Assembly: GCA_028708095.1 (NCBI GenBank)
Contig: JAQVZQ010000001.1
Location: 1,272-65,271, forward strand
Reading direction: 5' to 3'
Origin: Dysgonamonadaceae bacterium
Lineage (GTDB): Bacteria > Bacteroidota > Bacteroidia > Bacteroidales > Dysgonomonadaceae
Length of the DNA: 64,000 bases
Shown: positions 1 to 64,000 of the stretch, piece by piece
Layout of the letters: every line of letters begins with the position of its first letter
How positions within the stretch are numbered: position 1 is the first letter of the stretch
The notes under the pieces: model-generated
What the model saw: only the letters and a program-made list of their open reading frames with translations
Databases searched by the model: none
What the model was told of the DNA's origin: nothing
Made by a program: the position numbers and the translations under genes

Positions 1-350
1 TATAAACTTCAGCTTATTCAAAAACTCCGTTTAAAAAGCGTTATTTAAAATTTTATTCCAATAAGTATATAATGATGTATGGATATAAGTAAAAATTGAA
101 CCTAAAGTTCAAATTGAGCAGATTAATGTTACTTAAAAAATAAGCTATAAATCATGTTGTCAATAAATGTAGCGTTAGTGTGCATATAAGAGAAATAATG
201 AAAAGAAGTATTCTTAAAAGTCTCTTCATCATGCGTAAATAGAATTTCATGTAATAATAATGCATTGTGAAGGTACGAATTTTTCCCAAAGTAGATATTG
301 TTTTTATTTTTCTATAAGACTAGATAGACACTCCTCATATCTCACACCCC

Positions 351-659
351 TCACTCAACCCCAAACTCCAACCCCAAAGAGTTCCCTTCGTCATCCACCA
401 CAGTTACTCTATGTTTGCCTCTGTTGGGCGATAGCTCCATTTGATGCACATCGGAAGTTTCGTCCACATAATCATTGTTCAGGTGCCAATAGACAACAGT
501 TGATGGATCTTGGTGCGCCAATTCGAAAATTGTTTTGCCCTGTGAACCATCCAACTGTTTGGTCAGCTTGATAGTGGCATTGTAGTAAGGATAGATAAAC
601 TGCATAGGTTGCCCCGAGCCTACTAACACACATTCGGGAGAAAATGGAGGCATTTTCAT
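351..659 (-). pseudogene. Isolated C-terminal-domain fragment of a penicillin-binding protein 1C (PbpC)-like gene
   Basis: The 102-aa ORF (..VVYWHLNNDYV..GKHRVTVVDDEGNSL..) resembles the beta-sandwich C-terminal domain of PBP1C. No transglycosylase or transpeptidase part is seen upstream. Confidence 0.4.
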
Positions 660-824
660 TAGATAAACTTAACGAATTGACGTAAACTGCATCACTTTTA
701 TGTGTTCATCAAAAGCTAATTTAGTAATCACTGTTCCGCAGTAGGTATTTCTACATATTTTGTGACTAAATGAACGCTTTGGTTAACTAAGCATGGAAAA
801 AAGATCTGTTATTTGCCGTTTCAA

Positions 825-2183
825 CTATCTCAATTTTTCAAGCATAACCAAGTTCGAAAAAATATCGTAAGCCGTCTGCAAGTAGTTTTGCCGAGCATTC
901 TGTAACTCTAATTGTGCACTCAGCAATTCATTTTCGAGAATGTATCCTTTGTTAAATTGCACCTCTGCTGCTCTCAAGTTTTGTTCACTCATTTTTAGGT
1001 TTTCCTGACGAAGAAGATATTCCTTTTGATGCGTTTTAAGAAGCGTATGTTCACTTAACCATTCCCTATTTCGAGTGTTGCATATATTGCGTAAGTTCTC
1101 AGTCTCCATTTGTTGTCTTATGCGCAATTGAGACAACTGGTTGGCAGTATTAATCGACTGTGTAATCGGAACTTTCAGTGTCAAACCGATAAAACTGTTT
1201 CCTTTCCAGAACTCATTCTTTGCCAAACTCAATTCGTTTGCATAATAATTTGCGCCGTAAAAACCTGTTAGAGAAAGTGTTGGTGCATATCTCCATGTTG
1301 CATTTTTAATTCGGTTCATGGTAAGCGAAACCACTTCATTTTGACGAATCTCCTCCAAACTGATTCTTTCAGCATACTTTTGCATCCCAACACTTGCCAT
1401 AGTTTCGTATAATGCAGGAATATCTTCCAAAAGGTGCAAGCGTTGAATGTTCTCTTCTGTAACCGACTGTCCCATCAGGTGCAATAATTTAGCAGTTGCT
1501 TCAGCCTCAATTCTGGTGCCTTGTAAATAGCGCGAAAGTGATTCATTGAAAGTAGCCTGAGCCTTGTTCTTTTCTACAAGCGAAGTTTTTTGTTTTTGAT
1601 ACAAATCGTTGCTGTTTTGTAATAAACGATGATAAAATAATGTATCAGCTGTAAGCAATTGCAACTGTTCTTGCGCAATTAGACACTCAGCATAAGTTAA
1701 TGCCACATCGGCACGAAGATTTTTTTCTGACAATTGCGCATCATATTCATCAATTTTTAATAGTTGCTTATTTTCAGAAACCTCTCCTATTTTTTCTGGA
1801 TTAAACAAATCATACGAAAGATGCAATCCTGCAGAAGAATTCCAATCAGTATTAAATTTCATATAAACGGTTTCTCCTTCGGGAGCGTTCGAATCCATAA
1901 GAAATGCAGGAACAGGTGTGGAGGGGATAATTAAGTTCCGCCTTAAATCGCCTGAAAAATAGATCTCGGGAATCCTCGTTATACGAGCTTGGTTGAGTTT
2001 CAGTCGAGATTCTTCTACCGTCAATTTGCTTACACGATGTGTTGGTGAAGATTGAAGCGAATAACGAAGCACGTCATTCAATGAAAGATTTTGCAAATCA
2101 ATATCCTCTTCCATTTGCCCATAAACTGGTGATGCAAAAAGCATGAACGCCAATACGTAAAACGAAAATACACTTCTTTTCAT
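825..2183 (-). CDS. TolC-family outer-membrane efflux protein
   Basis: 452 aa with a signal peptide and two long coiled repeat halves typical of OEP/TolC. It is the last gene of the ABC exporter operon. Confidence 0.85.
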   Translation of the reverse strand: MKRSVFSFYVLAFMLFASPVYGQMEEDIDLQNLSLNDVLRYSLQSSPTHRVSKLTVEESRLKLNQARITRIPEIYFSGDLRRNLIIPSTPVPAFLMDSNAPEGETVYMKFNTDWNSSAGLHLSYDLFNPEKIGEVSENKQLLKIDEYDAQLSEKNLRADVALTYAECLIAQEQLQLLTADTLFYHRLLQNSNDLYQKQKTSLVEKNKAQATFNESLSRYLQGTRIEAEATAKLLHLMGQSVTEENIQRLHLLEDIPALYETMASVGMQKYAERISLEEIRQNEVVSLTMNRIKNATWRYAPTLSLTGFYGANYYANELSLAKNEFWKGNSFIGLTLKVPITQSINTANQLSQLRIRQQMETENLRNICNTRNREWLSEHTLLKTHQKEYLLRQENLKMSEQNLRAAEVQFNKGYILENELLSAQLELQNARQNYLQTAYDIFSNLVMLEKLR

Positions 2184-2203
2184 AAAAATCCCTGTTATTA
2201 ATT

Positions 2204-3340
2204 TTAACGAAATACCGATGAGGGCTCAACTTTTTTGAGTTTGCTAATAGAAAAAAATGAGCTCCCTACAGCAATAAGCAACGTGACTGAAAATAAAAAT
2301 AGGAGAAAGGGAGGTGATAAACTGATAATTAAACCCGCTTTTTCCATTCCTAACTTTGTTCCAATCAACAATATCAGTGATATCAAAAAACCTGTTACTG
2401 CATATAAAAACGATTGTGCAACAACGAGCAATACAATATATCGTTCGGATGCACCAATGGCTTTTAGTGTTCCATAGTCTTTTATCCGGTCGTAAGTTGC
2501 AGAGTACATCGTAAGTCCGATAATAAAGAAGCCACTAATAATGGCAAAAATAACAAGCGTGCCAAAACTCATTCCCATATTATTAGCAGTCATCACGTTT
2601 ATCACTGTAGCATTACTCAAATCTTCGGAACGCCATGCTCTTAAATCGGGTGCTATATGATTGATTTGAGCAACCACTTTGTTAATTTTATTGGGATCTT
2701 TTACAGTAACAATAATGCCGTTTACTGAAAAGTTTGACATACCCGAAAAATAGCGTGCTTTCGATGTTGTTGTATATAAAAGAGGACTCGAAAATCCTTT
2801 GGCATTTTTTGTAGTAACACTCACTTGGGCAGCTTTTCCATTTATTTCGAAACGCATTCCAGACTCCACTCCATAACCGAATGCCTTGTTGTCATAAAAA
2901 TCTGCCGATACTGTCCCTGGAAGTGCTAAATCATTAATCATTCCTGTTTTGATGAGTGAAGCCGATGGTCCCGCTGCTAGTTGTGGATAATCGCTACCTA
3001 TAATAATTGCTGGAGAATTATCTCCGTTCGGAAATTTTACCGATACGTTAGCAACTACGATTCCATGGGTGTTAGTCACACCATCTATACTGCGTATTTG
3101 ATTTGTCCAACGCACATCGAAAGGCGACAATTGGTTGGCATTGTTGGTTTGTTTTTCTACAACAAACACTTGAGAGTATTTTGGATTGGCATTATTTACG
3201 ATGCCGCCAATCAATCCCGACAGGTAAAAGAAAATGCCCAATTCCAAACCAATCAAATAAATACTGATAACGATTGCTGTCAGAATCCCAAGGCTTTTCG
3301 ATTTCTCGAACCGAATAAATTTATACGCAGTTTTTAGCAT
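2204..3340 (-). CDS. ABC transporter permease, FtsX/MacB (DevC)-like
   Basis: 378 aa with an N-terminal TM, a large periplasmic domain and a C-terminal 3-TM FtsX-type bundle. It is tightly packed with the adaptor and ATPase genes. Confidence 0.85.
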   Translation of the reverse strand: MLKTAYKFIRFEKSKSLGILTAIVISIYLIGLELGIFFYLSGLIGGIVNNANPKYSQVFVVEKQTNNANQLSPFDVRWTNQIRSIDGVTNTHGIVVANVSVKFPNGDNSPAIIIGSDYPQLAAGPSASLIKTGMINDLALPGTVSADFYDNKAFGYGVESGMRFEINGKAAQVSVTTKNAKGFSSPLLYTTTSKARYFSGMSNFSVNGIIVTVKDPNKINKVVAQINHIAPDLRAWRSEDLSNATVINVMTANNMGMSFGTLVIFAIISGFFIIGLTMYSATYDRIKDYGTLKAIGASERYIVLLVVAQSFLYAVTGFLISLILLIGTKLGMEKAGLIISLSPPFLLFLFSVTLLIAVGSSFFSISKLKKVEPSSVFR

Positions 3341-3346
3341 GACGCA

Positions 3347-4276
3347 TCAATTTAATAGTACTGTACACTCAAGTTTCGTTTCGATAAGCAACGGTCTTGT
3401 TATATTGCTCAGCAATACTTCAATCTCGCGTACACGACGATCCTCCATATCATTACCGCTATCAGAAAACAACGATTTTGTCTTCAGATTGGGAGAGATG
3501 CGTAATATTTCGCCCTCTGCTACAAGAACACTGTCTCCAATAAAAGCTACAGAACAAGGCTGTCCCAATGCAAGTTCACCTGCAAACAGTTCATCAATCT
3601 CTGCCACAACCATCAACGGTGCATGGGGAGCCAAACGTCCGTATGTTTGGTAAGCAGTAACTGCCTCACCTACATTTAGGGCAATATCTAAAACAGTCCC
3701 ATCTATTGGAGCAGTAAGTTGCGCTTGGCTCAGGTTGTTTAATTTGGAAGCATGTTGCACTGTGAGTTCTTGTAGTAGTGCTTGTTGCCCATCCATGTCA
3801 CTTCCAAGCTTTTTCAATTGCAACAGACCTTGGTCATAATCGTTTTGCAATTCACGCACTTTTTCTCCGCTTATAGCACCAACTGCAAAGAGCTCGTGCG
3901 AATCATTTAGTAAACGCATCTTTTCTTTCACGGCAATGCGCTCACGTTCTACCAAGTTTTTCACAGATTGAACATTACCTTGTTGTGAAACAAGGCGCGA
4001 GTCAGCTTCTTTCACGGCAAAAGAAGCATCGGTGTTGTCCAACACCAGCAATACATCTCCTTTTTCAACAATATCTCCCGTTTGCACATTAACCCGCTTT
4101 ACAATTCCCGAAACAGGTGCTGCCAAATCGCTAATGCCTCCTTGAGGGATTACTTTCCCTATACCCACAATGCGTGTTATGGAAGGCGCAGACGCTGGAG
4201 CGTTATCCTCTCCTTTATTGGTACAGGCTGATACCAACAAAAGCGTAATGGTCAACAAAAACAGTTGTTTTTTCAT
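3347..4276 (-). CDS. HlyD/efflux periplasmic adaptor lipoprotein
   Basis: Lipobox LLVSAC, a biotinyl-lipoyl-like hairpin (GDIVEKGDVLLVLD) and a coiled-coil middle region. Confidence 0.85.
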   Translation of the reverse strand: MKKQLFLLTITLLLVSACTNKGEDNAPASAPSITRIVGIGKVIPQGGISDLAAPVSGIVKRVNVQTGDIVEKGDVLLVLDNTDASFAVKEADSRLVSQQGNVQSVKNLVERERIAVKEKMRLLNDSHELFAVGAISGEKVRELQNDYDQGLLQLKKLGSDMDGQQALLQELTVQHASKLNNLSQAQLTAPIDGTVLDIALNVGEAVTAYQTYGRLAPHAPLMVVAEIDELFAGELALGQPCSVAFIGDSVLVAEGEILRISPNLKTKSLFSDSGNDMEDRRVREIEVLLSNITRPLLIETKLECTVLLN

Positions 4277-4291
4277 CTTATTTATTCTTGA

Positions 4292-4981
4292 TTATATTTC
4301 ATCTTCAATAGGCTCTTCGCTGATTTTCCCATCCGTTACATAAATGGTACGATCGGCATATTTATTCAGACGCATATCGTGTGTTACAATGATAACAGCT
4401 CTGTTTTCACGTGAAAGATCACGCAACATCTCCATCACCTGTTTTGCGCTGGATTGATCTAGCGATGCTGTAGGCTCGTCACACAGCACCAGTTGCGGAT
4501 TGGTGATAAGCGAACGTGCAACAGCAATGCGTTGTTGCTGCCCTCCACTTAGGTTGCGAGGAAGGTTGTTTTTTCGGTCTTCCATGTTAAAAGTACGAAT
4601 AAGCTCTAATGCTCTTTTTTTGGCATTCTTCTGGTTCATGCCCTGCAGAATGAGAGGTTGCATTACATTTTCGAGTGCATTAAGCGGTGCAAGCAAATTG
4701 AATCCTTGAAATACAAAACCTATGTGTTCTAAACGCAACTTTGCCAATTTCTTCTCGGGTAGCTCGCTGACACAGGTGTCGCCCACCCAAACCTCACCTG
4801 CTGTTGGATAAATAACACATCCCAACAAGGATAACAGCGTAGTCTTACGCGAACCTGAAGGACCAACAAGAAGTGTTATCTCTCCTGTACGAAATTCCAC
4901 TGTAGTTGGTGCTAACGCCACAATAGACGTATCGCCTGTTTTATATTCTTTTCCTGCATTCTTGAGTCGAGCTGCAATCAT
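4292..4981 (-). CDS. ABC transporter ATP-binding protein (MacB/LolD/DevA-like)
   Basis: Walker A GPSGSRKTT, signature LSGGQQQR, Walker B LVLCDEPT. Confidence 0.92.
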   Translation of the reverse strand: MIAARLKNAGKEYKTGDTSIVALAPTTVEFRTGEITLLVGPSGSRKTTLLSLLGCVIYPTAGEVWVGDTCVSELPEKKLAKLRLEHIGFVFQGFNLLAPLNALENVMQPLILQGMNQKNAKKRALELIRTFNMEDRKNNLPRNLSGGQQQRIAVARSLITNPQLVLCDEPTASLDQSSAKQVMEMLRDLSRENRAVIIVTHDMRLNKYADRTIYVTDGKISEEPIEDEI

Positions 4982-5090
4982 ATTGATAGATTTTTCTATA
5001 CAAATTAAGACATTTACGGACTAATACGCAAGCATATTTGCACGTTTATGAAAATAATAATACATTTACGTACTTATATTTAAGTCTTGT

Positions 5091-5705
5091 ATGAAAACAA
5101 AAGAAATTTTACTGCAGTTAATTGAAGAACTTGATAAGTTTGAACATTCGCTTTCGGAAAACGAAACTCCCGATATGAACGATTTTATAGCCTTCTTATG
5201 CAACACCAAAAACATAGAACAACGCTATTCATCAGAAGTAGAAATAGCACAGCACGTAAGTTTGCTTCATCGTTATTCAAAATTTTACATGAAAAAAGTG
5301 TTGAAAAATTCGGCCATGAAAACTATGGAAGAGTACACCTACTTAATACCACTCCTCCACCGTGAAAGCCTTTCTAAAACTGAGTTAAACAGCATGAATG
5401 TGATGGAAAAAACATCGGGAAATGAAATTATAAAAAGGTTGCTCAAAAAAAATTTAATCAGACAGCAACGCAACCAGTTAGACAGACGCAGTATGTCTGT
5501 ATTTATTACCGATAAAGGGCGAAATGAAATCCTCAAGCTCTACCCAAATTTGCAAAAAAGCGCAACGTTGCTCTCATCTAGTTTGTCAACTTCACAAAAA
5601 ACCATTCTAGCAAACAGCATGAGAGAAATGAGCCATTTTCATAGTGATATCTTCATTAACGGAAAAGACAAAACAATAGACGAGATTATGCAGGAGCTAA
5701 CGTAG
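5091..5705 (+). CDS. MarR-family transcriptional regulator
   Basis: 204 aa with a winged-helix region (LSKTELNSMNVMEKTSGNEIIKRLLKKNLIRQ..DRRS). It is divergent from the exporter operon. Confidence 0.7.
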   Translation: MKTKEILLQLIEELDKFEHSLSENETPDMNDFIAFLCNTKNIEQRYSSEVEIAQHVSLLHRYSKFYMKKVLKNSAMKTMEEYTYLIPLLHRESLSKTELNSMNVMEKTSGNEIIKRLLKKNLIRQQRNQLDRRSMSVFITDKGRNEILKLYPNLQKSATLLSSSLSTSQKTILANSMREMSHFHSDIFINGKDKTIDEIMQELT

Positions 5706-6180
5706 CAAAAACCAAGCATGAACTTCTTGCTGGTCAATCCCTGTCCACGTTGAAATAGCAACTCAAAAACTATAGTGCAATATATACCGCTATCCAAAAA
5801 CTGGAATGGATTGCAATTCTCCCAATTATTCAACATGGCTTCTCGATAAGTTGTTTATATACACACCTTGATATAACTGTCGGGTAATCAAGACCTGTTG
5901 TGATAATATCGCAGACAAACTTCTTCTTGTTTAAATGTGATTGAAAAGGGGATTCAATCAAATTAAAATATCATCTACTTCATATTTTTGTTGTTGCAAT
6001 AAAAATTGAACTCACAGACAATTGTCATCAAATCAACTTTTTTTAATCTCTCCTTGCCACTATACCAAATAAACATTATAAGATAATACTATCACCGATT
6101 TACACAGTCACTTCTAAAACAGTTTTATTGTTATTGTATATGCCGCAATTAGTAACTATATACCTAATGCACCAATACAC

Positions 6181-6737
6181 ACCAGTAACACACTTTAATT
6201 ATACATTTACATCCTTGTTTCAACATTTACTGAATGTTATTTCTTCTCTTACTCCTAAACCACCCACGAAAAAATGGGATTATCTTCTGTAAGCTACTAA
6301 AAACTTACGCAATTGTTACTTTATTATTGTTTTCATAGCAAAACAAGTTGATATAGTAGCTTATTTGAAACAGACCTACCTGCGGAGCCTCCGTTGCAAG
6401 GTCTGTTGTTAACAGAGTGTTAAACGGAGCCTCCGATTAACACTCTGCTCGCACATTTGTTAAAGCGGAGCCTCCGTTTAACAGTCAACAGTGAACAGAC
6501 CGACCAACGGAGGCTCCGTTGTAAGGAAATTTGCAAAAAAACTCTTTTTTCATAAGTTTTTGGTCCGTTTTGGGTTATTTTGTTGTTAAATTGAATGATA
6601 ATGGCTCTCTACAGTTAAAATTTCGTTGTATAAAAAAATAACAAGCGATTAGAACGAAGAAAAAAGCTGCCTAAACGTCGCAATTAGATGCAAATACTTG
6701 TTTTTGGTATGAAAAATTTGTGGATAAGAGTGATTTT
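6181..6737 (+). repeat. Copy A of a conserved noncoding element of about 555 bp with a four-hairpin CGGAGSCTCCG array (array at 6369-6521)
   Basis: Aligns by eye along its whole length with 50519-51076 in the same orientation. No conserved ORF is present. Confidence 0.85.
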
Positions 6738-6958
6738 ATAAAAATATATAAGGTCATTGATATAAACCTTTCATAGGTTCAAAAAATCTAACCTTTCATT
6801 ACTGAATTTCCTGTAATGATACTCTTTGCATATTATAGAATGGAAGAGCTTGGGTTTACTTGAAGATATTAGATAACAAAATTATTTCTTTAAATACAAG
6901 TATAATTTTGTACTTTTGCAGTGTTGATTAATAAAACGTAAAGCATAAAAATAAATAG

Positions 6959-7918
6959 ATGGTTATTTTATCCGTTTTAATTATAGCAGGATTTACTGCA
7001 TTGATATTTGGCGCTAATTGGTTAGTGGATGGTGCATCGGCTCTTGCCAAAAAATATAATGTGTCAGATTTAATTATTGGTCTAACCATTGTTTCTTTTG
7101 GTACATCAGCCCCCGAATTGGTGGTAAACTCTGTGGCATCATATAATGGGTATTCCGATATAATTTTAGGCAATATACTTGGCAGTAACAATTTCAACCT
7201 GTTTATTACACTTGGTATAGCTGGGTTAATCTATCCAATGAGGGTACATATATCAACAGTATGGAAAGAGATTCCCATTTCGTTTGGTGCTGCATTCCTT
7301 TTCCTATTGATGGCTAACAATTTTTTCTTTACTGATAACACCGCTATATTAAGGATAGATGGAGCAGTGTTACTGTTATGTTTTGCTGCATTCCTCTTTT
7401 ATATTTTCAGAGAAATGAAAAAAGGAACAGAGCCAATTGAAGAAATAACCGTTCAACACATGTCTGGCTTAAAAATAACAGCCTTAATTATAATAGGATT
7501 AGCAGGGCTGATTGTTGGCGGACAACTTGTAGTTGATAATGGCGTGAAGTTGGCAAAGGGACTGGGCGTTAGTGAAAAAATTATTGGCTTAACAATTATT
7601 GCTATCGGAACTTCTTTACCTGAGCTTTTAACATCTGTGGTGGCTGCTTTAAAGAAAAACAGTGGGATAGCCATGGGAAACATCATTGGATCAAATATAT
7701 TCAACATTCTACTAATCCTCTCCATTAGTTCTTTAATAGCTCCAATTAATTTCTTACCCTATTTCAATATAGACCTACTGATATTATTAGGAGGCACAAT
7801 TTTTCTTTTCCTCTCTATGTTTGTTGGACAAAAATTTAAATTGGAGAGATGGCAAGCTGCTTTTCTTTTGATTTTTTATTTGACATACATGGGCTATTTA
7901 GTTTGGTTGGAATTATAG
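6959..7918 (+). CDS. Ca2+/Na+ antiporter, CaCA family (YrbG-like)
   Basis: 319 aa, polytopic, with two alpha-repeats GTSAPEL and GTSLPEL. Confidence 0.9.
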   Translation: MVILSVLIIAGFTALIFGANWLVDGASALAKKYNVSDLIIGLTIVSFGTSAPELVVNSVASYNGYSDIILGNILGSNNFNLFITLGIAGLIYPMRVHISTVWKEIPISFGAAFLFLLMANNFFFTDNTAILRIDGAVLLLCFAAFLFYIFREMKKGTEPIEEITVQHMSGLKITALIIIGLAGLIVGGQLVVDNGVKLAKGLGVSEKIIGLTIIAIGTSLPELLTSVVAALKKNSGIAMGNIIGSNIFNILLILSISSLIAPINFLPYFNIDLLILLGGTIFLFLSMFVGQKFKLERWQAAFLLIFYLTYMGYLVWLEL

Positions 7919-8017
7919 GTGTTTTTCATTTAAGTGCATGACTAAATAATAATGCATCACCAGCAACTTAGCGAGGCTTTAGGGTACTTTTCTTTTCTCA
8001 AAATATTTTTTAGATGA

Positions 8018-8303
8018 CGGAAATGAAGATCAACAGTTGAAAATCGTTTCCGTCGTCTCGGAAATGTTTTGTAACAGAAGAAACTCACTTTTTAAGCAAA
8101 AAAAAGCATGTTTTTGTGTCACAATCATCATTCCCCTTCATTTATTTGACAACTCACACTCTAAAGCTGTATTCTTGGTATCGAATGCATTGTTTTTCAC
8201 CTGTTTTTTTCAATTTAAGTCATTTCTCTCTCATTTTTTCATTCTAAAATATTTTTTTGTTGACGGATTCGATTTTCAACAGTTAATCGTTCAATCCGAC
8301 ACC
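8018..8303. repeat. MITE-like unit bounded by inverted copies of the dispersed hairpin repeat (CAACAGTTGAAAATCG..TCCGTC)
   Basis: 8031-8057 is a near reverse complement of 8262-8288. Each end is itself a hairpin. The same unit recurs at 60.83-60.90 kb. Confidence 0.5.
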
Positions 8304-8556
8304 TGAAAAATATTCTTACTCGATTTTAAACTAATCTTCGAGCTTACTTCACGTATATTCCATCATTTTACATTTAGTAAATCAAACAATCATATCGCTG
8401 TATACTTTTGACATTATTAAAAGATTTCACTCAATATTTTTCTGCATTTTAAAATAACTTCTCAGCAAGAAAGTTAAACTCTATGTCCATATACAACAAA
8501 TAAGGCTTCACATCAGTTATACCAATGAAAGTGAAGTTTATAAATGTATTAAAGCA

Positions 8557-9486
8557 ATGAATCAAATGGAGAAAATGAAAGCATATGTACGTATTAATGA
8601 CATTAAGCAAGACGTGGAATTAGCGAATGTACCTATACCTGATATAATGGCTGATCAAGTACTCATAAAAGTAAAAGCTTTTGGTGTTGGAATTCATGAT
8701 AGATATTTTATTCCTAACCCTATAGATTATCCATATGTGATTGGTTCTGAAGGTGCAGGAGTCATAAAAAAATTAGGTGAGAGTGTAATAGGTTTTGAAA
8801 TTGGAGATAGGGTTATATTTACCACAGTTCTTCAACCTCAAGGTGGAAGTTGGGCAGAGTATGCTGTATCTAAATATACATCGTTAATACGAATGCCAGA
8901 CGAAATGACATTTGCACAAGGATCTGCAGTGCCCATTGCAGGTAAAACAGCTATAGAAAGTATGCGGGAACTGAATCTTAACAAAGGAGATCACCTCTTC
9001 ATTGCAGGAGCGTCTGGAGCAATTGGCTCTTTGGTGATACAATTGGCTGCATCCAAAGGTATTCACGTATCTGCTTCTGCATCTAGAGGAAACCATAAAT
9101 ATATGGAGTCTCTTGGAGCAGATAAATCAATAGATTATAAAGACACTGATTGGATAAATAAAATAAAAACATGGTCAAAAGGTGGTGTAGATGCTGCTTT
9201 GGCTATTCAACCAGGGACAGGCATACACAGTTTGAAGGTAGTTAAAGAAGGTGGCAAATTAATTACAGTTTCTGGTGATAATGTAATGACTGAACGCAAT
9301 ATTGAAGTAAAACAAATGGGTCATGAGGAAGAAACACGCCATAAGATAATTCAAATGGTTAGTGACATTGTTGAAGGTAAAATTAACCTCATTATCGAAG
9401 ATGAATATCCATTCGATGATGCGTTGAAAGCATTGGAAAAAACTGAAACACGTCATGCGAGAGGAAAATCTGTTGTTATCTTATAA
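8557..9486 (+). CDS. Medium-chain dehydrogenase/reductase (quinone oxidoreductase-like, NADPH-dependent)
   Basis: GroES-like N-terminal part plus a Rossmann motif AGASGAIGS. Confidence 0.8.
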   Translation: MNQMEKMKAYVRINDIKQDVELANVPIPDIMADQVLIKVKAFGVGIHDRYFIPNPIDYPYVIGSEGAGVIKKLGESVIGFEIGDRVIFTTVLQPQGGSWAEYAVSKYTSLIRMPDEMTFAQGSAVPIAGKTAIESMRELNLNKGDHLFIAGASGAIGSLVIQLAASKGIHVSASASRGNHKYMESLGADKSIDYKDTDWINKIKTWSKGGVDAALAIQPGTGIHSLKVVKEGGKLITVSGDNVMTERNIEVKQMGHEEETRHKIIQMVSDIVEGKINLIIEDEYPFDDALKALEKTETRHARGKSVVIL

Positions 9487-9613
9487 AATGCACCATCATT
9501 TAATAACAATGAGCAAATTGTTCCTTTTATTTTTAAAATACCACAATAATTATTAATTTATTTACTATCTTTCATTTTGAAAATATATGAGCCAACAATA
9601 AAATACAATCAGG

Positions 9614-10546
9614 ATGAAAAAAGTTAATCTTATTATTGGAGTAGTGCTTTCAATATTCCTTATTAGTTTGTTAATAAGTTGCAATAGGAATAGAAACCCC
9701 AGAATGAAGAATCCTCCCAAACATGTCATTCTTATTGGGTTTGATGGGATGAGCGCCAACAGTTTAAAAAACGGAGTCGACATGCCCAACTATAGATCTA
9801 TGATGAAGAGAGGTGCTTACACACTGAACAACAGATCGGTGCTACCATCCTCGAGTGCTGCCAATTGGGCTTCGATGTATATGGGGGCAAGTCCGGAACT
9901 TCATGGCTTTAACACATGGGGAAGCAAAGAACCCGATTTCGAATCGCGTGAGTTGACCGAAAACAATCTTTTTCCAGATATCTTTTATCTTATTCGAAAA
10001 ATAAGGCGCAAAGCTGAAATAGGTCATATTTACGAATGGGGTGGAATGTATTACTTGGCAGACAACAAATCGATTAACTACATCAGACAAGCAAATTTAT
10101 CGGGTGCAAATATAAAAACAGCAGTTGCTCCAGCAGTAGAGTACATTATTAATGAGAAACCTAACTTTTGCGCTATCATTTTTGATCAACCCGATGGAGT
10201 AGGACATAGCGATGGTTGGGAGTCTGAAGCGTATTATGCTATGCTCAATCATCTCGACAATTCCTTGCAGACAATTGTTGATGCAGTCGAAGAAGCTGGA
10301 ATATTGAAAAACACCATATTTGTTTTAGCTTCTGATCATGGAGGTGCTGATAAAGGACATGGAGGTCCAACTATGGATGAAATGGAAACACCCTTTGTGT
10401 TTTTTGGTAAAGGGATAAAAAACGACTTTGAAATACCAGAAAGCACGATGATTTACGATATTGCTGCGACTATTGGTTATATGTTTGGAGTAAAACAACC
10501 TCAAGTATGGATTGGGCGTCCTATTATGTCGATTTTTGAAGAATAA
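9614..10546 (+). CDS. Alkaline phosphatase superfamily / type I phosphodiesterase-nucleotide pyrophosphatase
   Basis: Lipoprotein-like leader (LLISC), metal-site motifs ILIGFDGM and ASDHGG. Confidence 0.75.
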   Translation: MKKVNLIIGVVLSIFLISLLISCNRNRNPRMKNPPKHVILIGFDGMSANSLKNGVDMPNYRSMMKRGAYTLNNRSVLPSSSAANWASMYMGASPELHGFNTWGSKEPDFESRELTENNLFPDIFYLIRKIRRKAEIGHIYEWGGMYYLADNKSINYIRQANLSGANIKTAVAPAVEYIINEKPNFCAIIFDQPDGVGHSDGWESEAYYAMLNHLDNSLQTIVDAVEEAGILKNTIFVLASDHGGADKGHGGPTMDEMETPFVFFGKGIKNDFEIPESTMIYDIAATIGYMFGVKQPQVWIGRPIMSIFEE

Positions 10547-10607
10547 AAGTGTGATGAATTATGCGAATTATATCATTGCAATAACTTAAATGTTATGATA
10601 CAGATAA

Positions 10608-11498
10608 TTACTTATGTTTTTTTCCCAAAACATATTCATTAAACAATATCCCTCCTATAATAAGCAATAATCCAATAATTGTTGTGAGATAAATTGATTC
10701 ACCCAACACTGACTGAATAATGAACAATGAAATAAATGGCGAAAGATAACACAATTGATTAATTAGAGCAGGATTATCAGTCTTCTTGAGTGCAAGACCG
10801 AAAAATATGAATGGTATAGCCATTTCAAAGAGTCCTACATACAGCGAAGATAATGCACCTTTCAATGATTGCAACTGAACATCTACAAACAAAGAACCCA
10901 TAATAAGATATATTGAACCAAAAAAGAAACTAACAAATAGTGATAACACATTATCTATGTGCTCACTTTTTTTATTGAGTATCCAAAACGATGCCCATAC
11001 AAAAGCACTTATAAAAGCTAAGAATAAACCTGTTATTGAAAGTTGCACGCCAGATAAAGATTCTGATCCTAAAGAAATAAGGGCTACTCCACCCAACGAT
11101 ATGGCCATTCCCAGAAACTTGAGAGCTGGTATGCGTTGTTTCATAAATACTGCTAAAAGAAGTGTTAATACAATTGCCCATGAATAATTGATTGATTGAG
11201 CAATTTGTGCAGGCAGTAGCTCATAAGCTTTAAAAAGAATTAAGTAATATCCAGCAGGACTCAATAAACCTGTAATTGCAAACAGTCCCCACTCTTTGTG
11301 CGTGATACTTCTTATTAAACCCCATTTCTTTTGAAAACTAATTAACAAACCAAAGATTAAAAGTGCAGAAATTGCTGACACCAACAATAATTCATAATGT
11401 GAATAGTGTCGCAACCCTATTTTAAAAGCTGTTGCCACAGTAGACCAACTGACAACAGCTATTAATACATAAATAAATGATTTTGAAGTGTCTTTCAT
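10608..11498 (-). CDS. DMT-superfamily (EamA) transporter
   Basis: 296 aa with about 10 TM segments in two EamA-like halves. Confidence 0.8.
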   Translation of the reverse strand: MKDTSKSFIYVLIAVVSWSTVATAFKIGLRHYSHYELLLVSAISALLIFGLLISFQKKWGLIRSITHKEWGLFAITGLLSPAGYYLILFKAYELLPAQIAQSINYSWAIVLTLLLAVFMKQRIPALKFLGMAISLGGVALISLGSESLSGVQLSITGLFLAFISAFVWASFWILNKKSEHIDNVLSLFVSFFFGSIYLIMGSLFVDVQLQSLKGALSSLYVGLFEMAIPFIFFGLALKKTDNPALINQLCYLSPFISLFIIQSVLGESIYLTTIIGLLLIIGGILFNEYVLGKKHK

Positions 11499-11579
11499 AT
11501 ATTTGGGACAATGCTAAATTTTATGTGTAGATTATTGCACTTTTGAAATCAAAATAAACTTTCAATGTTAAAGACTCAG

Positions 11580-12269
11580 TCACTTCCTCTCAAAATGATG
11601 ATCATCCCAATACTTAGTAAAAGTATGTCCCCAACGAAAGCCACGTTTACGGAACTCTTTGACAACCAAATGTTCAGGATGCAAAGTTCCATTAACTGTT
11701 GTGTCTAAAACTGCGCCAATTGGTTCATTTGGCAAGTCTTTTGTTTTCCAACGTAGTGGATTGAAACGGGGATTGATGTCTATTGCTAATCCTTTAGCGT
11801 GATTTGAGTAGGTGATGTTGCGATAACAAAAGCTGTAAGTGTTGTTGTTTGCCATTGAGAGACTATCACTCCAATTGTAAGCTACAATTGGAATAGCTCT
11901 CTCAATTACGAAATTTTGTTCTAACATGAACTGAAAAATCTCTTTGATATCCTGTGCCAGTCTTTTGTTGGTTAAGATTTGTCCTTGGTGTAGTTTATTA
12001 TCTGTTGATAGATAGGTAACATTTATCAAGTGTAATTCATCAATCACTTTTTGTGGAGCATTTGAACCCTCAATTGCTTCATCGAAAGTGTAACGACTAT
12101 CTATTATAGTGGTGTCTGGTTCTTCGAGAATCTCTTTTTCTATATTATTTTCTTCAATAACCATATCCTCCTCTTTACTTTGCTTTGGGTGGCAAGCATA
12201 AGAAAGTGCAAGAGTAAACAGGCTTAGTAAAAAATAACGCATAGACTTTAAAATTTTCGACAACTGCAA
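11580..12269 (-). CDS. M15-family (VanY-like) D-Ala-D-Ala peptidase
   Basis: SxHxxGxAxD motif (SNHAKGLAID) and a distal HHFE. Confidence 0.75.
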   Translation of the reverse strand: MQLSKILKSMRYFLLSLFTLALSYACHPKQSKEEDMVIEENNIEKEILEEPDTTIIDSRYTFDEAIEGSNAPQKVIDELHLINVTYLSTDNKLHQGQILTNKRLAQDIKEIFQFMLEQNFVIERAIPIVAYNWSDSLSMANNNTYSFCYRNITYSNHAKGLAIDINPRFNPLRWKTKDLPNEPIGAVLDTTVNGTLHPEHLVVKEFRKRGFRWGHTFTKYWDDHHFERK

Positions 12270-12302
12270 TATAATGTTTTCGACATAATAAAACAGGTCA
12301 TC

Positions 12303-12956
12303 TTATTTTTTATTCTTCTTCAATTTAGGAGCATAGTCTATCAAGTTGCCAGCTCCTCCAGAAATTTCCCAAAGATAAAGTGAAGCAACTGAGGCATAAG
12401 GAGAATACCTGCGTTTATACTTTTGGAATAATTTTTTGTCTATTTTACGATGGTGATAAAGCATTCTTAATCCGCGCTGGATAGCAAGATCGCCCCAACT
12501 CATAATATTAGGTCGCTGCATACAAAATATCATAATCATTTCAGCAGTCCAAACTCCTACTCCGTGTAACGCAGAGAGTTTTTCAATCACTTCTTCCTCA
12601 GACAAAGTATAGAGTTCATCAATATCTAACTCTCCTGATAAAACCTTCGAGGCAGCTTCTTTAATATAGTTTGCCTTTCGCATCGACATTCCGCATTGTT
12701 GTATTTCATCTAAAGAAGTATTATACAGTGCTTTAGGTGTTATTTGAGGAAAACGTTTCTCGAAACGTCCCCAAACAGTATCCATTGCCTTTGACGATAT
12801 TTGTTGTCCAACAATTGAATTAACCAAAGCTGTAAACAAGTCGGAAATAACTACTCGCTCAATTGGCCCAACCTGATCAATAATTGCACCAAGTGTTGGA
12901 TCGACTTTCTTTAGGTATTCGATTTCCTTTTCTCCATATATAAAAATCTTTGGCAT
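12303..12956 (-). CDS. DNA-3-methyladenine glycosylase II family (AlkA-like, HhH-GPD)
   Basis: HhH motif LHGVGVWTAEM followed by WGDLAIQRG. The ATG at 12956 is preferred over the TTG at 12986. Confidence 0.8.
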   Translation of the reverse strand: MPKIFIYGEKEIEYLKKVDPTLGAIIDQVGPIERVVISDLFTALVNSIVGQQISSKAMDTVWGRFEKRFPQITPKALYNTSLDEIQQCGMSMRKANYIKEAASKVLSGELDIDELYTLSEEEVIEKLSALHGVGVWTAEMIMIFCMQRPNIMSWGDLAIQRGLRMLYHHRKIDKKLFQKYKRRYSPYASVASLYLWEISGGAGNLIDYAPKLKKNKK

Positions 12957-13188
12957 TCTCTTCTTGCGATTTAATGTGATACACAAATATACAGTTTAAA
13001 GGTAATACTTTCAATCAATAAATTAGAAGTTCGAATATATAATATTATATCTGAACAAGAATGAGTTTATTTTAAGTTAATTTACTACATTTGCTTTTCA
13101 TTGATTTACAGCCAAGTATTCGTTACTATTTAACCAATAAATACGTGTTGGCACAATCTTCATATTTTCCATGAAGCTCTTTTAATAA

Positions 13189-15240
13189 ATGATTTGTTTT
13201 AAACCTTTAGAAATAATCATTGCACTTTGTTTAATAGTTGCTCCTAATATAGTAGCACAAACAAACAACTGGCATTCACATCTTGAGCAACTTGCTGAAG
13301 AAGGAGGAGAGGAAATGTCCATCCAGACTATGTTTGAAGAGCTTAGCTTTTTGGAGCAAAACCCGATGAATCTCAACTCGGTAACACGCAATGAATTAGA
13401 ATTATTTCCTCTTATCTCGCATAACCAAGCAAATGCCCTTGCTGACTTTCTTGAAAAAAATAGACCTATTTATACAGTTTTTGAACTGCGAAATGTATAT
13501 ATTCTTGATTATGCGACTGTAAAGCTAATATTGCCTTTCTTTTATGTGGGTGAAGTAATTAAAAGAAAATCCTTTAACTTTGATGACTTCATCAAATACT
13601 CACGTCACAATTTGCAAATACGTTTTGATAAAACGCTGAATAAACGTGCTGGTTATGGAGACTTTTCTGATTCAATCTTATCTAAATATCCCAATAGGAA
13701 ATATATGGGAGAAGACTTTTATCACTCATTAAAGTATTCAGTCTCATTTAGAGATAAATTTCAAGCAGGTGTTTTAGGTGAAAAAGATGCAGGAGAGCCA
13801 TTTTGGCTACCCGACTATAAAAAAGGATACGACCATTATGGATTTCATATGATAGTGCGTGATGTGGGTAAACTAAGAACCTTGGCATTGGGTGATTACC
13901 GATTATCATTTGGTCAGGGATTGGTGCTGAATAATGATTTCATGTTGGGTAAAGGTTTTTTCACAAACAATCTGGTCAGACAAACCAGCTTGCCCAAACG
14001 GCATTTCTCCACGGCTGAGAGTGGTTTCTTTAGAGGTGGTGCAGCAGTTATGAGAATACAGAATATCGACATTACTTTGTTTTATTCTAATAAACTTATT
14101 GATGCCAATGTTTCAACCAATGAAGAGATTACCTCATTAAAAACAGATGGCTATCATCGTGTACCACTCGATACAACAAAACGGAATAATACACGCGAAC
14201 AAGTGATGGGTGCAAATGTGAATTACCGCATCAATACGTTTCAGATTGGAGTGAGTGCTTTGCATCATGCTTTCAATAGAATGTACAATCCTAAGCTACG
14301 TTATTACAATGCTGATTATTGGCGTGGTAGGGAAAGTGTCAATTTAGGGGTTGATTACTCTTATCGTTTTTCAAAGTTCAATATAGCGGGTGAAACTGCA
14401 CGTTCACAAAATGGAACATTTGCTCACATTCACACGTTAGAATACCATCCCTCATCGTTGGCTTCTTTCACTTTGCTCTACCGAAACTATCCCTCTACTT
14501 ATCAAGCAATGTACGCTAAAGCATTTGCTGATGGAAGCAGTGTTCAAAATGAGAAAGGTGTTTATTTAGGAACTACTTTTCATCCACTGCCCAAGGTTAC
14601 TGTCTCTATATTTGGAGATGCTGTAAAATTTCCAAAGCCAAAATATAACATCCAAGAACCATCTTATGCACTCGATTTCTATACTTTAGCGAGTTACAAC
14701 TTTGCGTGGGAGAACTTTTTTGAAGTTCGTTATAAATTTAAGCGTAAACATAAAAACACGAAGTATCCCGATGATGAAACGACTATTGTCCTACCCTATC
14801 AAACCCATAAGATAAGGTTGCGATATCTCAACACTTTAAGAAGTGGATGGTATTTCAGAACAACCGTCGATTTCGCAAACTATCAGTTACTATATTTTCC
14901 ACATGAATATGGTTACATGATATCGCAAAACTTTGGACACCGTGGGAATAAGAATATACAAGGAGATGGTTTCTTTGGTTATTTCAAATCAGACAGTTAC
15001 AATGCACGCCTTTACTCTTACGAGCGCAATATATTAAGCACTTTTTATATGCCTTCTTTCTATGGTGAAGGATTTCGCGCTGCTTTGTCAGTCCGTTGGA
15101 ATATTCGTAAAAATCTATCGTTTTCGGTAAAAGCTTCTCAAACACGTTATTTCAATCGTGATGAAATTAGTTCAGGTACCGAACTGATAAAAGGTAACAA
15201 GAGATCCGATATTTTTACCTATGTTGTAGTGAAGTTTTAG
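13189..15240 (+). CDS. Helix-hairpin-helix domain protein with a large beta-rich C-terminal region
   Basis: Signal peptide, ComEA-like HhH segments near the N-terminus, and a C-terminus ending in F as in outer-membrane barrels. Confidence 0.6.
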   Translation: MICFKPLEIIIALCLIVAPNIVAQTNNWHSHLEQLAEEGGEEMSIQTMFEELSFLEQNPMNLNSVTRNELELFPLISHNQANALADFLEKNRPIYTVFELRNVYILDYATVKLILPFFYVGEVIKRKSFNFDDFIKYSRHNLQIRFDKTLNKRAGYGDFSDSILSKYPNRKYMGEDFYHSLKYSVSFRDKFQAGVLGEKDAGEPFWLPDYKKGYDHYGFHMIVRDVGKLRTLALGDYRLSFGQGLVLNNDFMLGKGFFTNNLVRQTSLPKRHFSTAESGFFRGGAAVMRIQNIDITLFYSNKLIDANVSTNEEITSLKTDGYHRVPLDTTKRNNTREQVMGANVNYRINTFQIGVSALHHAFNRMYNPKLRYYNADYWRGRESVNLGVDYSYRFSKFNIAGETARSQNGTFAHIHTLEYHPSSLASFTLLYRNYPSTYQAMYAKAFADGSSVQNEKGVYLGTTFHPLPKVTVSIFGDAVKFPKPKYNIQEPSYALDFYTLASYNFAWENFFEVRYKFKRKHKNTKYPDDETTIVLPYQTHKIRLRYLNTLRSGWYFRTTVDFANYQLLYFPHEYGYMISQNFGHRGNKNIQGDGFFGYFKSDSYNARLYSYERNILSTFYMPSFYGEGFRAALSVRWNIRKNLSFSVKASQTRYFNRDEISSGTELIKGNKRSDIFTYVVVKF

Positions 15241-15286
15241 TAAGCGACTATATTTTTGACTATTTTTGCACTAAATAATCACATTA

Positions 15287-17164
15287 ATGGCAAATCCTCT
15301 ATTACAAATTGATACGCTAACCAAATCATTTGGCGACAAGTTGCTCTTCGAAGATATTTCTTTCGGCATAGCACAAGGTGACCGAGTTGGATTGATAGCA
15401 CGAAACGGAACTGGCAAAACAACGCTATTGAATATTATTGCGGGAAAAGAATCCTACGATTCAGGCAGGGTTATTTTTAGAAACGATATTCGCTTTGATT
15501 ATCTTCCACAAAATCCGGAGTTTGCTCCAGAACAAACTGTATTAGAGGCATGCTTCTCGTCACAAAGTGAAGTTGTGCAACTCATAGCTCGTTACGAAGA
15601 TATTATATCATCTGGCAATCATGAGCATCTTGATGAAGTGCTATCGCAAATGGATTTGATGCAAGCATGGGATTACGAACAAAAAATAACACAGATATTA
15701 AATCGTTTGAATATTACCAGATTGGATCAAAAAGTTGAAGAGCTTTCAGGAGGTCAAGTAAAACGTATTGCTTTGGCAAACGTGCTTATCTCAGAACCTG
15801 ATATTATCTTGCTTGACGAGCCCACCAACCATTTAGATCTTGAAATGGTGGAGTGGCTTGAAGGTTACTTGGACAGATCGAATGCAACAATTTTGATGGT
15901 GACTCACGATCGTTACTTTTTGGATAGGGTATGTTCACAAATTATCGAAATTGATGAAAGACAGCTCTATCAATACAAAGGAAATTATTCATACTTCTTG
16001 GAAAAACAAGAAGAACGTATCCAAACTCAGGGTGCCGAGCTGGATAAAGCCAAAAATCTTTTTCGCAAAGAGCTGGAATGGATGAGAAAACAACCCAGAG
16101 CACGTGGTACTAAAGCTAAGTCGCGTATCGACGGTTTTTATTCTTTAGAAGAGAAAACAAAACAAACCCGACAAGATGAAAACATCCAATTAGCAGCCAA
16201 AGGTTCATACATTGGCAAAAAGATATTTGAAGCCAAAAATGTGTCCAAACGTTTTGACGATATAAAGATTACTGAGGATTTCAATTACATCTTTACCCGC
16301 TATGAAAAAATGGGTGTTGTAGGTAAGAATGGTACAGGAAAGTCAACATTTATCAAAATGTTATTAGGTGAAGTTGAACCCGATAGTGGATACTTTGATG
16401 TAGGCGAAACGGTTAGTTTTGGATATTACAGTCAGGATGGCTTGCAGTTCAACGATCAAATGAAAGTGATTGATGTAGTGCAAAACATTGCTGAAGTAAT
16501 TGATTTAGGCAATGGAAGGCTCATGACTGCTTCGCAATTTTTACAACACTTCTTATTTGCTCCCGAAAAACAGCATGACTTTGTAGCAAAGTTAAGTGGA
16601 GGAGAAAAGAGACGATTGTATCTCTGTACAGTTCTAATCAAGAACCCTAACTTTTTGGTGTTAGATGAACCTACAAATGATTTGGATATTGTTACGTTAA
16701 GTATTCTCGAAGAGTATCTAGCCAACTTCAAGGGCTGTGTTATTGTGATTTCTCACGATAGATACTTTATGGATAAAGTAGTTGACCATCTATTGGTTTT
16801 TGAAGGAGACGCAGTCATTAAGAATTTTCCTGGAAACTATACACAATATCGTGAGTGGAAACAGCTGGAGGAGAAGAAAGTGACTGAAGCAGAGAAAGTT
16901 GTAAAAGAAGAGACTAAAACTCAAACACCCACAAAAGAAGAAGTCAAAACTAAACTCACCTATAAAGAAAAAATTGAGTTCGATGGTCTTGAGCAAAAAA
17001 TAGCTGACTTGGAAAAAGAGAAAGATGACATTACTGAAAAACTATCCTCTGGAAAGCTTTCTTCTGAAGAACTTGTTGATAGCTCAAATAGAATTACGGC
17101 TTTGATGGAGCTGATAGATGAAAAAACTATGCGCTGGTTAGAGTTGAGCGAGTATGCTGAGTAG
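15287..17164 (+). CDS. ABC-F family ATPase (Uup/YbiT-like)
   Basis: Two ABC cassettes (GRNGTGKTT/LSGGQ and GKNGTGKST/LSGGE), no TM domain, and a charged C-terminal coiled coil. Confidence 0.9.
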   Translation: MANPLLQIDTLTKSFGDKLLFEDISFGIAQGDRVGLIARNGTGKTTLLNIIAGKESYDSGRVIFRNDIRFDYLPQNPEFAPEQTVLEACFSSQSEVVQLIARYEDIISSGNHEHLDEVLSQMDLMQAWDYEQKITQILNRLNITRLDQKVEELSGGQVKRIALANVLISEPDIILLDEPTNHLDLEMVEWLEGYLDRSNATILMVTHDRYFLDRVCSQIIEIDERQLYQYKGNYSYFLEKQEERIQTQGAELDKAKNLFRKELEWMRKQPRARGTKAKSRIDGFYSLEEKTKQTRQDENIQLAAKGSYIGKKIFEAKNVSKRFDDIKITEDFNYIFTRYEKMGVVGKNGTGKSTFIKMLLGEVEPDSGYFDVGETVSFGYYSQDGLQFNDQMKVIDVVQNIAEVIDLGNGRLMTASQFLQHFLFAPEKQHDFVAKLSGGEKRRLYLCTVLIKNPNFLVLDEPTNDLDIVTLSILEEYLANFKGCVIVISHDRYFMDKVVDHLLVFEGDAVIKNFPGNYTQYREWKQLEEKKVTEAEKVVKEETKTQTPTKEEVKTKLTYKEKIEFDGLEQKIADLEKEKDDITEKLSSGKLSSEELVDSSNRITALMELIDEKTMRWLELSEYAE

Positions 17165-17180
17165 CCGCTCAACACACACC

Positions 17181-20100
17181 TTAATTTACCATATCAATCA
17201 AGCTACCCTTTTCTAAATCATTCTTAATATAAAGCGATTTTGGTATACGTTCTTGCAATTCTTCTACGTGAGATATGATGCCCACAATGCGATTCTCTTT
17301 TTGTAAATTACTCAATGTTTCAAAAACGATATTGACAGACTCCGCATCTTGCGTTCCAAAACCCTCATCGATGAAGAAGAAGTTCTTTTCTGAATTTGTC
17401 AAGCTCTGTACATTCTCTGCTAATGCAAGCGCCAACGAAAGCGAGACTTGGAAGCTTTGTCCGCCCGACAAGGTTTTAACAGATCGTGTGCGACCATTGT
17501 TAAGGTAATCTACAATTTCGAAATCGTTTTTATCACTTATTTGCAAACTCAATTGATTCTTGGTAAGTCTGTGAAACCGTTTATTGGCGATCTCGCACAA
17601 GTTGCGGAGATAGATACTCGACACGTAGTTTACAAAACCACTTGCCTTGAAGAGTTGCGTGAGTGTTGATATATTTGCTTTGCGCGCCTCCAGTTTTTCT
17701 TTCTCAATCAATAGTGATTTCTTCTCTTTATGTTCTTTTTTGATGCGTTCAAGATCATGCTTCAATGTAGCCAATGTTTCCCTTAGTTTATTCACTACAT
17801 GCTCACTATTCAAAAACTCTTGTTTCTTCTCTTCAAACTCTTCAGTTGAAAATGATGTGCCTTCTAATCTCTTTTCCAGCTCTTCAATGGATTGCTTCAA
17901 CTTTGCATAATTAATTTTAAACTGCTCAATAAGTTCTCTTTCTGCTTCTACATCTCTTTTGTTGACGAGGAGTTTTTCAATTTCCTCAATCGAATCAAAA
18001 GAAGTCGCTGCAAGTTGAGCATCTATTTGAATATTATTTTCCTTGTGCTCTATAGTTAACTGAGCTATGTTTTTCTCAATTGCCTCTATGGTTGCTCTTT
18101 GAGCTGATATGGTTTGCAACAATTCATTCTTTTGTTTTTCCAGTTGTGTTTGCTCATCTTGTTTTGTTTTAATGAGCAGCTTAAGCTCTGCAACAGCCTG
18201 ATTGATAGCCTCTATTGTTTTATTTTCAAAATCTACAAGTTGAAGATGCTTAATTCTTTTACTATCTGCTGCTATCAATGTCTCTTTCTCACTGTTCTCA
18301 CTCTCTATTTTTGACAGTAATTCTTTAGCCTCCGTAAGTTTGTTACCTCTGTTTTCCAATTGAGTACGATTGGCTTTTTGCTTCTTTTCCAACTCTTCTC
18401 TATCAATAACTAAATTGTCATTATCTTTCTTCTCTGTTTTGAATGCAGCTTCATCAGTTGGTGAAAAGTTCTCCCACACAAAGAGTGAAAGGTGTTGCTC
18501 CTCCTCTTTTAGTAGACTCTTTAATTCGACTTTTCCATCCTGATAGTTTTTATCGAGGCTGTTTTTAGACTCGTGCAATCGTACAAGCTCCCGATTTGTT
18601 TTGGATAGTAACTCTGCTTGTTGTTCCAACTTTTTCAAGCTTCTTTGATTGTCAAGCATCTCTGCGCTCACATCTTCTGTCTCTATAATGCGAGGATGCT
18701 CCAAAGATCCACAAAGCGGACATGCCAACCCATCATGAATTTCATTTGCAAAATGTGCTATCTCTTGTTTCACTTCCAGTTGGGTCTTCTTCTTGTTAGC
18801 TTGTGAAAGTTGTTTATTCAATACTTCTCTTTGTTGCTCGATAATCTCTTTCCAATTATCCTGAGAATATTCCATCGCTTGAAATTCTGCTTCAACGGCT
18901 TTAATTTGTTCGTCAAGATTAGTCAACTTAGTCTGTCTTTCTCTTACTTGTTTTGAAAGTGTGTTATGCGTAGTAAACCAAACTTCTACAGATGTAAGCG
19001 TTTTGGCATCTATTAGCTTACTCTTAATAGCTTCAATCTTGCTATCTGTTTCGACAATTGCTCCTTTAAATGAATCAACTTCCTTTGATAGCTTTTCTAC
19101 TACAGCTCGACCTTTAATTGTCCGTTCTTCTCCTTCTTTAATTGCAGCTTTATATGTGTTTATCTGACTGATTAACACTAAGTCTGACACTTCTTCTTTC
19201 TTGGTGTCAATAGTATCAATAAAAGATTTGAGTTCGATTAACTTTTCAGAAACTTTGTTTGACTTTTCCTGATTAGCTGCCAGATCTTTTGTTTTGTTAC
19301 TGAGGTTGTTGTTATCATTTGTTATCTTTTGACTGAGTTGTTGTTTCAATCTCAATATTTCATCAAACTGTTGATGGGTATTTACATATAGCCTAAGCGA
19401 TTTTTCGTTTTCTTCAATCTGTTTTCTGTTTGCTTCTTCCGCAGTAAGTTTAACATTTTGCTTTTGCAAGTTGCTAAAGTCCAAGCTCAATTGTTTCAAC
19501 TTATCAAAAGCTTCACTTAACTTTGTGTGTTGGCCTTGTTGCTTATCAAAATTACTTTTCTGATCTGTGTAGATAGCCTCTTTTTCAGTTATGGTCTCTT
19601 CGGTTACCTCTTCGTAGCCCGAAATCAGTCCAAGCAATGTGTTAAGCTTCTCTTCATTAGCAGTGTGTAATGTTCTCACATTGCCATATAGTTCATATTG
19701 ATGCAGATTAAATATTTCTTTCATCATCAAGGTGCGATCTTTTCCACCCAGCTCGATAAACTCTTTAAATTTGCCTTGAGGTATTATGATGGTGCGTTTA
19801 AAGTTTTCAGCACTTAACCCAATAATCATTTCTGCATTAGAATGATTCAAAGGTAACCAGTCACCGTCTTTCCATTCATAGAATATAGTGCCTTCATTTG
19901 ATATTTTCTCGAAGTTCTTGTTGTTTCTTTTGTGTTCTCTAACAACGCGGTACTTCTTGTCTTCATAGTTCAAAAAATCGAACTCTATGTACATTCTATC
20001 CGATTTCAGATTCATCATATTATAGGCTCTGTTAACTGAACCCATTCTGTCAGACTCGCCATATAGTGCAAATGAAATAGCTTCTAATATGGTGGATTTG

Positions 20101-20219
20101 CCCGATGCTACTGCTCCAAAAATTCCAAATAATCCTGCATCGGTAAGTGCTGTAAAGTCAATAGTCTGTCTTTTCTGATAGGAGTAAATTCCTTCTAAGC
20201 TTAACTGTACTGGTATCAT
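17181..20219 (-). CDS. sbcC: Exonuclease SbcC (SMC-like ATPase)
   Basis: Walker A GAVASGKST, long coiled coil with a CPLCGS zinc hook, LSGGQSFQ signature, Walker B FFFIDEGFG. It overlaps sbcD by 4 nt. Confidence 0.9.
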   Translation of the reverse strand: MIPVQLSLEGIYSYQKRQTIDFTALTDAGLFGIFGAVASGKSTILEAISFALYGESDRMGSVNRAYNMMNLKSDRMYIEFDFLNYEDKKYRVVREHKRNNKNFEKISNEGTIFYEWKDGDWLPLNHSNAEMIIGLSAENFKRTIIIPQGKFKEFIELGGKDRTLMMKEIFNLHQYELYGNVRTLHTANEEKLNTLLGLISGYEEVTEETITEKEAIYTDQKSNFDKQQGQHTKLSEAFDKLKQLSLDFSNLQKQNVKLTAEEANRKQIEENEKSLRLYVNTHQQFDEILRLKQQLSQKITNDNNNLSNKTKDLAANQEKSNKVSEKLIELKSFIDTIDTKKEEVSDLVLISQINTYKAAIKEGEERTIKGRAVVEKLSKEVDSFKGAIVETDSKIEAIKSKLIDAKTLTSVEVWFTTHNTLSKQVRERQTKLTNLDEQIKAVEAEFQAMEYSQDNWKEIIEQQREVLNKQLSQANKKKTQLEVKQEIAHFANEIHDGLACPLCGSLEHPRIIETEDVSAEMLDNQRSLKKLEQQAELLSKTNRELVRLHESKNSLDKNYQDGKVELKSLLKEEEQHLSLFVWENFSPTDEAAFKTEKKDNDNLVIDREELEKKQKANRTQLENRGNKLTEAKELLSKIESENSEKETLIAADSKRIKHLQLVDFENKTIEAINQAVAELKLLIKTKQDEQTQLEKQKNELLQTISAQRATIEAIEKNIAQLTIEHKENNIQIDAQLAATSFDSIEEIEKLLVNKRDVEAERELIEQFKINYAKLKQSIEELEKRLEGTSFSTEEFEEKKQEFLNSEHVVNKLRETLATLKHDLERIKKEHKEKKSLLIEKEKLEARKANISTLTQLFKASGFVNYVSSIYLRNLCEIANKRFHRLTKNQLSLQISDKNDFEIVDYLNNGRTRSVKTLSGGQSFQVSLSLALALAENVQSLTNSEKNFFFIDEGFGTQDAESVNIVFETLSNLQKENRIVGIISHVEELQERIPKSLYIKNDLEKGSLIDMVN

Positions 20220-21427
20220 GATGTGTGGTTGATAACTTCTTTAAATAAATCGATAATTTCTTGATTCGGTGCTTGTCCTTTCACCGATTTAAAATAATCA
20301 TTGAAAAGAGCAGAAATATCTTGGTTTAAATTCACTTGTTTTGTTGATGAGCTTAAAATATAGTCATTGCTCACAATGGGTATAATATGCACAATTTCGT
20401 GATGTGCATTACGAAGGCGTTTCAGATCTTCTGATTTTAAGAAGTCATCACTCTCAATGGTTAGTTCCACCAAAGTGTATTGATTATCATTCAGCCATTG
20501 GACAGCCAAATCGATATCATCAAACCTTTTACATACCAATTGCTTACCCGATTTCAATGGAATTCGATCCATTTGAATATCTTTACCAGGTTTAGCCTCA
20601 ATAATATTTACATACTTCTGTTGTCCGGCTTCAGAAAATGAGTATGACAATGGGCTTCCCGCATATATGACGGGTTTTTTTTCTGTTCCCACATTTTGAT
20701 AACGATGCAAATGTCCCAATGCAGTATATTGAATTTGAGCGGGAATAGCATCTGAATAAACAAGATCAGCATTTCCAATCTTCAAAGGTTTCTCGCCATC
20801 GGGTTCTTCCAATATTTCTCCTCCACGTTTCAACATATACAGATGGGTGACCAAAAGATTAACTCCATTTTTATCGCAATACTCTTCAGCCAATTTGTTC
20901 CAAGTAGTTTTCAGTGAATTTTGTAATGCCACATCTTTTTCTTCTCCGAAGAACTGCTTCATTCTAATCTCATTCGCATAAGGTGTTGCTATAATTCTCA
21001 ATGGATAGGAGTGCTGTGGCAATTTAAATTCAATAAATCCTTCGTCTGTTTTTGTTACCTCAAAACCATCTTCCAAAGCTAAGGTTTGAATCCTGGTATT
21101 GGGAAGTCCCATAAATAATATACCACATTCACGTGCTAATGGGTCGGGCGAGTCTATTCTGTCGGGTGAGTCATGATTTCCACCGATAGCAATAACGGGT
21201 CGTTTGCCATTATTGGTCAATCGCTTCAATGTTTTGTACAACAATTCTATTGCTTCAACAGGAGGATTAAAGGCATCAAACAAGTCACCTGCAACTATAA
21301 CCGCATCAACCGACTCTTCTTCGGCTATTTCACAAATTTCATTTAAAACGAGTTTTTGTTCTTCCAACCGATAAAAACTATCCAATCGTTTTCCCAAATG
21401 CCAGTCGGCAGTGTGTAGTATTTTCAT
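20216..21427 (-). CDS. sbcD: Exonuclease SbcD (Mre11-like phosphoesterase)
   Basis: MKILHTADWHLG, GDLFD, GNHD, GHLH motifs. The ATG at 21427 is preferred. Confidence 0.9.
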   Translation of the reverse strand: MKILHTADWHLGKRLDSFYRLEEQKLVLNEICEIAEEESVDAVIVAGDLFDAFNPPVEAIELLYKTLKRLTNNGKRPVIAIGGNHDSPDRIDSPDPLARECGILFMGLPNTRIQTLALEDGFEVTKTDEGFIEFKLPQHSYPLRIIATPYANEIRMKQFFGEEKDVALQNSLKTTWNKLAEEYCDKNGVNLLVTHLYMLKRGGEILEEPDGEKPLKIGNADLVYSDAIPAQIQYTALGHLHRYQNVGTEKKPVIYAGSPLSYSFSEAGQQKYVNIIEAKPGKDIQMDRIPLKSGKQLVCKRFDDIDLAVQWLNDNQYTLVELTIESDDFLKSEDLKRLRNAHHEIVHIIPIVSNDYILSSSTKQVNLNQDISALFNDYFKSVKGQAPNQEIIDLFKEVINHTS

Positions 21428-21714
21428 TTCAATAATATTTAGACTTTCAATGAAGCAGTTACTGCTCATTTATACAAAAATAAGATTATTTTTTAGTCTT
21501 CTCACAACCATATCATTTATATTTTACGAAATGAAAAAGAGAATAAAGCAATATTATTTTGAAAAATTTAAAGATATCTACATTTAACGTTGTCATGTTA
21601 TTATTATTTTTATCTTTGAGGTATTAATACAATTTTCACAAATGTAAGGTGATAAAAAATTACTCTCGCTTGAATAATAATTTTTTTACTCATCTCTATA
21701 ATTCTAATTTAGTA

Positions 21715-22578
21715 ATGAAAAGAGTGCATTTTATAGCAATCATTCTATTCGGTCTCATAAATCCTCTAATGGCTAATCCCGTTATAAAGGATTCGACCGA
21801 AGCATACCAGTATTGGGCGCAACGTGGTATTATTGAAATCGTACATGCTCATATGAGCGATTATATTAATACAGTAGGTGTAGCAAAATCGACAGAAGAG
21901 AATGTGACAAGAAAGGATTATAAATTGAAATTTATAAATAATATCAATGGTGACACGTTATCGAATCTTTCTGATATATCTCAATTTTTAAAAACAAATA
22001 AATGGGGAGGAGTGGAAAGGAATCTTCTACAACCGCTTATCATCAACCTACAGAATAAACATCCACTTGATGCCGATTTTTTTGAAGTGAAAAACCCTGA
22101 AACCAATCAACTTGTTACCGATATCACTGGACAAAACAATGAACGCATCAACTGGAATAAAAAGAAAGTGGAAATACTTGATGGTTACAAAAAAGAACTA
22201 ATTAATTTAGCTAACCTCAAAAATGTTTCTGCCGAAAACTTGTATACTTTTGATGATGACCCCAAGTTGTTTGTCTCAACAAAACAAAGTTTGATTCTAT
22301 TATTAATTTTCATTTGCGGTGGAATCATTGGAGGATGGATTGTTTTTTATTTTTCTAAACGAAGAATATATTCAATCCTAGAAGAGGAAAGGGTCTATTA
22401 CCTGGATTATCCACCTTTAAAAACGGAAAAATCAATTTTTCATTACATCACACTTTTTCATGTCTTAAAAAGACGAAAGGATTCGTATAAAAACCATAGC
22501 AGAACATTGAAAAACCAAATGGATAATATGGAGTTAGAAAACCAAAAATTAAAAGACAAACTAGAAAATAAATTATAG
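21715..22578 (+). CDS. Hypothetical secreted/membrane-anchored protein with a C-terminal coiled coil
   Basis: Signal peptide, one TM (LILLLIFICGGIIGGWIVFYF) and a basic/coiled tail. No recognisable family. Confidence 0.55.
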   Translation: MKRVHFIAIILFGLINPLMANPVIKDSTEAYQYWAQRGIIEIVHAHMSDYINTVGVAKSTEENVTRKDYKLKFINNINGDTLSNLSDISQFLKTNKWGGVERNLLQPLIINLQNKHPLDADFFEVKNPETNQLVTDITGQNNERINWNKKKVEILDGYKKELINLANLKNVSAENLYTFDDDPKLFVSTKQSLILLLIFICGGIIGGWIVFYFSKRRIYSILEEERVYYLDYPPLKTEKSIFHYITLFHVLKRRKDSYKNHSRTLKNQMDNMELENQKLKDKLENKL

Positions 22579-22637
22579 CAACGACCGTCAAACGAACTAA
22601 ATATTGAACATACCACATATTAAAGTGTTTTTTATAA

Positions 22638-22670
22638 GAGCATCTCTTCAACAAGATGCTCCTTTTATTT
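22638..22670 (+). terminator. Intrinsic terminator-like hairpin
   Basis: GAGCATC-N10-GATGCTC followed by CTTTTATTT. Confidence 0.6.
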
Positions 22671-22741
22671 AATCACTTTGATAAAAACATTATATTGCAA
22701 ACACTATTTATTTATGACTAACCCAACAATAACACACACCT

Positions 22742-23569
22742 ATGAATCAGAGAGAGAATAAAATAAACAATCATAAAAATAGTGAGGAGCAACTTAACGA
22801 AAGAAACGATGCAAATTATTTCTCACGAGTAGAGCTACTATTGGGTAATGAAGCCTTAGAGCTTATTTCGTCACAACGTGTTATTCTGTTTGGTGTGGGA
22901 GGGGTTGGTAGTTGGTGTGCTGAAGCTTTGGTTAGAAGTGGGATAAAGCACCTTACAATTGTCGACCCCGATCGTGTAAATATTTCAAATATGAACCGTC
23001 AGCTACCTGCCACTATCAATACAATCGGTCAACTTAAAGTTGAGGTATTGAAGAAACGCTTATTAGAAATTAATCCCGATGCAGAAATAGAAGCTATTGC
23101 ACAAATATATACCGAAGGAACCTCGGCAATGTTTTATTTACATAACTATCATTTCATTGTTGATGCCATAGACACCTTGTCACACAAAGCACATTTATTA
23201 ATTGAATCTTGCAAAACTGATGCACGGGTATTTGCTTCAATGGGAGCAGGACTAAAAATGGATCCCACACGTATTGCTATTACAGAATTTTGGAAAGTGA
23301 AAGGTTGTAAGTTAGCTGCTGCACTTCGACAAAGATTTAGAAAGGGCGAAGAAAAACCATCGCAAAAGATTATGTGTGTTTACAGTGAAGAGATGTTGCA
23401 AAATAAAGGAGAAAACAATATGATTGAAGAAAAAGAAGAAAGTGGAATAATTAGCTATTACAAACCACACACCAATGGTACTATGTTGCACATAACAGGA
23501 ACATTTGGCTTTATGTTGGCCAGCTTGGTTATAAATGATATCAACAATCAACTGGTAAGCTCAAAGTGA
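22742..23569 (+). CDS. tcdA: tRNA threonylcarbamoyladenosine dehydratase (ThiF/E1-like)
   Basis: GVGGVGS nucleotide loop and NRQ motif; length and layout match TcdA/CsdL. Confidence 0.8.
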   Translation: MNQRENKINNHKNSEEQLNERNDANYFSRVELLLGNEALELISSQRVILFGVGGVGSWCAEALVRSGIKHLTIVDPDRVNISNMNRQLPATINTIGQLKVEVLKKRLLEINPDAEIEAIAQIYTEGTSAMFYLHNYHFIVDAIDTLSHKAHLLIESCKTDARVFASMGAGLKMDPTRIAITEFWKVKGCKLAAALRQRFRKGEEKPSQKIMCVYSEEMLQNKGENNMIEEKEESGIISYYKPHTNGTMLHITGTFGFMLASLVINDINNQLVSSK

Positions 23570-23629
23570 CATACAGCCTAATATTATCACATAATAGCTA
23601 TTTGTCTTTCAACAGTATATAGTGCCCTT

Positions 23630-25456
23630 CTATTTTATCTCCAGCCCCAACTCATCAGAGAGTTTTTTTAGTGCAGGATTCTTTTCAACCATCTCCTCAA
23701 AAATTTCGTGAGAAGTAAATGCCCGTTTATTGACAACAGTTTCCGAAATTACGATATCCATCTCAACAAAGTCATTATGCAACTTTTCTTGTAGCCAGTC
23801 CAGAATTAATCTCAAGTTATCTTCAAGATATTGTTTGTTTATCTCTGTGTTTACTGTTACCTCAAATGTAGTCTCATTTGTTTTTTTGGGCAAATAGTTG
23901 GACATAGTATTTTTAAGCAATTTCTCTTCTTTCAAAGTTTCGGTATAGCTTTTCCAAGCATCTATCAAAGCGTCTTCGGTGAAGCTCTCCCTTTTCCTGT
24001 CATTTTCATCAACGGTGGGTTCAGTAGCTTCTGCTTGTTCCTCGTCCATTGTAGAAATGGATACACCATGATTGGCAATCGAAAAAGTTTTGGCCCTACC
24101 CCTTGTTACTGCGGGCTTTTCTTCTGTCTCTCTCTTGCTTTCTGGAATATCCTCCTTTTTATTGGGCTGTTGCACATCAACATAATGAGGTGCACTTTCA
24201 GTCAACAGACTTTCTTTCGACTCTTTTTCTTCAACTTCTTCTTTTTCCTCTTTCTCTTTTACTATAGTAGGTGCAGCAGTCTCTGGTACATGTGTGCGAA
24301 CTGTTTGCGATGCATCAATTTGCTTTATTGTCTGTTGTGGAGCACTACTACCCTCTGCCGTCGGAGTAGTAAGTTGACACATACGAATGAAAGCCAGTTC
24401 AAGCAACAGTCGTTTGTTTTGACTAATCCGATAGTTTAAATCACACTCATTGGCAATCGCAATGGCTTTGTATAAAAACTCATTAGAGCATTTTTTTGCA
24501 ACATCAATGTATCGTTTCTTTATAGATGGTCCTACTTCAAAAAGCATTACAGAGCGAGGATCTTTACTTATCATCAAGTTGCGAAAATGAGAAGCTATTC
24601 CCGAAATAATGTGTTGCCCTTCAAATCCATTATTAAGAATATCATTCACTATAAGCAAACAATCTATTACATTTCCATTTAATACAGCATCCGTTATTTT
24701 GAAGTAATATTCGTAATCCAGCACATTTAAATTGTCAATTACAGCTTTATAAGTTACATTACCCGCAGTGTAACTAACTGTTTGATCAAAAATAGATAAT
24801 GCGTCACGCATTCCTCCATCAGCTTTTTGAGCAATGATATTTAATGCTTCTTGTTCTACAGTTACATTTTCCTCTTTTGCAACAAAGTTGAGATACTCTA
24901 CAATATCTGTCAAATTAATTCGGTTAAAATCATAAACTTGACAACGAGATAAAATGGTTGGAATTATTTTATGCTTCTCTGTTGTTGCCAAAATGAAAAT
25001 AGCATGTTTGGGAGGCTCTTCCAAAGTTTTCAGAAATGAATTGAATGCTTGCGTAGAAAGCATGTGTACCTCATCAATAATATATACTTTATATTTTCCA
25101 ACTTGTGGTGGAATTCTTACTTGATCAATTAGGTTGCGAATATCCTCAACAGAGTTATTGGATGCAGCATCCATTTCATGTATATTGTATGAACGGTTCT
25201 CGTTGAATGCGACACATGATTCACAATTGTTGCATGCTTCATTATCAGCAGTCAGATTAAAACAATTGATGGTTTTTGCAAAAATACGTGCACAAGTAGT
25301 CTTCCCAACACCTCGTGGTCCGCAAAATAAATAAGCATGTGCCAGCTTGTTGTTCGAAATCGCATTCTTTAAGGTAGTTGTCAATGCGTTTTGACCAATA
25401 ACTGTTTTAAAAGTCGAGGGGCGGTATTTTCGAGCCGAAACAATATAGTTATCCAT
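23630..25456 (-). CDS. dnaX: DNA polymerase III subunit gamma/tau
   Basis: GPRGVGKTT, zinc module CNNCESC, SRCQ sensor, and an acidic/low-complexity linker. Confidence 0.92.
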   Translation of the reverse strand: MDNYIVSARKYRPSTFKTVIGQNALTTTLKNAISNNKLAHAYLFCGPRGVGKTTCARIFAKTINCFNLTADNEACNNCESCVAFNENRSYNIHEMDAASNNSVEDIRNLIDQVRIPPQVGKYKVYIIDEVHMLSTQAFNSFLKTLEEPPKHAIFILATTEKHKIIPTILSRCQVYDFNRINLTDIVEYLNFVAKEENVTVEQEALNIIAQKADGGMRDALSIFDQTVSYTAGNVTYKAVIDNLNVLDYEYYFKITDAVLNGNVIDCLLIVNDILNNGFEGQHIISGIASHFRNLMISKDPRSVMLFEVGPSIKKRYIDVAKKCSNEFLYKAIAIANECDLNYRISQNKRLLLELAFIRMCQLTTPTAEGSSAPQQTIKQIDASQTVRTHVPETAAPTIVKEKEEKEEVEEKESKESLLTESAPHYVDVQQPNKKEDIPESKRETEEKPAVTRGRAKTFSIANHGVSISTMDEEQAEATEPTVDENDRKRESFTEDALIDAWKSYTETLKEEKLLKNTMSNYLPKKTNETTFEVTVNTEINKQYLEDNLRLILDWLQEKLHNDFVEMDIVISETVVNKRAFTSHEIFEEMVEKNPALKKLSDELGLEIK

Positions 25457-25694
25457 AATATTCTATTTTGAACTACAAATCTAATGAAAATAAATGACTT
25501 TAAACACCTATCAACTAATGCAAATATTTCAAGTTTTAGGTGCTACAAAATTAAGAAAGACCGCATTGGTTCAATCAAATAATAATAAAGTTAATCTCTA
25601 ACACCAATTACAACATCTACCTCTTTATTATTGTTAATTATGAGGTCAAATAAAAAATATTCCGCTTTTTTGAAGATTTAAATAACTTTTTTTT

Positions 25695-25767
25695 TGTATG
25701 TTTGTTATTTAATTACATTCCAGCTTTGTATGTTTGTTATTTAATTACATTCCAGCATTGTATGAAC
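25695..25767. repeat. 32-bp tandem duplication, about 2.3 units (TGTATGTTTGTTATTTAATTACATTCCAGCWT)
   Basis: Units start at 25695, 25727 and 25759, directly upstream of the lipoprotein gene. Confidence 0.9.
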
Positions 25768-25809
25768 AGCAAAAAGCGTTGCTTAACCAATTTTGAAAGA
25801 GAGCTTTGT

Positions 25810-26793
25810 ATGAAAATTAGCCATATCTTATTAGTACTAATAACAACTGCCTTTGTTGTTGTAACTGGTTGTGGAGCAAAAAAAACGATGGTTGCCGAAC
25901 AACCAGAATATGAATTGGATGGTTATGTTCTGATACAAAATAATAATCCTCTTTTCCCCATTCCCAAAGTTCCAGCATCAATAACAAATGAAAAGGAGCG
26001 GGCTATCCATTTATCCAAACACTTCTGGGATTTATTTTCTTTTAATGACACATCTCTGATATCTCAACCTGAAGTTACTGAACAAGGTTTTGTCGATTAT
26101 ATACATGTTTTAAATTATATACCTTTCAAGTATGCCTCTCGATCGATTAAGTATATGCTGCTCAAAGCTCAGGAAAATCCTGATATGTATGCACACCTTG
26201 CATCTTTATATCAAAAATATTATTACGATGCCGACTCCCCATTTCGTAACGAAGAGTTATATATGCCAGTGCTCGAAACTGTGTTAAGGTCAGGTATGTT
26301 GCCAGAAGATGAACAGGAAATGTATGCTTTTCAGCAAGAAATGATTCATAAGAACAGAGTGGGTACTAAAGCAACTGATTTTGTTTATACCCTTCCTAAA
26401 GGCAATTGGAAAAGGTTGCATTCAATTCGAAGTAACTATGTGATACTCTTTTTTAGCCAACCAGATTGCCCATTATGCGAAACCATCATTGATAATATAA
26501 ACAACTCTGAAGTATTGAAACCCGTGTTTTCAAGAAATAGTTTCAGCAGAAGTATGCTCACTGTTTTAAATATCTATCCAGGTAGTGATGTATTGGGTTG
26601 GAGAAATAGTGTAAGTACAATGCCACAAAAAAACTGGATCAATGCTTACGATAGATCAAGAATACTAACCAATAACCGGGTTTATGACATAAAAACTATT
26701 CCTACAATTTATTTTTTAGACAAAAGAAAAAGAATAATTTTGAAAGACACTTCTCTCGAAGAGATTGAAAGTTTCTTTATATCCAAAGAATAA
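25810..26793 (+). CDS. Thioredoxin-fold lipoprotein (DUF5106-like by recollection)
   Basis: Lipobox VVTGC and a CPLC redox motif in FFSQPDCPLCE. The ATG at 25810 is preferred. Confidence 0.65.
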   Translation: MKISHILLVLITTAFVVVTGCGAKKTMVAEQPEYELDGYVLIQNNNPLFPIPKVPASITNEKERAIHLSKHFWDLFSFNDTSLISQPEVTEQGFVDYIHVLNYIPFKYASRSIKYMLLKAQENPDMYAHLASLYQKYYYDADSPFRNEELYMPVLETVLRSGMLPEDEQEMYAFQQEMIHKNRVGTKATDFVYTLPKGNWKRLHSIRSNYVILFFSQPDCPLCETIIDNINNSEVLKPVFSRNSFSRSMLTVLNIYPGSDVLGWRNSVSTMPQKNWINAYDRSRILTNNRVYDIKTIPTIYFLDKRKRIILKDTSLEEIESFFISKE

Positions 26794-26817
26794 TTTCTTA
26801 GCTGAATTTTGCAATAA

Positions 26818-26854
26818 AAAAAGGTTCTGATAATAAAAATATCAGAACCTTTCT
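26818..26854. terminator. Bidirectional terminator hairpin between convergent genes
   Basis: AAGGTTCTGATA-N7-TATCAGAACCTT flanked by an A-run and a short T stretch. Confidence 0.7.
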
Positions 26855-26913
26855 ACACAATTGTTATATAATTACAGAATATGCAATGTTAGGATATACA
26901 TTAAAAAAAGTCT

Positions 26914-27417
26914 TTATACAAATTCCTCTTTCAACTGTTCCACCCATTTTTCAAGGCGTTCTTCCGTCTCGTCATATTCATTGTCCTCGTCAAGTGCCAA
27001 CCCTAACCATTTGCCATCAACAACAGCAGACGAATCATCATAGGTATAACCCTCATCAGGTATCTCACCAACAATTTTCACTTTGCTATTGAGTTCGTCA
27101 TGTAAAACAAAAATAGACTCAGCAAAGCTGCTCGAGAAAGAAGCACTATCTCCCAAACCAAATATAGCCACTGTTTTATCAGTGAAATCCATTTTAGACG
27201 AAAACGTTGGTAGAAAGCTATCCCAATCGTCTTGCAAATCTCCCATTCCAGTGGTAGATGCGCCCAATATTAAGTATTTGTAAGGCTGAACCTCATCAAT
27301 AGAAACGCTGGAAACATCAAATATATCGGCTTCTCCGTCAAATAATTCTTGTATTCTTTCAGCTATTGATTCGGTATTTCCTCCTGATGTACCGTAAAGT
27401 ATGGCGATTTTTTTCAT
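26914..27417 (-). CDS. fldA: Flavodoxin (long-chain)
   Basis: MKKIAILYGTSGGNTE FMN-phosphate loop; 167 aa and acidic. Confidence 0.9.
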   Translation of the reverse strand: MKKIAILYGTSGGNTESIAERIQELFDGEADIFDVSSVSIDEVQPYKYLILGASTTGMGDLQDDWDSFLPTFSSKMDFTDKTVAIFGLGDSASFSSSFAESIFVLHDELNSKVKIVGEIPDEGYTYDDSSAVVDGKWLGLALDEDNEYDETEERLEKWVEQLKEEFV

Positions 27418-27638
27418 TGTTTAAAATAAGTTTTATAAATAACTAAACAGTTGTTCTTGACTTTACCAGTCAAGTTTATTTAAAATATGAACACAAAAAT
27501 AACAATTTTGTTTGGATATCATATCGTAGGTTTTGGATTATAATCCGTTATATGCACCTTCTGTTGCCAATAAAATAAACTTCTGTTGGAAAACATCAAA
27601 AAATCGTTTACTTTTGCATTGTAATCTTATAAACAATT

Positions 27639-27710
27639 GGCGCGATAGTTCAATGGATAGAATAGGAGTTTCCTAAACTTTAGATCCGGGTTCGATTCCC
27701 GGTCGTGCTA
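27639..27710 (+). tRNA. tRNA-Arg (anticodon CCT)
   Basis: Hand-folded cloverleaf: acceptor GGCGCGA/TCGTGCT, D arm GTTC..GAAT, anticodon stem GGAGT/ACTTT with loop TTCCTAA, T arm CCGGG-TTCGATT-CCCGG. No encoded CCA. Confidence 0.88.
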
Positions 27711-27882
27711 CTTTTTTAAATATATTGGTTTGGCAAGTCAGATGCATGTGTGTTTTTTGTACATGTAGCAAGTTTCAACGAATAGATATGTAAATCTAAT
27801 TATCATTGTAAGCTATGATTTAGCTGGTTATTTAAGTATTAAAGTTGTACTTATATAGTTTGTTTATTATTGATAGAATCTT

Positions 27883-28628
27883 TCAGCTTTTCTTTTCAGA
27901 ATTATACTTAACTAACTTTTCCCAATCTATATCACCTGATACTTTGCAGTAATCTGTAGTAAACTCTTTGGTAAATTTATTTAGCTTTTGTGCATACGAA
28001 TTCATAAACGCATCATTTTTCTCTTTAGCTTTATATCCCAGAGGTTCTATAATTTCTGTGTAAAGATTTTCTTCACCCGAAATAAATTTCCAAAATTCTT
28101 GCCCACAGAATTTAAAATAATCCCTTTATCAGGATTATTATCTCTACCGTAACAACAATCATTGATAGCAACAATATTCATTTGAGAATTACTTGTTCGC
28201 AATGTCTTTTTGGCAGTTCTGAAATCATCTTTTAATCTTTTTATCTGAGAACTATTACCCCAATTAGTCCCAGACTTTATAGTTACAATAAAACGTCTAT
28301 CTTCATAATCGAACTCAAGGTCGATTCCAGGAATACCAGATTTCCAACCATTGTATACTTTCTCATTAATAAAGATGGCAAGTCCTTCAAGCCAATCTCC
28401 AAAAATCCCCTCTTCACTTGATGAAAGATGAGCATCAACAATACTTCTTACAATTTCATCTGCTGTTAAAACGTTTTTTGCTTTATAAAGATAAGGATTC
28501 TTCCGTTTTAGTATTTTTGAAAGTTGTAAGTTATCCAAGCTTTGGATGCGTTTTTCATGAAACACTCCAATGTTATTTTCAACGTATTGCAATACGTCAT
28601 TTAGGTTCATATTTTTCATTCTCTTCAA
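27883..28628 (-). pseudogene. Type II restriction endonuclease (PD-(D/E)XK-like), frameshifted
   Basis: The ORF 28047..28628 ends prematurely. The sequence continues without stops in another frame (..DYFKFCGQEFWKFISGEENLYTEIIEPLGYKAKE.. to the stop at 27883). The frame change lies near the AAAGGG run at 28118-28128. Confidence 0.7.
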
Positions 28629-29451
28629 ATAAAACTAAGTCTACGGGTATTAATTTCTCTTTAACCATTTCATAGTACTCTGGAACAATATCTATACCTA
28701 CAGAGTTCCTTATCATTCTATTTGCCACTTCCAGTGTTGTGCCTGATCCCATAAACGGATCCAGAACAACATCGTGTTCTTTGGTAAATAGTTTTATAAA
28801 CCACTGAGGCAACTCTTGTGGAAAAGCTGCACTATGATTTTTATTATTGCATTCTGTAGCAAGATGAAGTACATTTGTTGGGTAAGCCATATCTCTGTCT
28901 AACCAGTTTGATATTTTTTTACCGAAACCACTACCTACTTTTGAATTATCTCTTATTTTATCTGTTTCGGAAAGATTTTTCAAACGAGCTTTAGCCCAAT
29001 CTCCCATAGGTACCATAACCTCGTCTTGATACATGTGAAATTTTTTTTCTTTATTGAATTGCAGCAGTCGTTCCCATGAATCCCTAAACCGATTAGGCCA
29101 TTTACCTGGGAAAGAGTTTTTTTTATGCCAAATAAACTCTTCTGTCCAATACCATCCTTGTTTACGCATAGCTAATATCAACTCCATTACATAGGTGCTT
29201 CTCTCTCCATTAACTACTTTTTCTTTTATATTTAAAATAAAAGTTCCGGAAGGTTTTAATATACGTAGTAATTGTTCTGAGATTGGTAAAAACCATTCTA
29301 CATAATTATCTGGATGTATTCCTCCATAAGTGCTTTTTCTTTGGTCTGCATAAGGAGGTGATGTCATAATTAAATCAATAGAGTTATCTCCTAACAATTT
29401 TAGTTTTTCCTTACTATCACCTAAATATATATCAGCAAATAATTTCTTCAT
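28597..29451 (-). CDS. Beta-class N4-cytosine/N6-adenine DNA methyltransferase
   Basis: Motif IV TSPPY near the N-terminus and motif I DPFMGSGTT near the C-terminus. It overlaps the endonuclease gene. Confidence 0.9.
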   Translation of the reverse strand: MKKLFADIYLGDSKEKLKLLGDNSIDLIMTSPPYADQRKSTYGGIHPDNYVEWFLPISEQLLRILKPSGTFILNIKEKVVNGERSTYVMELILAMRKQGWYWTEEFIWHKKNSFPGKWPNRFRDSWERLLQFNKEKKFHMYQDEVMVPMGDWAKARLKNLSETDKIRDNSKVGSGFGKKISNWLDRDMAYPTNVLHLATECNNKNHSAAFPQELPQWFIKLFTKEHDVVLDPFMGSGTTLEVANRMIRNSVGIDIVPEYYEMVKEKLIPVDLVLFEENEKYEPK

Positions 29452-29661
29452 TTATTGAATTCTGTTTTTCACAAATATACAATTTAAAATTCCACAATCA
29501 AACATAAACCAACAGCCATCAGTGTTTATTTATGATTGTTGTTACTAAAGAGAATCAGGAATATCTTTATACAAATATAAAAAAATCACACTACTTGTTT
29601 TGTTATGTTATAATATGTTTTTGTATATTTACCAAATATAAACCAGATATACCACAGTGAA

Positions 29662-30210
29662 ATGAAAACACTTCTGCTCATATTAACGACCTTAACTTTT
29701 GGAGTTAATTGTTTTGGACAAATTGTCAGTCAATTGACAATAGCTGATTCAGCTAAAATTGAAACAGCAATAGAGATGAAAACTCAGAAATTAAAAAACT
29801 CCCTCAAAGAAAATATCCAGTATACAGACAACTTATTCGTAGAGTTCAGTGTCGATACATTTAAGGTTGAAGAACGGCTAAGACTCAAACTTAATATTGA
29901 TTATTCAACCCACGGAATAGTGAAAGCGATACTTGATGCGAATAGTGACTTTGATAATTTGCTGAATAAATACTATCGGCTTCTTTTGAAAAGTTTGAAC
30001 GATGAAGACAAGGAAGTATTGAGAAAATCGCAGAGAAATTGGATTATCTTCAGAGACTCTGAATTAAAATTAAATGAAGTTCTCATGAGTGATTATTACT
30101 CAGGCGGCGGATCAATGCAAAGAATAAATGCTGCCGACAGAATGTTAACAATAACAAGACAGCGAGTAAAGGAGCTTTACAACTATTTGGAGAGAAAACT
30201 ATTGAATTAA
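29662..30210 (+). CDS. Secreted DUF1311/LprI-like (lysozyme-inhibitor family) protein
   Basis: Signal peptide and the family motif around SQRNWIIFRDSE. Confidence 0.6.
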   Translation: MKTLLLILTTLTFGVNCFGQIVSQLTIADSAKIETAIEMKTQKLKNSLKENIQYTDNLFVEFSVDTFKVEERLRLKLNIDYSTHGIVKAILDANSDFDNLLNKYYRLLLKSLNDEDKEVLRKSQRNWIIFRDSELKLNEVLMSDYYSGGGSMQRINAADRMLTITRQRVKELYNYLERKLLN

Positions 30211-30372
30211 AAATATGCTATAATAGCTATACGTAGTGCGGGTCTTAAGTGCTTAATTTATCATAAATATATGTTGACAAAAATAATGATAAAACTGAAA
30301 GCAAATGATATTTTAATTGCCCATTGCGCATAGTAAAACTGTTACCAAACCATTTTAATAAACCGTACAACT

Positions 30373-31590
30373 ATGAAACATTTTCTGATAATAGGACTGC
30401 TTTTGATTTCACAGCTTGGATTTTCACAAATAAAAGAAATAAATCCAACATCAACGAGACTTTTAGATTTGAGCACTTCGGGCGAAAAGGAATTTAACGA
30501 TAATCTTAAAACCTATGAAAAGATTAAAGACAAAATGTCAAATGGTGTAGAGTTTGACGATTTGTCTCAACAAGAGAAAGATGCATATTCAAAAGTTGAT
30601 GAAACAATGGAAGACTATTGGGATATAATTGGAAATGGTTGTAGTTGGTATTGTGGTGGTGGAGCTAAAGAAGTTACCGCTTCAAGTTATTTAAAATCGC
30701 AAGGAGCAAATAGTTACGTCCCTCAAAATGCACATGATTTAAATTATAAAAATGTGTGGGCCGAAGGTGTAGATGGTTATGGAATTGGTGAATATCTTCT
30801 GTATACATTTGAGGCAACATCACCCAGAATTAACGAGATTATCATTGTAAATGGACATGTGAAAAGTAAGACAGCATGGGAAAACAATTCACGGGTAAAA
30901 AAACTCAAGGTGTACATTGATAATAAACCTTATGCCACTTTGAATTTAAAAGATATACGTGGCTCACAGTGCTTTAAAGTTGACCCAATAGGGAATGGTG
31001 ATAGAGAGAATTGGGATGCCCTCAAAACAAAACCAGACTGGACATTGAAGTTTGAAATACTTGATGTTTACAAAGGATTAAAATACGATGATGTTGTAGT
31101 TTCTGAGATTTATTTTGATGGACTTGATGTTCATTGTTTCGCAAAGGGAACAAAAGTTATGTTAGCAGATAAATCAACCAAAAATATAGAGGACTTACAA
31201 ATAGGTGATAAGGTTGCCTGTTTGGACTTTGAAACTAAGTCAATAATATCTGCCAAGATTGAGAAACTGGAAAAAGTAATACATCACGGACTTGTGACTT
31301 ATCAGTTTAAAAGCGGATTAGAGATAACCGCAACACAAGACCATCCATTTAGAATTAAAGACAAAGGTTGGGCTTCTTTAAAACCTGACAAATCTAATCA
31401 GTACAAAGGATTTGAGAAAATTCAAAAAATAGCGATTGGAGATTCATTTATATCAACAAATGGTTCAGAGAAACTGATGGCGATTAACTATCTGGAAGGA
31501 AAGCAAGAGACATATACTATTTCAAAACTAAGTTGGGGAGACAATTTTATAGCAAACGGATTGATAGCGGGTGTTGAAGAAATGAAGTAA
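30373..31590 (+). CDS. Secreted NADase-type/discoidin-like glycan-binding domain protein fused to a Hint (bacterial intein-like) domain
   Basis: Signal peptide, then CSWYCGG..NVWAEGVDGYGIGEYL..NSRVKKLKV, then a Hint module starting at CFAKGTKVML with TATQDHPF and ending at NFIANGLIAG. The stop comes 5 codons later. Confidence 0.75.
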   Translation: MKHFLIIGLLLISQLGFSQIKEINPTSTRLLDLSTSGEKEFNDNLKTYEKIKDKMSNGVEFDDLSQQEKDAYSKVDETMEDYWDIIGNGCSWYCGGGAKEVTASSYLKSQGANSYVPQNAHDLNYKNVWAEGVDGYGIGEYLLYTFEATSPRINEIIIVNGHVKSKTAWENNSRVKKLKVYIDNKPYATLNLKDIRGSQCFKVDPIGNGDRENWDALKTKPDWTLKFEILDVYKGLKYDDVVVSEIYFDGLDVHCFAKGTKVMLADKSTKNIEDLQIGDKVACLDFETKSIISAKIEKLEKVIHHGLVTYQFKSGLEITATQDHPFRIKDKGWASLKPDKSNQYKGFEKIQKIAIGDSFISTNGSEKLMAINYLEGKQETYTISKLSWGDNFIANGLIAGVEEMK

Positions 31591-31639
31591 AATCGTTTTT
31601 CCTGTTTCATCGCTTATATTTACGCTCATACTACAGTAC

Positions 31640-32120
31640 CAATCTCCTCTTTTCAAACTTTTGGAACAAAGAACATGTACCCATAAACCATTTTAAGCGC
31701 AGGTTTTTTGATGAATGGGACAGCAAAGAGTGGCAACTATACTTTGAGTTTCTAATTGCTTGTGCAACACAATATCTTACTACAGGACTAAAAAGAGTAT
31801 CCTACTCAAAGGATGTGGACAATTACTGGATCTATTTCTCGAATGATATAGTTCTGGAAGAGTTTGAACGAATATTTGATGTGATGAGGGCGAACGGAAA
31901 ATTTAAAGTGTTAGACTTTTTGAATGAGTATAAGAAAAACTCACCACTTAGAAGTGAGAAGCTTTTTCACCACAATAATACAGGAAAAATGATTGATGCT
32001 TATGTCAAGAAACATGGGATAAATATAGAGTTTCAAGCAAAAAAGAGATTGTGGTTCTTTTTGGATAATGAAAATGAAAATAACTCAGATGATAAATTGG
32101 TTGCTAACAGTGTAAATTAG
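31640..32120 (+). pseudogene. 3' fragment of a P4/VirE-type primase-helicase gene from a mobilizable element
   Basis: An in-frame stretch ..NHFKRRFFDEWDSKEWQLYFEFLIACATQYLTTGLKRV.. precedes the annotated ORF 31815..32120. The N-terminal ATPase/primase part is absent. Confidence 0.55.
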
Positions 32121-32173
32121 TTGCTTTTTTAGCGATTAGGTGTCACCGGTTACAGCTAAATACGGCAAGTTAC

Positions 32174-32353
32174 ACCCAAGGTTACAGCTTATGTACTTGT
32201 ATTTCAGTGCGGTGACAGCTAATACAGCTATATTTAAAGTAACGCACGAGAAAGTATAATAGTGTAATAGTAATATAAATATACAATACCTAATTTAGCC
32301 GTTTTAGCTGTCACCCACCTGACTATCAGCAAATTTAGCTGTAACCTTGGGTG
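32174..32353. repeat. Nested perfect inverted repeats (oriT- or inverton-like)
   Basis: CACCCAAGGTTACAGCT (32174-32190) pairs with AGCTGTAACCTTGGGTG (32337-32353). The inner pair is GGTGACAGCTAA / TTAGCTGTCACC. Confidence 0.85.
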
Positions 32354-32712
32354 TCACCAGCTGTAACCAGCCGTCACTTTAACCGTAACGGTTGTAACCA
32401 CCCCCCCAATCTTCATCAAATTGATGACCCCCCTAATCTATGAAAAATGAAATCCCCCCCCACAAATGGAGGGATTTTCTTTTTCTATCCGTCCACCAGA
32501 TATTACAACTATATTATTTGTGTTTTTTCTTGAAAACAGACCGATTTTCATGCTGAAATAGTTGTATATTTCAATTGCTTTTCCTATCTTTATACGGTGT
32601 TATAGAAAGGATTAGCGGTCATTTAGTGACAAAGCAAACCACCGTTAATTTTGCGCTCTTTGAAATGTGAAATCTATGTTAACCCGACATAAATATATAA
32701 GAAAACTAGGAG

Positions 32713-33077
32713 AAAACATTTCTTACGCAAAAGAAACGGCGATCGCCCGGCGAAAATTGAATCTTACGCGTAAGAAATGTTTTGCAAAAGAAAAATGAGG
32801 CTTTTTTGCCCAAAAAAGAGAGAAAAGAAGGATGAATGGACGAAATTTTGCTGAGAATTGAAAAAACTACAGAAAAACAGTGCACTCGATGCCGAAAAAA
32901 GAAACTTAGACTGGCGACTGTCGAATAAAACGTGGGGAATGGCACGTATGACACAAGAACATGCCTTTGTTCACGTAGGAAATGAGTTTAGACGGTCTTT
33001 CATCACTTCTTACGCAAACAAAACGATTTTCGCCGTGCCATCTTCATTTCCTACGCGTAGGAAATGTTTTGCAAAAC
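32713..33077. repeat. Pair of palindromic modules of about 70 bp (TTTCYTACGCGTARGAAATGTTTTGCAAAA) flanking about 215 bp
   Basis: There is a 16-bp stem between 32711-32726 and 32768-32783, and a perfect 22-bp palindrome CATTTCCTACGCGTAGGAAATG near 33046-33067. Confidence 0.8.
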
Positions 33078-33235
33078 TTTATTGTTAGTAAAATTAGACC
33101 AATAACTAAATATGCTCTTTGTAAATAATTATTATTAATTCCGTACTAAAAGGTATGCCTTCGCAAAGGGCTATCAATTTTGACAAAACAAAAAAAGAAA
33201 GTCATACCGGATAGTACACAATTTTATCTAGTATC

Positions 33236-33379
33236 ATGATTACACAAGTAATTAAAATCAAGCGAGTACCTTACTCTCGACTGATGAAATCGGAAATGGC
33301 AGACTATGCTGAAAAGACAATTGGCATAGTGGACAAGCACGAACCAGATTCGGCTCTGTTTTTAAGAATTGAAAATTGA
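33236..33379 (+). pseudogene. N-terminal fragment (47 codons) paralogous to the 51162..51953 protein family
   Basis: MITQVIKIKRVPYSRLMKSEMADYAEKTIGIVDKHEPDSA has the same N-terminal pattern as QEISLSKLLKLELPQFVKKVTNCIEEHNPEA. Confidence 0.35.
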
Positions 33380-33533
33380 AAATGTGTGTCTTGCGATTGG
33401 ACAATAATAGCAGAGAGTTTATTCATCTGTGATAATTATGAGAAGCCTCTATATTATACCAGAAACGCCCTCTACGGGCGTCTCTTTACAATCATCTTCA
33501 GCATCTATTTGTATTACATCATCAATATATCTC

Positions 33534-34175
33534 TTAATGTTGATGAGCTCCAGGTCCATTATCAATAATTTCATGAATTCCTTCCAATGTATGCGTATAA
33601 TCGACATAAGCATCAACATATTCTCTTCCTTTTTCTATGGATTGATCTTTAACCAAATTCAGCTCTGCTACTTTTTTGTACTTTTCACGCACAACCTTCT
33701 CGATGTGAGCAATAAATTTTGAAGCCAAGTTGTCAATGTCTTTGTCTTCTATTGACTTATCTGCCATAACAACGATTGGGGATGCACTTCCAGCAGGTTT
33801 TAATCCAGTATAACCCACTCCTTCTGTTGCACGGTGCAACCTAACCAATGTTTCAAGAAAATGCTTTTCTACAATTGCATAAATCTCAGTATCACCATTT
33901 TTCAATTCATATGTTTTATTGAACAACTTGGTAATCTCTGGTTCATCTGTTGCATCTACCCATTTTAGCACCAAGTCCACGTTGTTTAGTGCCAGGGCTT
34001 GTTGAGCTTCTTTTATTACTGGTCCGTCATACGAATCGCAATGTGCAAAAGCACTTAGTGTATTCATTAATAACAACGCAAACAGCGCTAATGTAACTAA
34101 TTTTGCTTTGATAAACTTTGTTTTCTTACTGTCTTTATTAAGGCTTTGTTGTGATAATCTACTTATTAATTTCAT
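33534..34175 (-). CDS. Secreted DUF6448-like protein
   Basis: Signal peptide followed by AHCDSYDGPV, the hallmark I recall for DUF6448. Confidence 0.55.
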   Translation of the reverse strand: MKLISRLSQQSLNKDSKKTKFIKAKLVTLALFALLLMNTLSAFAHCDSYDGPVIKEAQQALALNNVDLVLKWVDATDEPEITKLFNKTYELKNGDTEIYAIVEKHFLETLVRLHRATEGVGYTGLKPAGSASPIVVMADKSIEDKDIDNLASKFIAHIEKVVREKYKKVAELNLVKDQSIEKGREYVDAYVDYTHTLEGIHEIIDNGPGAHQH

Positions 34176-34218
34176 AATGTTTAATGTTTTAGTGGTTAAT
34201 GATTAATGATAATTTCTA

Positions 34219-34566
34219 TTATTTATTCTTGTCAAACTCTTTCAGCATTTCATAGGCTTTTGCCCCAAATACAACAGAGGGTCCTCCTCCCATATATATA
34301 GCTGTGCCGATTGTTTCAACAAGTTCATCTGTAGAAGCATCATTTTGCAACGCTTCAGTGGTATGCATGGCAATGCAACCATCACACTTTACACTTATTG
34401 AAATGCCAAGTGCAATCAATGCTTTGTGTTTTGTTGATAATGCGCCCGATTGTGTGCCTATACGGTGCACGTTAGAAAATGCTTCCATTAATTCAGGATT
34501 TGCTTCTCCGTAGCTTCCTATTCTTTGCAGTGTTTCTTCTAAAAACTCTTTGTTTTTGTTCTTCAT
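34219..34566 (-). CDS. Carboxymuconolactone decarboxylase/AhpD-like family protein
   Basis: 115 aa with a CDGC redox motif in an all-helical context. Confidence 0.75.
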   Translation of the reverse strand: MKNKNKEFLEETLQRIGSYGEANPELMEAFSNVHRIGTQSGALSTKHKALIALGISISVKCDGCIAMHTTEALQNDASTDELVETIGTAIYMGGGPSVVFGAKAYEMLKEFDKNK

Positions 34567-34734
34567 AATTTAATTGTTCCTTTAATAATATGTTTGAGAA
34601 TGATTTCAAGAGCAAAAGTAATGTATAGACACAGGTTAATCGCCTCATATTATAAAGTGAGACGTGTAAAAACCCTTATACAAGGAGTACTTTATAAGAT
34701 AGGACTTGAATAAGTGTAAACAGCATACAGCATA

Positions 34735-35868
34735 TTATTTGTCTGCTACTGTCGATTTAAACTGAGATGGGGTTTGGTTGGTAAACTTCTTAAATATTCG
34801 GTTGAAAGATGACTTAGAGTTGAATCCCGAATCAAGAGCAATTCCAAGCAAGGAGTAGTTTTCAAATTTAGGGTTATGGATGCGTGATTTTACTTCCTCA
34901 ACTCTGAATTGATTAATATATTCAAAGAAGTTGAGCTTGAACTGCTCATTTATGATTTGCGATAAATGATGTGTAGTAATATCTATATCAGATGCGAGTT
35001 GAGTCAATGTTAATTCAGGATTTAAATATGGTTTTTTTAATCGCATATACTCGATCAACTTTTCGACATACACAGAGGCTTCATCTTCTTTTAAAGTTGA
35101 ACCTGAATATTTTAATTTCTCTTCTTCAAAAACGGGTGATTGTTCTAATTCATTCTCGAAAATAACTTTTTGTTTTAATCCAAAGTAACCAATTAGAATA
35201 ACAAATATGGACAAAGCTAAGAATAAACTGTCCGTGCAAAAAACCATCGAAAACAGATTAAATACATGATGTATGACAGTGATAATAATTAGTATGGTCC
35301 AAATGATTCCAAAAATAATGACCAGTTTACGCAACCACTCAAGGTTAATTGTTTCGATTGATGAAAAATTATTAAACACATTGATGTCGTGCTTCTGAAA
35401 TAGTTTCAGCGTCAGCACAAAGTAAAAAGGTCCTGATAGCAATGTAATAATCAAGAAAAGCTGAAATAGCAATGGATGATGCATATTGGTGTGTACGTTC
35501 TCCAATCTTATCTCATTGGCAACATCGGGAAAAAAAGATGCCCCAAGAAGATAAAGATTAAAGGCTGCAAAGGGAAGTAGATGCAAAAGGTTTTTTTTAT
35601 TAAATCTCTTCCGTTTTGATACCAGCTTTGAGGCATATAGATAAAGAAAGATCCCCAACAACATAAAAAGCGAAATGAAACTGGCAGAAAGTAAATTAAA
35701 TTGTGTAAACAGCTCGTGAGAATACAACGAATAGCTACCAATGAATAAACCAAGATAGACTAACCAAACAATAAGTATATTGTCGTGAATCATTCTTTTT
35801 TTCTTTTGAAAGAGCAAAAGAGTGAAAAAGAATGCATTAAAAACTGCTATGTAAAAAAAATACTTCAT
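34735..35868 (-). CDS. Membrane-anchored AraC-family transcriptional regulator
   Basis: Multi-TM N-terminal half plus a C-terminal AraC HTH (LTQLASDIDITTHHLSQ..GFNSKSSFNRIFKKFT). Confidence 0.8.
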   Translation of the reverse strand: MKYFFYIAVFNAFFFTLLLFQKKKRMIHDNILIVWLVYLGLFIGSYSLYSHELFTQFNLLSASFISLFMLLGIFLYLYASKLVSKRKRFNKKNLLHLLPFAAFNLYLLGASFFPDVANEIRLENVHTNMHHPLLFQLFLIITLLSGPFYFVLTLKLFQKHDINVFNNFSSIETINLEWLRKLVIIFGIIWTILIIITVIHHVFNLFSMVFCTDSLFLALSIFVILIGYFGLKQKVIFENELEQSPVFEEEKLKYSGSTLKEDEASVYVEKLIEYMRLKKPYLNPELTLTQLASDIDITTHHLSQIINEQFKLNFFEYINQFRVEEVKSRIHNPKFENYSLLGIALDSGFNSKSSFNRIFKKFTNQTPSQFKSTVADK

Positions 35869-36094
35869 GAGTAAACTTCAAGAATTATGTGTGAATCTGA
35901 ACTCTTTTGTAAATATATTATTTTTATTCTTTCTTTGGATAAAATTAGATTGTTTTTTATTGTTTTGAGGTCACTTTCAGAAATGCCTCTTAAAGTATTT
36001 CGTTTAATGATGTGATTTTTGAATTATGAGTTGAAATGTAAGTAGTATTTTAGATTAAGTACCATAAGTTCTATTATAACCCTCCTGCTTTACT

Positions 36095-37624
36095 TCACAC
36101 TTTATCCAATGGTAGCTTATACGTTGGATCTTCCAATACATTCACCTGAATAATCTTATCTGCATTTTTCAATAGTCTTTGACAATCTTTACTAAGGTGT
36201 TTTAATTGCACTTTCTTACCTACTTTCAGATAGCGTTCAGTTAATTTATTAAGCGCTTCAATGGCTGACATATCCACTACGCGGCTCTCTTTAAAATCGA
36301 TTACCACTTCATCAGGATCGTTCAGCACATCAAATTTCTCATTGAATGCAGTAACTGAACCAAAGAAAAGTGGCCCATATATTTCGTAGTGTTTCACACC
36401 CTTCTCGTCAATTCGTTTTCTTGCTCGGATTCGTTTTGCATTGTCCCAAGCAAAAACGAGTGCTGAAATGATTACCCCTACAAATACCGCTAATGCTAAA
36501 TTGCCTAATATAACTGTTACAAGCGTAACTGCTATTATTACAAACACGTCCGACTTGGGCATTCTGTTGAATGTGCGCAGGCTGGCCCACTCAAAAGTAC
36601 CAATTGCTACCATTATCATCACTCCAGTGAGAGCAGCCATAGGTAGTTGCTCTATCACTCCTGAACCAAACATCACAAATATCAATAAAGCCAATGCAGC
36701 TACAATTCCTGATAGGCGTGCTCTTGCACCTGATGATATATTAATCAAACTCTGCCCAATCATTGCACAACCACCCATCCCTGAAAAAACGCCCGAAAGC
36801 ATATTGGCTACTCCTTGCGCCACAGCTTCTTTATTACTATTTCCACGGGTTTCCGTCATTTCATCAACAATGTTGAGTGTCAGTAAGCTTTCAATCAGTC
36901 CTACTGCTGCCATAATGCCTGCGTAAGGAAAGATGATTTTCAATGTTTCAAAGGAAAATGGAACATTCGGCAAATGGAAAGGAGGAAAACCACCTTGAAT
37001 AGAGGCAATGTCTCCCACTGTGTGGGTGTTAATGCCAAAGGCTATTACTAATCCGAACACTGTGAGAATTGCAACAAGCGATGCAGGAATTACTTTGGTT
37101 ATTTTGGGCAATCCCCAAATAATAAGCATTGTTAGGAGAACCAATCCAAGAAGCACATAGAGCGGTGTACCTGTTAACCAACTGCCCGAAGGGTCTTTAA
37201 ATTGGTCGAGTTGTGCCATGAAAATGATTATTGCTAATCCGTTCACAAAACCAAATATAACAGGTTGTGGTACAAGTCGCATAAGTTTCCCTAACTTTAG
37301 TACACCTGCTAATATTTGAATTATTCCTGCCAACACTACTGTTGCAAATACATACTCCACACCATGCGAAATAGCCAGTGCTACAATCACAACAGCCACT
37401 GCTCCTGTTGCACCCGATATCATGCCAGGTCGTCCTCCAAGAATGGATGTAACAAATCCCATCACAATAGCTGCGTAGAGTCCTGTTAAGGGTGAAAGTC
37501 CTGCAATTAGGGCAAATGCTATTGCCTCAGGAACTAATGCAAGAGCAACTGTGAGACCCGAGAGTATCTCGGTTCTATAATTGATTTTATCTTTGAAATT
37601 GAATATATTGAAAATTTTTTCCAT
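36095..37624 (-). CDS. SulP-family anion transporter with C-terminal STAS domain
   Basis: 509 aa, polytopic core, STAS tail. Confidence 0.88.
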   Translation of the reverse strand: MEKIFNIFNFKDKINYRTEILSGLTVALALVPEAIAFALIAGLSPLTGLYAAIVMGFVTSILGGRPGMISGATGAVAVVIVALAISHGVEYVFATVVLAGIIQILAGVLKLGKLMRLVPQPVIFGFVNGLAIIIFMAQLDQFKDPSGSWLTGTPLYVLLGLVLLTMLIIWGLPKITKVIPASLVAILTVFGLVIAFGINTHTVGDIASIQGGFPPFHLPNVPFSFETLKIIFPYAGIMAAVGLIESLLTLNIVDEMTETRGNSNKEAVAQGVANMLSGVFSGMGGCAMIGQSLINISSGARARLSGIVAALALLIFVMFGSGVIEQLPMAALTGVMIMVAIGTFEWASLRTFNRMPKSDVFVIIAVTLVTVILGNLALAVFVGVIISALVFAWDNAKRIRARKRIDEKGVKHYEIYGPLFFGSVTAFNEKFDVLNDPDEVVIDFKESRVVDMSAIEALNKLTERYLKVGKKVQLKHLSKDCQRLLKNADKIIQVNVLEDPTYKLPLDKV

Positions 37625-38060
37625 TTTTTATTTTATTAAGTCAGTTGCTGAAAAGTACTTGATTATAAGCGACCTATTAATATGTAGTTTGATAACCTAT
37701 TGCTTACTTGTCGTTCTGAAAAGCAATGTTTGTGTTGACTTGATCTGTGAGTGTGGAATCAACTAACGATTGATTTATATACTTTTACCGTTATTTTTTT
37801 GAATTTGCAAAAATAGGACTATTAACTGACATTTGGAAATAAAGCAACTGAGATGTAGAATAAACAAGTTGCTAATTCCAATAATCGACTTGCTTTAAGC
37901 ATATCAGTCAATATTGACATTCCCCTTTAATTACAATGCAATTTCAAACATAACAATCTATTATCTATGCCTAAAATAAGAATAGTCGCCCTACCCTATT
38001 TTATTTATATGCTTAAATTTTACTACCTTTGCACACTCAAAAATAAAAAAGGTATATAAA

Positions 38061-39164
38061 ATGGCATTACAATGCGGTATTGTTGGGCTTCCTAATGTGG
38101 GGAAGTCTACACTTTTCAACTGTTTATCGAACGCAAAAGCACAAGCAGCTAACTTTGCATTTTGCACCATCGAACCCAATATTGGAGTAATTACTGTTCC
38201 CGACGAAAGAATAAATAAATTATCTGAAATAGCTAAACCACAACGTGTTCAGCCCACCACAGTAGAAATTGTGGACATTGCGGGTTTAGTGAAAGGTGCA
38301 AGCAAAGGAGAAGGATTGGGAAATAAGTTTCTTGCCAATATTCGCGAAACTGATGCTGTATTACACGTGTTGCGTTGCTTCGACGATGAAAACGTAACGC
38401 ACGTCGATGGAAGTATAAATCCTGTAAGAGATAAGGAGATTATTGATATAGAGTTGCAATTGAAAGACCTCGAAACAATAGAGTCGCGAATTGATCGTGT
38501 CGAAAAAATTGCACGAACTGCAAAAGACAAAGATGCACAACGAGAGTTCGAGATTTATTCAAAACTTCGCAATGCCTTGTTAGAAGGGAAGTCTGCTCGT
38601 AGTGTAGTGTTTGACAACAAAGATGACCTAAAAATATCGAATGAGTTGTATCTGCTAACATCAAAGCCAGTAATGTATGTTTGCAATGTCGACGAGGAGA
38701 GTGCTGTTAGTGGGAATAAATATGTTGAGCTGGTGAAAGAAGCAGTGAAAAATGAAAATGCACAAGTCATTGTTGTTGCTGCAAAAATAGAGTCTGAGAT
38801 TGCTGAATTTGAAACATTTGAAGAACGCGAAGAGTTTCTTGCAGAAGTTGGATTAAAGGAATCAGGGGTTAACCGTCTTATTAAATCAGCTTACCGCTTG
38901 TTAAATCTGAAAACATACTTTACAGTTGGGCCACTTGAAGTGCGTGCATGGACTTTTGAGGATGGCTGGAAAGCCCCTCAATGTGCAGGAGTAATTCACA
39001 CCGATTTCGAGAAAGGATTTATTCGTGCTGAAGTGATAAAATATGAGGATTTTATTAGCTATGGTTCAGAAAACGCTTGTAAAGAAGCTGGAAAGATGAG
39101 TGTTGAGGGCAAGGAATATGTTGTGCAGGATGGGGATATAATGCATTTTAGGTTTAATGTATAG
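38061..39164 (+). CDS. ychF: Ribosome-binding ATPase YchF
   Basis: GIVGLPNVGKSTLFN, DIAGLV, C-terminal TGS-like end ..GDIMHFRFNV. Confidence 0.95.
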   Translation: MALQCGIVGLPNVGKSTLFNCLSNAKAQAANFAFCTIEPNIGVITVPDERINKLSEIAKPQRVQPTTVEIVDIAGLVKGASKGEGLGNKFLANIRETDAVLHVLRCFDDENVTHVDGSINPVRDKEIIDIELQLKDLETIESRIDRVEKIARTAKDKDAQREFEIYSKLRNALLEGKSARSVVFDNKDDLKISNELYLLTSKPVMYVCNVDEESAVSGNKYVELVKEAVKNENAQVIVVAAKIESEIAEFETFEEREEFLAEVGLKESGVNRLIKSAYRLLNLKTYFTVGPLEVRAWTFEDGWKAPQCAGVIHTDFEKGFIRAEVIKYEDFISYGSENACKEAGKMSVEGKEYVVQDGDIMHFRFNV

Positions 39165-39310
39165 AGGATTGTTGCATATAACGAATGTTGTACCTTAAAA
39201 TACGTTGACGCAGGAAATGAATGATTAACCCTTGACTGACTCAGGAAGTAATTTTATAACCCCACATTATTCAACACATTATTTATAATATGTGTTATAA
39301 CAGAAAACAT

Positions 39311-39338
39311 AAAGACGTCGATTTATTGCGTCTTTTTT
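39311..39338 (+). terminator. Intrinsic terminator-like hairpin downstream of ychF
   Basis: AAAGACG-N11-CGTCTTT followed by a T run. Confidence 0.55.
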
Positions 39339-39690
39339 ATTTCATCCTCTGAATTCCGTTTAGGAAGATAGGGACAAAATCGACTCATTCATAGAATCTT
39401 GAACTCATACAAGAGTTGTCCTAATAGCTTACACCCTACTCTACTCTTTAGATATCTTGACCAAAAGAATGAACATGAAGTTTTATTAAAAATACTCCTG
39501 TAAATTTAAAACATTTATACATATTTAGTGTTTATATATATAACGAAATGGATTGTACTTTATTTCATCGCTTTTCTTTTTTAAAAAACTTATGAATGAT
39601 CTAAAGCAACAAAAACACAATGAGAATAAAAACCGAGTGGTTTGTTATCCTTAAAGAAAGAATAAAAGTTGAACCTCAATTTCTTATAGT

Positions 39691-40836
39691 ATGAACTTGT
39701 TAAGTAAAGCACTTGAGTCGAATTTTAATCTATCTAAAATAGGGGCTTATGTTAAACGACATTTTAACTATAGAGTACTGAAGACAATGTGTCACCTTGG
39801 TTTCTATGTTGATAATTTGCCAAGCGCAGAATCTTTTTACTTAAAAACAAGAAACTATCCTTTAGCTATAAAAGAAGATGAGTTGAGAAAAATAACCATA
39901 TTCTTGAGAAAAGCCAATAACCGTAAGCTATATGGTCAAATATTACAGAAGTTTGTACCACAAATGGATATGAAATTTTCACACACTCAATTTACTGGCT
40001 CTGGCTCTGGTGCATATAATTTGAACGCTTTTCGAAAAGTGATAAATAATGATGAAGTTTTTTTTGAAAAAGCTCACTTTAACAGCTCTATTGAAATTGT
40101 TAGACTGAATTGGTTTTATGATAATATCTTCGCTTCGATGAAAGATAATAATAATATCAAAGCACCCGCTTTATGCTGTTCATTTGAAGGAGAGCTGATA
40201 ACTATATTTTATTTTAATTTTGTTGAGTTGGTTTCATCAGCAGAAAAAGAGGTTGGAGCAATTGTTTTCAATTTGTCGAGAGAACTTTACAAATTATCAC
40301 AACTCCCTGATGTAAAAGATAAGATTACCGAAGCCCCTATCTTTTTGAGAGATTATAAAATATATTTTGAATATGAAAGGAAGATTGAAGAAGCAGAAAA
40401 AAGAGCATCTGAATTATTAGGTGATAGCTTCCACTTGAAAGACATTGAAAATAAGATAAGTGAAAGTCCCTATATATTAACTCATGGAGACATACACAGA
40501 GGCAATGTGTTTGCAGACAACTACTTGATAGATTGGGATACATTTGGTATATATCCTATAGGATTAGAGGTGGCATATATCCTTTTATTTTTGAAAAAGT
40601 GCAAATTAAGTTATCAGGATTTAAACGATATACTGGATAGAGAATATCGAACTACCATATTAGAAGAGCAATGGGATAGTTTTGAACTAAACTGCTTATA
40701 CTTCTACTATGTGTTTACAATTCATTCTTCAACTGAAATAGGGTCAAGTGAAATACAAACCGATATTTTGAATAGAATAGTAGTGCTAAATAATAAGAAA
40801 ACGGTTGAGCTCTCCTCTACTCCACTTCATAATTAA
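39691..40836 (+). CDS. Phosphotransferase (APH/choline-kinase-like) family protein
   Basis: Catalytic loop THGDIHRGNVF and YLIDWD metal-binding motif. The rest of the protein is not recognisable. Confidence 0.65.
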   Translation: MNLLSKALESNFNLSKIGAYVKRHFNYRVLKTMCHLGFYVDNLPSAESFYLKTRNYPLAIKEDELRKITIFLRKANNRKLYGQILQKFVPQMDMKFSHTQFTGSGSGAYNLNAFRKVINNDEVFFEKAHFNSSIEIVRLNWFYDNIFASMKDNNNIKAPALCCSFEGELITIFYFNFVELVSSAEKEVGAIVFNLSRELYKLSQLPDVKDKITEAPIFLRDYKIYFEYERKIEEAEKRASELLGDSFHLKDIENKISESPYILTHGDIHRGNVFADNYLIDWDTFGIYPIGLEVAYILLFLKKCKLSYQDLNDILDREYRTTILEEQWDSFELNCLYFYYVFTIHSSTEIGSSEIQTDILNRIVVLNNKKTVELSSTPLHN

Positions 40837-40837
40837 A

Positions 40838-41509
40838 TCACAACACCTTCTTCAATTCATCCCTCTTCAACACAGTCACCTCTCGTTTATCAATTGCAAT
40901 AATCTCTTGTTCTACCAATTCGGCAATTGTACGTGCTAAAGATGGACGTTGAACACCAAAATATTCAGCTAATTGTGTTCGGTTTCTTTTCAATACAAAA
41001 CTTCGGTTTTCTTCAGTGGTGTTTTCCAGAAGATACAAAGAGAGTTTCCCCTTGATACTCTTGATGGATATCATTTGTAGTTTTTGAGACATAAACACAA
41101 TCATGTTTGAGTTCAATTTCAAAAAGTTTTTCAATAACACTTCGTTACCCATCATTTCGCTCAACCACTCTTGTGTGGGTATCAAAAGAAAATGACACTC
41201 CTCAATGGTAATCACATCAACAGGAAATCTGTTATAATGAGCAAACATAAAAGCGGGTGCTAATGGTCTCACAGCATCAATGAATTCTATTTCGAGTGAA
41301 TTACCTTCTTGCGTTATCATTCCTGTTCGCACAACTCCTTTCACTAACAAGTGCATGTGACGTATCTCATCGTCTTGTCGGACAACATATTGCCCTTTCT
41401 CAATCACCTTTTTATTGCTTATGAATCGCATTAAAAAAGCCTGCTGCTCTTCAGGGTCTATTCCTTTAAATAGGGGACAGGAGGATATGTCGTACTCTTG
41501 CATGTTCAT
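40838..41509 (-). CDS. Crp/Fnr-family regulator (HcpR-like by context)
   Basis: cNMP-binding-type beta-roll plus a C-terminal HTH (RTQLAEYFGVQRPSLARTIAEL). It is divergent from hcp. Confidence 0.8.
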   Translation of the reverse strand: MNMQEYDISSCPLFKGIDPEEQQAFLMRFISNKKVIEKGQYVVRQDDEIRHMHLLVKGVVRTGMITQEGNSLEIEFIDAVRPLAPAFMFAHYNRFPVDVITIEECHFLLIPTQEWLSEMMGNEVLLKNFLKLNSNMIVFMSQKLQMISIKSIKGKLSLYLLENTTEENRSFVLKRNRTQLAEYFGVQRPSLARTIAELVEQEIIAIDKREVTVLKRDELKKVL

Positions 41510-41574
41510 TTGTTTTGCTTAAAGATAGATAAGAAATTTAGCTCATACGATAAAATATTTGTTAAATATCCAAA

Positions 41575-41590
41575 GTGTAACTTTGGTTAC
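41575..41590. promoter_or_regulatory. Candidate HcpR/FNR-type operator TGTAAC-N4-GTTACA upstream of hcp
   Basis: Perfect 6-4-6 palindrome about 22 bp upstream of a TACCTTTG -7 box (41612-41619). Confidence 0.6.
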
Positions 41591-41663
41591 ATCTTATGAG
41601 GGTTGTATGTTATACCTTTGCGCTAAAATAAATCACGAATTAAATCTCAAATAAGATAATGAT

Positions 41664-43322
41664 ATGAATAAAATGTTTTGTTTTCAGTGTCAAGAAACTT
41701 CTAAGAACGAAGGCTGCACAATCAAAGGTGTGTGTGGCAAAACTGCCGATGTAGCTAATATGCAAGACCTGTTGATGTATTTGTGTAAAGGAATCTCTCA
41801 CTACACAGTGCGTCTAAGAGCACATGGAGTAGAGGTACCCGAAATAAACAAGTTTATTACCGATAGCTTGTTTATGACCATCACTAACGCCAATTTCGAT
41901 ATAAAGAGATTTGTTGTGCGCACCCACATTGCTTATGAAATGCGCAATGCTGCAAAAGAAAGATTGCAAAATTTGGGTGAAAACATTGATGATATAACAT
42001 ACTCGGGAGCACACTGGGTGGGCGAGACCGAGGAGGAGATGATTGACAAATCACTTGAAGTAGGGGTGCTTGCAACAGAAAATGAAGACGTTCGCTCACT
42101 TCGCGAATTAACAATATATGGATTGAAGGGGATGGCAGCTTATGCTGAGCATGCTTTCAACTTAAAATACGAAGACAACAAGATATATGCATTTATGCAA
42201 CAAGCATTGGTAGATACAACCAACGATAATCTATCAGCAGACGAGTTAACACAATTGGTTTTAAAAACTGGTGAATATGGCGTTGAAGTAATGGCATTAC
42301 TTGACGCCGCTAACACTGGTAGCTATGGTCATCCCGAAATGACTAAAGTAAATATTGGTGTGGGTAAAAACCCTGGTATTCTTATCAGTGGTCACGACCT
42401 GAAAGATATGGAAGAGCTATTGAAACAGACAGAAGGAATGGGCGTTGATATTTACACCCACAGTGAAATGCTGCCTGCTCATTACTATCCTGCATTCAAG
42501 AAATATAAACACTTCGTGGGTAATTACGGTGGATCGTGGTGGCAACAAACCACAGATTTCGAAACATTTAATGGAGTTGTTTTGTTTACTACAAACTGTA
42601 TAGTGCCACCTAAAAGAAATGCTACTTATGCTAACAGGGTGTACACAACAGGAGCTTCAGGATTCGAAGGGTTTCCCCATATTGCTGACAGAGAAGAGGG
42701 AGTGCCCAAAGATTTCTCAGCCCTCATTGAACACGCTAAACAGTGTGAAGCACCTATTGAAATAGAGTCGGGTGAGATAGTGGGTGGTTTTGCTCACAAT
42801 CAGGTAGCAGCCCTTTCTGATCAAGTAGTTGAGGCGGTGAAAACAGGTGCTATTCGTAAGTTCTTTGTTATGGGTGGTTGCGATGGACGCATGAGAGGCA
42901 GAAACTATTATACAGAATTTGCTGAGAAACTACCCAACGATACAGTGATATTAACTGCTGGTTGTGCAAAATATCGTTACAACAAATTGCAACTAGGTGA
43001 TATCAATGGAATTCCGCGCATACTGGATGCAGGACAATGCAACGATAGTTATTCACTTGTTAAGATTGCATTGAGCCTAAAGGAAGCTTTTGGACTGGAC
43101 GATTTGAATGACCTACCCATTGCATACAACATTGCATGGTATGAACAAAAGGCGGTGATAGTTTTGCTTGCATTACTTTCATTGGGTGTAAAAAATATTC
43201 ACTTGGGCCCTACCCTTCCAGCATTCCTCTCACCAAACATTGTGAATGTACTTGTCAATAATTTTGGACTTTCAGGTATTACTTCAGTGGATGAGGATAT
43301 GAAAGTTCTTTTGGAAGCATAA
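41664..43322 (+). CDS. hcp: Hydroxylamine reductase / hybrid-cluster protein
   Basis: N-terminal Cys cluster [16 protein letters not shown]; 552 aa with typical Hcp layout. Confidence 0.95.
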
Positions 43323-43468
43323 ACTTTACAATTGGCTGGCGCGAGTTTATAACTCGTGCCTCTCATAGAGAAAGTCTCTTTAAATATAATATTGAAGCGT
43401 GTAATGAAAGTGTAAATAAGCTTCTGTTGCACTTTTCTTTTTTACTAACTGAATTAAAATATATAATT

Positions 43469-43792
43469 ATGGCAACATTTGAAACATCAAAAATATTCTC
43501 GATGGACGGCTCCATCGAATACACATCTGGAGGAATAATTAGCAAACAAATTGTTAAAAGCAAAGAAGGGAATGTTACCCTTTTCTCTTTTGATAAAGGA
43601 CAAGGTCTTACAGAGCATAGCGCATCATTTGATGCATTGGTGCAAGTGATAGATGGCGAAGTTGAAATCAAGATTGATAACAACCCATTTCTTCTAAAAA
43701 AAGGCGATAGCATTCTAATGCCTGCCAATGTTCCTCATGCACTACATGCAGTGGAGTCTTTCAAAATGATTCTAACAATGATAAAAGGATAA
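43469..43792 (+). CDS. Cupin-domain protein
   Basis: Small beta-barrel with ..LTEHSA.. and ..MPANVPHAL.. motifs. The ATG at 43469 is preferred. Confidence 0.7.
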   Translation: MATFETSKIFSMDGSIEYTSGGIISKQIVKSKEGNVTLFSFDKGQGLTEHSASFDALVQVIDGEVEIKIDNNPFLLKKGDSILMPANVPHALHAVESFKMILTMIKG

Positions 43793-43803
43793 ACTGAAAA
43801 CAT

Positions 43804-45042
43804 ATGAGTGAATTAATAAACAACCCTTCGCAACAGCGTAAAGATAAACTGCGCAGCTTATTGTTAAGGGTACATGCTGGTGAGGATATTGCCTCGATTC
43901 GCGAGGAGCTGATTCAGGGGCTTACTAATGTTCCTTACAATGAAGTAATGGAGGTTGAGCAGGAGATGATAAACAGCAACCTGTTGACAGAACAAGAGAT
44001 TCTTGAATTCTGCGATATACATACTGACATCTTAGATGGCAAAATAGACCAAAGTGGAGCTAAAGCTATTCCTGCGGGTCATCCAGTTGATACTTTCCAG
44101 AAAGAAAATGTGGCACTTAAGGAAGAGATTGAGAAAGCCCGCAAACTAATTGCATCTGTCAACACACTAACTGTTGACAAACTACCTGGATATGTGATGC
44201 AAATGCGTACCATTTTTAATGCCCTATCTGACATCGATAAGCACTACAAAAGAAAAGAGTACTTGCTTTTTCCTTATATGGAGAAGCACCTTATCACTGG
44301 TCCTCCCACAGTTATGTGGGGCAAGCATGATGAGCTGAGGGGTTTTCTAAATGATGCTATCAAGGAACTCGAAAGTACAATCACATCAGTTCAACAAATA
44401 GAATTGATAATAGAAAATTACCTCAACAAAGTACTTGAATTGATTGATGGCATGATCATGAAAGAAGAAGAGATTCTTTTTCCCATGGCAATGAATACGC
44501 TCACCGAAGAAGAGTGGTACAAGATATACACAGAAACCATTGAGTTTGGCTTTTGCCTGATTGACCCCGAAGATGAATGGAAACCTGAGGGTGTGATAGT
44601 TGAGAAGCAAGGATATATTGAATCAGACGCCATTCGATTATCGTCGGGCACATTCGATATTAAGCAGTTAGAAGCATTGTTTTTACACATTCCCATCGAT
44701 ATCACTTTTGTAGATGCTAACGACAAAGTAGCTTTCTTTTCGCACAGTCCCAATCGTGTTTTCGAACGTAACCGCTCTATCATTGGTCGAGATGTACGAA
44801 TGTGTCACCCACAAGGAAGTGTACATATTGTAGAGCAAATTATCAGTGACTTCAAGAGTGGTAAGGAAAACAAAGCAGTGTTCTGGATGTCCAATTTTAT
44901 GGGGAGATTCATTTACATTGAGTATTCGGCTGTGAGGGACAAAGAGAACAACTATTTGGGAGTTGTTGAAGTTACACAGGATATTACGGCAATGCGCAAG
45001 CTGGAAGGTGATCAACGGTTGTTGTCATATAGCGACAAATGA
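43804..45042 (+). CDS. DUF438 protein (hemerythrin-like plus PAS)
   Basis: 412 aa with a hemerythrin-type helical N-terminal half and a PAS-like C-terminal part. It follows hcp and the cupin gene. Confidence 0.7.
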   Translation: MSELINNPSQQRKDKLRSLLLRVHAGEDIASIREELIQGLTNVPYNEVMEVEQEMINSNLLTEQEILEFCDIHTDILDGKIDQSGAKAIPAGHPVDTFQKENVALKEEIEKARKLIASVNTLTVDKLPGYVMQMRTIFNALSDIDKHYKRKEYLLFPYMEKHLITGPPTVMWGKHDELRGFLNDAIKELESTITSVQQIELIIENYLNKVLELIDGMIMKEEEILFPMAMNTLTEEEWYKIYTETIEFGFCLIDPEDEWKPEGVIVEKQGYIESDAIRLSSGTFDIKQLEALFLHIPIDITFVDANDKVAFFSHSPNRVFERNRSIIGRDVRMCHPQGSVHIVEQIISDFKSGKENKAVFWMSNFMGRFIYIEYSAVRDKENNYLGVVEVTQDITAMRKLEGDQRLLSYSDK

Positions 45043-45135
45043 TTGCATTTCTTTAGATACAAATCAATATAATTTATAGCGGTGTTTCTAACGAAATACC
45101 GCTATATTTGTGATTATAATTTTAAGTTTACTATT

Positions 45136-45372
45136 ATGGATTCAGTAGAGATAGTTGGCTATTTTGCCATGACTTTTTTAGTTTTATCATTTATTCCTAA
45201 GCAAGTAAAACGCATTCGAATCATTAATTTCATTGGCTGCGTGTTGTTTGTAGCTTATGGTGTGTTGTTGGGATGGAAATGGCCGCTTATTGTTTCGAAT
45301 GGGCTTGTTGCTATTATACAGGTTTATCATTTGATAAAGATGAGATGGGAAAAAGCGAAGCCTATTCAATAA
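45136..45372 (+). CDS. Small 3-TM membrane protein (YgjV/SemiSWEET-like)
   Basis: 78 aa with three hydrophobic helices. The family assignment is uncertain. Confidence 0.45.
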   Translation: MDSVEIVGYFAMTFLVLSFIPKQVKRIRIINFIGCVLFVAYGVLLGWKWPLIVSNGLVAIIQVYHLIKMRWEKAKPIQ

Positions 45373-45741
45373 AAAGGCCAGCTCGCGCGCATTTGCAATG
45401 TGTGTGTCGCTTTAAGCGAACAACTATTTTGTATACCAAGGACATTTCGTTGGCAGCTCTCCTGAGTTGTGCCTATTAATTAATAAACAAGCTACTGGTC
45501 AGAGAGCTATTCCAGGGTGGAATAATATATAGAAATCGAAATCCCGCAAGGGATGTCATTATTGTAGCTAAGAATAATCAACAATGCTGAAAAACCCCGA
45601 TAGGGGGTGGCATTGCTCTGATTATTACCATATTGTAAGATTAGATGATACCACACCTTACGGAGTTTCACCATAATTCTATACTTTTTGCTTTAAAAAT
45701 TTCAGTCCTTATGGGCTTTAATGCAGAGCTAAATTAAGCCC

Positions 45742-46212
45742 CTAAAACCAAGATAAAATCTCCTGCAATCCAAATCCTACCACAACATAGCGAGCAAACT
45801 TACCTAATGTCATAAATAATAACACCAACCAAGCATTAGCACGCATAAAGCCAAGTGCGAGGGCTATGATGTCGCCTACTCCAGGCAGGAAAACAAAGAA
45901 GCTCATGATAGCTCCCCTCCCATGAAGCCAATCTTGCACCTTTTCGATTCGTTCTCGTTTCACTTTCATGAACCGTTCTATCCATTCTATTTTACCGAAC
46001 GAGCCTAACCAATAGTTGGTCATTCCGCCAATAGAATTGCCAATAGTAGCAATCACAATAGAGGTCCATACATCAAATCCTGCTGCTATTAGCCCTCCAA
46101 ACACAACCTCTGACCCAAAGGGTAGAATGGTTGCAGCCAAAAAGGCTGCCATAAACAATCCAAAGTACCCCCACTCTACAAATCCATCAAGATTTATAAT
46201 TCCAATAATCAT
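45742..46212 (-). CDS. YqaA/DedA-type (VTT domain) membrane protein
   Basis: 156 aa, 4 TM, motif ..LPFGSEVV... Confidence 0.7.
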   Translation of the reverse strand: MIIGIINLDGFVEWGYFGLFMAAFLAATILPFGSEVVFGGLIAAGFDVWTSIVIATIGNSIGGMTNYWLGSFGKIEWIERFMKVKRERIEKVQDWLHGRGAIMSFFVFLPGVGDIIALALGFMRANAWLVLLFMTLGKFARYVVVGFGLQEILSWF

Positions 46213-46347
46213 AGTTGTGCTTTAATTGTTAATTTGCTGTTGTGTTGCTTGTTGATGAGACGCAAGGCATTGCGCTATGAATATTGATTGTATGTTCATT
46301 GTGTTGTTGCTCTTGTATTGTTGTTTTTATATTGGTAGTTGTTGAGA

Positions 46348-46365
46348 GACGCAAGGCATTGCGTC
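46348..46365 (-). terminator. REP-like hairpin GACGCAA-GGCA-TTGCGTC immediately 3' of polA; a weaker copy lies at 46259-46275
   Basis: 7-bp stem. A block of about 30 bp is repeated twice within 46.24-46.37 kb. Confidence 0.5.
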
Positions 46366-46377
46366 CCTACTAGTCAT

Positions 46378-49161
46378 TTAATGAGCCTCCAGCCAATTCT
46401 CTCCATTTCCGCAATCGGTCTTCAATGGTACGTCCATTTTGTAGGCATTCTCCATCTCTTCCACCACAATTTTCTTTGCTACTTCCAATTCATCCAATGG
46501 AACATTGAAGTTCAATTCGTCATGCACCTGAAGTATCATTTTTGACTTTAGTCCTTCCTCTTCAAATCGTTTGAAGATGCGAATCATTGCCATTTTAATA
46601 ATATCAGCTGCGCTACCTTGTATGGGTGCATTAATGGCATTGCGCTCAGCATAACCTCTCACAATACCATTTCGTGAGTTGATATCGGGTAGAAATCGTT
46701 TACGACCACACACTGTCTCCACATATCCTTTCTCTTGTGCCACTTCGATGCTTTTGTCCATGTATCGCTTCACTTCTGGATATGTTTCAAAGTAACCTTC
46801 AATCAAATCCTTGGCTTCGCCACGAGGTATGGCAAGTCGTTCAGACAAACCAAATACAGAAATACCATAAATAATGCCAAAGTTAGCAGTTTTGGCTTTC
46901 TCGCGCATATCGCCTGTCGCCTCTTCTAAGGGCACTTTGTATATTTTGGCAGCAGTGGCGCTATGTATGTCCAAATCGTCGTTAAACGCCTCCGTCATGT
47001 GCTTATCTTTGCTCAAATGAGCCATAATGCGCAATTCAATCTGTGAATAGTCAGCCGAAAGGAATGTGCAACCTTCATCGGGAATAAAAACTTTTCGCAT
47101 TGCCCTACCCCGTTCGTCTCTTATGGGTATGTTTTGCAAGTTAGGGTTGGTACTGCTCAATCGTCCTGTTGAAGTAACCGTTTGATTGAACGAAGTGTGT
47201 ATTTTGTTTGATCGAGGATTAATTAGCAATGGAAATGCATCTATGTAAGTGCTTAGAAGTTTCTTTAGTCCACGATACTCTAATATTTTCTCAATGATGG
47301 GATGTTTGTTGCGCAATTTCTCCAACTCGCCCTCACTGGTGCTATATTGACCCGTCTTTGTCTTTTTCGCTTTGTCAACTATCTTCATGTGATCAAAGAG
47401 CACCTCACCTGTTTGCTTTGGAGAGTTCACATTGTATTCAATGCCCGCCATCTCAATAATCTCTGCCTCCAGTCCTATCAGCTCCTCTGTCAGCTCAACA
47501 GACAATTGTTTCAATGCATCCAAATCCAAACGGGCTCCAGTCCACTCCATATCAGCGAGTGTGTAAATAAGCGGACATTCTATTTCATAAAATAATTTGT
47601 CCAACTCATTCTCTTTTATCTCTTTTTCAAGTTTATGTTTTAGCCTCAACGTTATATCAGCATCTTCACAGGCATATTTACTCGCAATGTTTACATCTAC
47701 ATCGCGCATATTACCTTGTTTTTTCCCTTTTGGACCAATGAGTTCTTCGATGGGGACAGTTTTATATTTTAGATATGTATCAGCCAGGTAATCCATTCCG
47801 TGGCGGGTCTCAGGATTTATTAGATAGTGAGCAATCATGGTATCGAATAGGGGACCTTTCAGCATAATTTCATAATTACGAATCATCAGGATATCGTATT
47901 TAATGTTTTGTCCTATTTTCTGAATGGATTCGTTTTCAAGAAAAGGCCTTAATAGATTTAACTGCTCGGTAGCTTCTTGTTTGTTTGCCGAGAGATTTAC
48001 ATAATAAGCTTCACCTTCTTTGTATGAAAATGAGATGCCCACAATGTCGCTAAGCAAAGGATCAAGACCTGTGGTCTCGGTGTCTATGGCTACCGATTTT
48101 TGTGCACATAGTTTTTCGTTAAGCTCCTTGATGCCTTCAGTTGTGTCAATTAGTGAGTAATTGTTTTCTGTTGAATTTATATCAGAATAATTTTCTGGCA
48201 AATCATCAATTAACGGTTCATTGTCATTACTTTCAACGTCATCAAAAAGATTACCTTGACGATTAATTTTTATTTGAGGTTTGGTTGGCTCTATATTTAA
48301 AACCCTATTCAAGAGTGTTCTAAATTCCAGCTCTTCAAAAATAGTTCTAATCGCCTCTTCGTTGATAGGTTTGCGGTTAAAATTATCGATATCCACATCA
48401 ATAGGAACATCTGTTTTGATGGTCGCAAGATACTTTGAGAGTATGATTTGTTCTTTGTTTTCTTCCACATTCTTTTTGAGTGCTCCTTTTAGTTGGTCAG
48501 TGTTTTCTAACAGGTTTTCGATACTTCCAAATTCAGTAAGCAGTGTCTCTGCTCTTTTCGGACCCACACCGGGACAACCAGGTATGTTGTCAGATGCATC
48601 GCCCATCAATCCCAGCAGGTCAATCATTTGAGTAGGGGAGGAGAGCTTGTATTTTTTCATCACGCTCTCATCGTTCATAATTTCTACATCACTGTTTCCT
48701 AACCTTGGTTTATAAATGAAGATATGCTCTTCCACTAATTGTGCATAATCCTTGTCTGATGTCATCATATACACATCAAACTCATTCTTATCGACCCGCT
48801 TGGCAATTGTGCCTACAACATCATCGGCTTCATAGCCCATCACTTCCAAAACATCGATATTGTACGCTTCAATTATCTGTTTGATAATGGGCACAGAGAG
48901 CTTAATATCTTCGGGTGTTTTTTCACGTTGCGCTTTATATTGTTCAAACTCTTCGTGCCTGAATGTAAGACCAGGAGGATCGAAAGCCACAGCAATGTGA
49001 GAAGGATTTTCTTTGCGCAGAACTTCCTCCAAGGTGTTTACAAATCCGAATATGGCAGATGTATTCAGACCCTTTGAGTTGATTCTGGGGTTTCGGATAA
49101 ATGCATAAAACGAACGATAGATGAGTGCATAAGCATCAAGAAGGAAAAGTTTTTTTTTCAT
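46378..49161 (-). CDS. polA: DNA polymerase I
   Basis: 5'-nuclease N-terminus, 3'-5' exonuclease (IDTETTGLD), polymerase motifs REKAKTANFGIIYG and QVHDEL. Confidence 0.97.
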   Translation of the reverse strand: MKKKLFLLDAYALIYRSFYAFIRNPRINSKGLNTSAIFGFVNTLEEVLRKENPSHIAVAFDPPGLTFRHEEFEQYKAQREKTPEDIKLSVPIIKQIIEAYNIDVLEVMGYEADDVVGTIAKRVDKNEFDVYMMTSDKDYAQLVEEHIFIYKPRLGNSDVEIMNDESVMKKYKLSSPTQMIDLLGLMGDASDNIPGCPGVGPKRAETLLTEFGSIENLLENTDQLKGALKKNVEENKEQIILSKYLATIKTDVPIDVDIDNFNRKPINEEAIRTIFEELEFRTLLNRVLNIEPTKPQIKINRQGNLFDDVESNDNEPLIDDLPENYSDINSTENNYSLIDTTEGIKELNEKLCAQKSVAIDTETTGLDPLLSDIVGISFSYKEGEAYYVNLSANKQEATEQLNLLRPFLENESIQKIGQNIKYDILMIRNYEIMLKGPLFDTMIAHYLINPETRHGMDYLADTYLKYKTVPIEELIGPKGKKQGNMRDVDVNIASKYACEDADITLRLKHKLEKEIKENELDKLFYEIECPLIYTLADMEWTGARLDLDALKQLSVELTEELIGLEAEIIEMAGIEYNVNSPKQTGEVLFDHMKIVDKAKKTKTGQYSTSEGELEKLRNKHPIIEKILEYRGLKKLLSTYIDAFPLLINPRSNKIHTSFNQTVTSTGRLSSTNPNLQNIPIRDERGRAMRKVFIPDEGCTFLSADYSQIELRIMAHLSKDKHMTEAFNDDLDIHSATAAKIYKVPLEEATGDMREKAKTANFGIIYGISVFGLSERLAIPRGEAKDLIEGYFETYPEVKRYMDKSIEVAQEKGYVETVCGRKRFLPDINSRNGIVRGYAERNAINAPIQGSAADIIKMAMIRIFKRFEEEGLKSKMILQVHDELNFNVPLDELEVAKKIVVEEMENAYKMDVPLKTDCGNGENWLEAH

Positions 49162-49313
49162 AATTTATTATGGAACAAAGATAAATTTGTTTTGTTTAGA
49201 TGAACTAACTGGTAAGAGTTGAGAACAAAAACACTTAATAGTATGTAAAGTTACAAATAAATGTTGCTATGAGGTGTTTTATTCATAAATTTGTGATTAA
49301 TTTACTACATCAC

Positions 49314-50288
49314 ATGGATTATAAGAATCTTGCAGTAACAATAATAAGAGAGGAGTTAGAGAAATTTGATTTGCTGTATAACTCAATCAGAAGTGAGAAC
49401 CCTCATCTTCAGGAGATGGTTGAGCATATGCACAAAGCCGATGGGAAAAAGATACGCCCCATTCTTTTGCTTCTTACTGCAAAAGCACTGGGCGAGGTAA
49501 ATGATAAAACCTATCATGGTGCTGTTACTATAGAGCTTTTGCATACCGCTGCACTTATTCACGATGATGTGGTGGACGATGCTGATATGAGACGCGGACA
49601 ACCTTCACTCAATAGCATTTACGATAACCGAAAGACAGTTCTTTGTGGCGATTTTTTTCTCTCTTCTGCACTTACACAAAGTGTGCTTACTGAGGATCTG
49701 GAAATTGTATCTACTATTGCTAAGTTAGGAAAGAAATTGGCTGAAGGTGAGCTACAACAACTGTTCGTAGCTGACAATGTGATAATCGACGAAGCTGAAT
49801 ATTTCAATATTATTCGTCAAAAAACAGCTTCTCTGTTGAGTGCTTGTATGAAAATAGGTGCTCTTACGGTTGAAGCAGATAAAGAAGTGGTGGATAAATT
49901 CACAGAATTAGGCGAACATATTGGTATAAGCGTTCAGTTGCGCGATGATATTTTCGATTATTATGATGCTAATATCGGCAAACCAACTGGTAACGACATT
50001 AGAGAAGGCAAAATAACCCTGCCTTTACTGTATGCTTTCCAACACACAAGCTCAACAGATAACCAAAAGGCAAAAACCATTGTACATAACAAAGATTTTA
50101 CCGACGAGAATATCTCATACCTCATCAACTTTGCTAAAGAAAATGGTGGAATCGATTATACCTATTCTTTTTTAGAGAAATCAACCGATAAAGCAAAACA
50201 AATTGTATCGGATATGAAATCTATTTCGAATAACATGAAGGAAGCTTTCTTTTCGGTAATACAATACCTGAAAGAGAGAAAATATTGA
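49314..50288 (+). CDS. Polyprenyl diphosphate synthase (IspB-like)
   Basis: DDVVDDADMRRG and DDIFDY aspartate-rich motifs. The ATG at 49314 is preferred. Confidence 0.88.
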   Translation: MDYKNLAVTIIREELEKFDLLYNSIRSENPHLQEMVEHMHKADGKKIRPILLLLTAKALGEVNDKTYHGAVTIELLHTAALIHDDVVDDADMRRGQPSLNSIYDNRKTVLCGDFFLSSALTQSVLTEDLEIVSTIAKLGKKLAEGELQQLFVADNVIIDEAEYFNIIRQKTASLLSACMKIGALTVEADKEVVDKFTELGEHIGISVQLRDDIFDYYDANIGKPTGNDIREGKITLPLLYAFQHTSSTDNQKAKTIVHNKDFTDENISYLINFAKENGGIDYTYSFLEKSTDKAKQIVSDMKSISNNMKEAFFSVIQYLKERKY

Positions 50289-50518
50289 TGTAGTAGAGTA
50301 GGGGGTTGACGCTCTCTTATTACCTTTGTTTATACTTCTACTGCTCACAATCAATAATTTTATTTATCAAAAACTATTGGAGTGCCAAATCACAACTTAT
50401 TGGGTAATCTACTATAAGTATTCAAATCTATTCATACTGAAATTGCACTTATCACATCCATTGTTACAACATTTTGTAAAGGATGCTACCTGTAAACGAT
50501 CGTAAAGTTAGTGATACT

Positions 50519-51076
50519 ACCAGCTAACACTTCTTTTTTCTTCAATTACCTCCTTGCTTCCGCATTTACTGAACGTTATTTCCACATTTACTCCTAAATA
50601 CCCACGAAACAATGGGAATATCTACTGTGAGCTACTAAAAACTTACGGTATTGTTACTCCATTATTGTTTTTATAGCAAAACGTAGTGATATAGTAGTTT
50701 TTTTAGAACAGACCAGCCAGCGGAGCCTCCGTTACAAGGTCTGTTGTTAACAGTGTGTTAAACGGAGCCTCCGTTTAACACACTGCGCACACATTTGTTA
50801 AAGCGAAGCCTCCGTTTAACAGCCAATAGTGAACAGACCAACCAACGGAGGCTCCGTTGTAAGGAAATCTGCAAAAAAGCCCTTATTTCATATGTTTTTG
50901 GTCTGTTTATAGTTATTTTAATGTTAAAATGAATGATAATGGCTCCCTCCATCTTAAATTTCGTAGTATTAGAACCCTAACAAGTGATTAGAACCAAGAA
51001 AAAACTCTCTAACCATACCATTTAGGTGCAAAAACTTGCATTTAGCAATGAAAAACCTATGGATAAGGAAGATTTG
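50519..51076 (+). repeat. Copy B of the conserved noncoding element of about 555 bp (hairpin array at 50706-50859)
   Basis: Collinear with 6181-6737 and has the same four CGGAGSCTCCG hairpins. Confidence 0.85.
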
Positions 51077-51161
51077 AAGAGTTAATGTGTTAGCTTTAAG
51101 GTTAGTTTGAGTATATTTGTGTTCGGAAATCAATGCAAACTCAAATTTTAAGTCTGAAAAC

Positions 51162-51953
51162 ATGCAACAAATACAAGAAATCAGTCTCAGCAAACTACTA
51201 AAACTAGAACTTCCTCAGTTTGTAAAGAAAGTAACCAATTGCATTGAGGAGCACAATCCGGAAGCACTAAAATTACAGGATGCATTAAATTTATTGATTG
51301 AGCAACGCTCCAAGATGAAGCTTTTGATTGCCCCTTATGGCAAGCATCCTTTGACTGATGATATACAACAACTTCATTTAGAGAGACTAAAGTATGTTGC
51401 AGCTATCAACATGCATATGAAGCTGTTGAACAAAGTAAATTATGAAGGTACAGAAAGTTTAATAATTACTGCGAAAGCATTGGTGTACGGACACTTTAAC
51501 GAACTAAGAAGAAACAATCAAGTTACTATTCATCAAACAATTATTGCTTTTTTCTTACGTTTAAAAGAAAACCCTGAAATTAAGGATGCTTTGGTTGATC
51601 TGGGCTTTGAGCATTATCTAAACAAATTAGAAGAAACAAACAATCAATGTTATGAGCTGGATATGGAGAGGAATAGGCTCAAATCTAAAAGGCTTAAAAT
51701 AGATAGTGGCGCTATACAAAAGGAGGCACAACAAGTATTGAGGGCAATATTCGAGCAGATAAACTTTTATCAGGTTACCTACAAAGAATTGGATTATGGG
51801 CCACTGATTGCTCAATTGAACGAATTGATAGTAAAGTTTTCGAGCTTAATACGGACACGAGCAACGGCTAATAAAACCCGTAAAATAAAATCTAAGGTTA
51901 AAAACGCTTTATCCCCACCACTACTACAAGTATGGATGAGGAACAAAACATGA
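51162..51953 (+). CDS. Hypothetical helical protein (DUF6261-like by recollection)
   Basis: About 263 aa, helical, no catalytic motifs. It starts about 85 bp after repeat copy B. Confidence 0.5.
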   Translation: MQQIQEISLSKLLKLELPQFVKKVTNCIEEHNPEALKLQDALNLLIEQRSKMKLLIAPYGKHPLTDDIQQLHLERLKYVAAINMHMKLLNKVNYEGTESLIITAKALVYGHFNELRRNNQVTIHQTIIAFFLRLKENPEIKDALVDLGFEHYLNKLEETNNQCYELDMERNRLKSKRLKIDSGAIQKEAQQVLRAIFEQINFYQVTYKELDYGPLIAQLNELIVKFSSLIRTRATANKTRKIKSKVKNALSPPLLQVWMRNKT

Positions 51954-52278
51954 AAAACTTGATAAATATATTGAAGAATACCGATAGAAACCTCTCTTAA
52001 TTATTCAAAGGAACGAAACGGTAAATTACTCCCAAACATAACAATAGTACCGGGTTAACATCTTCTATCAATATAATTTAAGCTGAATTTAACTGATTCT
52101 TTGTGGTGGTGTCTTTTGTTACGCTCCACTCTGGGCATATACGCTGTTTGGTGGAATAAGTAGCAAAGTCAATTGGAAGTATGATCAAACACTTAGTCAG
52201 TTTTTGAATATTCAACTTCTTGCTTTTTTAAATCATAATCAATTGCTTTATTAATCATACACTCAATATGCTTTGGTT

Positions 52279-54351
52279 TTACTTATTCAACGCACTCATC
52301 AACTCTCTTTTCATGGTATCCACGCCTGGAAAACCAACAGTATGAAATGAATGATTCCCTTCTCTATCGATGATAAGATAGGTTGGCACTCCTCGTGCAT
52401 TCAGGCTCTCGCTCAGATAATCCCATTGCACCTGGTTCACCCTGTAGTGTTCACCTTTCAGGTCGGTAATCATATTCTTCCATGTATTCTCGGGGGAGTT
52501 TTCCCCTGCTAGATATAGGAATACCAAATCTTTTTCATCGGCAAGTTGTGCTTTTAGAGGCTCCATAGCTTTGTTTGCCATAATACATGGTCCACACCAT
52601 GTTGCCCACACATCCACTAAGATAACCTTTCCTTTAAATGGCTTCAACATTTCTACAAATAGTTCCTCATCTTCATTGGTGGGAGTGTTTAATACTGTAA
52701 ACCCCGTTTTCTTTTTATTCTCTTCAATTTTTGCCAATAGAGCCTCGTTCTCGTCTAATAGAGCCTGTTTGATAACCTCTGGGAAATCCGATAGCTCTTC
52801 TTTTTGTGCATCAGCAAGTGGATTGAAATCAATAATTCTACGCCCTATTTCCTGAGCATTAATCAAATCAAACATTAGAGCATTGTCTGTGTTCAAAATT
52901 TGTGAAAGAAAACCTACACCCATTTGTTTTTTCATATACTCATCAGTTATTGAATGATATTTATTAAATATAGACTCAATGGAAGCAGCTTTTTTGAATT
53001 CTTTGTTATTCTTTTGTGCTGTGATGTACTCTTTGAAAAAAATACGATCTTCTTCTGATACATCATCGTGTTGCGACAAATAACGAACAACCACAAAAGG
53101 ATCATTAGATTGACTGCGTGCATATCCCAAACTACGGATACTATTTCCAACATTAGGAACAAGCAGTATTTCGGGGTCATTGTAAGGAATTAGTTGGTAG
53201 TAATTTAAGAAGTCTTCAGCTCTATTTGCAGGCTTATATGCCTTTTTTGCCTCCTCCCTTGATAGTTGATGCTTTTTAGCGAATGCATCTTGAAGAAAGT
53301 AATCGGCAAACTCAATCTTTTCTTGTAATGCAAAAGCATCAAGAGCGCTCATTATTCTTTTAGCAAGAGGACTAATGTCAAGTTCTTTGTTATGTGCAAC
53401 ATTTTCGTGATATTTCTCTGTCATAAATGCCTTGTAATCATTTACATCCATATCAGGAATAATGCTTGAATAGTCTTCTTGTATGGCATTTGATATATCC
53501 TCATTGGCAAGATCGTTATTCAGCTTAGCCATATAACCAGCATAGTAATATTTTTTTCCATAAGGTTCTTGTTCTTTCAATAGGCGACTATTTTGACGAT
53601 AGAACTCAGGAAGATTGATTATAATACTTGACTCCTTTCCAGGCGCTACTTTTATAGGAACACGAGCAGCTTTTGATGCAATAAAAAGATTGGTAGGACT
53701 ATAAATAGGAACATTTATCGTAAACGCCCCCTTATCATCTATATCCAGAGGAATAGCGTTCTCTTTTCCTGTGATTGGATTGTTGTATATCACTGTCCAA
53801 TCAAGGGCGCCAGAAACATATCTCCATATTTCGCCGCTTACGGTGGCATCGCCTTTCTCCCATCCTAGCTGTAGGTCAGTTTCCTCTTTAGGTTTCTTTG
53901 TAAACTTGCGAGAAAGTTTAGGTTGTGGCATTTGTTTGTTTACAAGGTCTACTCCCCAAATCTTAAAACATTCCTCGCAGTCACCCTCTATAAAATCGAA
54001 TGTTTTAGTATTGACAGGTAACGGTTCAAACAGCAGTTTAAACGATGCTTCACCCGACTCAGGCATCCAGAAAAGCGAATCCAGATCGATGCCCTCTCCG
54101 TTGTTAATCATATACTTCTTACCATCAGCGTATAAATAGCTGTCCGAAGTGACTTTAATCCAGTATCTTGGTCTGTAAAAAGCCTCCACATCAAGCACGG
54201 TGACCGAGTCGGTGAGCGTTACTTTTGCGATTTCTAACGAACGGGTGTTGGCAAAAGCTGTTGGTGGCAACTCTACCGATTTTGATTCTGGCTGTGATGT
54301 ACAGGCTGTTAGTGCAAGCAGTACAATTACGAAATAAAATACTTTTTTCAT
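52279..54351 (-). CDS. TlpA-like thiol:disulfide oxidoreductase lipoprotein with a large N-terminal extension
   Basis: Lipobox LALTAC and a C-terminal thioredoxin fold VILVDVWATWCGPC. Confidence 0.8.
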   Translation of the reverse strand: MKKVFYFVIVLLALTACTSQPESKSVELPPTAFANTRSLEIAKVTLTDSVTVLDVEAFYRPRYWIKVTSDSYLYADGKKYMINNGEGIDLDSLFWMPESGEASFKLLFEPLPVNTKTFDFIEGDCEECFKIWGVDLVNKQMPQPKLSRKFTKKPKEETDLQLGWEKGDATVSGEIWRYVSGALDWTVIYNNPITGKENAIPLDIDDKGAFTINVPIYSPTNLFIASKAARVPIKVAPGKESSIIINLPEFYRQNSRLLKEQEPYGKKYYYAGYMAKLNNDLANEDISNAIQEDYSSIIPDMDVNDYKAFMTEKYHENVAHNKELDISPLAKRIMSALDAFALQEKIEFADYFLQDAFAKKHQLSREEAKKAYKPANRAEDFLNYYQLIPYNDPEILLVPNVGNSIRSLGYARSQSNDPFVVVRYLSQHDDVSEEDRIFFKEYITAQKNNKEFKKAASIESIFNKYHSITDEYMKKQMGVGFLSQILNTDNALMFDLINAQEIGRRIIDFNPLADAQKEELSDFPEVIKQALLDENEALLAKIEENKKKTGFTVLNTPTNEDEELFVEMLKPFKGKVILVDVWATWCGPCIMANKAMEPLKAQLADEKDLVFLYLAGENSPENTWKNMITDLKGEHYRVNQVQWDYLSESLNARGVPTYLIIDREGNHSFHTVGFPGVDTMKRELMSALNK

Positions 54352-54419
54352 GTTACGGTGTTCTTAATTATTAACTGAATTGTGGCAGTGTGCGAATTAA
54401 ATATAGTAGCATACATGCT

Positions 54420-54896
54420 TTATGGTAGATTGTTTATGTCTTTTGCAAACTTATGAGAGAGCTTCTGTACTGGTAGTTATTTGTTTACTAAATCAATTCC
54501 CCAAACCTTAAAACAATCCCTACAATCGCTCTCTATAAAGTCGAATGTTTCCGTATTTAGGGGCAATGGTTCAAATAGTAGCTTAAACGATGCTTTCGCG
54601 GTTTTAGGCATATAGAAGAGCGAGTCTAAATCGATGCCCTCACCGCTACGTATCATATACTTCTTACCGTCGGCTTGCAAATAGCTGTCCGATGCTATTC
54701 TAATCCACAATTTAGGTATGTAAAATGCATTCACATCAAGCACAGTTAACGAATCGGAGAGGGTTACCTTCGAGATTTCTATCGACCGGGTATTGGAAAA
54801 AGCTGCGGGTGGCATTTTTACCGTTTTTGTTGTCAGTTGTGATTTGCAAGCTGTAAATGCAAGCAAGGCAATTAGAAAATAAAGTGCTTTTTTCAT
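54420..54896 (-). pseudogene. Truncated tandem paralog of the N-terminus of the TlpA-like gene
   Basis: The 139-aa ORF is collinear with residues 1-139 of 52279..54351. Homology continues past the stop (VNK*LPVQKLSHKFAKD versus VNKQMPQPKLSRKFTKK). Confidence 0.75.
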
Positions 54897-54908
54897 GTTA
54901 TTGTGTTT

Positions 54909-57900
54909 TTAATCTAATGTTTTGGTAGTCGTTGGTATAAACTTAACTTTATTCTTTAATGTGATTATTACCACTCCATTTTTTCCTTCATCCGCATACT
55001 TTGATATAGCTTCTTCATTTTTCAAAACAGAGATAGATTCAATATCAGATTGGTTTATATCCTCTATATCAAATCCTTTTGGCATTTTTTCGCCGTCAAC
55101 TATGACTAAAGGCTTGTTAGTAATAAGTTTATCTTTTATGAGAGTAGTAACTCTCCCGTTAAGGTTATTCGTAGCTTCGTCCTTGTTTAATCTAAAAACT
55201 ACAGGTATCGTTAACCTCACATTCACAGCCTTTCCTTTTTGCATTCCAGGCTTCCATTTTGGCATTGCTTCTATCACTCTAATTGCTTCTGCATATAAAG
55301 AAGGATCTGGTCCTCTCACTATTTGAGCATCGGATATACTACCGTCTTTGTTTACAATAAAAGAGGTAATAACCCGTCCTTGAATTTTATTTCTCTTAGC
55401 TTGCAATGGATAAATAATATTGTCAGCAAAATATTTCTCTAATGCAGGCTTCCCTCCAGGAAATTCAGGTTGTTCCTCTACTGCTACAAAAACATCTTCT
55501 CTCTCTTCTTTTATTTTAGCAATATTATTTTTTACTGAAGGTGTAAACTTAACACCCTTCTTTAAAGTAACTAATATAACCCCATTTTTTCCTTCTTCCC
55601 CATACTCCTTTATGTCCGAATCATCTTTTAGAATAGAAAAAGACTCTATATCTTCAGGATTAATATCCAACATATGAAAATCACTCCCCATTTTCACACC
55701 ACCAATCAGGACTAAGGGATTTCCATGTCTTTCCACTATATTTTTTCTTGTTGTGTCTTTTTCACCTTCCTCTAACTTAAACAAAACTGGCAGTGTATAC
55801 CTCACTTTTACAGGCGCCCCTCTTTGCGTACCAGGGCTCCATTTAGGCATTGTTTTTATTACTCTGACAGCTTCTGCATCAAGCAGTGGATGAAGGCTGC
55901 GCACGACCTTTATGTTAGAAAGGCTGCCATCTTTGTTGACGATGAAATCGACAACTACTCGCCCTTCAATATCACTGTTTGCAAGCTCAGCTGGAAAACG
56001 AGTGTTCTCTGCAACGAAAGCCATTAAAGCTTGCATACCGCCTGGAAACTCAGGTTGATCTTCCACAACCACAAATACATCATCATCAACCTTCTTCTTC
56101 TCAGCGACAAAGGATTTAGTATAAACAATAACAACTCCATTCTTTCCTTCATCTCCGTAAATTGCTAAGGCTGACTTATCTTTTAAAATAGAGACTGATT
56201 CAATATTCTCTTTAATTTGATTTAAGTCAAATCCTTTCCCCATTTTCACATCATCGATAACGTAAAGAGGCTCACCATTTCCAAACTTCTTTGCTAATGC
56301 TTGAGGAGTTGCTTCTTCCATCGAACCGTAACCACGCACAATTACTTCATTCTTATCTTCATTATCTTTTTTACTATTATCTGAAACTTTCGTTTCTGAA
56401 GCTTCTTTTGTAGAAATCATTACAGCCCCATTTTTCCCCTCTTCTCCATAAGTTGCCATGGCTGCTTCCTTTTGATAAATTGTTGTATGTTCAATATCTG
56501 ATCTGTCGATTTTGCTCATATCAAATTCTTTATCCATCTTCACGCCATCAACTATGAATAGTGGCTTGCCATCTCCCGTTTTATCGGCTATGGACAATAC
56601 GGTATATCCTCTCATTGCAACATCAAAAGAGGCTTTTTCACCATCTAAACGAAAAGCAAATTGTGCATTGTATTTTACTTTTAGAGGTTCATCATCTTCT
56701 GTGTATGTGAATTGTTTCAATTTAGGCATTGCGTTGATTACTCTAATCGCTTCTTGATTTAAGGATGGAGAGAGACCTACTTCAATTTTAGAATTAATAA
56801 TTGAACCATCTTCTTCGATTATAAAACTAGCAATAACATCTCCATGTACTCCATTCTCTTTTGCATCCTGAGGGTATTTCACTTCTGATTTGAGAGCAGC
56901 AGCCAACTTATCTAAGTTTTTAGTTACTTCATGAAATCTAGATTTATCTTTAGAATCTTTATTCTCTATTTTCACAGGCTCTTGTTGCTGTTCATTCTGT
57001 TGAGCATACACGCTGTTTGCTGTAATCAGCAGCAGTGCCAATGGCAATATACTCAAGTACTTTGTCAGCTTTCGCATCGGTGATTTCTCACTGTTCATCA
57101 TTATAATTCTCTGTTTTAGTTGTGATACATTGAAGTTATTCACTATCTGAACTGCAGTTTCATGATTAGTCATTTGTAATAGATGGTATTGGTATTCGGT
57201 AGATTCTACTCCTTCTTGCAGCACGGCTTGGTCTGCCAAGTATTCTAAGTTGATGGCGATGTCTCGCTTCATCACCCACACAACAGGATTCCACCAAAAG
57301 GCTATGCGAAGTAGCTCTGCCAATAGTATGTCGAGTGAGTGCCACTGACGAACATGTGTATGCTCGTGCAGTAGAATCTGTTTCAACTCTTTTTCTGTAT
57401 GTGTATCTGTATGGATAAATATCCAGCTAAAGAATGAAAAGGGGGTTATCTCATCTTTTAGTTGATGGAAAAGATAACCAAACAGGCTTCTTTTCTCGCT
57501 TCGCGATTTAATACGGATGATTGAGAAGAGTTGGCACAAGAAGCGCAAGCTTAAGAGAGACACTCCAATTAACAGAATGTTTTTACCAATTAGCATCCAG
57601 TCAAAGGGCGTGGTTGCTTCTGCTGCATCGTCAACTATCATCTCTCCCATGGATATCTCTCCCATGGATATCTCTGCTATATATACAGAGGTTTCTATTG
57701 CAACTGTTTCGGGTGTCATGTTGATTAAGTTGCCCAGCATAGTCACATTCATAATAGGGTAGGAGAGTGAGAAAATGATTGCCGACAAAAAGTAGTACCG
57801 CCTTATTCGTATAAAAGTGTCTTTGCGAAAGAACAGCAGATAGAGCAAATAGAACATTGCCAGTGCTATATTTACTTTTACGAAATATATAAGTAGTGTT

Positions 57901-57911
57901 TCCATTGTCAT
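54909..57911 (-). CDS. BlaR1-type M56 peptidase sensor fused to three TonB-C domains and four plug-like modules
   Basis: HEHTHVRQWH zinc motif, 4 TM, TonB_C repeats (..QPEFPGG..RV..F.VNKDGS..) alternating with PL.V.DG.KM..ES.S.LK...YG.EGKNGV modules. Confidence 0.85.
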   Translation of the reverse strand: MTMETLLIYFVKVNIALAMFYLLYLLFFRKDTFIRIRRYYFLSAIIFSLSYPIMNVTMLGNLINMTPETVAIETSVYIAEISMGEISMGEMIVDDAAEATTPFDWMLIGKNILLIGVSLLSLRFLCQLFSIIRIKSRSEKRSLFGYLFHQLKDEITPFSFFSWIFIHTDTHTEKELKQILLHEHTHVRQWHSLDILLAELLRIAFWWNPVVWVMKRDIAINLEYLADQAVLQEGVESTEYQYHLLQMTNHETAVQIVNNFNVSQLKQRIIMMNSEKSPMRKLTKYLSILPLALLLITANSVYAQQNEQQQEPVKIENKDSKDKSRFHEVTKNLDKLAAALKSEVKYPQDAKENGVHGDVIASFIIEEDGSIINSKIEVGLSPSLNQEAIRVINAMPKLKQFTYTEDDEPLKVKYNAQFAFRLDGEKASFDVAMRGYTVLSIADKTGDGKPLFIVDGVKMDKEFDMSKIDRSDIEHTTIYQKEAAMATYGEEGKNGAVMISTKEASETKVSDNSKKDNEDKNEVIVRGYGSMEEATPQALAKKFGNGEPLYVIDDVKMGKGFDLNQIKENIESVSILKDKSALAIYGDEGKNGVVIVYTKSFVAEKKKVDDDVFVVVEDQPEFPGGMQALMAFVAENTRFPAELANSDIEGRVVVDFIVNKDGSLSNIKVVRSLHPLLDAEAVRVIKTMPKWSPGTQRGAPVKVRYTLPVLFKLEEGEKDTTRKNIVERHGNPLVLIGGVKMGSDFHMLDINPEDIESFSILKDDSDIKEYGEEGKNGVILVTLKKGVKFTPSVKNNIAKIKEEREDVFVAVEEQPEFPGGKPALEKYFADNIIYPLQAKRNKIQGRVITSFIVNKDGSISDAQIVRGPDPSLYAEAIRVIEAMPKWKPGMQKGKAVNVRLTIPVVFRLNKDEATNNLNGRVTTLIKDKLITNKPLVIVDGEKMPKGFDIEDINQSDIESISVLKNEEAISKYADEGKNGVVIITLKNKVKFIPTTTKTLD
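56991..57812. repeat. 822-bp tract identical to 59131-59952 (offset 2140 bp)
   Basis: Line-by-line identity; the first mismatch is at 57813/59953. It covers the sensor/peptidase half of both blaR1 paralogs. Confidence 0.9.
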
Positions 57912-57938
57912 ACTATTTAAATGCAGTTATATGCTGTT

Positions 57939-58000
57939 CTATTTCCTGTTCTTCCCAATGTAGTTCAATAATATCAGTCAATTATTCAATCGTTACCACA
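57939..58000 (-). pseudogene. Remnant of the 3' end of a second blaI copy
   Basis: At the same 2140-bp offset as the blaI stop (60079). It reads ..LILLNYIGKNRK* versus blaI ..EIIELIEKNRK*. Confidence 0.6.
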
Positions 58001-58044
58001 CTGTCGTGAGTTTGTAACCACATTAACTTTTTCTTTGAGTTGCT

Positions 58045-60051
58045 TTATAGCTTATTATCACCCTTATCCTCTAAACTCAATCTGAATATCACAGGCATTT
58101 TGAAACTTACATTAACAGCTTCTTCTTTTTGCGTTCCTGGTTTCCATAAAGGCATCATTTCAATTACTCTAATGGCCTCAGCATCTAACAATGGGTCAAC
58201 GCCTCGTACAATTTCAATGTCTGAAACACTGCCATCTTTATTCACTATAAAAGAGGTGATAACTCTACCTTCAATTCCATTTTTATGAGCTTCTACAGGG
58301 TATTTGATATTGTCTCCCAAAAACTTCATCAATGCCTGAACTCCTCCTGGAAATTCGGGTTGATTTTCTACTACCATGAAAACATCATCTCTATCACTTT
58401 TTCTTTTGCTATCTATTGTTTCAGGTTTTTTAGTTGGAGTTTTAGTTTTGTCCTTTAAAGTAATTAATATAACTCCATCTTTTCCTTCCTCTCCATATAC
58501 TTCTAAAGCTGATTTATCTTTTAAAACAGATATAGACTCTATTTTTGTTGGTATAATTGAGTTCAATCTGAATCCTTTTATCATTTTCACATCATCAACA
58601 ATGTAAAGAGGATTGCCGTTTTCAAGTTTTTTTATTAAAGATTCTCGTGAGGCTTTATTCATAGAGTCGTATCCACGCACTATAACCTCATCTCTTTCTT
58701 TGTCTTTTAAAATCTTAATGCTTACAGTAGTCATTTCTGACGTATCCTCATTCTCATCTAATTTGAAAGAAATTGGAAGCGTGTACCTTACTCTCACCCT
58801 CTCGTCTCTTTGTAATCCAGGATTCCATTTTGGCATTGCTTCAATAATCCTAATTGCCTCTTTATCTAAAGAGGGGTCCACACCACGTACAATTTGAACA
58901 TCAGATAGAGAGCCATCTTTTTCAATTATATAATTAACTATCACTCGTCCTTGTATGCCATTTTCTTTTGCAATTACAGGATACTTCATTTCTTTTTCTA
59001 TGAACTCCATCATTGCCTTTACATTTCCCTTAAAACTTGGTTGTTTTTCTACCACCACAAATATCTCATCGCTCTTGCTCTCTTTCTTTACAGGGTCTTG
59101 CTCTTGTGGAGGTTTCGCTTCTTCTTTCGGTTCATTCTGTTGAGCATACACGCTGTTTGCTGTAATCAGCAGCAGTGCCAATGGCAATATACTCAAGTAC
59201 TTTGTCAGCTTTCGCATCGGTGATTTCTCACTGTTCATCATTATAATTCTCTGTTTTAGTTGTGATACATTGAAGTTATTCACTATCTGAACTGCAGTTT
59301 CATGATTAGTCATTTGTAATAGATGGTATTGGTATTCGGTAGATTCTACTCCTTCTTGCAGCACGGCTTGGTCTGCCAAGTATTCTAAGTTGATGGCGAT
59401 GTCTCGCTTCATCACCCACACAACAGGATTCCACCAAAAGGCTATGCGAAGTAGCTCTGCCAATAGTATGTCGAGTGAGTGCCACTGACGAACATGTGTA
59501 TGCTCGTGCAGTAGAATCTGTTTCAACTCTTTTTCTGTATGTGTATCTGTATGGATAAATATCCAGCTAAAGAATGAAAAGGGGGTTATCTCATCTTTTA
59601 GTTGATGGAAAAGATAACCAAACAGGCTTCTTTTCTCGCTTCGCGATTTAATACGGATGATTGAGAAGAGTTGGCACAAGAAGCGCAAGCTTAAGAGAGA
59701 CACTCCAATTAACAGAATGTTTTTACCAATTAGCATCCAGTCAAAGGGCGTGGTTGCTTCTGCTGCATCGTCAACTATCATCTCTCCCATGGATATCTCT
59801 CCCATGGATATCTCTGCTATATATACAGAGGTTTCTATTGCAACTGTTTCGGGTGTCATGTTGATTAAGTTGCCCAGCATAGTCACATTCATAATAGGGT
59901 AGGAGAGTGAGAAAATGATTGCCGACAAAAAGTAGTACCGCCTTATTCGTATGAAAGTGTCTTTGCGAAAGAACAACAGATAGAGCAAATAGAACAATGC
60001 CAGTGCTATGTTTACTTTAGCGAGGTATATAAGTAGAGTTTCCATTGTCAT
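58045..60051 (-). CDS. BlaR1-type M56 peptidase sensor fused to two TonB-C domains and one plug-like module
   Basis: Residues about 21-330 are identical to those of 54909..57911; the first 20 residues differ at three positions. The C-terminal array is different. Confidence 0.85.
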   Translation of the reverse strand: MTMETLLIYLAKVNIALALFYLLYLLFFRKDTFIRIRRYYFLSAIIFSLSYPIMNVTMLGNLINMTPETVAIETSVYIAEISMGEISMGEMIVDDAAEATTPFDWMLIGKNILLIGVSLLSLRFLCQLFSIIRIKSRSEKRSLFGYLFHQLKDEITPFSFFSWIFIHTDTHTEKELKQILLHEHTHVRQWHSLDILLAELLRIAFWWNPVVWVMKRDIAINLEYLADQAVLQEGVESTEYQYHLLQMTNHETAVQIVNNFNVSQLKQRIIMMNSEKSPMRKLTKYLSILPLALLLITANSVYAQQNEPKEEAKPPQEQDPVKKESKSDEIFVVVEKQPSFKGNVKAMMEFIEKEMKYPVIAKENGIQGRVIVNYIIEKDGSLSDVQIVRGVDPSLDKEAIRIIEAMPKWNPGLQRDERVRVRYTLPISFKLDENEDTSEMTTVSIKILKDKERDEVIVRGYDSMNKASRESLIKKLENGNPLYIVDDVKMIKGFRLNSIIPTKIESISVLKDKSALEVYGEEGKDGVILITLKDKTKTPTKKPETIDSKRKSDRDDVFMVVENQPEFPGGVQALMKFLGDNIKYPVEAHKNGIEGRVITSFIVNKDGSVSDIEIVRGVDPLLDAEAIRVIEMMPLWKPGTQKEEAVNVSFKMPVIFRLSLEDKGDNKL
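59131..59952. repeat. Second copy of the 822-bp identical tract
   Basis: See 56991-57812. Confidence 0.9.
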
Positions 60052-60078
60052 ACTATTTAAATACAGTTATATGCTGTT

Positions 60079-60441
60079 CTATTTCCTGTTTTTTTCTATG
60101 AGTTCAATAATCTCTGTCAATTCTTCGGTGGTTATTTTCTGTTCTTTGGCAAAGAAAGATACCAACTCTTTGTACGAATCGTCGAAATAGCTCTTTACTA
60201 AGTCTGAAAGAAAATGACGTTTATAGGCTGCTTCAGTAATTTTAGGAGAATATACTTTCACATTGCCATACTTTCGCATGGATAGATAATTTTTCCTTTC
60301 TAAATTATTGAAAATAGATGCTACAGTGGTGTAGGGTGGTTTTGGATCATCCATTTTGTCCACTACATCTTTTATAGCACACTTTTCGAGCTCCCAAACG
60401 AGGAGCATAACAGTTTCTTCTTGAGGTGTTAATGGTTCCAT
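60079..60441 (-). CDS. BlaI/MecI/CopY-family winged-helix repressor
   Basis: 120 aa; N-terminal LTPQEETVMLLVWE.. winged helix. It lies directly upstream of blaR1. Confidence 0.85.
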   Translation of the reverse strand: MEPLTPQEETVMLLVWELEKCAIKDVVDKMDDPKPPYTTVASIFNNLERKNYLSMRKYGNVKVYSPKITEAAYKRHFLSDLVKSYFDDSYKELVSFFAKEQKITTEELTEIIELIEKNRK

Positions 60442-60467
60442 AATTCATTATTGTTATTTAGTTGTTG

Positions 60468-60490
60468 CAAATCTACGAATAAATCGTAGA
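60468..60490 (-). promoter_or_regulatory. Candidate blaI promoter/operator: palindrome TCTACGA-N5-TCGTAGA overlapping a TAGATTTG -7 box
   Basis: Palindrome at 60472-60490; the -7 box on the minus strand is at 60468-60475, about 27 bp upstream of the blaI ATG. Confidence 0.5.
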
Positions 60491-60525
60491 CGACAAACAT
60501 ATTCACAATATATTATAGTTAATAA

Positions 60526-60569
60526 ACAACAAAACGCAGAAGAAATGTTGTTATTCTGCGTTTTGTTGT
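60526..60569. terminator. Strong 15-bp-stem hairpin (ACAACAAAACGCAGA-N14-TCTGCGTTTTGTTGT)
   Basis: Perfect inverted repeat separating the blaI promoter from the gene-free interval. Confidence 0.6.
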
Positions 60570-60789
60570 GAATTTATAATCTGTTAGGAGGTTCTATTAT
60601 GTTTTTTAAATATGACAAAGGAAATCTATAGTGAAAATAACGCTTGACAATAATGGCTTAGAGAAGTGATGTTGTCTTGTTGCGATTCTGACTTGTCCAT
60701 TTTAGTGCCACGAAATCTAACTATTAGACCTACTTAAATTTCGAAATTTACTAACTGAACTTTAAACACAATCTCCATCAAGAACTTCC

Positions 60790-61400
60790 AAAAATCTTTT
60801 CTAAACATTTCTTCAATGGAAGATTTCATTGTCAACAGTTGAAAATTGAATCTTCAACCGAAGATTTGACGAAAAAGTGTTGAAAATCGAATTCGCCACA
60901 GTTTTTCTGACAAACAACAGCCGAATTTCAAATCTTTGATGGTTTCTCTCTCAACAGAGAGGCTAAATTCAAATCTACCGTGAAAAATTTAACGAACAAG
61001 AGAAGAAAATCAGATTTACTGCAATTTCTCCTTTATTTATCTCTCGAAAATCCAATTTACTTGAAACAAAAGGGCATTTGTGCTTTTCTAAACATTTCTT
61101 CAATGGAAGATTGCGTTTTCATCTCTTGTTCGTCCAATCTTCGACGGAAGAAATGATTATTGTCTTTCTAAAAGCATTTTTTTTCTAAAATCTATCAGGA
61201 AAGGTGCATTGTGCGACAATTTTTAAAAGCCGATACCAATCTCAATCGATAAATGGGCACTAATTTTTGTAGGATGCAAGAATCAACATTTCTGACTCCA
61301 TTTTTTTGTGGTGGAAAACAAAATCGACTTTTGCAACAGCAATCTTTCTGTGTGTTTGCTATATTCATCTGTTGAATTTATAATCTTTGGTGGAAAATGT
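60790..61400. repeat. Cluster of degenerate hairpin repeats of about 40 nt (REP/BIME-like), same family as 7.98-8.35 kb
   Basis: Recurrent words: CAACAGTTGAAAATYGAAT, GAAGATT/AATCTTC, TTCTAAACATTTCTTCAATGGAAGATT (twice). By eye, 60862-60900 matches the reverse complement of 8265-8303 at most positions. Confidence 0.7.
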
Positions 61401-61850
61401 ATGTAAGGCTCGATTACGAACTTATATTATACTACGCTGGTCCTGAAGGGCCATCGCTCCCGCACGAATAGTGTTTCCCAACACGTTCCTGCGTTTAAGA
61501 GATGGTTCATCTGTTCCAAAACATTTCTTAGGCGTAAAAAATGAAGATCGTATGTTGAAAATCTTTGTGAATAAAAATTGTAAACTGTCTTTATCTCTCA
61601 AAGAGTATTAGCTAATCGTAATTATCTAATTACTTTCACTTGGAATTACCTTACCCGTTTTTTTAAGCTTCGCTTTCGCTATATTTAGTTGCTTTATACA
61701 TCCATCGTCGGCATGCAAGCGAGCCACCACAGCACTTGCAACAAGTCGAGTACTATCTATGTCACTATGAGAAGTGATATTCTATTAATACGATGGATGT
61801 ATATTTGATACCACCAGCAGCTAAGATGGCTTTTCCATGGTTTTATAAAC

Positions 61851-62711
61851 TTAATGTATCGCCTCTAATAGGGTATTAGCTAACCTGCTTGTACCAATTC
61901 TGAATAAGCCTTTGTTACACCACTCTTCACCTAACGTTTCTTTCACCAAGGTGTAATAGTTGACTGCATCCATAACAGTTGAAACACCGCCTGAGATTTT
62001 AATCCCTCTTCTGAGACCAGTCTTTTTGTAGTAGCTTTTAATTGCCAAACACATAGTGTATGCTGCTTCCAATGTAGCACCTGAATACACCTTTCCAGTG
62101 GAAGTTTTCAAGAAGTCTGCGCCCGAATATAATGCTAATACAGAGCCATTGTTAATAAGTTTGCCTGTTTTTAATGCTCCTGTTTCTAATATAACTTTCA
62201 ACGTTGCACCATGACAGGCTTCTTTTATCTCATCTAATTCTTCACACAGTTCATCATATTCTTCATTTAAGAATAATCCCAAGTTCAACACAACATCAAT
62301 TTCGTCAGCTCCGTCCACAATGGCTAAAGCTGTTTCTGCAATCTTTACTTCAAGTAGTGTTTGTGAAGAAGGGAAGCCTCCTGACACACAAGCAATCTTT
62401 ACATCAGCAGTAAGTGATTCACGAACTGTTTTTGCGAAATTGGGGAACACACAAATTGCTGCAACGTTTTCAACTTCGGGGTTAGCACCCTCAAAATCAT
62501 TGACTTTGCCTGTGAACTTCCAAATATCTTCACGGGTATCTGTTGTGTTCAATGTTGTGAGGTCAATGCAACTATAGATTTTTTTTAACACATCAACTGT
62601 GTTATTATCTGCTGCTTTCTCAGAGATTATTTTGTTTACGTTTTCTGCAATCTTTTCATCTGATAGTTTTAAAGCATGATCGCTTAGTGCTTTCTTGTAT
62701 TTATTTTCCAT
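61851..62711 (-). CDS. deoC: Deoxyribose-phosphate aldolase
   Basis: Class I aldolase motifs including FLKTSTGK. Confidence 0.85.
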   Translation of the reverse strand: MENKYKKALSDHALKLSDEKIAENVNKIISEKAADNNTVDVLKKIYSCIDLTTLNTTDTREDIWKFTGKVNDFEGANPEVENVAAICVFPNFAKTVRESLTADVKIACVSGGFPSSQTLLEVKIAETALAIVDGADEIDVVLNLGLFLNEEYDELCEELDEIKEACHGATLKVILETGALKTGKLINNGSVLALYSGADFLKTSTGKVYSGATLEAAYTMCLAIKSYYKKTGLRRGIKISGGVSTVMDAVNYYTLVKETLGEEWCNKGLFRIGTSRLANTLLEAIH

Positions 62712-62792
62712 GTTTTATTGTTATATATTATGTTTCTAATTTACTGTGAATGTACTTCTTAAATAGATGTTAACACCTTTAATACAAGAGGT

Positions 62793-63119
62793 TTACTTTA
62801 GCTTTGGATTATCCTGATGTCTTTTAGCATCACGGAGCGTTTTCTTTTTCATATTCTCTTGAAGTGCTTGCTCTAAGTCAACACCAGTTTGGTTTGCCAA
62901 ACATATTAACACCCAAAGTACATCAGCCATTTCATCACCAAGATTCTTTGATAATTCATTATCTTTAAATGATTGATCTCCATATGTTCGGGCCATAATT
63001 CTTGCTAATTCACCAACTTCTTCTGTAAGGATGGCCATATTTGTCAGCTCACTGAAGTAACGTACTCCGTATGTTTTAATCCACTCATCTATATGGACTT
63101 GTGCTTCTTTTAGTGTCAT
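62793..63119 (-). CDS. MazG-like nucleotide pyrophosphohydrolase
   Basis: EEVGELA...GDEMADVLW EExxE/D motifs; 108 aa. Confidence 0.8.
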   Translation of the reverse strand: MTLKEAQVHIDEWIKTYGVRYFSELTNMAILTEEVGELARIMARTYGDQSFKDNELSKNLGDEMADVLWVLICLANQTGVDLEQALQENMKKKTLRDAKRHQDNPKLK

Positions 63120-63121
63120 AT

Positions 63122-63571
63122 TTATTTTGCTTTTGAATCAATCCAAATGGTTACTGGACCGTCGTTTGTAAGAGAAACTTTCATATCTGCACCAAACTCA
63201 CCAGTGCGCACTTTTATTTTAGATTGAGCTTCAAGTTGTTTACAAAATTGCTCATAAAGAGGAATAGAAATATCAGGTTTAGCTGCTTCTATATATGAAG
63301 GTCTATTACCTTTTCTTGTATTGGCATGTAATGTAAATTGTGAGATAACTAAAATCTGCCCATTTACTTGCATAACAGAATCATTCATTACTCCATTTTT
63401 ATCATCAAATATACGTAAGTTAATAATCTTATTACAAAGATATTTAATATCTTCTTCTGTGTCTTCATTTTCTATTCCTACAAATATCAAAAGACCATTA
63501 TCAATTTCGCTTTTCTTAGCTCCATTAATATTTACGCTCGCATTTGAAACTCTTTGAATAAGTACCCGCAT
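63122..63571 (-). CDS. dtd: D-aminoacyl-tRNA deacylase
   Basis: MRVLIQRV N-terminus, SQFTL, NDGPVT motifs. Confidence 0.92.
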   Translation of the reverse strand: MRVLIQRVSNASVNINGAKKSEIDNGLLIFVGIENEDTEEDIKYLCNKIINLRIFDDKNGVMNDSVMQVNGQILVISQFTLHANTRKGNRPSYIEAAKPDISIPLYEQFCKQLEAQSKIKVRTGEFGADMKVSLTNDGPVTIWIDSKAK

Positions 63572-64000
63572 TTAACTATTTTCTTTAAACCATTGATAAA
63601 CTATCATACCTTTACTCTCACCAAGCACATTTATTATTTCATCCTCATTTGCTTCTTTTATACGTTTTATACTTTTGAAATGAGATAGTAATTTTTTCTT
63701 TGAAACTGGACCGACTCCTTTTATTTCATCTAATTGTGAAACAACTTGAGCCTTGCTTCTTTTATTTCTATGAAAAGCTAAACCAAAACGATGGGCTTCG
63801 TCACGCAAATTTTGAATTAGTTTTAAGGTTTCTGAATTTTTATCGAGATAGAGTGGAATTGAGTCATTAGGGAAATAAATCTCTTCCAAACGCTCTGCAA
63901 TACCGATAATTGCAATTTTGTCATACAAACCGATTTCTTTGAGAGAATCAACAGCTGCGTGCAATTGTCCTTTACCGCCGTCAACCACAATGAGTTGCGG
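63572..64000 (-). CDS. uvrC: Excinuclease ABC subunit C, C-terminal part (runs off the window)
   Basis: VDGGKGQL, RDEAHRF and a C-terminal (HhH)2. The ORF is open at the window edge. Confidence 0.9.
   Translation of the reverse strand, partial: PQLIVVDGGKGQLHAAVDSLKEIGLYDKIAIIGIAERLEEIYFPNDSIPLYLDKNSETLKLIQNLRDEAHRFGLAFHRNKRSKAQVVSQLDEIKGVGPVSKKKLLSHFKSIKRIKEANEDEIINVLGESKGMIVYQWFKENS

Follow-up and report, generated by a model that had tools for sequence, protein, structure and literature searches.

A palindromic element of four hairpin units at unrelated intergenic sites, a candidate interspersed DNA repeat of an uncultured Bacteroidales lineage

The window, by which we mean the whole 64-kb stretch of DNA analysed here, encodes proteins whose closest named relatives come from “Bacteroidales bacterium” and the Dysgonomonadaceae. 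Two of its intergenic regions hold a copy of the same non-coding element, one between a MarR-family gene and a yrbG-like Na/Ca exchanger gene (copy A) and the other between the polyprenyl synthetase gene ispB and a hypothetical DUF6261 gene (copy B; Table 1). The original prediction described 6181-6737 and 50519-51076 as collinear, co-oriented and similar throughout, and this was borne out by a MAFFT alignment (~85% identity over ~540 columns, same strand, very few gaps) and by nhmmer borders that fall within a few bases of those positions. It was also right in its labels for the flanking genes and in calling the flanks unrelated (~40-48% identity in the sequence just outside the two copies), and the distances of about 220 and 85 bp that it gave to the downstream same-strand gene were measured as ~221 bp for copy A and ~85 bp for copy B. 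Checks likewise bore out that the copies have neither a conserved ORF nor terminal inverted repeats, and that no transposase adjoins them. The term “two-copy” holds for the 64-kb window, where the nhmmer family profile found no copy besides A and B, but not beyond it, since a metagenome scan turned up another locus on contig L131. The palindrome CGGAGNCTCCG, with at most one mismatch allowed, occurs eight times in the 64 kb, always within copies A and B, against 0.3 occurrences expected by chance.

The element is laid out as a leader of ~175 bp, a palindromic core of 160-220 bp and a tail of ~205 bp. Its core consists of four tandem stem-loops of 41-42 bp that start 42, 41 and 42 bp apart in all copies, each tipped with the palindrome CGGAG(C/G)CTCCG, and the number of units is four at all three loci as well as in a strain variant that spans copy B (L159). 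In unit 3 the stem is formed by TGTTAAA pairing with TTTAACA, and the tip that is degenerate in copy B is intact in the strain variant. The closing arm of unit 4 in copy A, GGTCCGTT, is displaced ~40 nt downstream to 6565-6572, and unit 2 of copy B carries an A-T to T-A double change at 50754/50782. The whole core is furthermore an inverted repeat of itself, with units 1-2 able to pair with units 3-4; when the family profile is compared with its reverse complement, the two match over ~220 bp (E ~1e-24). Folded as single-stranded DNA, the core region (241 nt) reaches -54 kcal/mol with z = -7.7 against shuffled sequences, and as RNA the core (163 nt) gives z of -9 to -13 on either strand, whereas leader and tail fold no better than their shuffles (z -2.1 to +1.1). 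Identity between copies is likewise uneven, 91-94% in the core versus 67-86% in leader and tail.

Table 1. Positions of the element, its parts, its neighbours and other features in the window
Feature	Position	Strand	Remarks
MarR-family gene	5091-5705		upstream flank of copy A
Copy A, whole element	6190..6738	+	nhmmer profile, E 1.7e-185; alignments
Copy A, leader	6190..6367	+	78-84% conserved between copies; no significant fold
Copy A, hairpin unit 1	6369..6407	+	9-bp outer stem AACAGACCT/AGGTCTGTT; tip CGGAGCCTCCG 6383-6393; DNA fold -11.4 kcal/mol, z -4.8
Copy A, hairpin unit 2	6413..6447	+	17-nt arms, 94% complementary; tip 6425-6435; DNA fold -14.4 kcal/mol, z -8.8
Copy A, hairpin unit 3	6458..6483	+	TGTTAAA-g-tip-TTTAACA; tip 6466-6476; DNA fold -7.4 kcal/mol, z -5.1
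Copy A, unit 4	6494..6573	+	direct copy of unit 1; tip centre flipped, CGGAGGCTCCG 6508-6518
Copy A, tail	6574..6738	+	67-86% conserved; no significant fold
Copy A, tip starts	6383, 6425, 6466, 6508		
-7 promoter motifs of yrbG	6903..6918 (starts 6903/6911)	+	TAATTTTG, TACTTTTG; outside the element
Na/Ca exchanger gene (yrbG-like)	6959-7918		downstream flank of copy A
Polyprenyl synthetase gene (ispB)	49269-50288		upstream flank of copy B
Copy B, whole element	50529..51077	+	nhmmer profile, E 1.5e-192
Copy B, hairpin unit 1	50707..50745	+	tip 50721-50731
Copy B, hairpin unit 2	50751..50785	+	perfect 17-nt arms (100%); tip 50763-50773; DNA fold -17.9 kcal/mol, z -9.0
Copy B, hairpin unit 3	50796..50821	+	degenerate tip CGAAGCCTCCG 50804-50814
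Copy B, unit 4	50832..50907	+	tip CGGAGGCTCCG 50846-50856; distal closing arm TTGGTCTGTT 50898-50907; DNA fold -14.3 kcal/mol, z -4.0
Copy B, tip starts	50721, 50763, 50804 (one mismatch), 50846		
-7 motif of the DUF6261 gene	51112..51119	+	TATATTTG; outside the element
DUF6261 hypothetical gene	51162-51953		downstream flank of copy B
~75-nt repeats	8000-8076 (inverted partner 8242-8314), 32713-32789, 33000-33076		
~75-nt repeats, continued	60796-60869, 61083-61156, 61514-61569		
tRNA-Arg(CCT)	27639-27711		directly beside the restriction endonuclease/methylase pair
EcoO109I-type restriction endonuclease	28047-28628	minus	
N6/N4 DNA methylase	28597-29451	minus	

In 45 units drawn from the element family and from arrays of other Bacteroidota, the two arms of a unit pair at 8.9 of 13 positions, compared with 6.0 of 13 when arms are swapped among units. 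Because own-arm pairing exceeds swapped-arm pairing while the stems vary and the tip stays fixed, what is conserved in the units is the forming of a hairpin and not a binding site alone. This bears on an explanation we regard as quite unlikely, in which the element would serve the host as a DNA module to which a dimeric protein binds. Its four 11-15 bp palindromes would then form an array of the operator, iteron or centromere-like kind, with a part in organising the chromosome, in replication or in regulation. Such a module would fit the identity of the palindromes and their regular 42/41/42 bp spacing (~four helical turns) in all copies, the conservation of leader and tail in sequence without structure, and the half-sites of certain Prevotella repeats treated below, which combine with themselves and with each other and recur at a 22-bp period as half-sites of a protein do. 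However, the complementarity runs 7-17 nt past the palindrome through non-conserved sequence, which would be unnecessary for a site bound on double-stranded DNA and is therefore an argument that hairpins form; beside the copies there is no recurring par, rep or regulator gene; and close relatives live without the element, which speaks against a core chromosomal function.

The centromere and origin versions of this idea can be followed somewhat further. The F-plasmid sopC also has tandem units of ~43 bp, each with a short palindrome that a dimer could bind, but it is a plasmid locus beside sopAB with 12 units and no long hairpin stems, whereas the present element is chromosomal and dispersed with no partition genes nearby. 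A sopC-like centromere or an iteron origin would be marked by an adjoining partition or initiator gene, and the copies have no such neighbour. A replication origin was rejected: the tail of copy A contains a perfect DnaA-box 9-mer (6719-6727), but this is at chance level, the count of DnaA boxes being 25 against 21.6 expected. GC skew and gene-strand bias were too weak to orient the element relative to replication. Nor does the element qualify as a CRISPR array, as its units follow directly on one another with no spacers between them and cas domains are absent from the window.

The third copy (L131 1283-1801) is 83-85% identical to both window copies and lies between a DUF4886 gene and a beta-lactamase-family gene. 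All three copies are situated between co-directional genes and share their orientation, an arrangement with a probability of ~1/64 by chance, counted on only three cases. For comparison we used 26 loci (L132-L158, ~275 kb) around the yrbG and ispB orthologues of related genomes, whose proteins are 78-99% identical for yrbG and 79-86% for ispB. With the exception of one strain-level contig (L141), these loci are devoid of the element and even of a single GGAGNCTCC. Other genes lie 170-205 bp upstream of yrbG in the relatives, one locus reading DUF4886, 205 bp, yrbG. The PolA-ispB synteny is kept, and ispB is followed in one group of relatives by 108 bp and a peptidase gene, and in another group by 805 bp and the same thioredoxin-family gene that is found beyond copy B and DUF6261 in the window. 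Since the relatives keep the flanking genes yet lack the element at both sites, copies A and B are insertions gained in this lineage. Three unrelated loci and empty orthologous sites thus uphold the first word of the suggestion, made in the original prediction, of a “mobile leader/promoter cassette”. Searches of plasmid and phage collections by blastn returned no match to the element, and a scan of viral sequences returned unrelated coding repeats only. As a separate observation, the DUF6261 gene is absent together with the element from a relative that keeps ispB and the thioredoxin-family gene (L158 10975-11780), and gene and element may have arrived together.

The remainder of that suggestion, a promoter or leader, did not hold up, because the downstream genes have their own -7 motifs of the Bacteroidetes form TAnnTTTG outside the element (Table 1). 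Upstream of yrbG, the homology with element-free relatives begins exactly at these motifs. Inside the element neither strand has a conserved TAnnTTTG, scans for sigma-70-type promoters and intrinsic terminators stayed at chance level, and ispB has its own terminator-like hairpin ahead of copy B. There is no coding signal either. Substitutions show no codon periodicity, and the longest frame that stays open, with 62-72 codons, crosses the GC-richer core on the minus strand. The 64-aa minus-strand ORF, open in copy B and the third copy, was rejected as coding: copy A has a stop at codon 2, the differences between copy B and the third copy are 13 non-synonymous versus 4 synonymous, and a database of 5.8 billion proteins has nothing that matches it.

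A structured RNA, another of the original suggestions, is unsupported. Only the core is structured, with the RNA z-scores given above, and the leader and tail behave like shuffled sequence. We consider it unlikely that the copies form a small family of paralogous structured ncRNA genes of ~0.5 kb, in which four hairpins would present the fixed tip CGGA-GSC-UCCG to an RNA-binding partner in the manner of multi-hairpin sponge RNAs. The conserved length with almost no indels at ~15% divergence, the pairing kept in hairpins of differing stem sequence, a G-U pair on the plus strand of unit 1 in all copies, and the shared orientation of all three copies with both neighbouring genes are what one would like to see for such RNAs. 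Against them stand the promoter and terminator scans just described, and Rfam, where copies A and B, the third copy and one Prevotella element gave no match at gathering thresholds and just generic hairpin noise at permissive ones. The sole match at gathering level in the window is a tRNA, and the best sub-threshold matches are generic miRNA-precursor hairpins of 15-30 bits versus thresholds of 58-211. Neither strand folds better than the other, and the Prevotella counterparts lie in mixed orientation relative to genes. An independent ncRNA gene would be recognised by a promoter and terminator of its own together with covariation beyond simple hairpins, and this combination was not found in the element. 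Covariation between copies amounts to one pair, whose score is matched by 133 of 500 shuffles. A nested long-hairpin model from RNAalifold was discarded as a poorer fit than local hairpins, since the double change 230/258 breaks the nested pair 230/299 and keeps pairing in the local hairpin.

The strain variant of copy B adds a time scale to these comparisons. Its flanks are 99.5-99.6% identical to those of copy B (~0.4% difference), whereas the element itself is 98.4% identical, with nine differences in 553 bp. Six of the nine fall within 108 bp of the core (50716-50823) and include both halves of a stem pair (50754, 50782) as well as the degenerate tip of unit 3. At six of the nine differences the variant has the state common to copy A and the third copy, and at a seventh that of copy A only. 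Such clustering points to a gene-conversion tract from another copy or to hairpin-templated mutation, of which it is the expected product. It follows that the higher similarity of the core between copies need not mean purifying selection, and that the sole covarying pair, having changed within strain-level time and inside a cluster, is no evidence for RNA. The element also interrupts five independent contigs, of which three stop at 6456-6464, one at 6657 and one at ~50853. A repeat whose copies have k-mers and palindromes in common should cause such breaks, which suggest further genomic copies.

Taken together, we put at about one in two the probability that the element is a non-autonomous, ~550-bp interspersed palindromic foldback DNA repeat, present at several unrelated intergenic sites in one narrow uncultured Bacteroidales lineage. 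In this scheme the hairpins would act at the DNA level, extruded or single-stranded, and would be recognised by an enzyme that another part of the genome provides in trans, for which a hairpin-binding HUH/RAYT-like transposase or a site-specific recombinase are the candidates. Gene conversion or hairpin-templated repair may keep the copies uniform, and this would account for a core that is more alike between copies than leader and tail. Any effect on neighbouring genes, e.g., a transcription barrier between co-directional genes, would be secondary. That said, a divergence of ~15% with few indels and a fixed set of four units looks more like long-term constraint than recent selfish spread, and the co-orientation of the copies with co-directional genes could reflect a transcription-linked role. 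Few indels, the four-unit count and the consistent orientation thus keep functional readings alive. In addition, terminal inverted repeats do not rise above chance, target duplication is not consistent across the copies, and the window is free of transposase genes.

The ends of the element are instructive in this respect. Like a classical MITE it is small, non-coding and found at several unrelated sites that are empty in relatives. The best inverted match between terminal 12-mers is only 9-10 of 12, which 81-200 of 200 shuffles also reach, and no IS5/ISPg motif occurs at the ends within three mismatches. A database match to a known IS/MITE end or to a known ncRNA, which the original prediction had named as evidence that would overturn it, was looked for and did not appear. 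No transposase, RAYT (Y1) or integrase was detected in the window ORFs scanned. The third copy is bracketed by a 19-nt direct repeat (17/19 identical, 1215-1233 and 1793-1811, spacing 578 bp), whose left member overlaps the DUF4886 stop codon and whose right member forms the right end of the element. On this basis one could imagine a miniature integrative element moved by site-specific recombination, with an att-like core at its right end duplicated at the left junction, and the Prevotella elements carry similar sequence at both ends, TTTTGTAAAGATTTTTGG and TTTGTAAAAATTTTTGAC. We think this very unlikely, as copies A and B show only weak equivalents of the direct repeat, no integrase lies near any copy, and no obvious target sequence is common to the three insertion sites.

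Returning to the interspersed repeat, the closest known systems in terms of taxonomy are MITEPgRS (MITE464) and BrickBuilt of Porphyromonas gingivalis, a member of the same order as the host. Both are strictly intergenic, non-coding and modular, with lengths from a few hundred bp up to 1 kb; their copies are scattered over unrelated loci and cause breaks in assemblies. They are built from repeats of 41 nt (MITEPgRS) or bricks of 23 nt (BrickBuilt) whose number varies widely, up to 14 or 23, and their ends are IS5/ISPg1-type terminal inverted repeats, GAGAC..TTGCA (PMC4596501, PMC2575886). Our element resembles them in having end segments around internal head-to-tail repeats, here four, and the 41-nt repeat of MITEPgRS is close in length to the 41-42 bp units. 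It differs in having no IS5-type ends and exactly four units in every copy, and, comparing descriptions, in that its units are hairpins with a fixed palindromic tip. The REP/BIME/REPIN sequences are similar in another way, as clusters of short imperfect palindromes in alternating orientation that jointly make a longer hairpin, as our core does; they also lack terminal inverted repeats and target duplications, are intergenic and are presumed to be handled as DNA hairpins. However, REP units are ~35 bp long with a conserved 5′ GTAG, which adjoins none of the hairpin units here, occur in hundreds of copies without conserved unique arms of 170-200 bp such as those of the element, and have a cognate RAYT gene, which is missing from the window ORFs scanned. 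BOX elements of Streptococcus pneumoniae (boxA-boxB(n)-boxC) consist of a head module, tandem units of ~45 bp in variable number and a tail module; they have strong predicted secondary structure and are intergenic and dispersed, with ~100 per genome. The head-units-tail plan is the same, but BOX is shorter, belongs to another phylum and has no sequence relation to the element.

As these membership features are not all found together in it, we do not assign the element to any named family. Most likely it is a novel repeat of the BIME/BOX/MITEPgRS type outside every named family, the comparison with MITEPgRS and BrickBuilt being one of description rather than of sequence. As far as databases and literature show, it is undescribed, and a literature search for its palindrome turned up only incidental primers and linkers. 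If the reading as an interspersed repeat is true, it adds a hairpin-centred repeat family without terminal inverted repeats to the Bacteroidales, in which few such elements have been described so far (the P. gingivalis MITEs). Repeats of this kind fragment metagenome assemblies, as the broken contigs illustrate, are hot spots of clustered sequence change and, where recently inserted, offer markers separating close lineages. The practical consequence is modest: the element should be annotated as a repeat and not as an RNA gene or promoter.

Genome contigs were also scanned for two CGGAGNCTCCG sites 25-36 nt apart. Many of the matches are GC-rich coding repeats that encode P-E-(S/T/A/P)-P. In Prevotella sp. 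UMGS937, at least four copies of an intergenic foldback element of ~500 bp were found (L056, L059, L080, L115), which are 78-83% identical to each other, self-complementary over ~350-380 bp and centred on two palindromes of the form CAACGGAG(S)CTCCGTTG. The Prevotella palindrome matches unit 4 of the window element over 17 nt, six bases beyond the search pattern, so that AACGGAG(S)CTCCGTT is an extended palindrome common to both. The palindrome pattern is also matched at no fewer than five loci of a second Prevotella MAG, and at some of these the heptamers AACGGAG/CTCCGTT recur every 22 bp. Two kinds of Prevotella half-site, AACGGAG/CTCCGTT and AAAAGTG/CACTTTT, are found in homo- as well as hybrid combinations. 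These repeats are thus like the window element in size, intergenic site, self-complementarity and central palindrome, but they have two palindromes and not four, they carry the extra half-site AAAAGTG, and a profile search found no homology between their leader or tail and those of the window element. In the literature found, we saw no description of the Prevotella repeats either.

The shared palindrome of 15-17 nt hints at a trans-acting factor common to both groups. With low confidence we extend this to the proposal that AACGGAG(S)CTCCGTT at hairpin tips is what a hairpin-specific enzyme or binding protein recognises across Bacteroidales (the Dysgonomonadaceae-like lineage of the window and Prevotella). 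These elements would then be a new class of mobile or domesticated element, moved by a mechanism of its own without terminal inverted repeats and target site duplications and with rapid hairpin-templated turnover; alternatively, they would be multi-hairpin regulatory RNAs of a new family. A Chitinophagaceae MAG and others have arrays with this tip too, whose relation to the element is doubtful, the search pattern having selected for the tip, and no gene family recurs beside the hairpin arrays of other Bacteroidota among the matches listed. A curious case was met in Bacteroidia bacterium MS495-25 (L040 6150-6260), where three near-perfect hairpins tipped GCGGAGGCTCCGC lie within a 300-aa ORF (5869-6771). 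The tip would read AEAP in frame, and by analogy the hairpins may be an in-frame palindromic insertion like the Rickettsia palindromic elements.

The window holds a second, unrelated family of imperfect palindromic repeats of ~75 nt with the arrangement AAAACATTTC..stem-loop..GAAATGTTTTG. All of them lie in unusually long intergenic gaps (7918-8557, 31590-33534 and 60051-61851), and two pairs share a spacing of 287 bp. The second of these gaps, 1.9 kb long and rich in repeats, follows a plus-strand gene (30373-31590) for a protein with an NADase-translocation F5/8 type C domain and a Hint (intein-like) domain, which resembles a polymorphic toxin. Nearby, the EcoO109I-type endonuclease and DNA methylase genes beside tRNA-Arg(CCT) look like a small restriction-modification island at a tRNA gene (27639-29451). 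Two tandem paralogous BlaR1-peptidase/TonB_C genes on the minus strand (54909-57911 and 58045-60051) share a block of 300 nt that is 99% identical (56980-57279 and 59120-59419), and their internal repeats of ~75 nt encode repeated TonB_C modules.

What the first reader, a model, noticed from the sequence alone, without database searches (positions are those of the whole stretch)
50706..50859. Four-hairpin array displaying a CGGAGSCTCCG core, with a compensatory change and a conserved alternative helix
In both copies (A 6369-6521, B 50706-50859), four hairpins each present the near-palindrome AACGGAG[C/G]CTCCGTT.
- Hairpin 2 is a stem of 16-17 bp. Copy A has A6416:T6444 where copy B has T50754:A50782, a compensatory double substitution.
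- AACAGACC occurs twice (A 6369-6376 and 6494-6501; B 50707-50714 and 50832-50839). GGTCTGTT occurs once (A 6400-6407; B 50738-50745).
- So hairpin 1 and a long-range helix enclosing hairpins 2-3 are mutually exclusive, giving a switch-like topology.
- Alternatively, the four 7-1-7 palindromes could be operator sites for a dimeric DNA-binding protein.
Basis: partly seen in the sequence, partly recalled or inferred. Interest (0 to 1): 0.7.

Follow-up and report, generated by a model that had tools for sequence, protein, structure and literature searches.

The report
Palindrome array inside dispersed intergenic repeat
The four "hairpins" are real, but they are four evenly spaced copies of one DNA palindrome forming the best-conserved centre of a ~560-base non-coding repeat scattered through this Bacteroidales genome, so this is a REP/MITE-type repeat, not a demonstrated RNA switch.

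Summary
Eight CGGAGSCTCCG cores occur only in the two arrays (0.06 expected by chance), spaced 42/41/42 nt. The A:T to T:A double change in hairpin 2 is real.

The array is the centre of a ~560-580 nt non-coding unit. Window copies are 6181-6759 and 50519-51098. A third paralogue lies in a metagenome contig, and a strain variant has an IS1380-family element inserted in hairpin 2. Short-read assemblies break in the array. Relatives lack the unit downstream of ispB. There is no Rfam, phage or plasmid match.

The array is 92-95% identical between copies with no indels, against 73-83% for its flanks.

RNA covariation is negligible: 1 compensated, 2 broken and 43 invariant of 46 pairs. The "alternative helix" follows from repeated self-complementary units.

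The same 15-mer, AACGGAGSCTCCGTT, forms phased arrays next to unrelated genes in two Prevotella MAGs, in one of them inside another ~580-nt dispersed repeat. Core-only relatives occur in other Bacteroidota.

Best reading: a REP/BIME- or MITEPgRS/BrickBuilt-like interspersed repeat whose palindromes are protein-recognised DNA or hairpin sites. No partner protein, terminal inverted repeats or target-site duplications were found. Moderate interest.

The parts
6181..6759 (+). Repeat unit, copy A (leader, array, tail), between a MarR-family gene (5091-5705) and yrbG (6959-7918)
   Evidence: Self-BLAST gives 6181-6736 against 50519-51075 at 82.8%. The nhmmer profile covers 6182-6759. Alignment. In a near-identical strain (L132) divergence starts at about 6150.
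50519..51098 (+). Repeat unit, copy B, between ispB (49314-50288) and a DUF6261 gene (51162-51953)
6369..6521 (.). Palindrome array, copy A: four units with cores at 6383-6393, 6425-6435, 6466-6476 and 6508-6518
50706..50859 (.). Palindrome array, copy B (the finding): cores at 50721-50731, 50763-50773, 50804-50814 (CGAAG variant) and 50846-50856
50751..50785 (.). Unit 2, a perfect 17-1-17 palindrome (A: 6413-6447). It carries the compensated T50754:A50782 change.
   Evidence: In strain variant L132 an IS1380-family element is inserted at the position equivalent to 6441/6442.
50707..50745 (.). Unit 1: AACAGACC ... core ... GGTCTGTT (A: 6369-6407). It is an inverted copy of the unit-4 repeat type.
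50832..50907 (.). Unit 4 (AACAGACC-N6-core-TTGTAAGG) plus the downstream GGTCTGTT at 50900-50907. This span includes the promoter-like box TATGTTTT at 50891-50898 (A: TTTG 6530-6533 and TAAGTTTT 6553-6560).
   Evidence: The promoter reading is an inference from the Bacteroides -33 TTTG / -7 TAnnTTTG consensus, matched 7 of 8.
50553..50705 (+). Leader of copy B (A: 6215-6368), 80-83% identical between copies. It has weak hairpins with a few G.U-compatible changes on the + strand.
50860..51098 (+). Tail of copy B (A: 6522-6759), 73-79% identical between copies. It contains a 16-23 codon ORF (B 50929-50991; A 6591-6641) of doubtful significance.
   Evidence: codon comparison by eye from the alignment (recorded in note).

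Best explanation
The array is the conserved core of an interspersed, non-coding intergenic repeat of about 560-580 nt, built as leader, four palindromic units, then tail. The host is an uncultured Dysgonomonadaceae (Bacteroidales) bacterium.

**Shown:**
- At least three paralogous loci with unrelated flanks.
- Absence from the orthologous ispB site in relatives.
- Assembly breaks in the array.
- A patch of divergence confined to the unit between two otherwise identical strains, which looks like exchange with a further copy.
- Much stronger conservation of the array than of its flanks, and fixed spacing.
- The same 15-bp palindrome in phased arrays in two Prevotella MAGs.

**Inferred mechanism:** the units act at the DNA level. 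Each AACGGAG-S-CTCCGTT palindrome, as duplex or as an extruded or single-stranded hairpin, is a recognition site for a sequence-specific protein. The protein would be a dimeric binder or a hairpin-recognising enzyme of the kind that maintains REP/BIME or MITE elements.
- The 41-42 bp phasing puts the four sites on one face of the helix.
- Palindrome-templated correction keeps the arms complementary.
- Any effect on neighbouring genes (outward promoter-like boxes, RNA hairpins if read through) is secondary to the element's own maintenance.
For: **Multi-copy and dispersed.**
- Copies A and B are in the window.
- Copy C is in metagenome contig L131 next to a DUF4886 gene.
- Copy D (L132) is the A locus of a strain that is 100% identical up to about 6150. 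It then diverges 8-24% per 50-nt window, lowest within the array, and its leader is not closer to B or C.
- Short-read contigs end at positions equivalent to 6456-6464 and 50868.

**Lineage-specific.** Six loci from relatives with IspB 82-86% identical have no unit and no core downstream of ispB.

**Not a composite transposon.** The 20 genes scanned between 20.2 and 45 kb include dnaX, ychF and hcp, plus a type II restriction-modification pair; polA lies at 46378-49161. No transposase or integrase was found among them.

**Constraint on the array.**
- Array 91.5-94.8% identical, against leader 80-83% and tail 73-79%.
- No gap in 213 aligned columns.
- Palindrome arms vary at 4 of 92 columns, spacers at 11 of 61, Fisher p = 0.01.

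**Same 15-mer elsewhere.**
- Prevotella MAG RGIG5089 has perfect sites every 44 nt, with degenerate ones at 22 nt, beside LptF/G, RsmA, GH43, an AAA-ATPase and BspA-LRR genes.
- Prevotella MAG UMGS937 has a palindrome pair in the middle of a ~580-nt repeat present in at least 5 loci.
- Palindromy extends at least 2 nt beyond the core in 79% of Bacteroidota units, against 15% of non-Bacteroidota hits. The flanking pairs differ by lineage: AA/TT, TG/CA, GC/GC.

**Published precedents in Bacteroidales.**
- P. gingivalis MITEPgRS has tandem internal repeats between direct-repeat regions (PMC2575886); these are 41-nt repeats according to PMC4596501.
- BrickBuilt has a leader, 23-nt repeats and a tail. 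It is always intergenic and has bidirectional promoter activity (PMC4596501).
- Bacteroidetes RAYT subclass 2.6 has atypical REPs lacking GTAG (PMC6006769).
Against: - No trans-acting protein was identified.
- No consistent terminal inverted repeats or target-site duplications occur at the unit ends.
- The centre is better conserved than the ends, the reverse of a classical MITE.
- RayT genes recovered from related Bacteroidales are flanked by a different palindrome, CCTAACAGGTTT...AAACCTGTTAGG. That palindrome is absent from this window.
- Only 3-4 copies are in hand, and the copy number in the genome is unknown.
- The cross-genome sharing of the 11-nt core is partly by construction, because the search pattern was that core.
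Confidence: 0.5

Rival explanations
1. Host cis-regulatory module. The four phased palindromes are operators for a dimeric host transcription factor that binds cooperatively. It would control outward-facing promoters on both sides of the array, with the module duplicated to several loci.
For: - The site is a 7-1-7 palindrome with a free centre base, and the 41-42 bp spacing has no indels.
- Conserved TA[AT]GTTTT boxes lie about 35 nt outside the last core on the + strand in all copies. A TACGTTTT box lies on the minus strand side in B and C.
- The central 220 nt is an imperfect dyad.
- Prevotella RGIG5089 arrays end 45-61 nt upstream of TAnnTTTG boxes of the next gene at two loci (L081, L022).
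- BrickBuilt shows bidirectional promoter activity (PMC4596501).
Against: - Flanking genes are functionally unrelated, in this species and in Prevotella.
- No regulator gene travels with the array. A MarR gene sits near copy A only.
- The promoter boxes match the Bacteroides consensus imperfectly, and the left one is lost in copy A.
- Palindromy of up to 17 bp per arm, with a compensated change 13 nt from the centre, exceeds what a 15-bp operator needs.
Confidence: 0.2
2. The unit is transcribed and acts as RNA without being a ligand switch. The long palindromic rod or hairpins would work as a processing, stability or termination element, as described for REP and ERIC sequences in enterobacterial mRNAs. 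Alternatively the tail encodes a small RNA or peptide.
For: - Folding is very stable: -91 to -92 kcal/mol, z about -9.5.
- Arms are more conserved than spacers.
- There is one compensated pair.
- Three one-sided changes in a leader helix give G.U pairs on the + strand only.
- All three copies have the upstream gene on the same strand.
Against: - A terminator-like hairpin directly follows ispB, before copy B.
- No terminator-like site lies within either unit.
- The leader folds weakly, -13 kcal/mol for 165 nt.
- No transcript data are available.
- The stability is what any DNA palindrome array would give.
Confidence: 0.15
3. Riboswitch-like RNA switch. Hairpin 1 and a long-range helix enclosing hairpins 2-3 would alternate to control downstream genes.
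For: - AACAGACC occurs twice and GGTCTGTT once or twice, allowing exclusive pairings.
- The long-range helix appears in the predicted minimum-energy fold.
- There is one compensated pair.
Against: - 43 of 46 pairs are invariant and 2 are broken; covariation is not above shuffles.
- The alternative helices are explained by unit 1 and unit 4 being inverted copies of one repeat.
- In copies A and C the second GGTCTGTT is mutated without compensation.
- Downstream genes are unrelated, there is no expression platform and no Rfam match.
- The same palindrome occurs in Prevotella without the AACAGACC/GGTCTGTT elements.
Confidence: 0.07

Closest known systems
MITEPgRS (MITE464) of Porphyromonas gingivalis
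   Same: - A Bacteroidales host and non-coding, multi-copy DNA.
- The interior is built of repeat regions at both ends in direct-repeat arrangement, with tandem repeats of 41 nt between them (PMC2575886; period quoted in PMC4596501).
- Here unit 1 and unit 4 bracket two inner units, with a 41-42 nt period.
   Different: - MITEPgRS has IS5-family (ISPg1) terminal inverted repeats and up to 14 inner repeats.
- No terminal inverted repeats, target-site duplications or cognate IS were found here.
- Its repeat sequence is only in a figure and could not be compared.
- The resemblance of AACAGACCTTGCAA (unit 1, minus strand) to GAGACCTTTGCA is a lead only.
BrickBuilt MITE of P. gingivalis
   Same: - A leader (up to 285 nt), tandem short repeats and a tail (up to 318 nt).
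- Always intergenic, about 19 copies, imperfect repeats.
- Bidirectional promoter activity (PMC4596501).
- The overall size and layout match this unit.
   Different: - BrickBuilt repeats are 23 nt, without spacers, and not described as palindromes.
- It has IS5-like terminal inverted repeats in its intact copies.
- It was reported only in P. gingivalis and P. gulae.
REP/BIME elements with RAYT (TnpA_REP) transposases
   Same: - Short extragenic palindromes in clusters with fixed linkers, dispersed through the genome.
- Targets for IS insertion.
- Bacteroidetes RAYT subclass 2.6 has atypical REPs without the GTAG foot (PMC6006769).
- RayT genes flanked by palindrome clusters exist in close relatives of this organism.
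   Different: - There is no GT[AG]G foot.
- The RayT genes recovered carry a different REP (CCTAACAGGTTT...).
- No RayT lies in the window.
- A 1-nt centre and a 15-mer shared between bacterial families are unusual for REPs, which co-evolve with their RAYT.
ERIC/IRU and other long imperfect-palindrome repeats
   Same: An imperfect palindrome of 130-220 nt in intergenic DNA that would form a long RNA hairpin if transcribed.
   Different: These are enterobacterial and unrelated in sequence. ERIC has no internal array of identical sub-palindromes.
Iteron or centromere arrays such as sopC of plasmid F (from memory: 43-bp repeats, each with a 7-bp inverted repeat bound by SopB)
   Same: A period of about 42 bp, with each repeat carrying a short inverted repeat bound by a dimer.
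   Different: - The locus is chromosomal and present at several sites.
- No partition or replication gene is adjacent.
- There is no plasmid or phage match.

Membership tests
REP/BIME (REPtron) | Short imperfect palindromes, extragenic, repeated in the genome, often in clusters | tested here: met
   There are four palindromic units per array. Arrays occur at 3 paralogous loci plus one strain variant, all intergenic.
REP/BIME (REPtron) | Conserved 5' GT[AG]G foot next to the hairpin | tested here: not met
   No GTAG or GTGG lies at the foot of any unit. Bacteroidetes subclass 2.6 REPs also lack it (PMC6006769), so this does not exclude an atypical REP.
REP/BIME (REPtron) | A cognate RAYT gene flanked by the same palindromes | tested here: inconclusive
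   The window has no HUH/Y1 ORF. RayT homologues from related Bacteroidales (L137, L141-L151) are flanked by CCTAACAGGTTT-N-AAACCTGTTAGG, not by this palindrome. That REP is absent from the window. The rest of this genome could not be read.
MITE (including MITEPgRS and BrickBuilt) | Small, non-coding, multi-copy, intergenic | tested here: met
   The unit is about 560-580 nt. No protein homologue exists for the one long ORF crossing it. Three loci are known.
MITE (including MITEPgRS and BrickBuilt) | Terminal inverted repeats matching those of an IS | tested here: not met
   No inverted repeat is shared by the ends of A, B and C. A 9-nt pair occurs in B only. The internal AACAGACC/GGTCTGTT resembles IS5-family ends, which is a lead only.
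MITE (including MITEPgRS and BrickBuilt) | Target-site duplications | tested here: not met
   No direct repeat flanks the unit in A, B or C.
MITE (including MITEPgRS and BrickBuilt) | Presence/absence polymorphism between genomes | tested here: inconclusive
   The unit is absent downstream of ispB in relatives. However, the neighbouring genes also differ there, so no clean empty site is available.
MITE (including MITEPgRS and BrickBuilt) | Internal tandem repeats between a distinct leader and tail | tested here: met
Riboswitch or cis-regulatory RNA switch | Conserved secondary structure supported by covariation | tested here: not met
   There is 1 compensated pair of 46, with 2 broken. 165 of 500 shuffles reach the observed score.
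Riboswitch or cis-regulatory RNA switch | Recurrent position upstream of functionally related genes, with an expression platform | tested here: not met
   Downstream genes are yrbG, a DUF6261 gene and none identified. No terminator-like site lies in or after the array.
Riboswitch or cis-regulatory RNA switch | Match to a described RNA family | tested here: not met
   Rfam 15 gives no hit at gathering threshold. At permissive E-values only noise appears, the best being a plant miRNA model at 30 of 150 bits.
Operator, iteron or centromere array | Repeated palindromic sites in helical phase | tested here: met
   Spacing is 42/41/42 bp in three copies with no indels.
Operator, iteron or centromere array | Cognate DNA-binding, replication or partition gene adjacent, or a plasmid or phage context | tested here: not met
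   A MarR gene sits near copy A only. There is no plasmid, phage or viral-contig match.
Operator, iteron or centromere array | Demonstrated protein binding | not testable with these tools
   This needs EMSA or a DNA pull-down.

The most novel reading that the evidence does not exclude
CGGAGSCTCCG-core palindromes, phased at about 41-44 bp, would mark an undescribed Bacteroidota-wide system. A conserved but so far unknown protein would recognise these palindromes and build or maintain arrays at many intergenic sites. Candidates are a new hairpin-specific HUH or recombinase enzyme, or a nucleoid- or insulator-type dimeric binder. The arrays seen in Dysgonomonadaceae and Prevotella (full 15-mer), and the core-only arrays in Tannerella, Chitinophagaceae and another Bacteroidia MAG, would then be products of one mechanism, possibly including P. 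gingivalis MITEPgRS.
Probability: 0.2. Interest if true: 0.6.

Novelty: new variant of a known kind. Interest (0 to 1): 0.35.

Why it matters
- Interspersed palindromic repeats in Bacteroidales are barely catalogued. They break assemblies, attract IS insertions and can carry promoters.
- This family shows that a striking "four-hairpin switch" can be a repeat-element core, which is a useful warning for screens for non-coding RNAs.
- If the 15-bp palindrome has a dedicated binding protein or mobilising enzyme, that would add a REP/RAYT-like system, or a nucleoid-organising site, for a phylum central to gut and digester microbiomes. It would also give a handle on how such arrays influence neighbouring promoters.

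Tried and rejected
1. **Rfam.** Gathering and permissive thresholds gave nothing.
2. **Phages, plasmids and viral contigs.** No homologue was found. The two viral pattern hits are Gly/Ser-type coding repeats.
3. **Using the protein database as an index.** The 64-aa minus-strand ORF across the array was searched to find more copies; there was no hit, so it is not a gene.
4. **Composite transposon bounded by copies A and B.** Rejected. The 20 genes scanned between 20.2 and 45 kb are housekeeping genes plus one restriction-modification pair, and none is a transposase or integrase. The restriction enzyme is of the EcoO109I family, whose RGGNCCY site (from memory) does not occur in the core.
5. **RAYT link.**
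   - A RayT family was found in close relatives, but with a different REP, and that REP is not in the window.
   - The Omnitrophica RAYT locus L104, hit by the core pattern, has a differently centred palindrome (CGGAGGC-GGA-GCCTCCG), so that match is coincidental.
6. **Terminal inverted repeats and target-site duplications at the unit ends.** None is shared between copies.
7. **CRISPR-like array.** Rejected because the "spacers" are conserved between paralogous copies.
8. **Small ORF in the tail.** There are 5 synonymous against 7 non-synonymous codon differences, and the start codon is TTG in two of three copies. It is not convincing.
9. **Leader as a structured RNA.** The fold is weak (-13 kcal/mol), with only G.U-type support.
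10. **Literature search for the motif.** The only hits are cloning linkers.

Full report
**1.

- CGGAGSCTCCG occurs eight times in the 64-kb window, all in the two arrays. The starts are 6383, 6425, 6466 and 6508 in copy A, and 50721, 50763, 50804 (one mismatch) and 50846 in copy B. Shuffles give 0.06 matches.
- Spacing is 42/41/42 nt in both copies.
- Hairpin 2 is a 17-1-17 palindrome, perfect in B and with one mismatch in A.
- The A6416:T6444 against T50754:A50782 double change is real.
- AACAGACC and GGTCTGTT lie where stated. B has one more GGTCTGTT at 50900-50907.
- As a single strand the region folds with z of about -9.5. The predicted fold is a nested rod in which core 1 pairs with core 4, not four independent hairpins.

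**2. The array is the centre of a larger repeat**

- Self-comparison shows that 6181-6736 matches 50519-51075 at 83%. A profile extends this to 6182-6759 and 50521-51098.
- The two flanks are not related to each other beyond this unit.
- Within the unit, the array is 91.5-94.8% identical between copies. The leader is 80-83% and the tail 73-79%.
- The array and the first 53 nt after it align without a single gap.
- Palindrome arms vary at 4 of 92 columns and spacers at 11 of 61 (p = 0.01).
- On the minus strand, unit 1 reads AACAGACCTTGCAACGGAGGCTCCG. It is therefore an inverted copy of unit 4 (AACAGACCGACCAACGGAGGCTCCG). Units 2 and 3 are a second type (TGTTAAA-core-TTTAACA).
- The central ~220 nt (6340-6560) is an imperfect dyad overall.

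**3. Further copies and behaviour as a repeat**

- The organism is an uncultured Dysgonomonadaceae bacterium.
- A pattern scan of metagenome contigs found a third full paralogue, C (L131:1271-1835). It is 83-85% identical to A and B and sits downstream of a DUF4886 gene.
- The scan also found D (L132), which is the A locus of another strain.
  - D is 100% identical to the window from 5700 to about 6150. It then diverges 8-24% per 50-nt window up to the IS junction at 6441, least within the array, and its leader is not closer to B or C.
  - I read this as replacement by a further copy, so more than three copies probably exist.
  - In D an IS1380-family element (DDE_Tnp_1_4) is inserted directly after ...CGGAGCCTCCGATTAAC, between the equivalents of 6441 and 6442.
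- Independent short-read assemblies end inside or right after the array, at the equivalents of 6456-6464 and 50868. This is typical of a repeat.
- Six loci from relatives with IspB 82-86% identical have neither the unit nor the core downstream of ispB.
- The 20 genes scanned between 20.2 and 45 kb include dnaX, ychF and hcp, plus a restriction-modification pair; polA lies at 46378-49161. None is a transposase or integrase, so the pair of copies does not look like the ends of a composite transposon.
- There is no match in Rfam, phage genomes, plasmids or viral contigs.

**4. Test of the RNA-switch reading**

- On the three full copies, the four-hairpin model has 46 pairs. Of these, 43 never vary, 1 is compensated and 2 are broken (A6436 in A and D; G to A at 50806 in B).
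- 165 of 500 shuffles reach the observed covariation.
- RNAalifold prefers other pairings, core 1 with core 4 and core 2 with core 3, because every core complements every other. Mutually exclusive helices are therefore inherent to such an array and are not evidence of a switch.
- The second GGTCTGTT is mutated in A and C without compensation.
- A terminator-like hairpin follows ispB, before copy B. No terminator-like site lies in or after either array.
- Downstream genes are unrelated.
- A single A:T to T:A exchange 13 nt from the dyad centre is also what palindrome-templated correction (template switching in quasi-palindromes, established knowledge) produces in DNA.
- The leader folds weakly. 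Three one-sided changes keep G.U pairs on the + strand only, which is a weak hint of + strand transcription.

**5. The same palindrome elsewhere**

It also returned Bacteroidota loci.

- **Prevotella MAG RGIG5089.** Arrays of exactly AACGGAGSCTCCGTT, with perfect sites every 44 nt and degenerate ones in between at 22 nt. They lie 60-300 nt from LptF/G, RsmA, GH43, AAA-ATPase/PDDEXK and BspA-LRR genes.
- **Prevotella MAG UMGS937.** Two perfect 15-mers 44 nt apart sit in the middle of a ~580-nt repeat present in at least five loci, beside PheS, EngA and other genes.
- **Core only, with different flanks.** Arrays occur in a Chitinophagaceae MAG (41-nt period), a Tannerella MAG (41 nt; GCCGGAGGCTCCGGC) and a Bacteroidia MAG. 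In the last, each unit has its own self-complementary flanks, for example CCAATTTGTG-core-CACAAATTGG.
- **Extension of palindromy.** It reaches at least 2 nt beyond the core in 79% of Bacteroidota units, against 15% of the other hits.
- **Caveat.** Sharing of the 11-nt core is by construction of the search. The AA/TT extension, the AT-rich intergenic setting and the embedding in genome-specific dispersed repeats are not.

**6. Search for a partner enzyme**

- A relative (L137) carries a RayT/TnpA_REP gene. Its family has thousands of Bacteroidota members, several of them named RayT by JGI.
- In L137 and in three further homologues fetched at 11 loci (L141-L151), the gene is flanked on both sides by CCTAACAGGTTT-N3-5-AAACCTGTTAGG. 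This is a textbook REPtron.
- That REP is absent from this window, and those loci have no CGGAGSCTCCG core.
- A RAYT partner for the present palindrome is therefore neither shown nor excluded.
- Published work states that Bacteroidetes RAYT subclass 2.6 has atypical REPs without the GTAG foot (PMC6006769, text and Table S1).

**7. Closest published architecture**

- P. gingivalis MITEPgRS has direct-repeat regions at both ends, with up to 14 tandem repeats between them (PMC2575886); the repeats are 41 nt according to PMC4596501.
- BrickBuilt has a leader of up to 285 nt, 23-nt tandem repeats and a tail of up to 318 nt. It has 19 copies, is always intergenic and has bidirectional promoter activity (PMC4596501).
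- Both have IS5-family terminal inverted repeats. I found no terminal repeats shared by A, B and C and no target duplications.
- Unit 1's AACAGACCTTGCAA resembles the IS5-type end GAGACCTTTGCA listed in that paper. I record this as a lead only.

**8. Most likely mechanism**

- **Shown:** this is an interspersed, lineage-restricted, non-coding repeat. Its palindromic array is under stronger constraint, in sequence, symmetry and spacing, than its flanks.
- **Inferred:** the palindromes are recognised as DNA, either duplex or extruded/single-stranded hairpin, by a sequence-specific protein that maintains or spreads the element, in the manner of REP/BIME or MITE systems. Four sites 41-42 bp apart would lie on one helical face.
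- **Promoter-like boxes.** TTTG/TCTG-N19-TA[AT]GTTTT lies about 35 nt outside the last core on the + strand in all copies. TACGTTTT lies on the minus-strand side in B and C. These match the Bacteroides -33/-7 consensus (established knowledge) imperfectly. They suggest outward transcription as a side effect, as in BrickBuilt.
- **Confidence:** about 0.5 for this reading, 0.2 for a host operator module, 0.15 for a non-switch RNA role and under 0.1 for a riboswitch-like switch.

**9. Limits**

- Only 3-4 copies are available.
- The whole genome could not be searched.
- The genome-collection scan was truncated.
- There are no transcript or binding data.
- The cross-phylum picture rests on a handful of MAGs.

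**10. Verdict**

- The RNA-switch interpretation is not supported.
- The DNA-site alternative is plausible, but within a repeat-element frame.
- This is a new variant of a known kind (interspersed palindromic repeat) and of moderate interest.

Noticed in passing
L132:3546-5221 (insertion point equivalent to window 6441/6442): An IS1380-family element (DDE_Tnp_1_4; its ORF is split at 4656/4666) is inserted directly after the core of hairpin 2 in a strain otherwise identical to the window. The palindrome may be an insertion target.
   Followed up: partly
window 6150-6441 against L132:3250-3543: Two strains are 100% identical over the 450 bases examined immediately upstream (5700-6149), and nearly all of the 39 mismatches in the 3.5-kb alignment fall at 6150-6441. 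They differ by 8-24% per 50 nt inside the repeat unit, lowest within the array. The variant leader is not closer to copies B or C, which suggests gene conversion from an unseen copy.
   Followed up: partly
L137:7500-8975; L141-L151: RayT (TnpA_REP) genes in related Bacteroidales are flanked on both sides by the REP CCTAACAGGTTT-N3-5-AAACCTGTTAGG. In L137 these sit in ~200-nt tandem modules. In L142 an IS110-family gene lies immediately downstream of the truncated REP, the IS apparently being inserted within the palindrome.
   Followed up: partly
L135:2869-2950; L137:5020-5260; L138-L140: Relatives carry a different small repeat downstream of ispB, AACAGGTCACTCCAACGGAGTT, as an inverted pair about 200 nt apart. 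Its 5' part resembles unit 4 of the array (AACAGACCAACCAACGGAG).
   Followed up: no
window 6591-6641 and 50929-50991; L131 ~1686-1757: A 16-23 codon ORF in the tail, (M)NDNGSL[QH]LKF[RC][CS]I..., has several synonymous differences between copies. The start codon is TTG in two of three copies, and the synonymous excess is not significant.
   Followed up: partly
window 32717-32789, 33004-33076, 60796-60869, 61083-61156 (weakly 8004-8076): This is another intergenic repeat family: paired ~73-nt modules exactly 287 nt apart at two loci. Each module has inverted arms (TTCTTACGC...GCGTAAGAA or TTCTTCAATGGAAGA...) and ends in AATGTTTTGCAAAA.
   Followed up: no
window 56980-57995 / 59120-60134; 53887-54368 / 54433-54913: A 1-kb duplication, 97.6% identical, lies inside two adjacent BlaR1-like Peptidase_M56/TonB_C genes. 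A 76% duplicate of the N-terminal part of a thioredoxin-like lipoprotein forms a separate 139-aa ORF.
   Followed up: no
window 28047-29451 (-): A type II restriction-modification pair, EcoO109I-family endonuclease plus N6/N4 methylase, lies next to tRNA-Arg (27639-27711). Its expected odd-centred site (RGGNCCY for EcoO109I, from memory) does not occur in the array core.
   Followed up: partly
L036, L039, L057, L082, L117 (Prevotella MAG UMGS937): A ~580-nt dispersed repeat occurs in at least 5 loci. It has two perfect AACGGAGSCTCCGTT sites 44 nt apart at its centre, extra CCTCCGTT half-sites and a CAAAAGTG-G-CACTTTTG palindrome in its leader.
   Followed up: partly
L116:7565-7860 (Tannerella MAG); L016:2390-2600 (Chitinophagaceae MAG): These are 41-nt tandem repeats, each carrying a CGGAGGCTCCG-core palindrome plus a second palindrome (TTCTCCGGCTGGAGAA, or CCGTCAAATGACGG). 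They may be relatives of the 41-nt repeats of P. gingivalis MITEPgRS.
   Followed up: no
L104:5690-6480 (Omnitrophica MAG): A RAYT-like HUH gene is flanked by CGGAGGC-GGA-GCCTCCG hairpins. It matched the core pattern by coincidence of sequence, because the palindrome has a different centre.
   Followed up: partly
window 50300-50317: A terminator-like hairpin with a T-rich tail lies 12 nt after the ispB stop codon. Read-through from ispB into copy B is therefore not expected.
   Followed up: no
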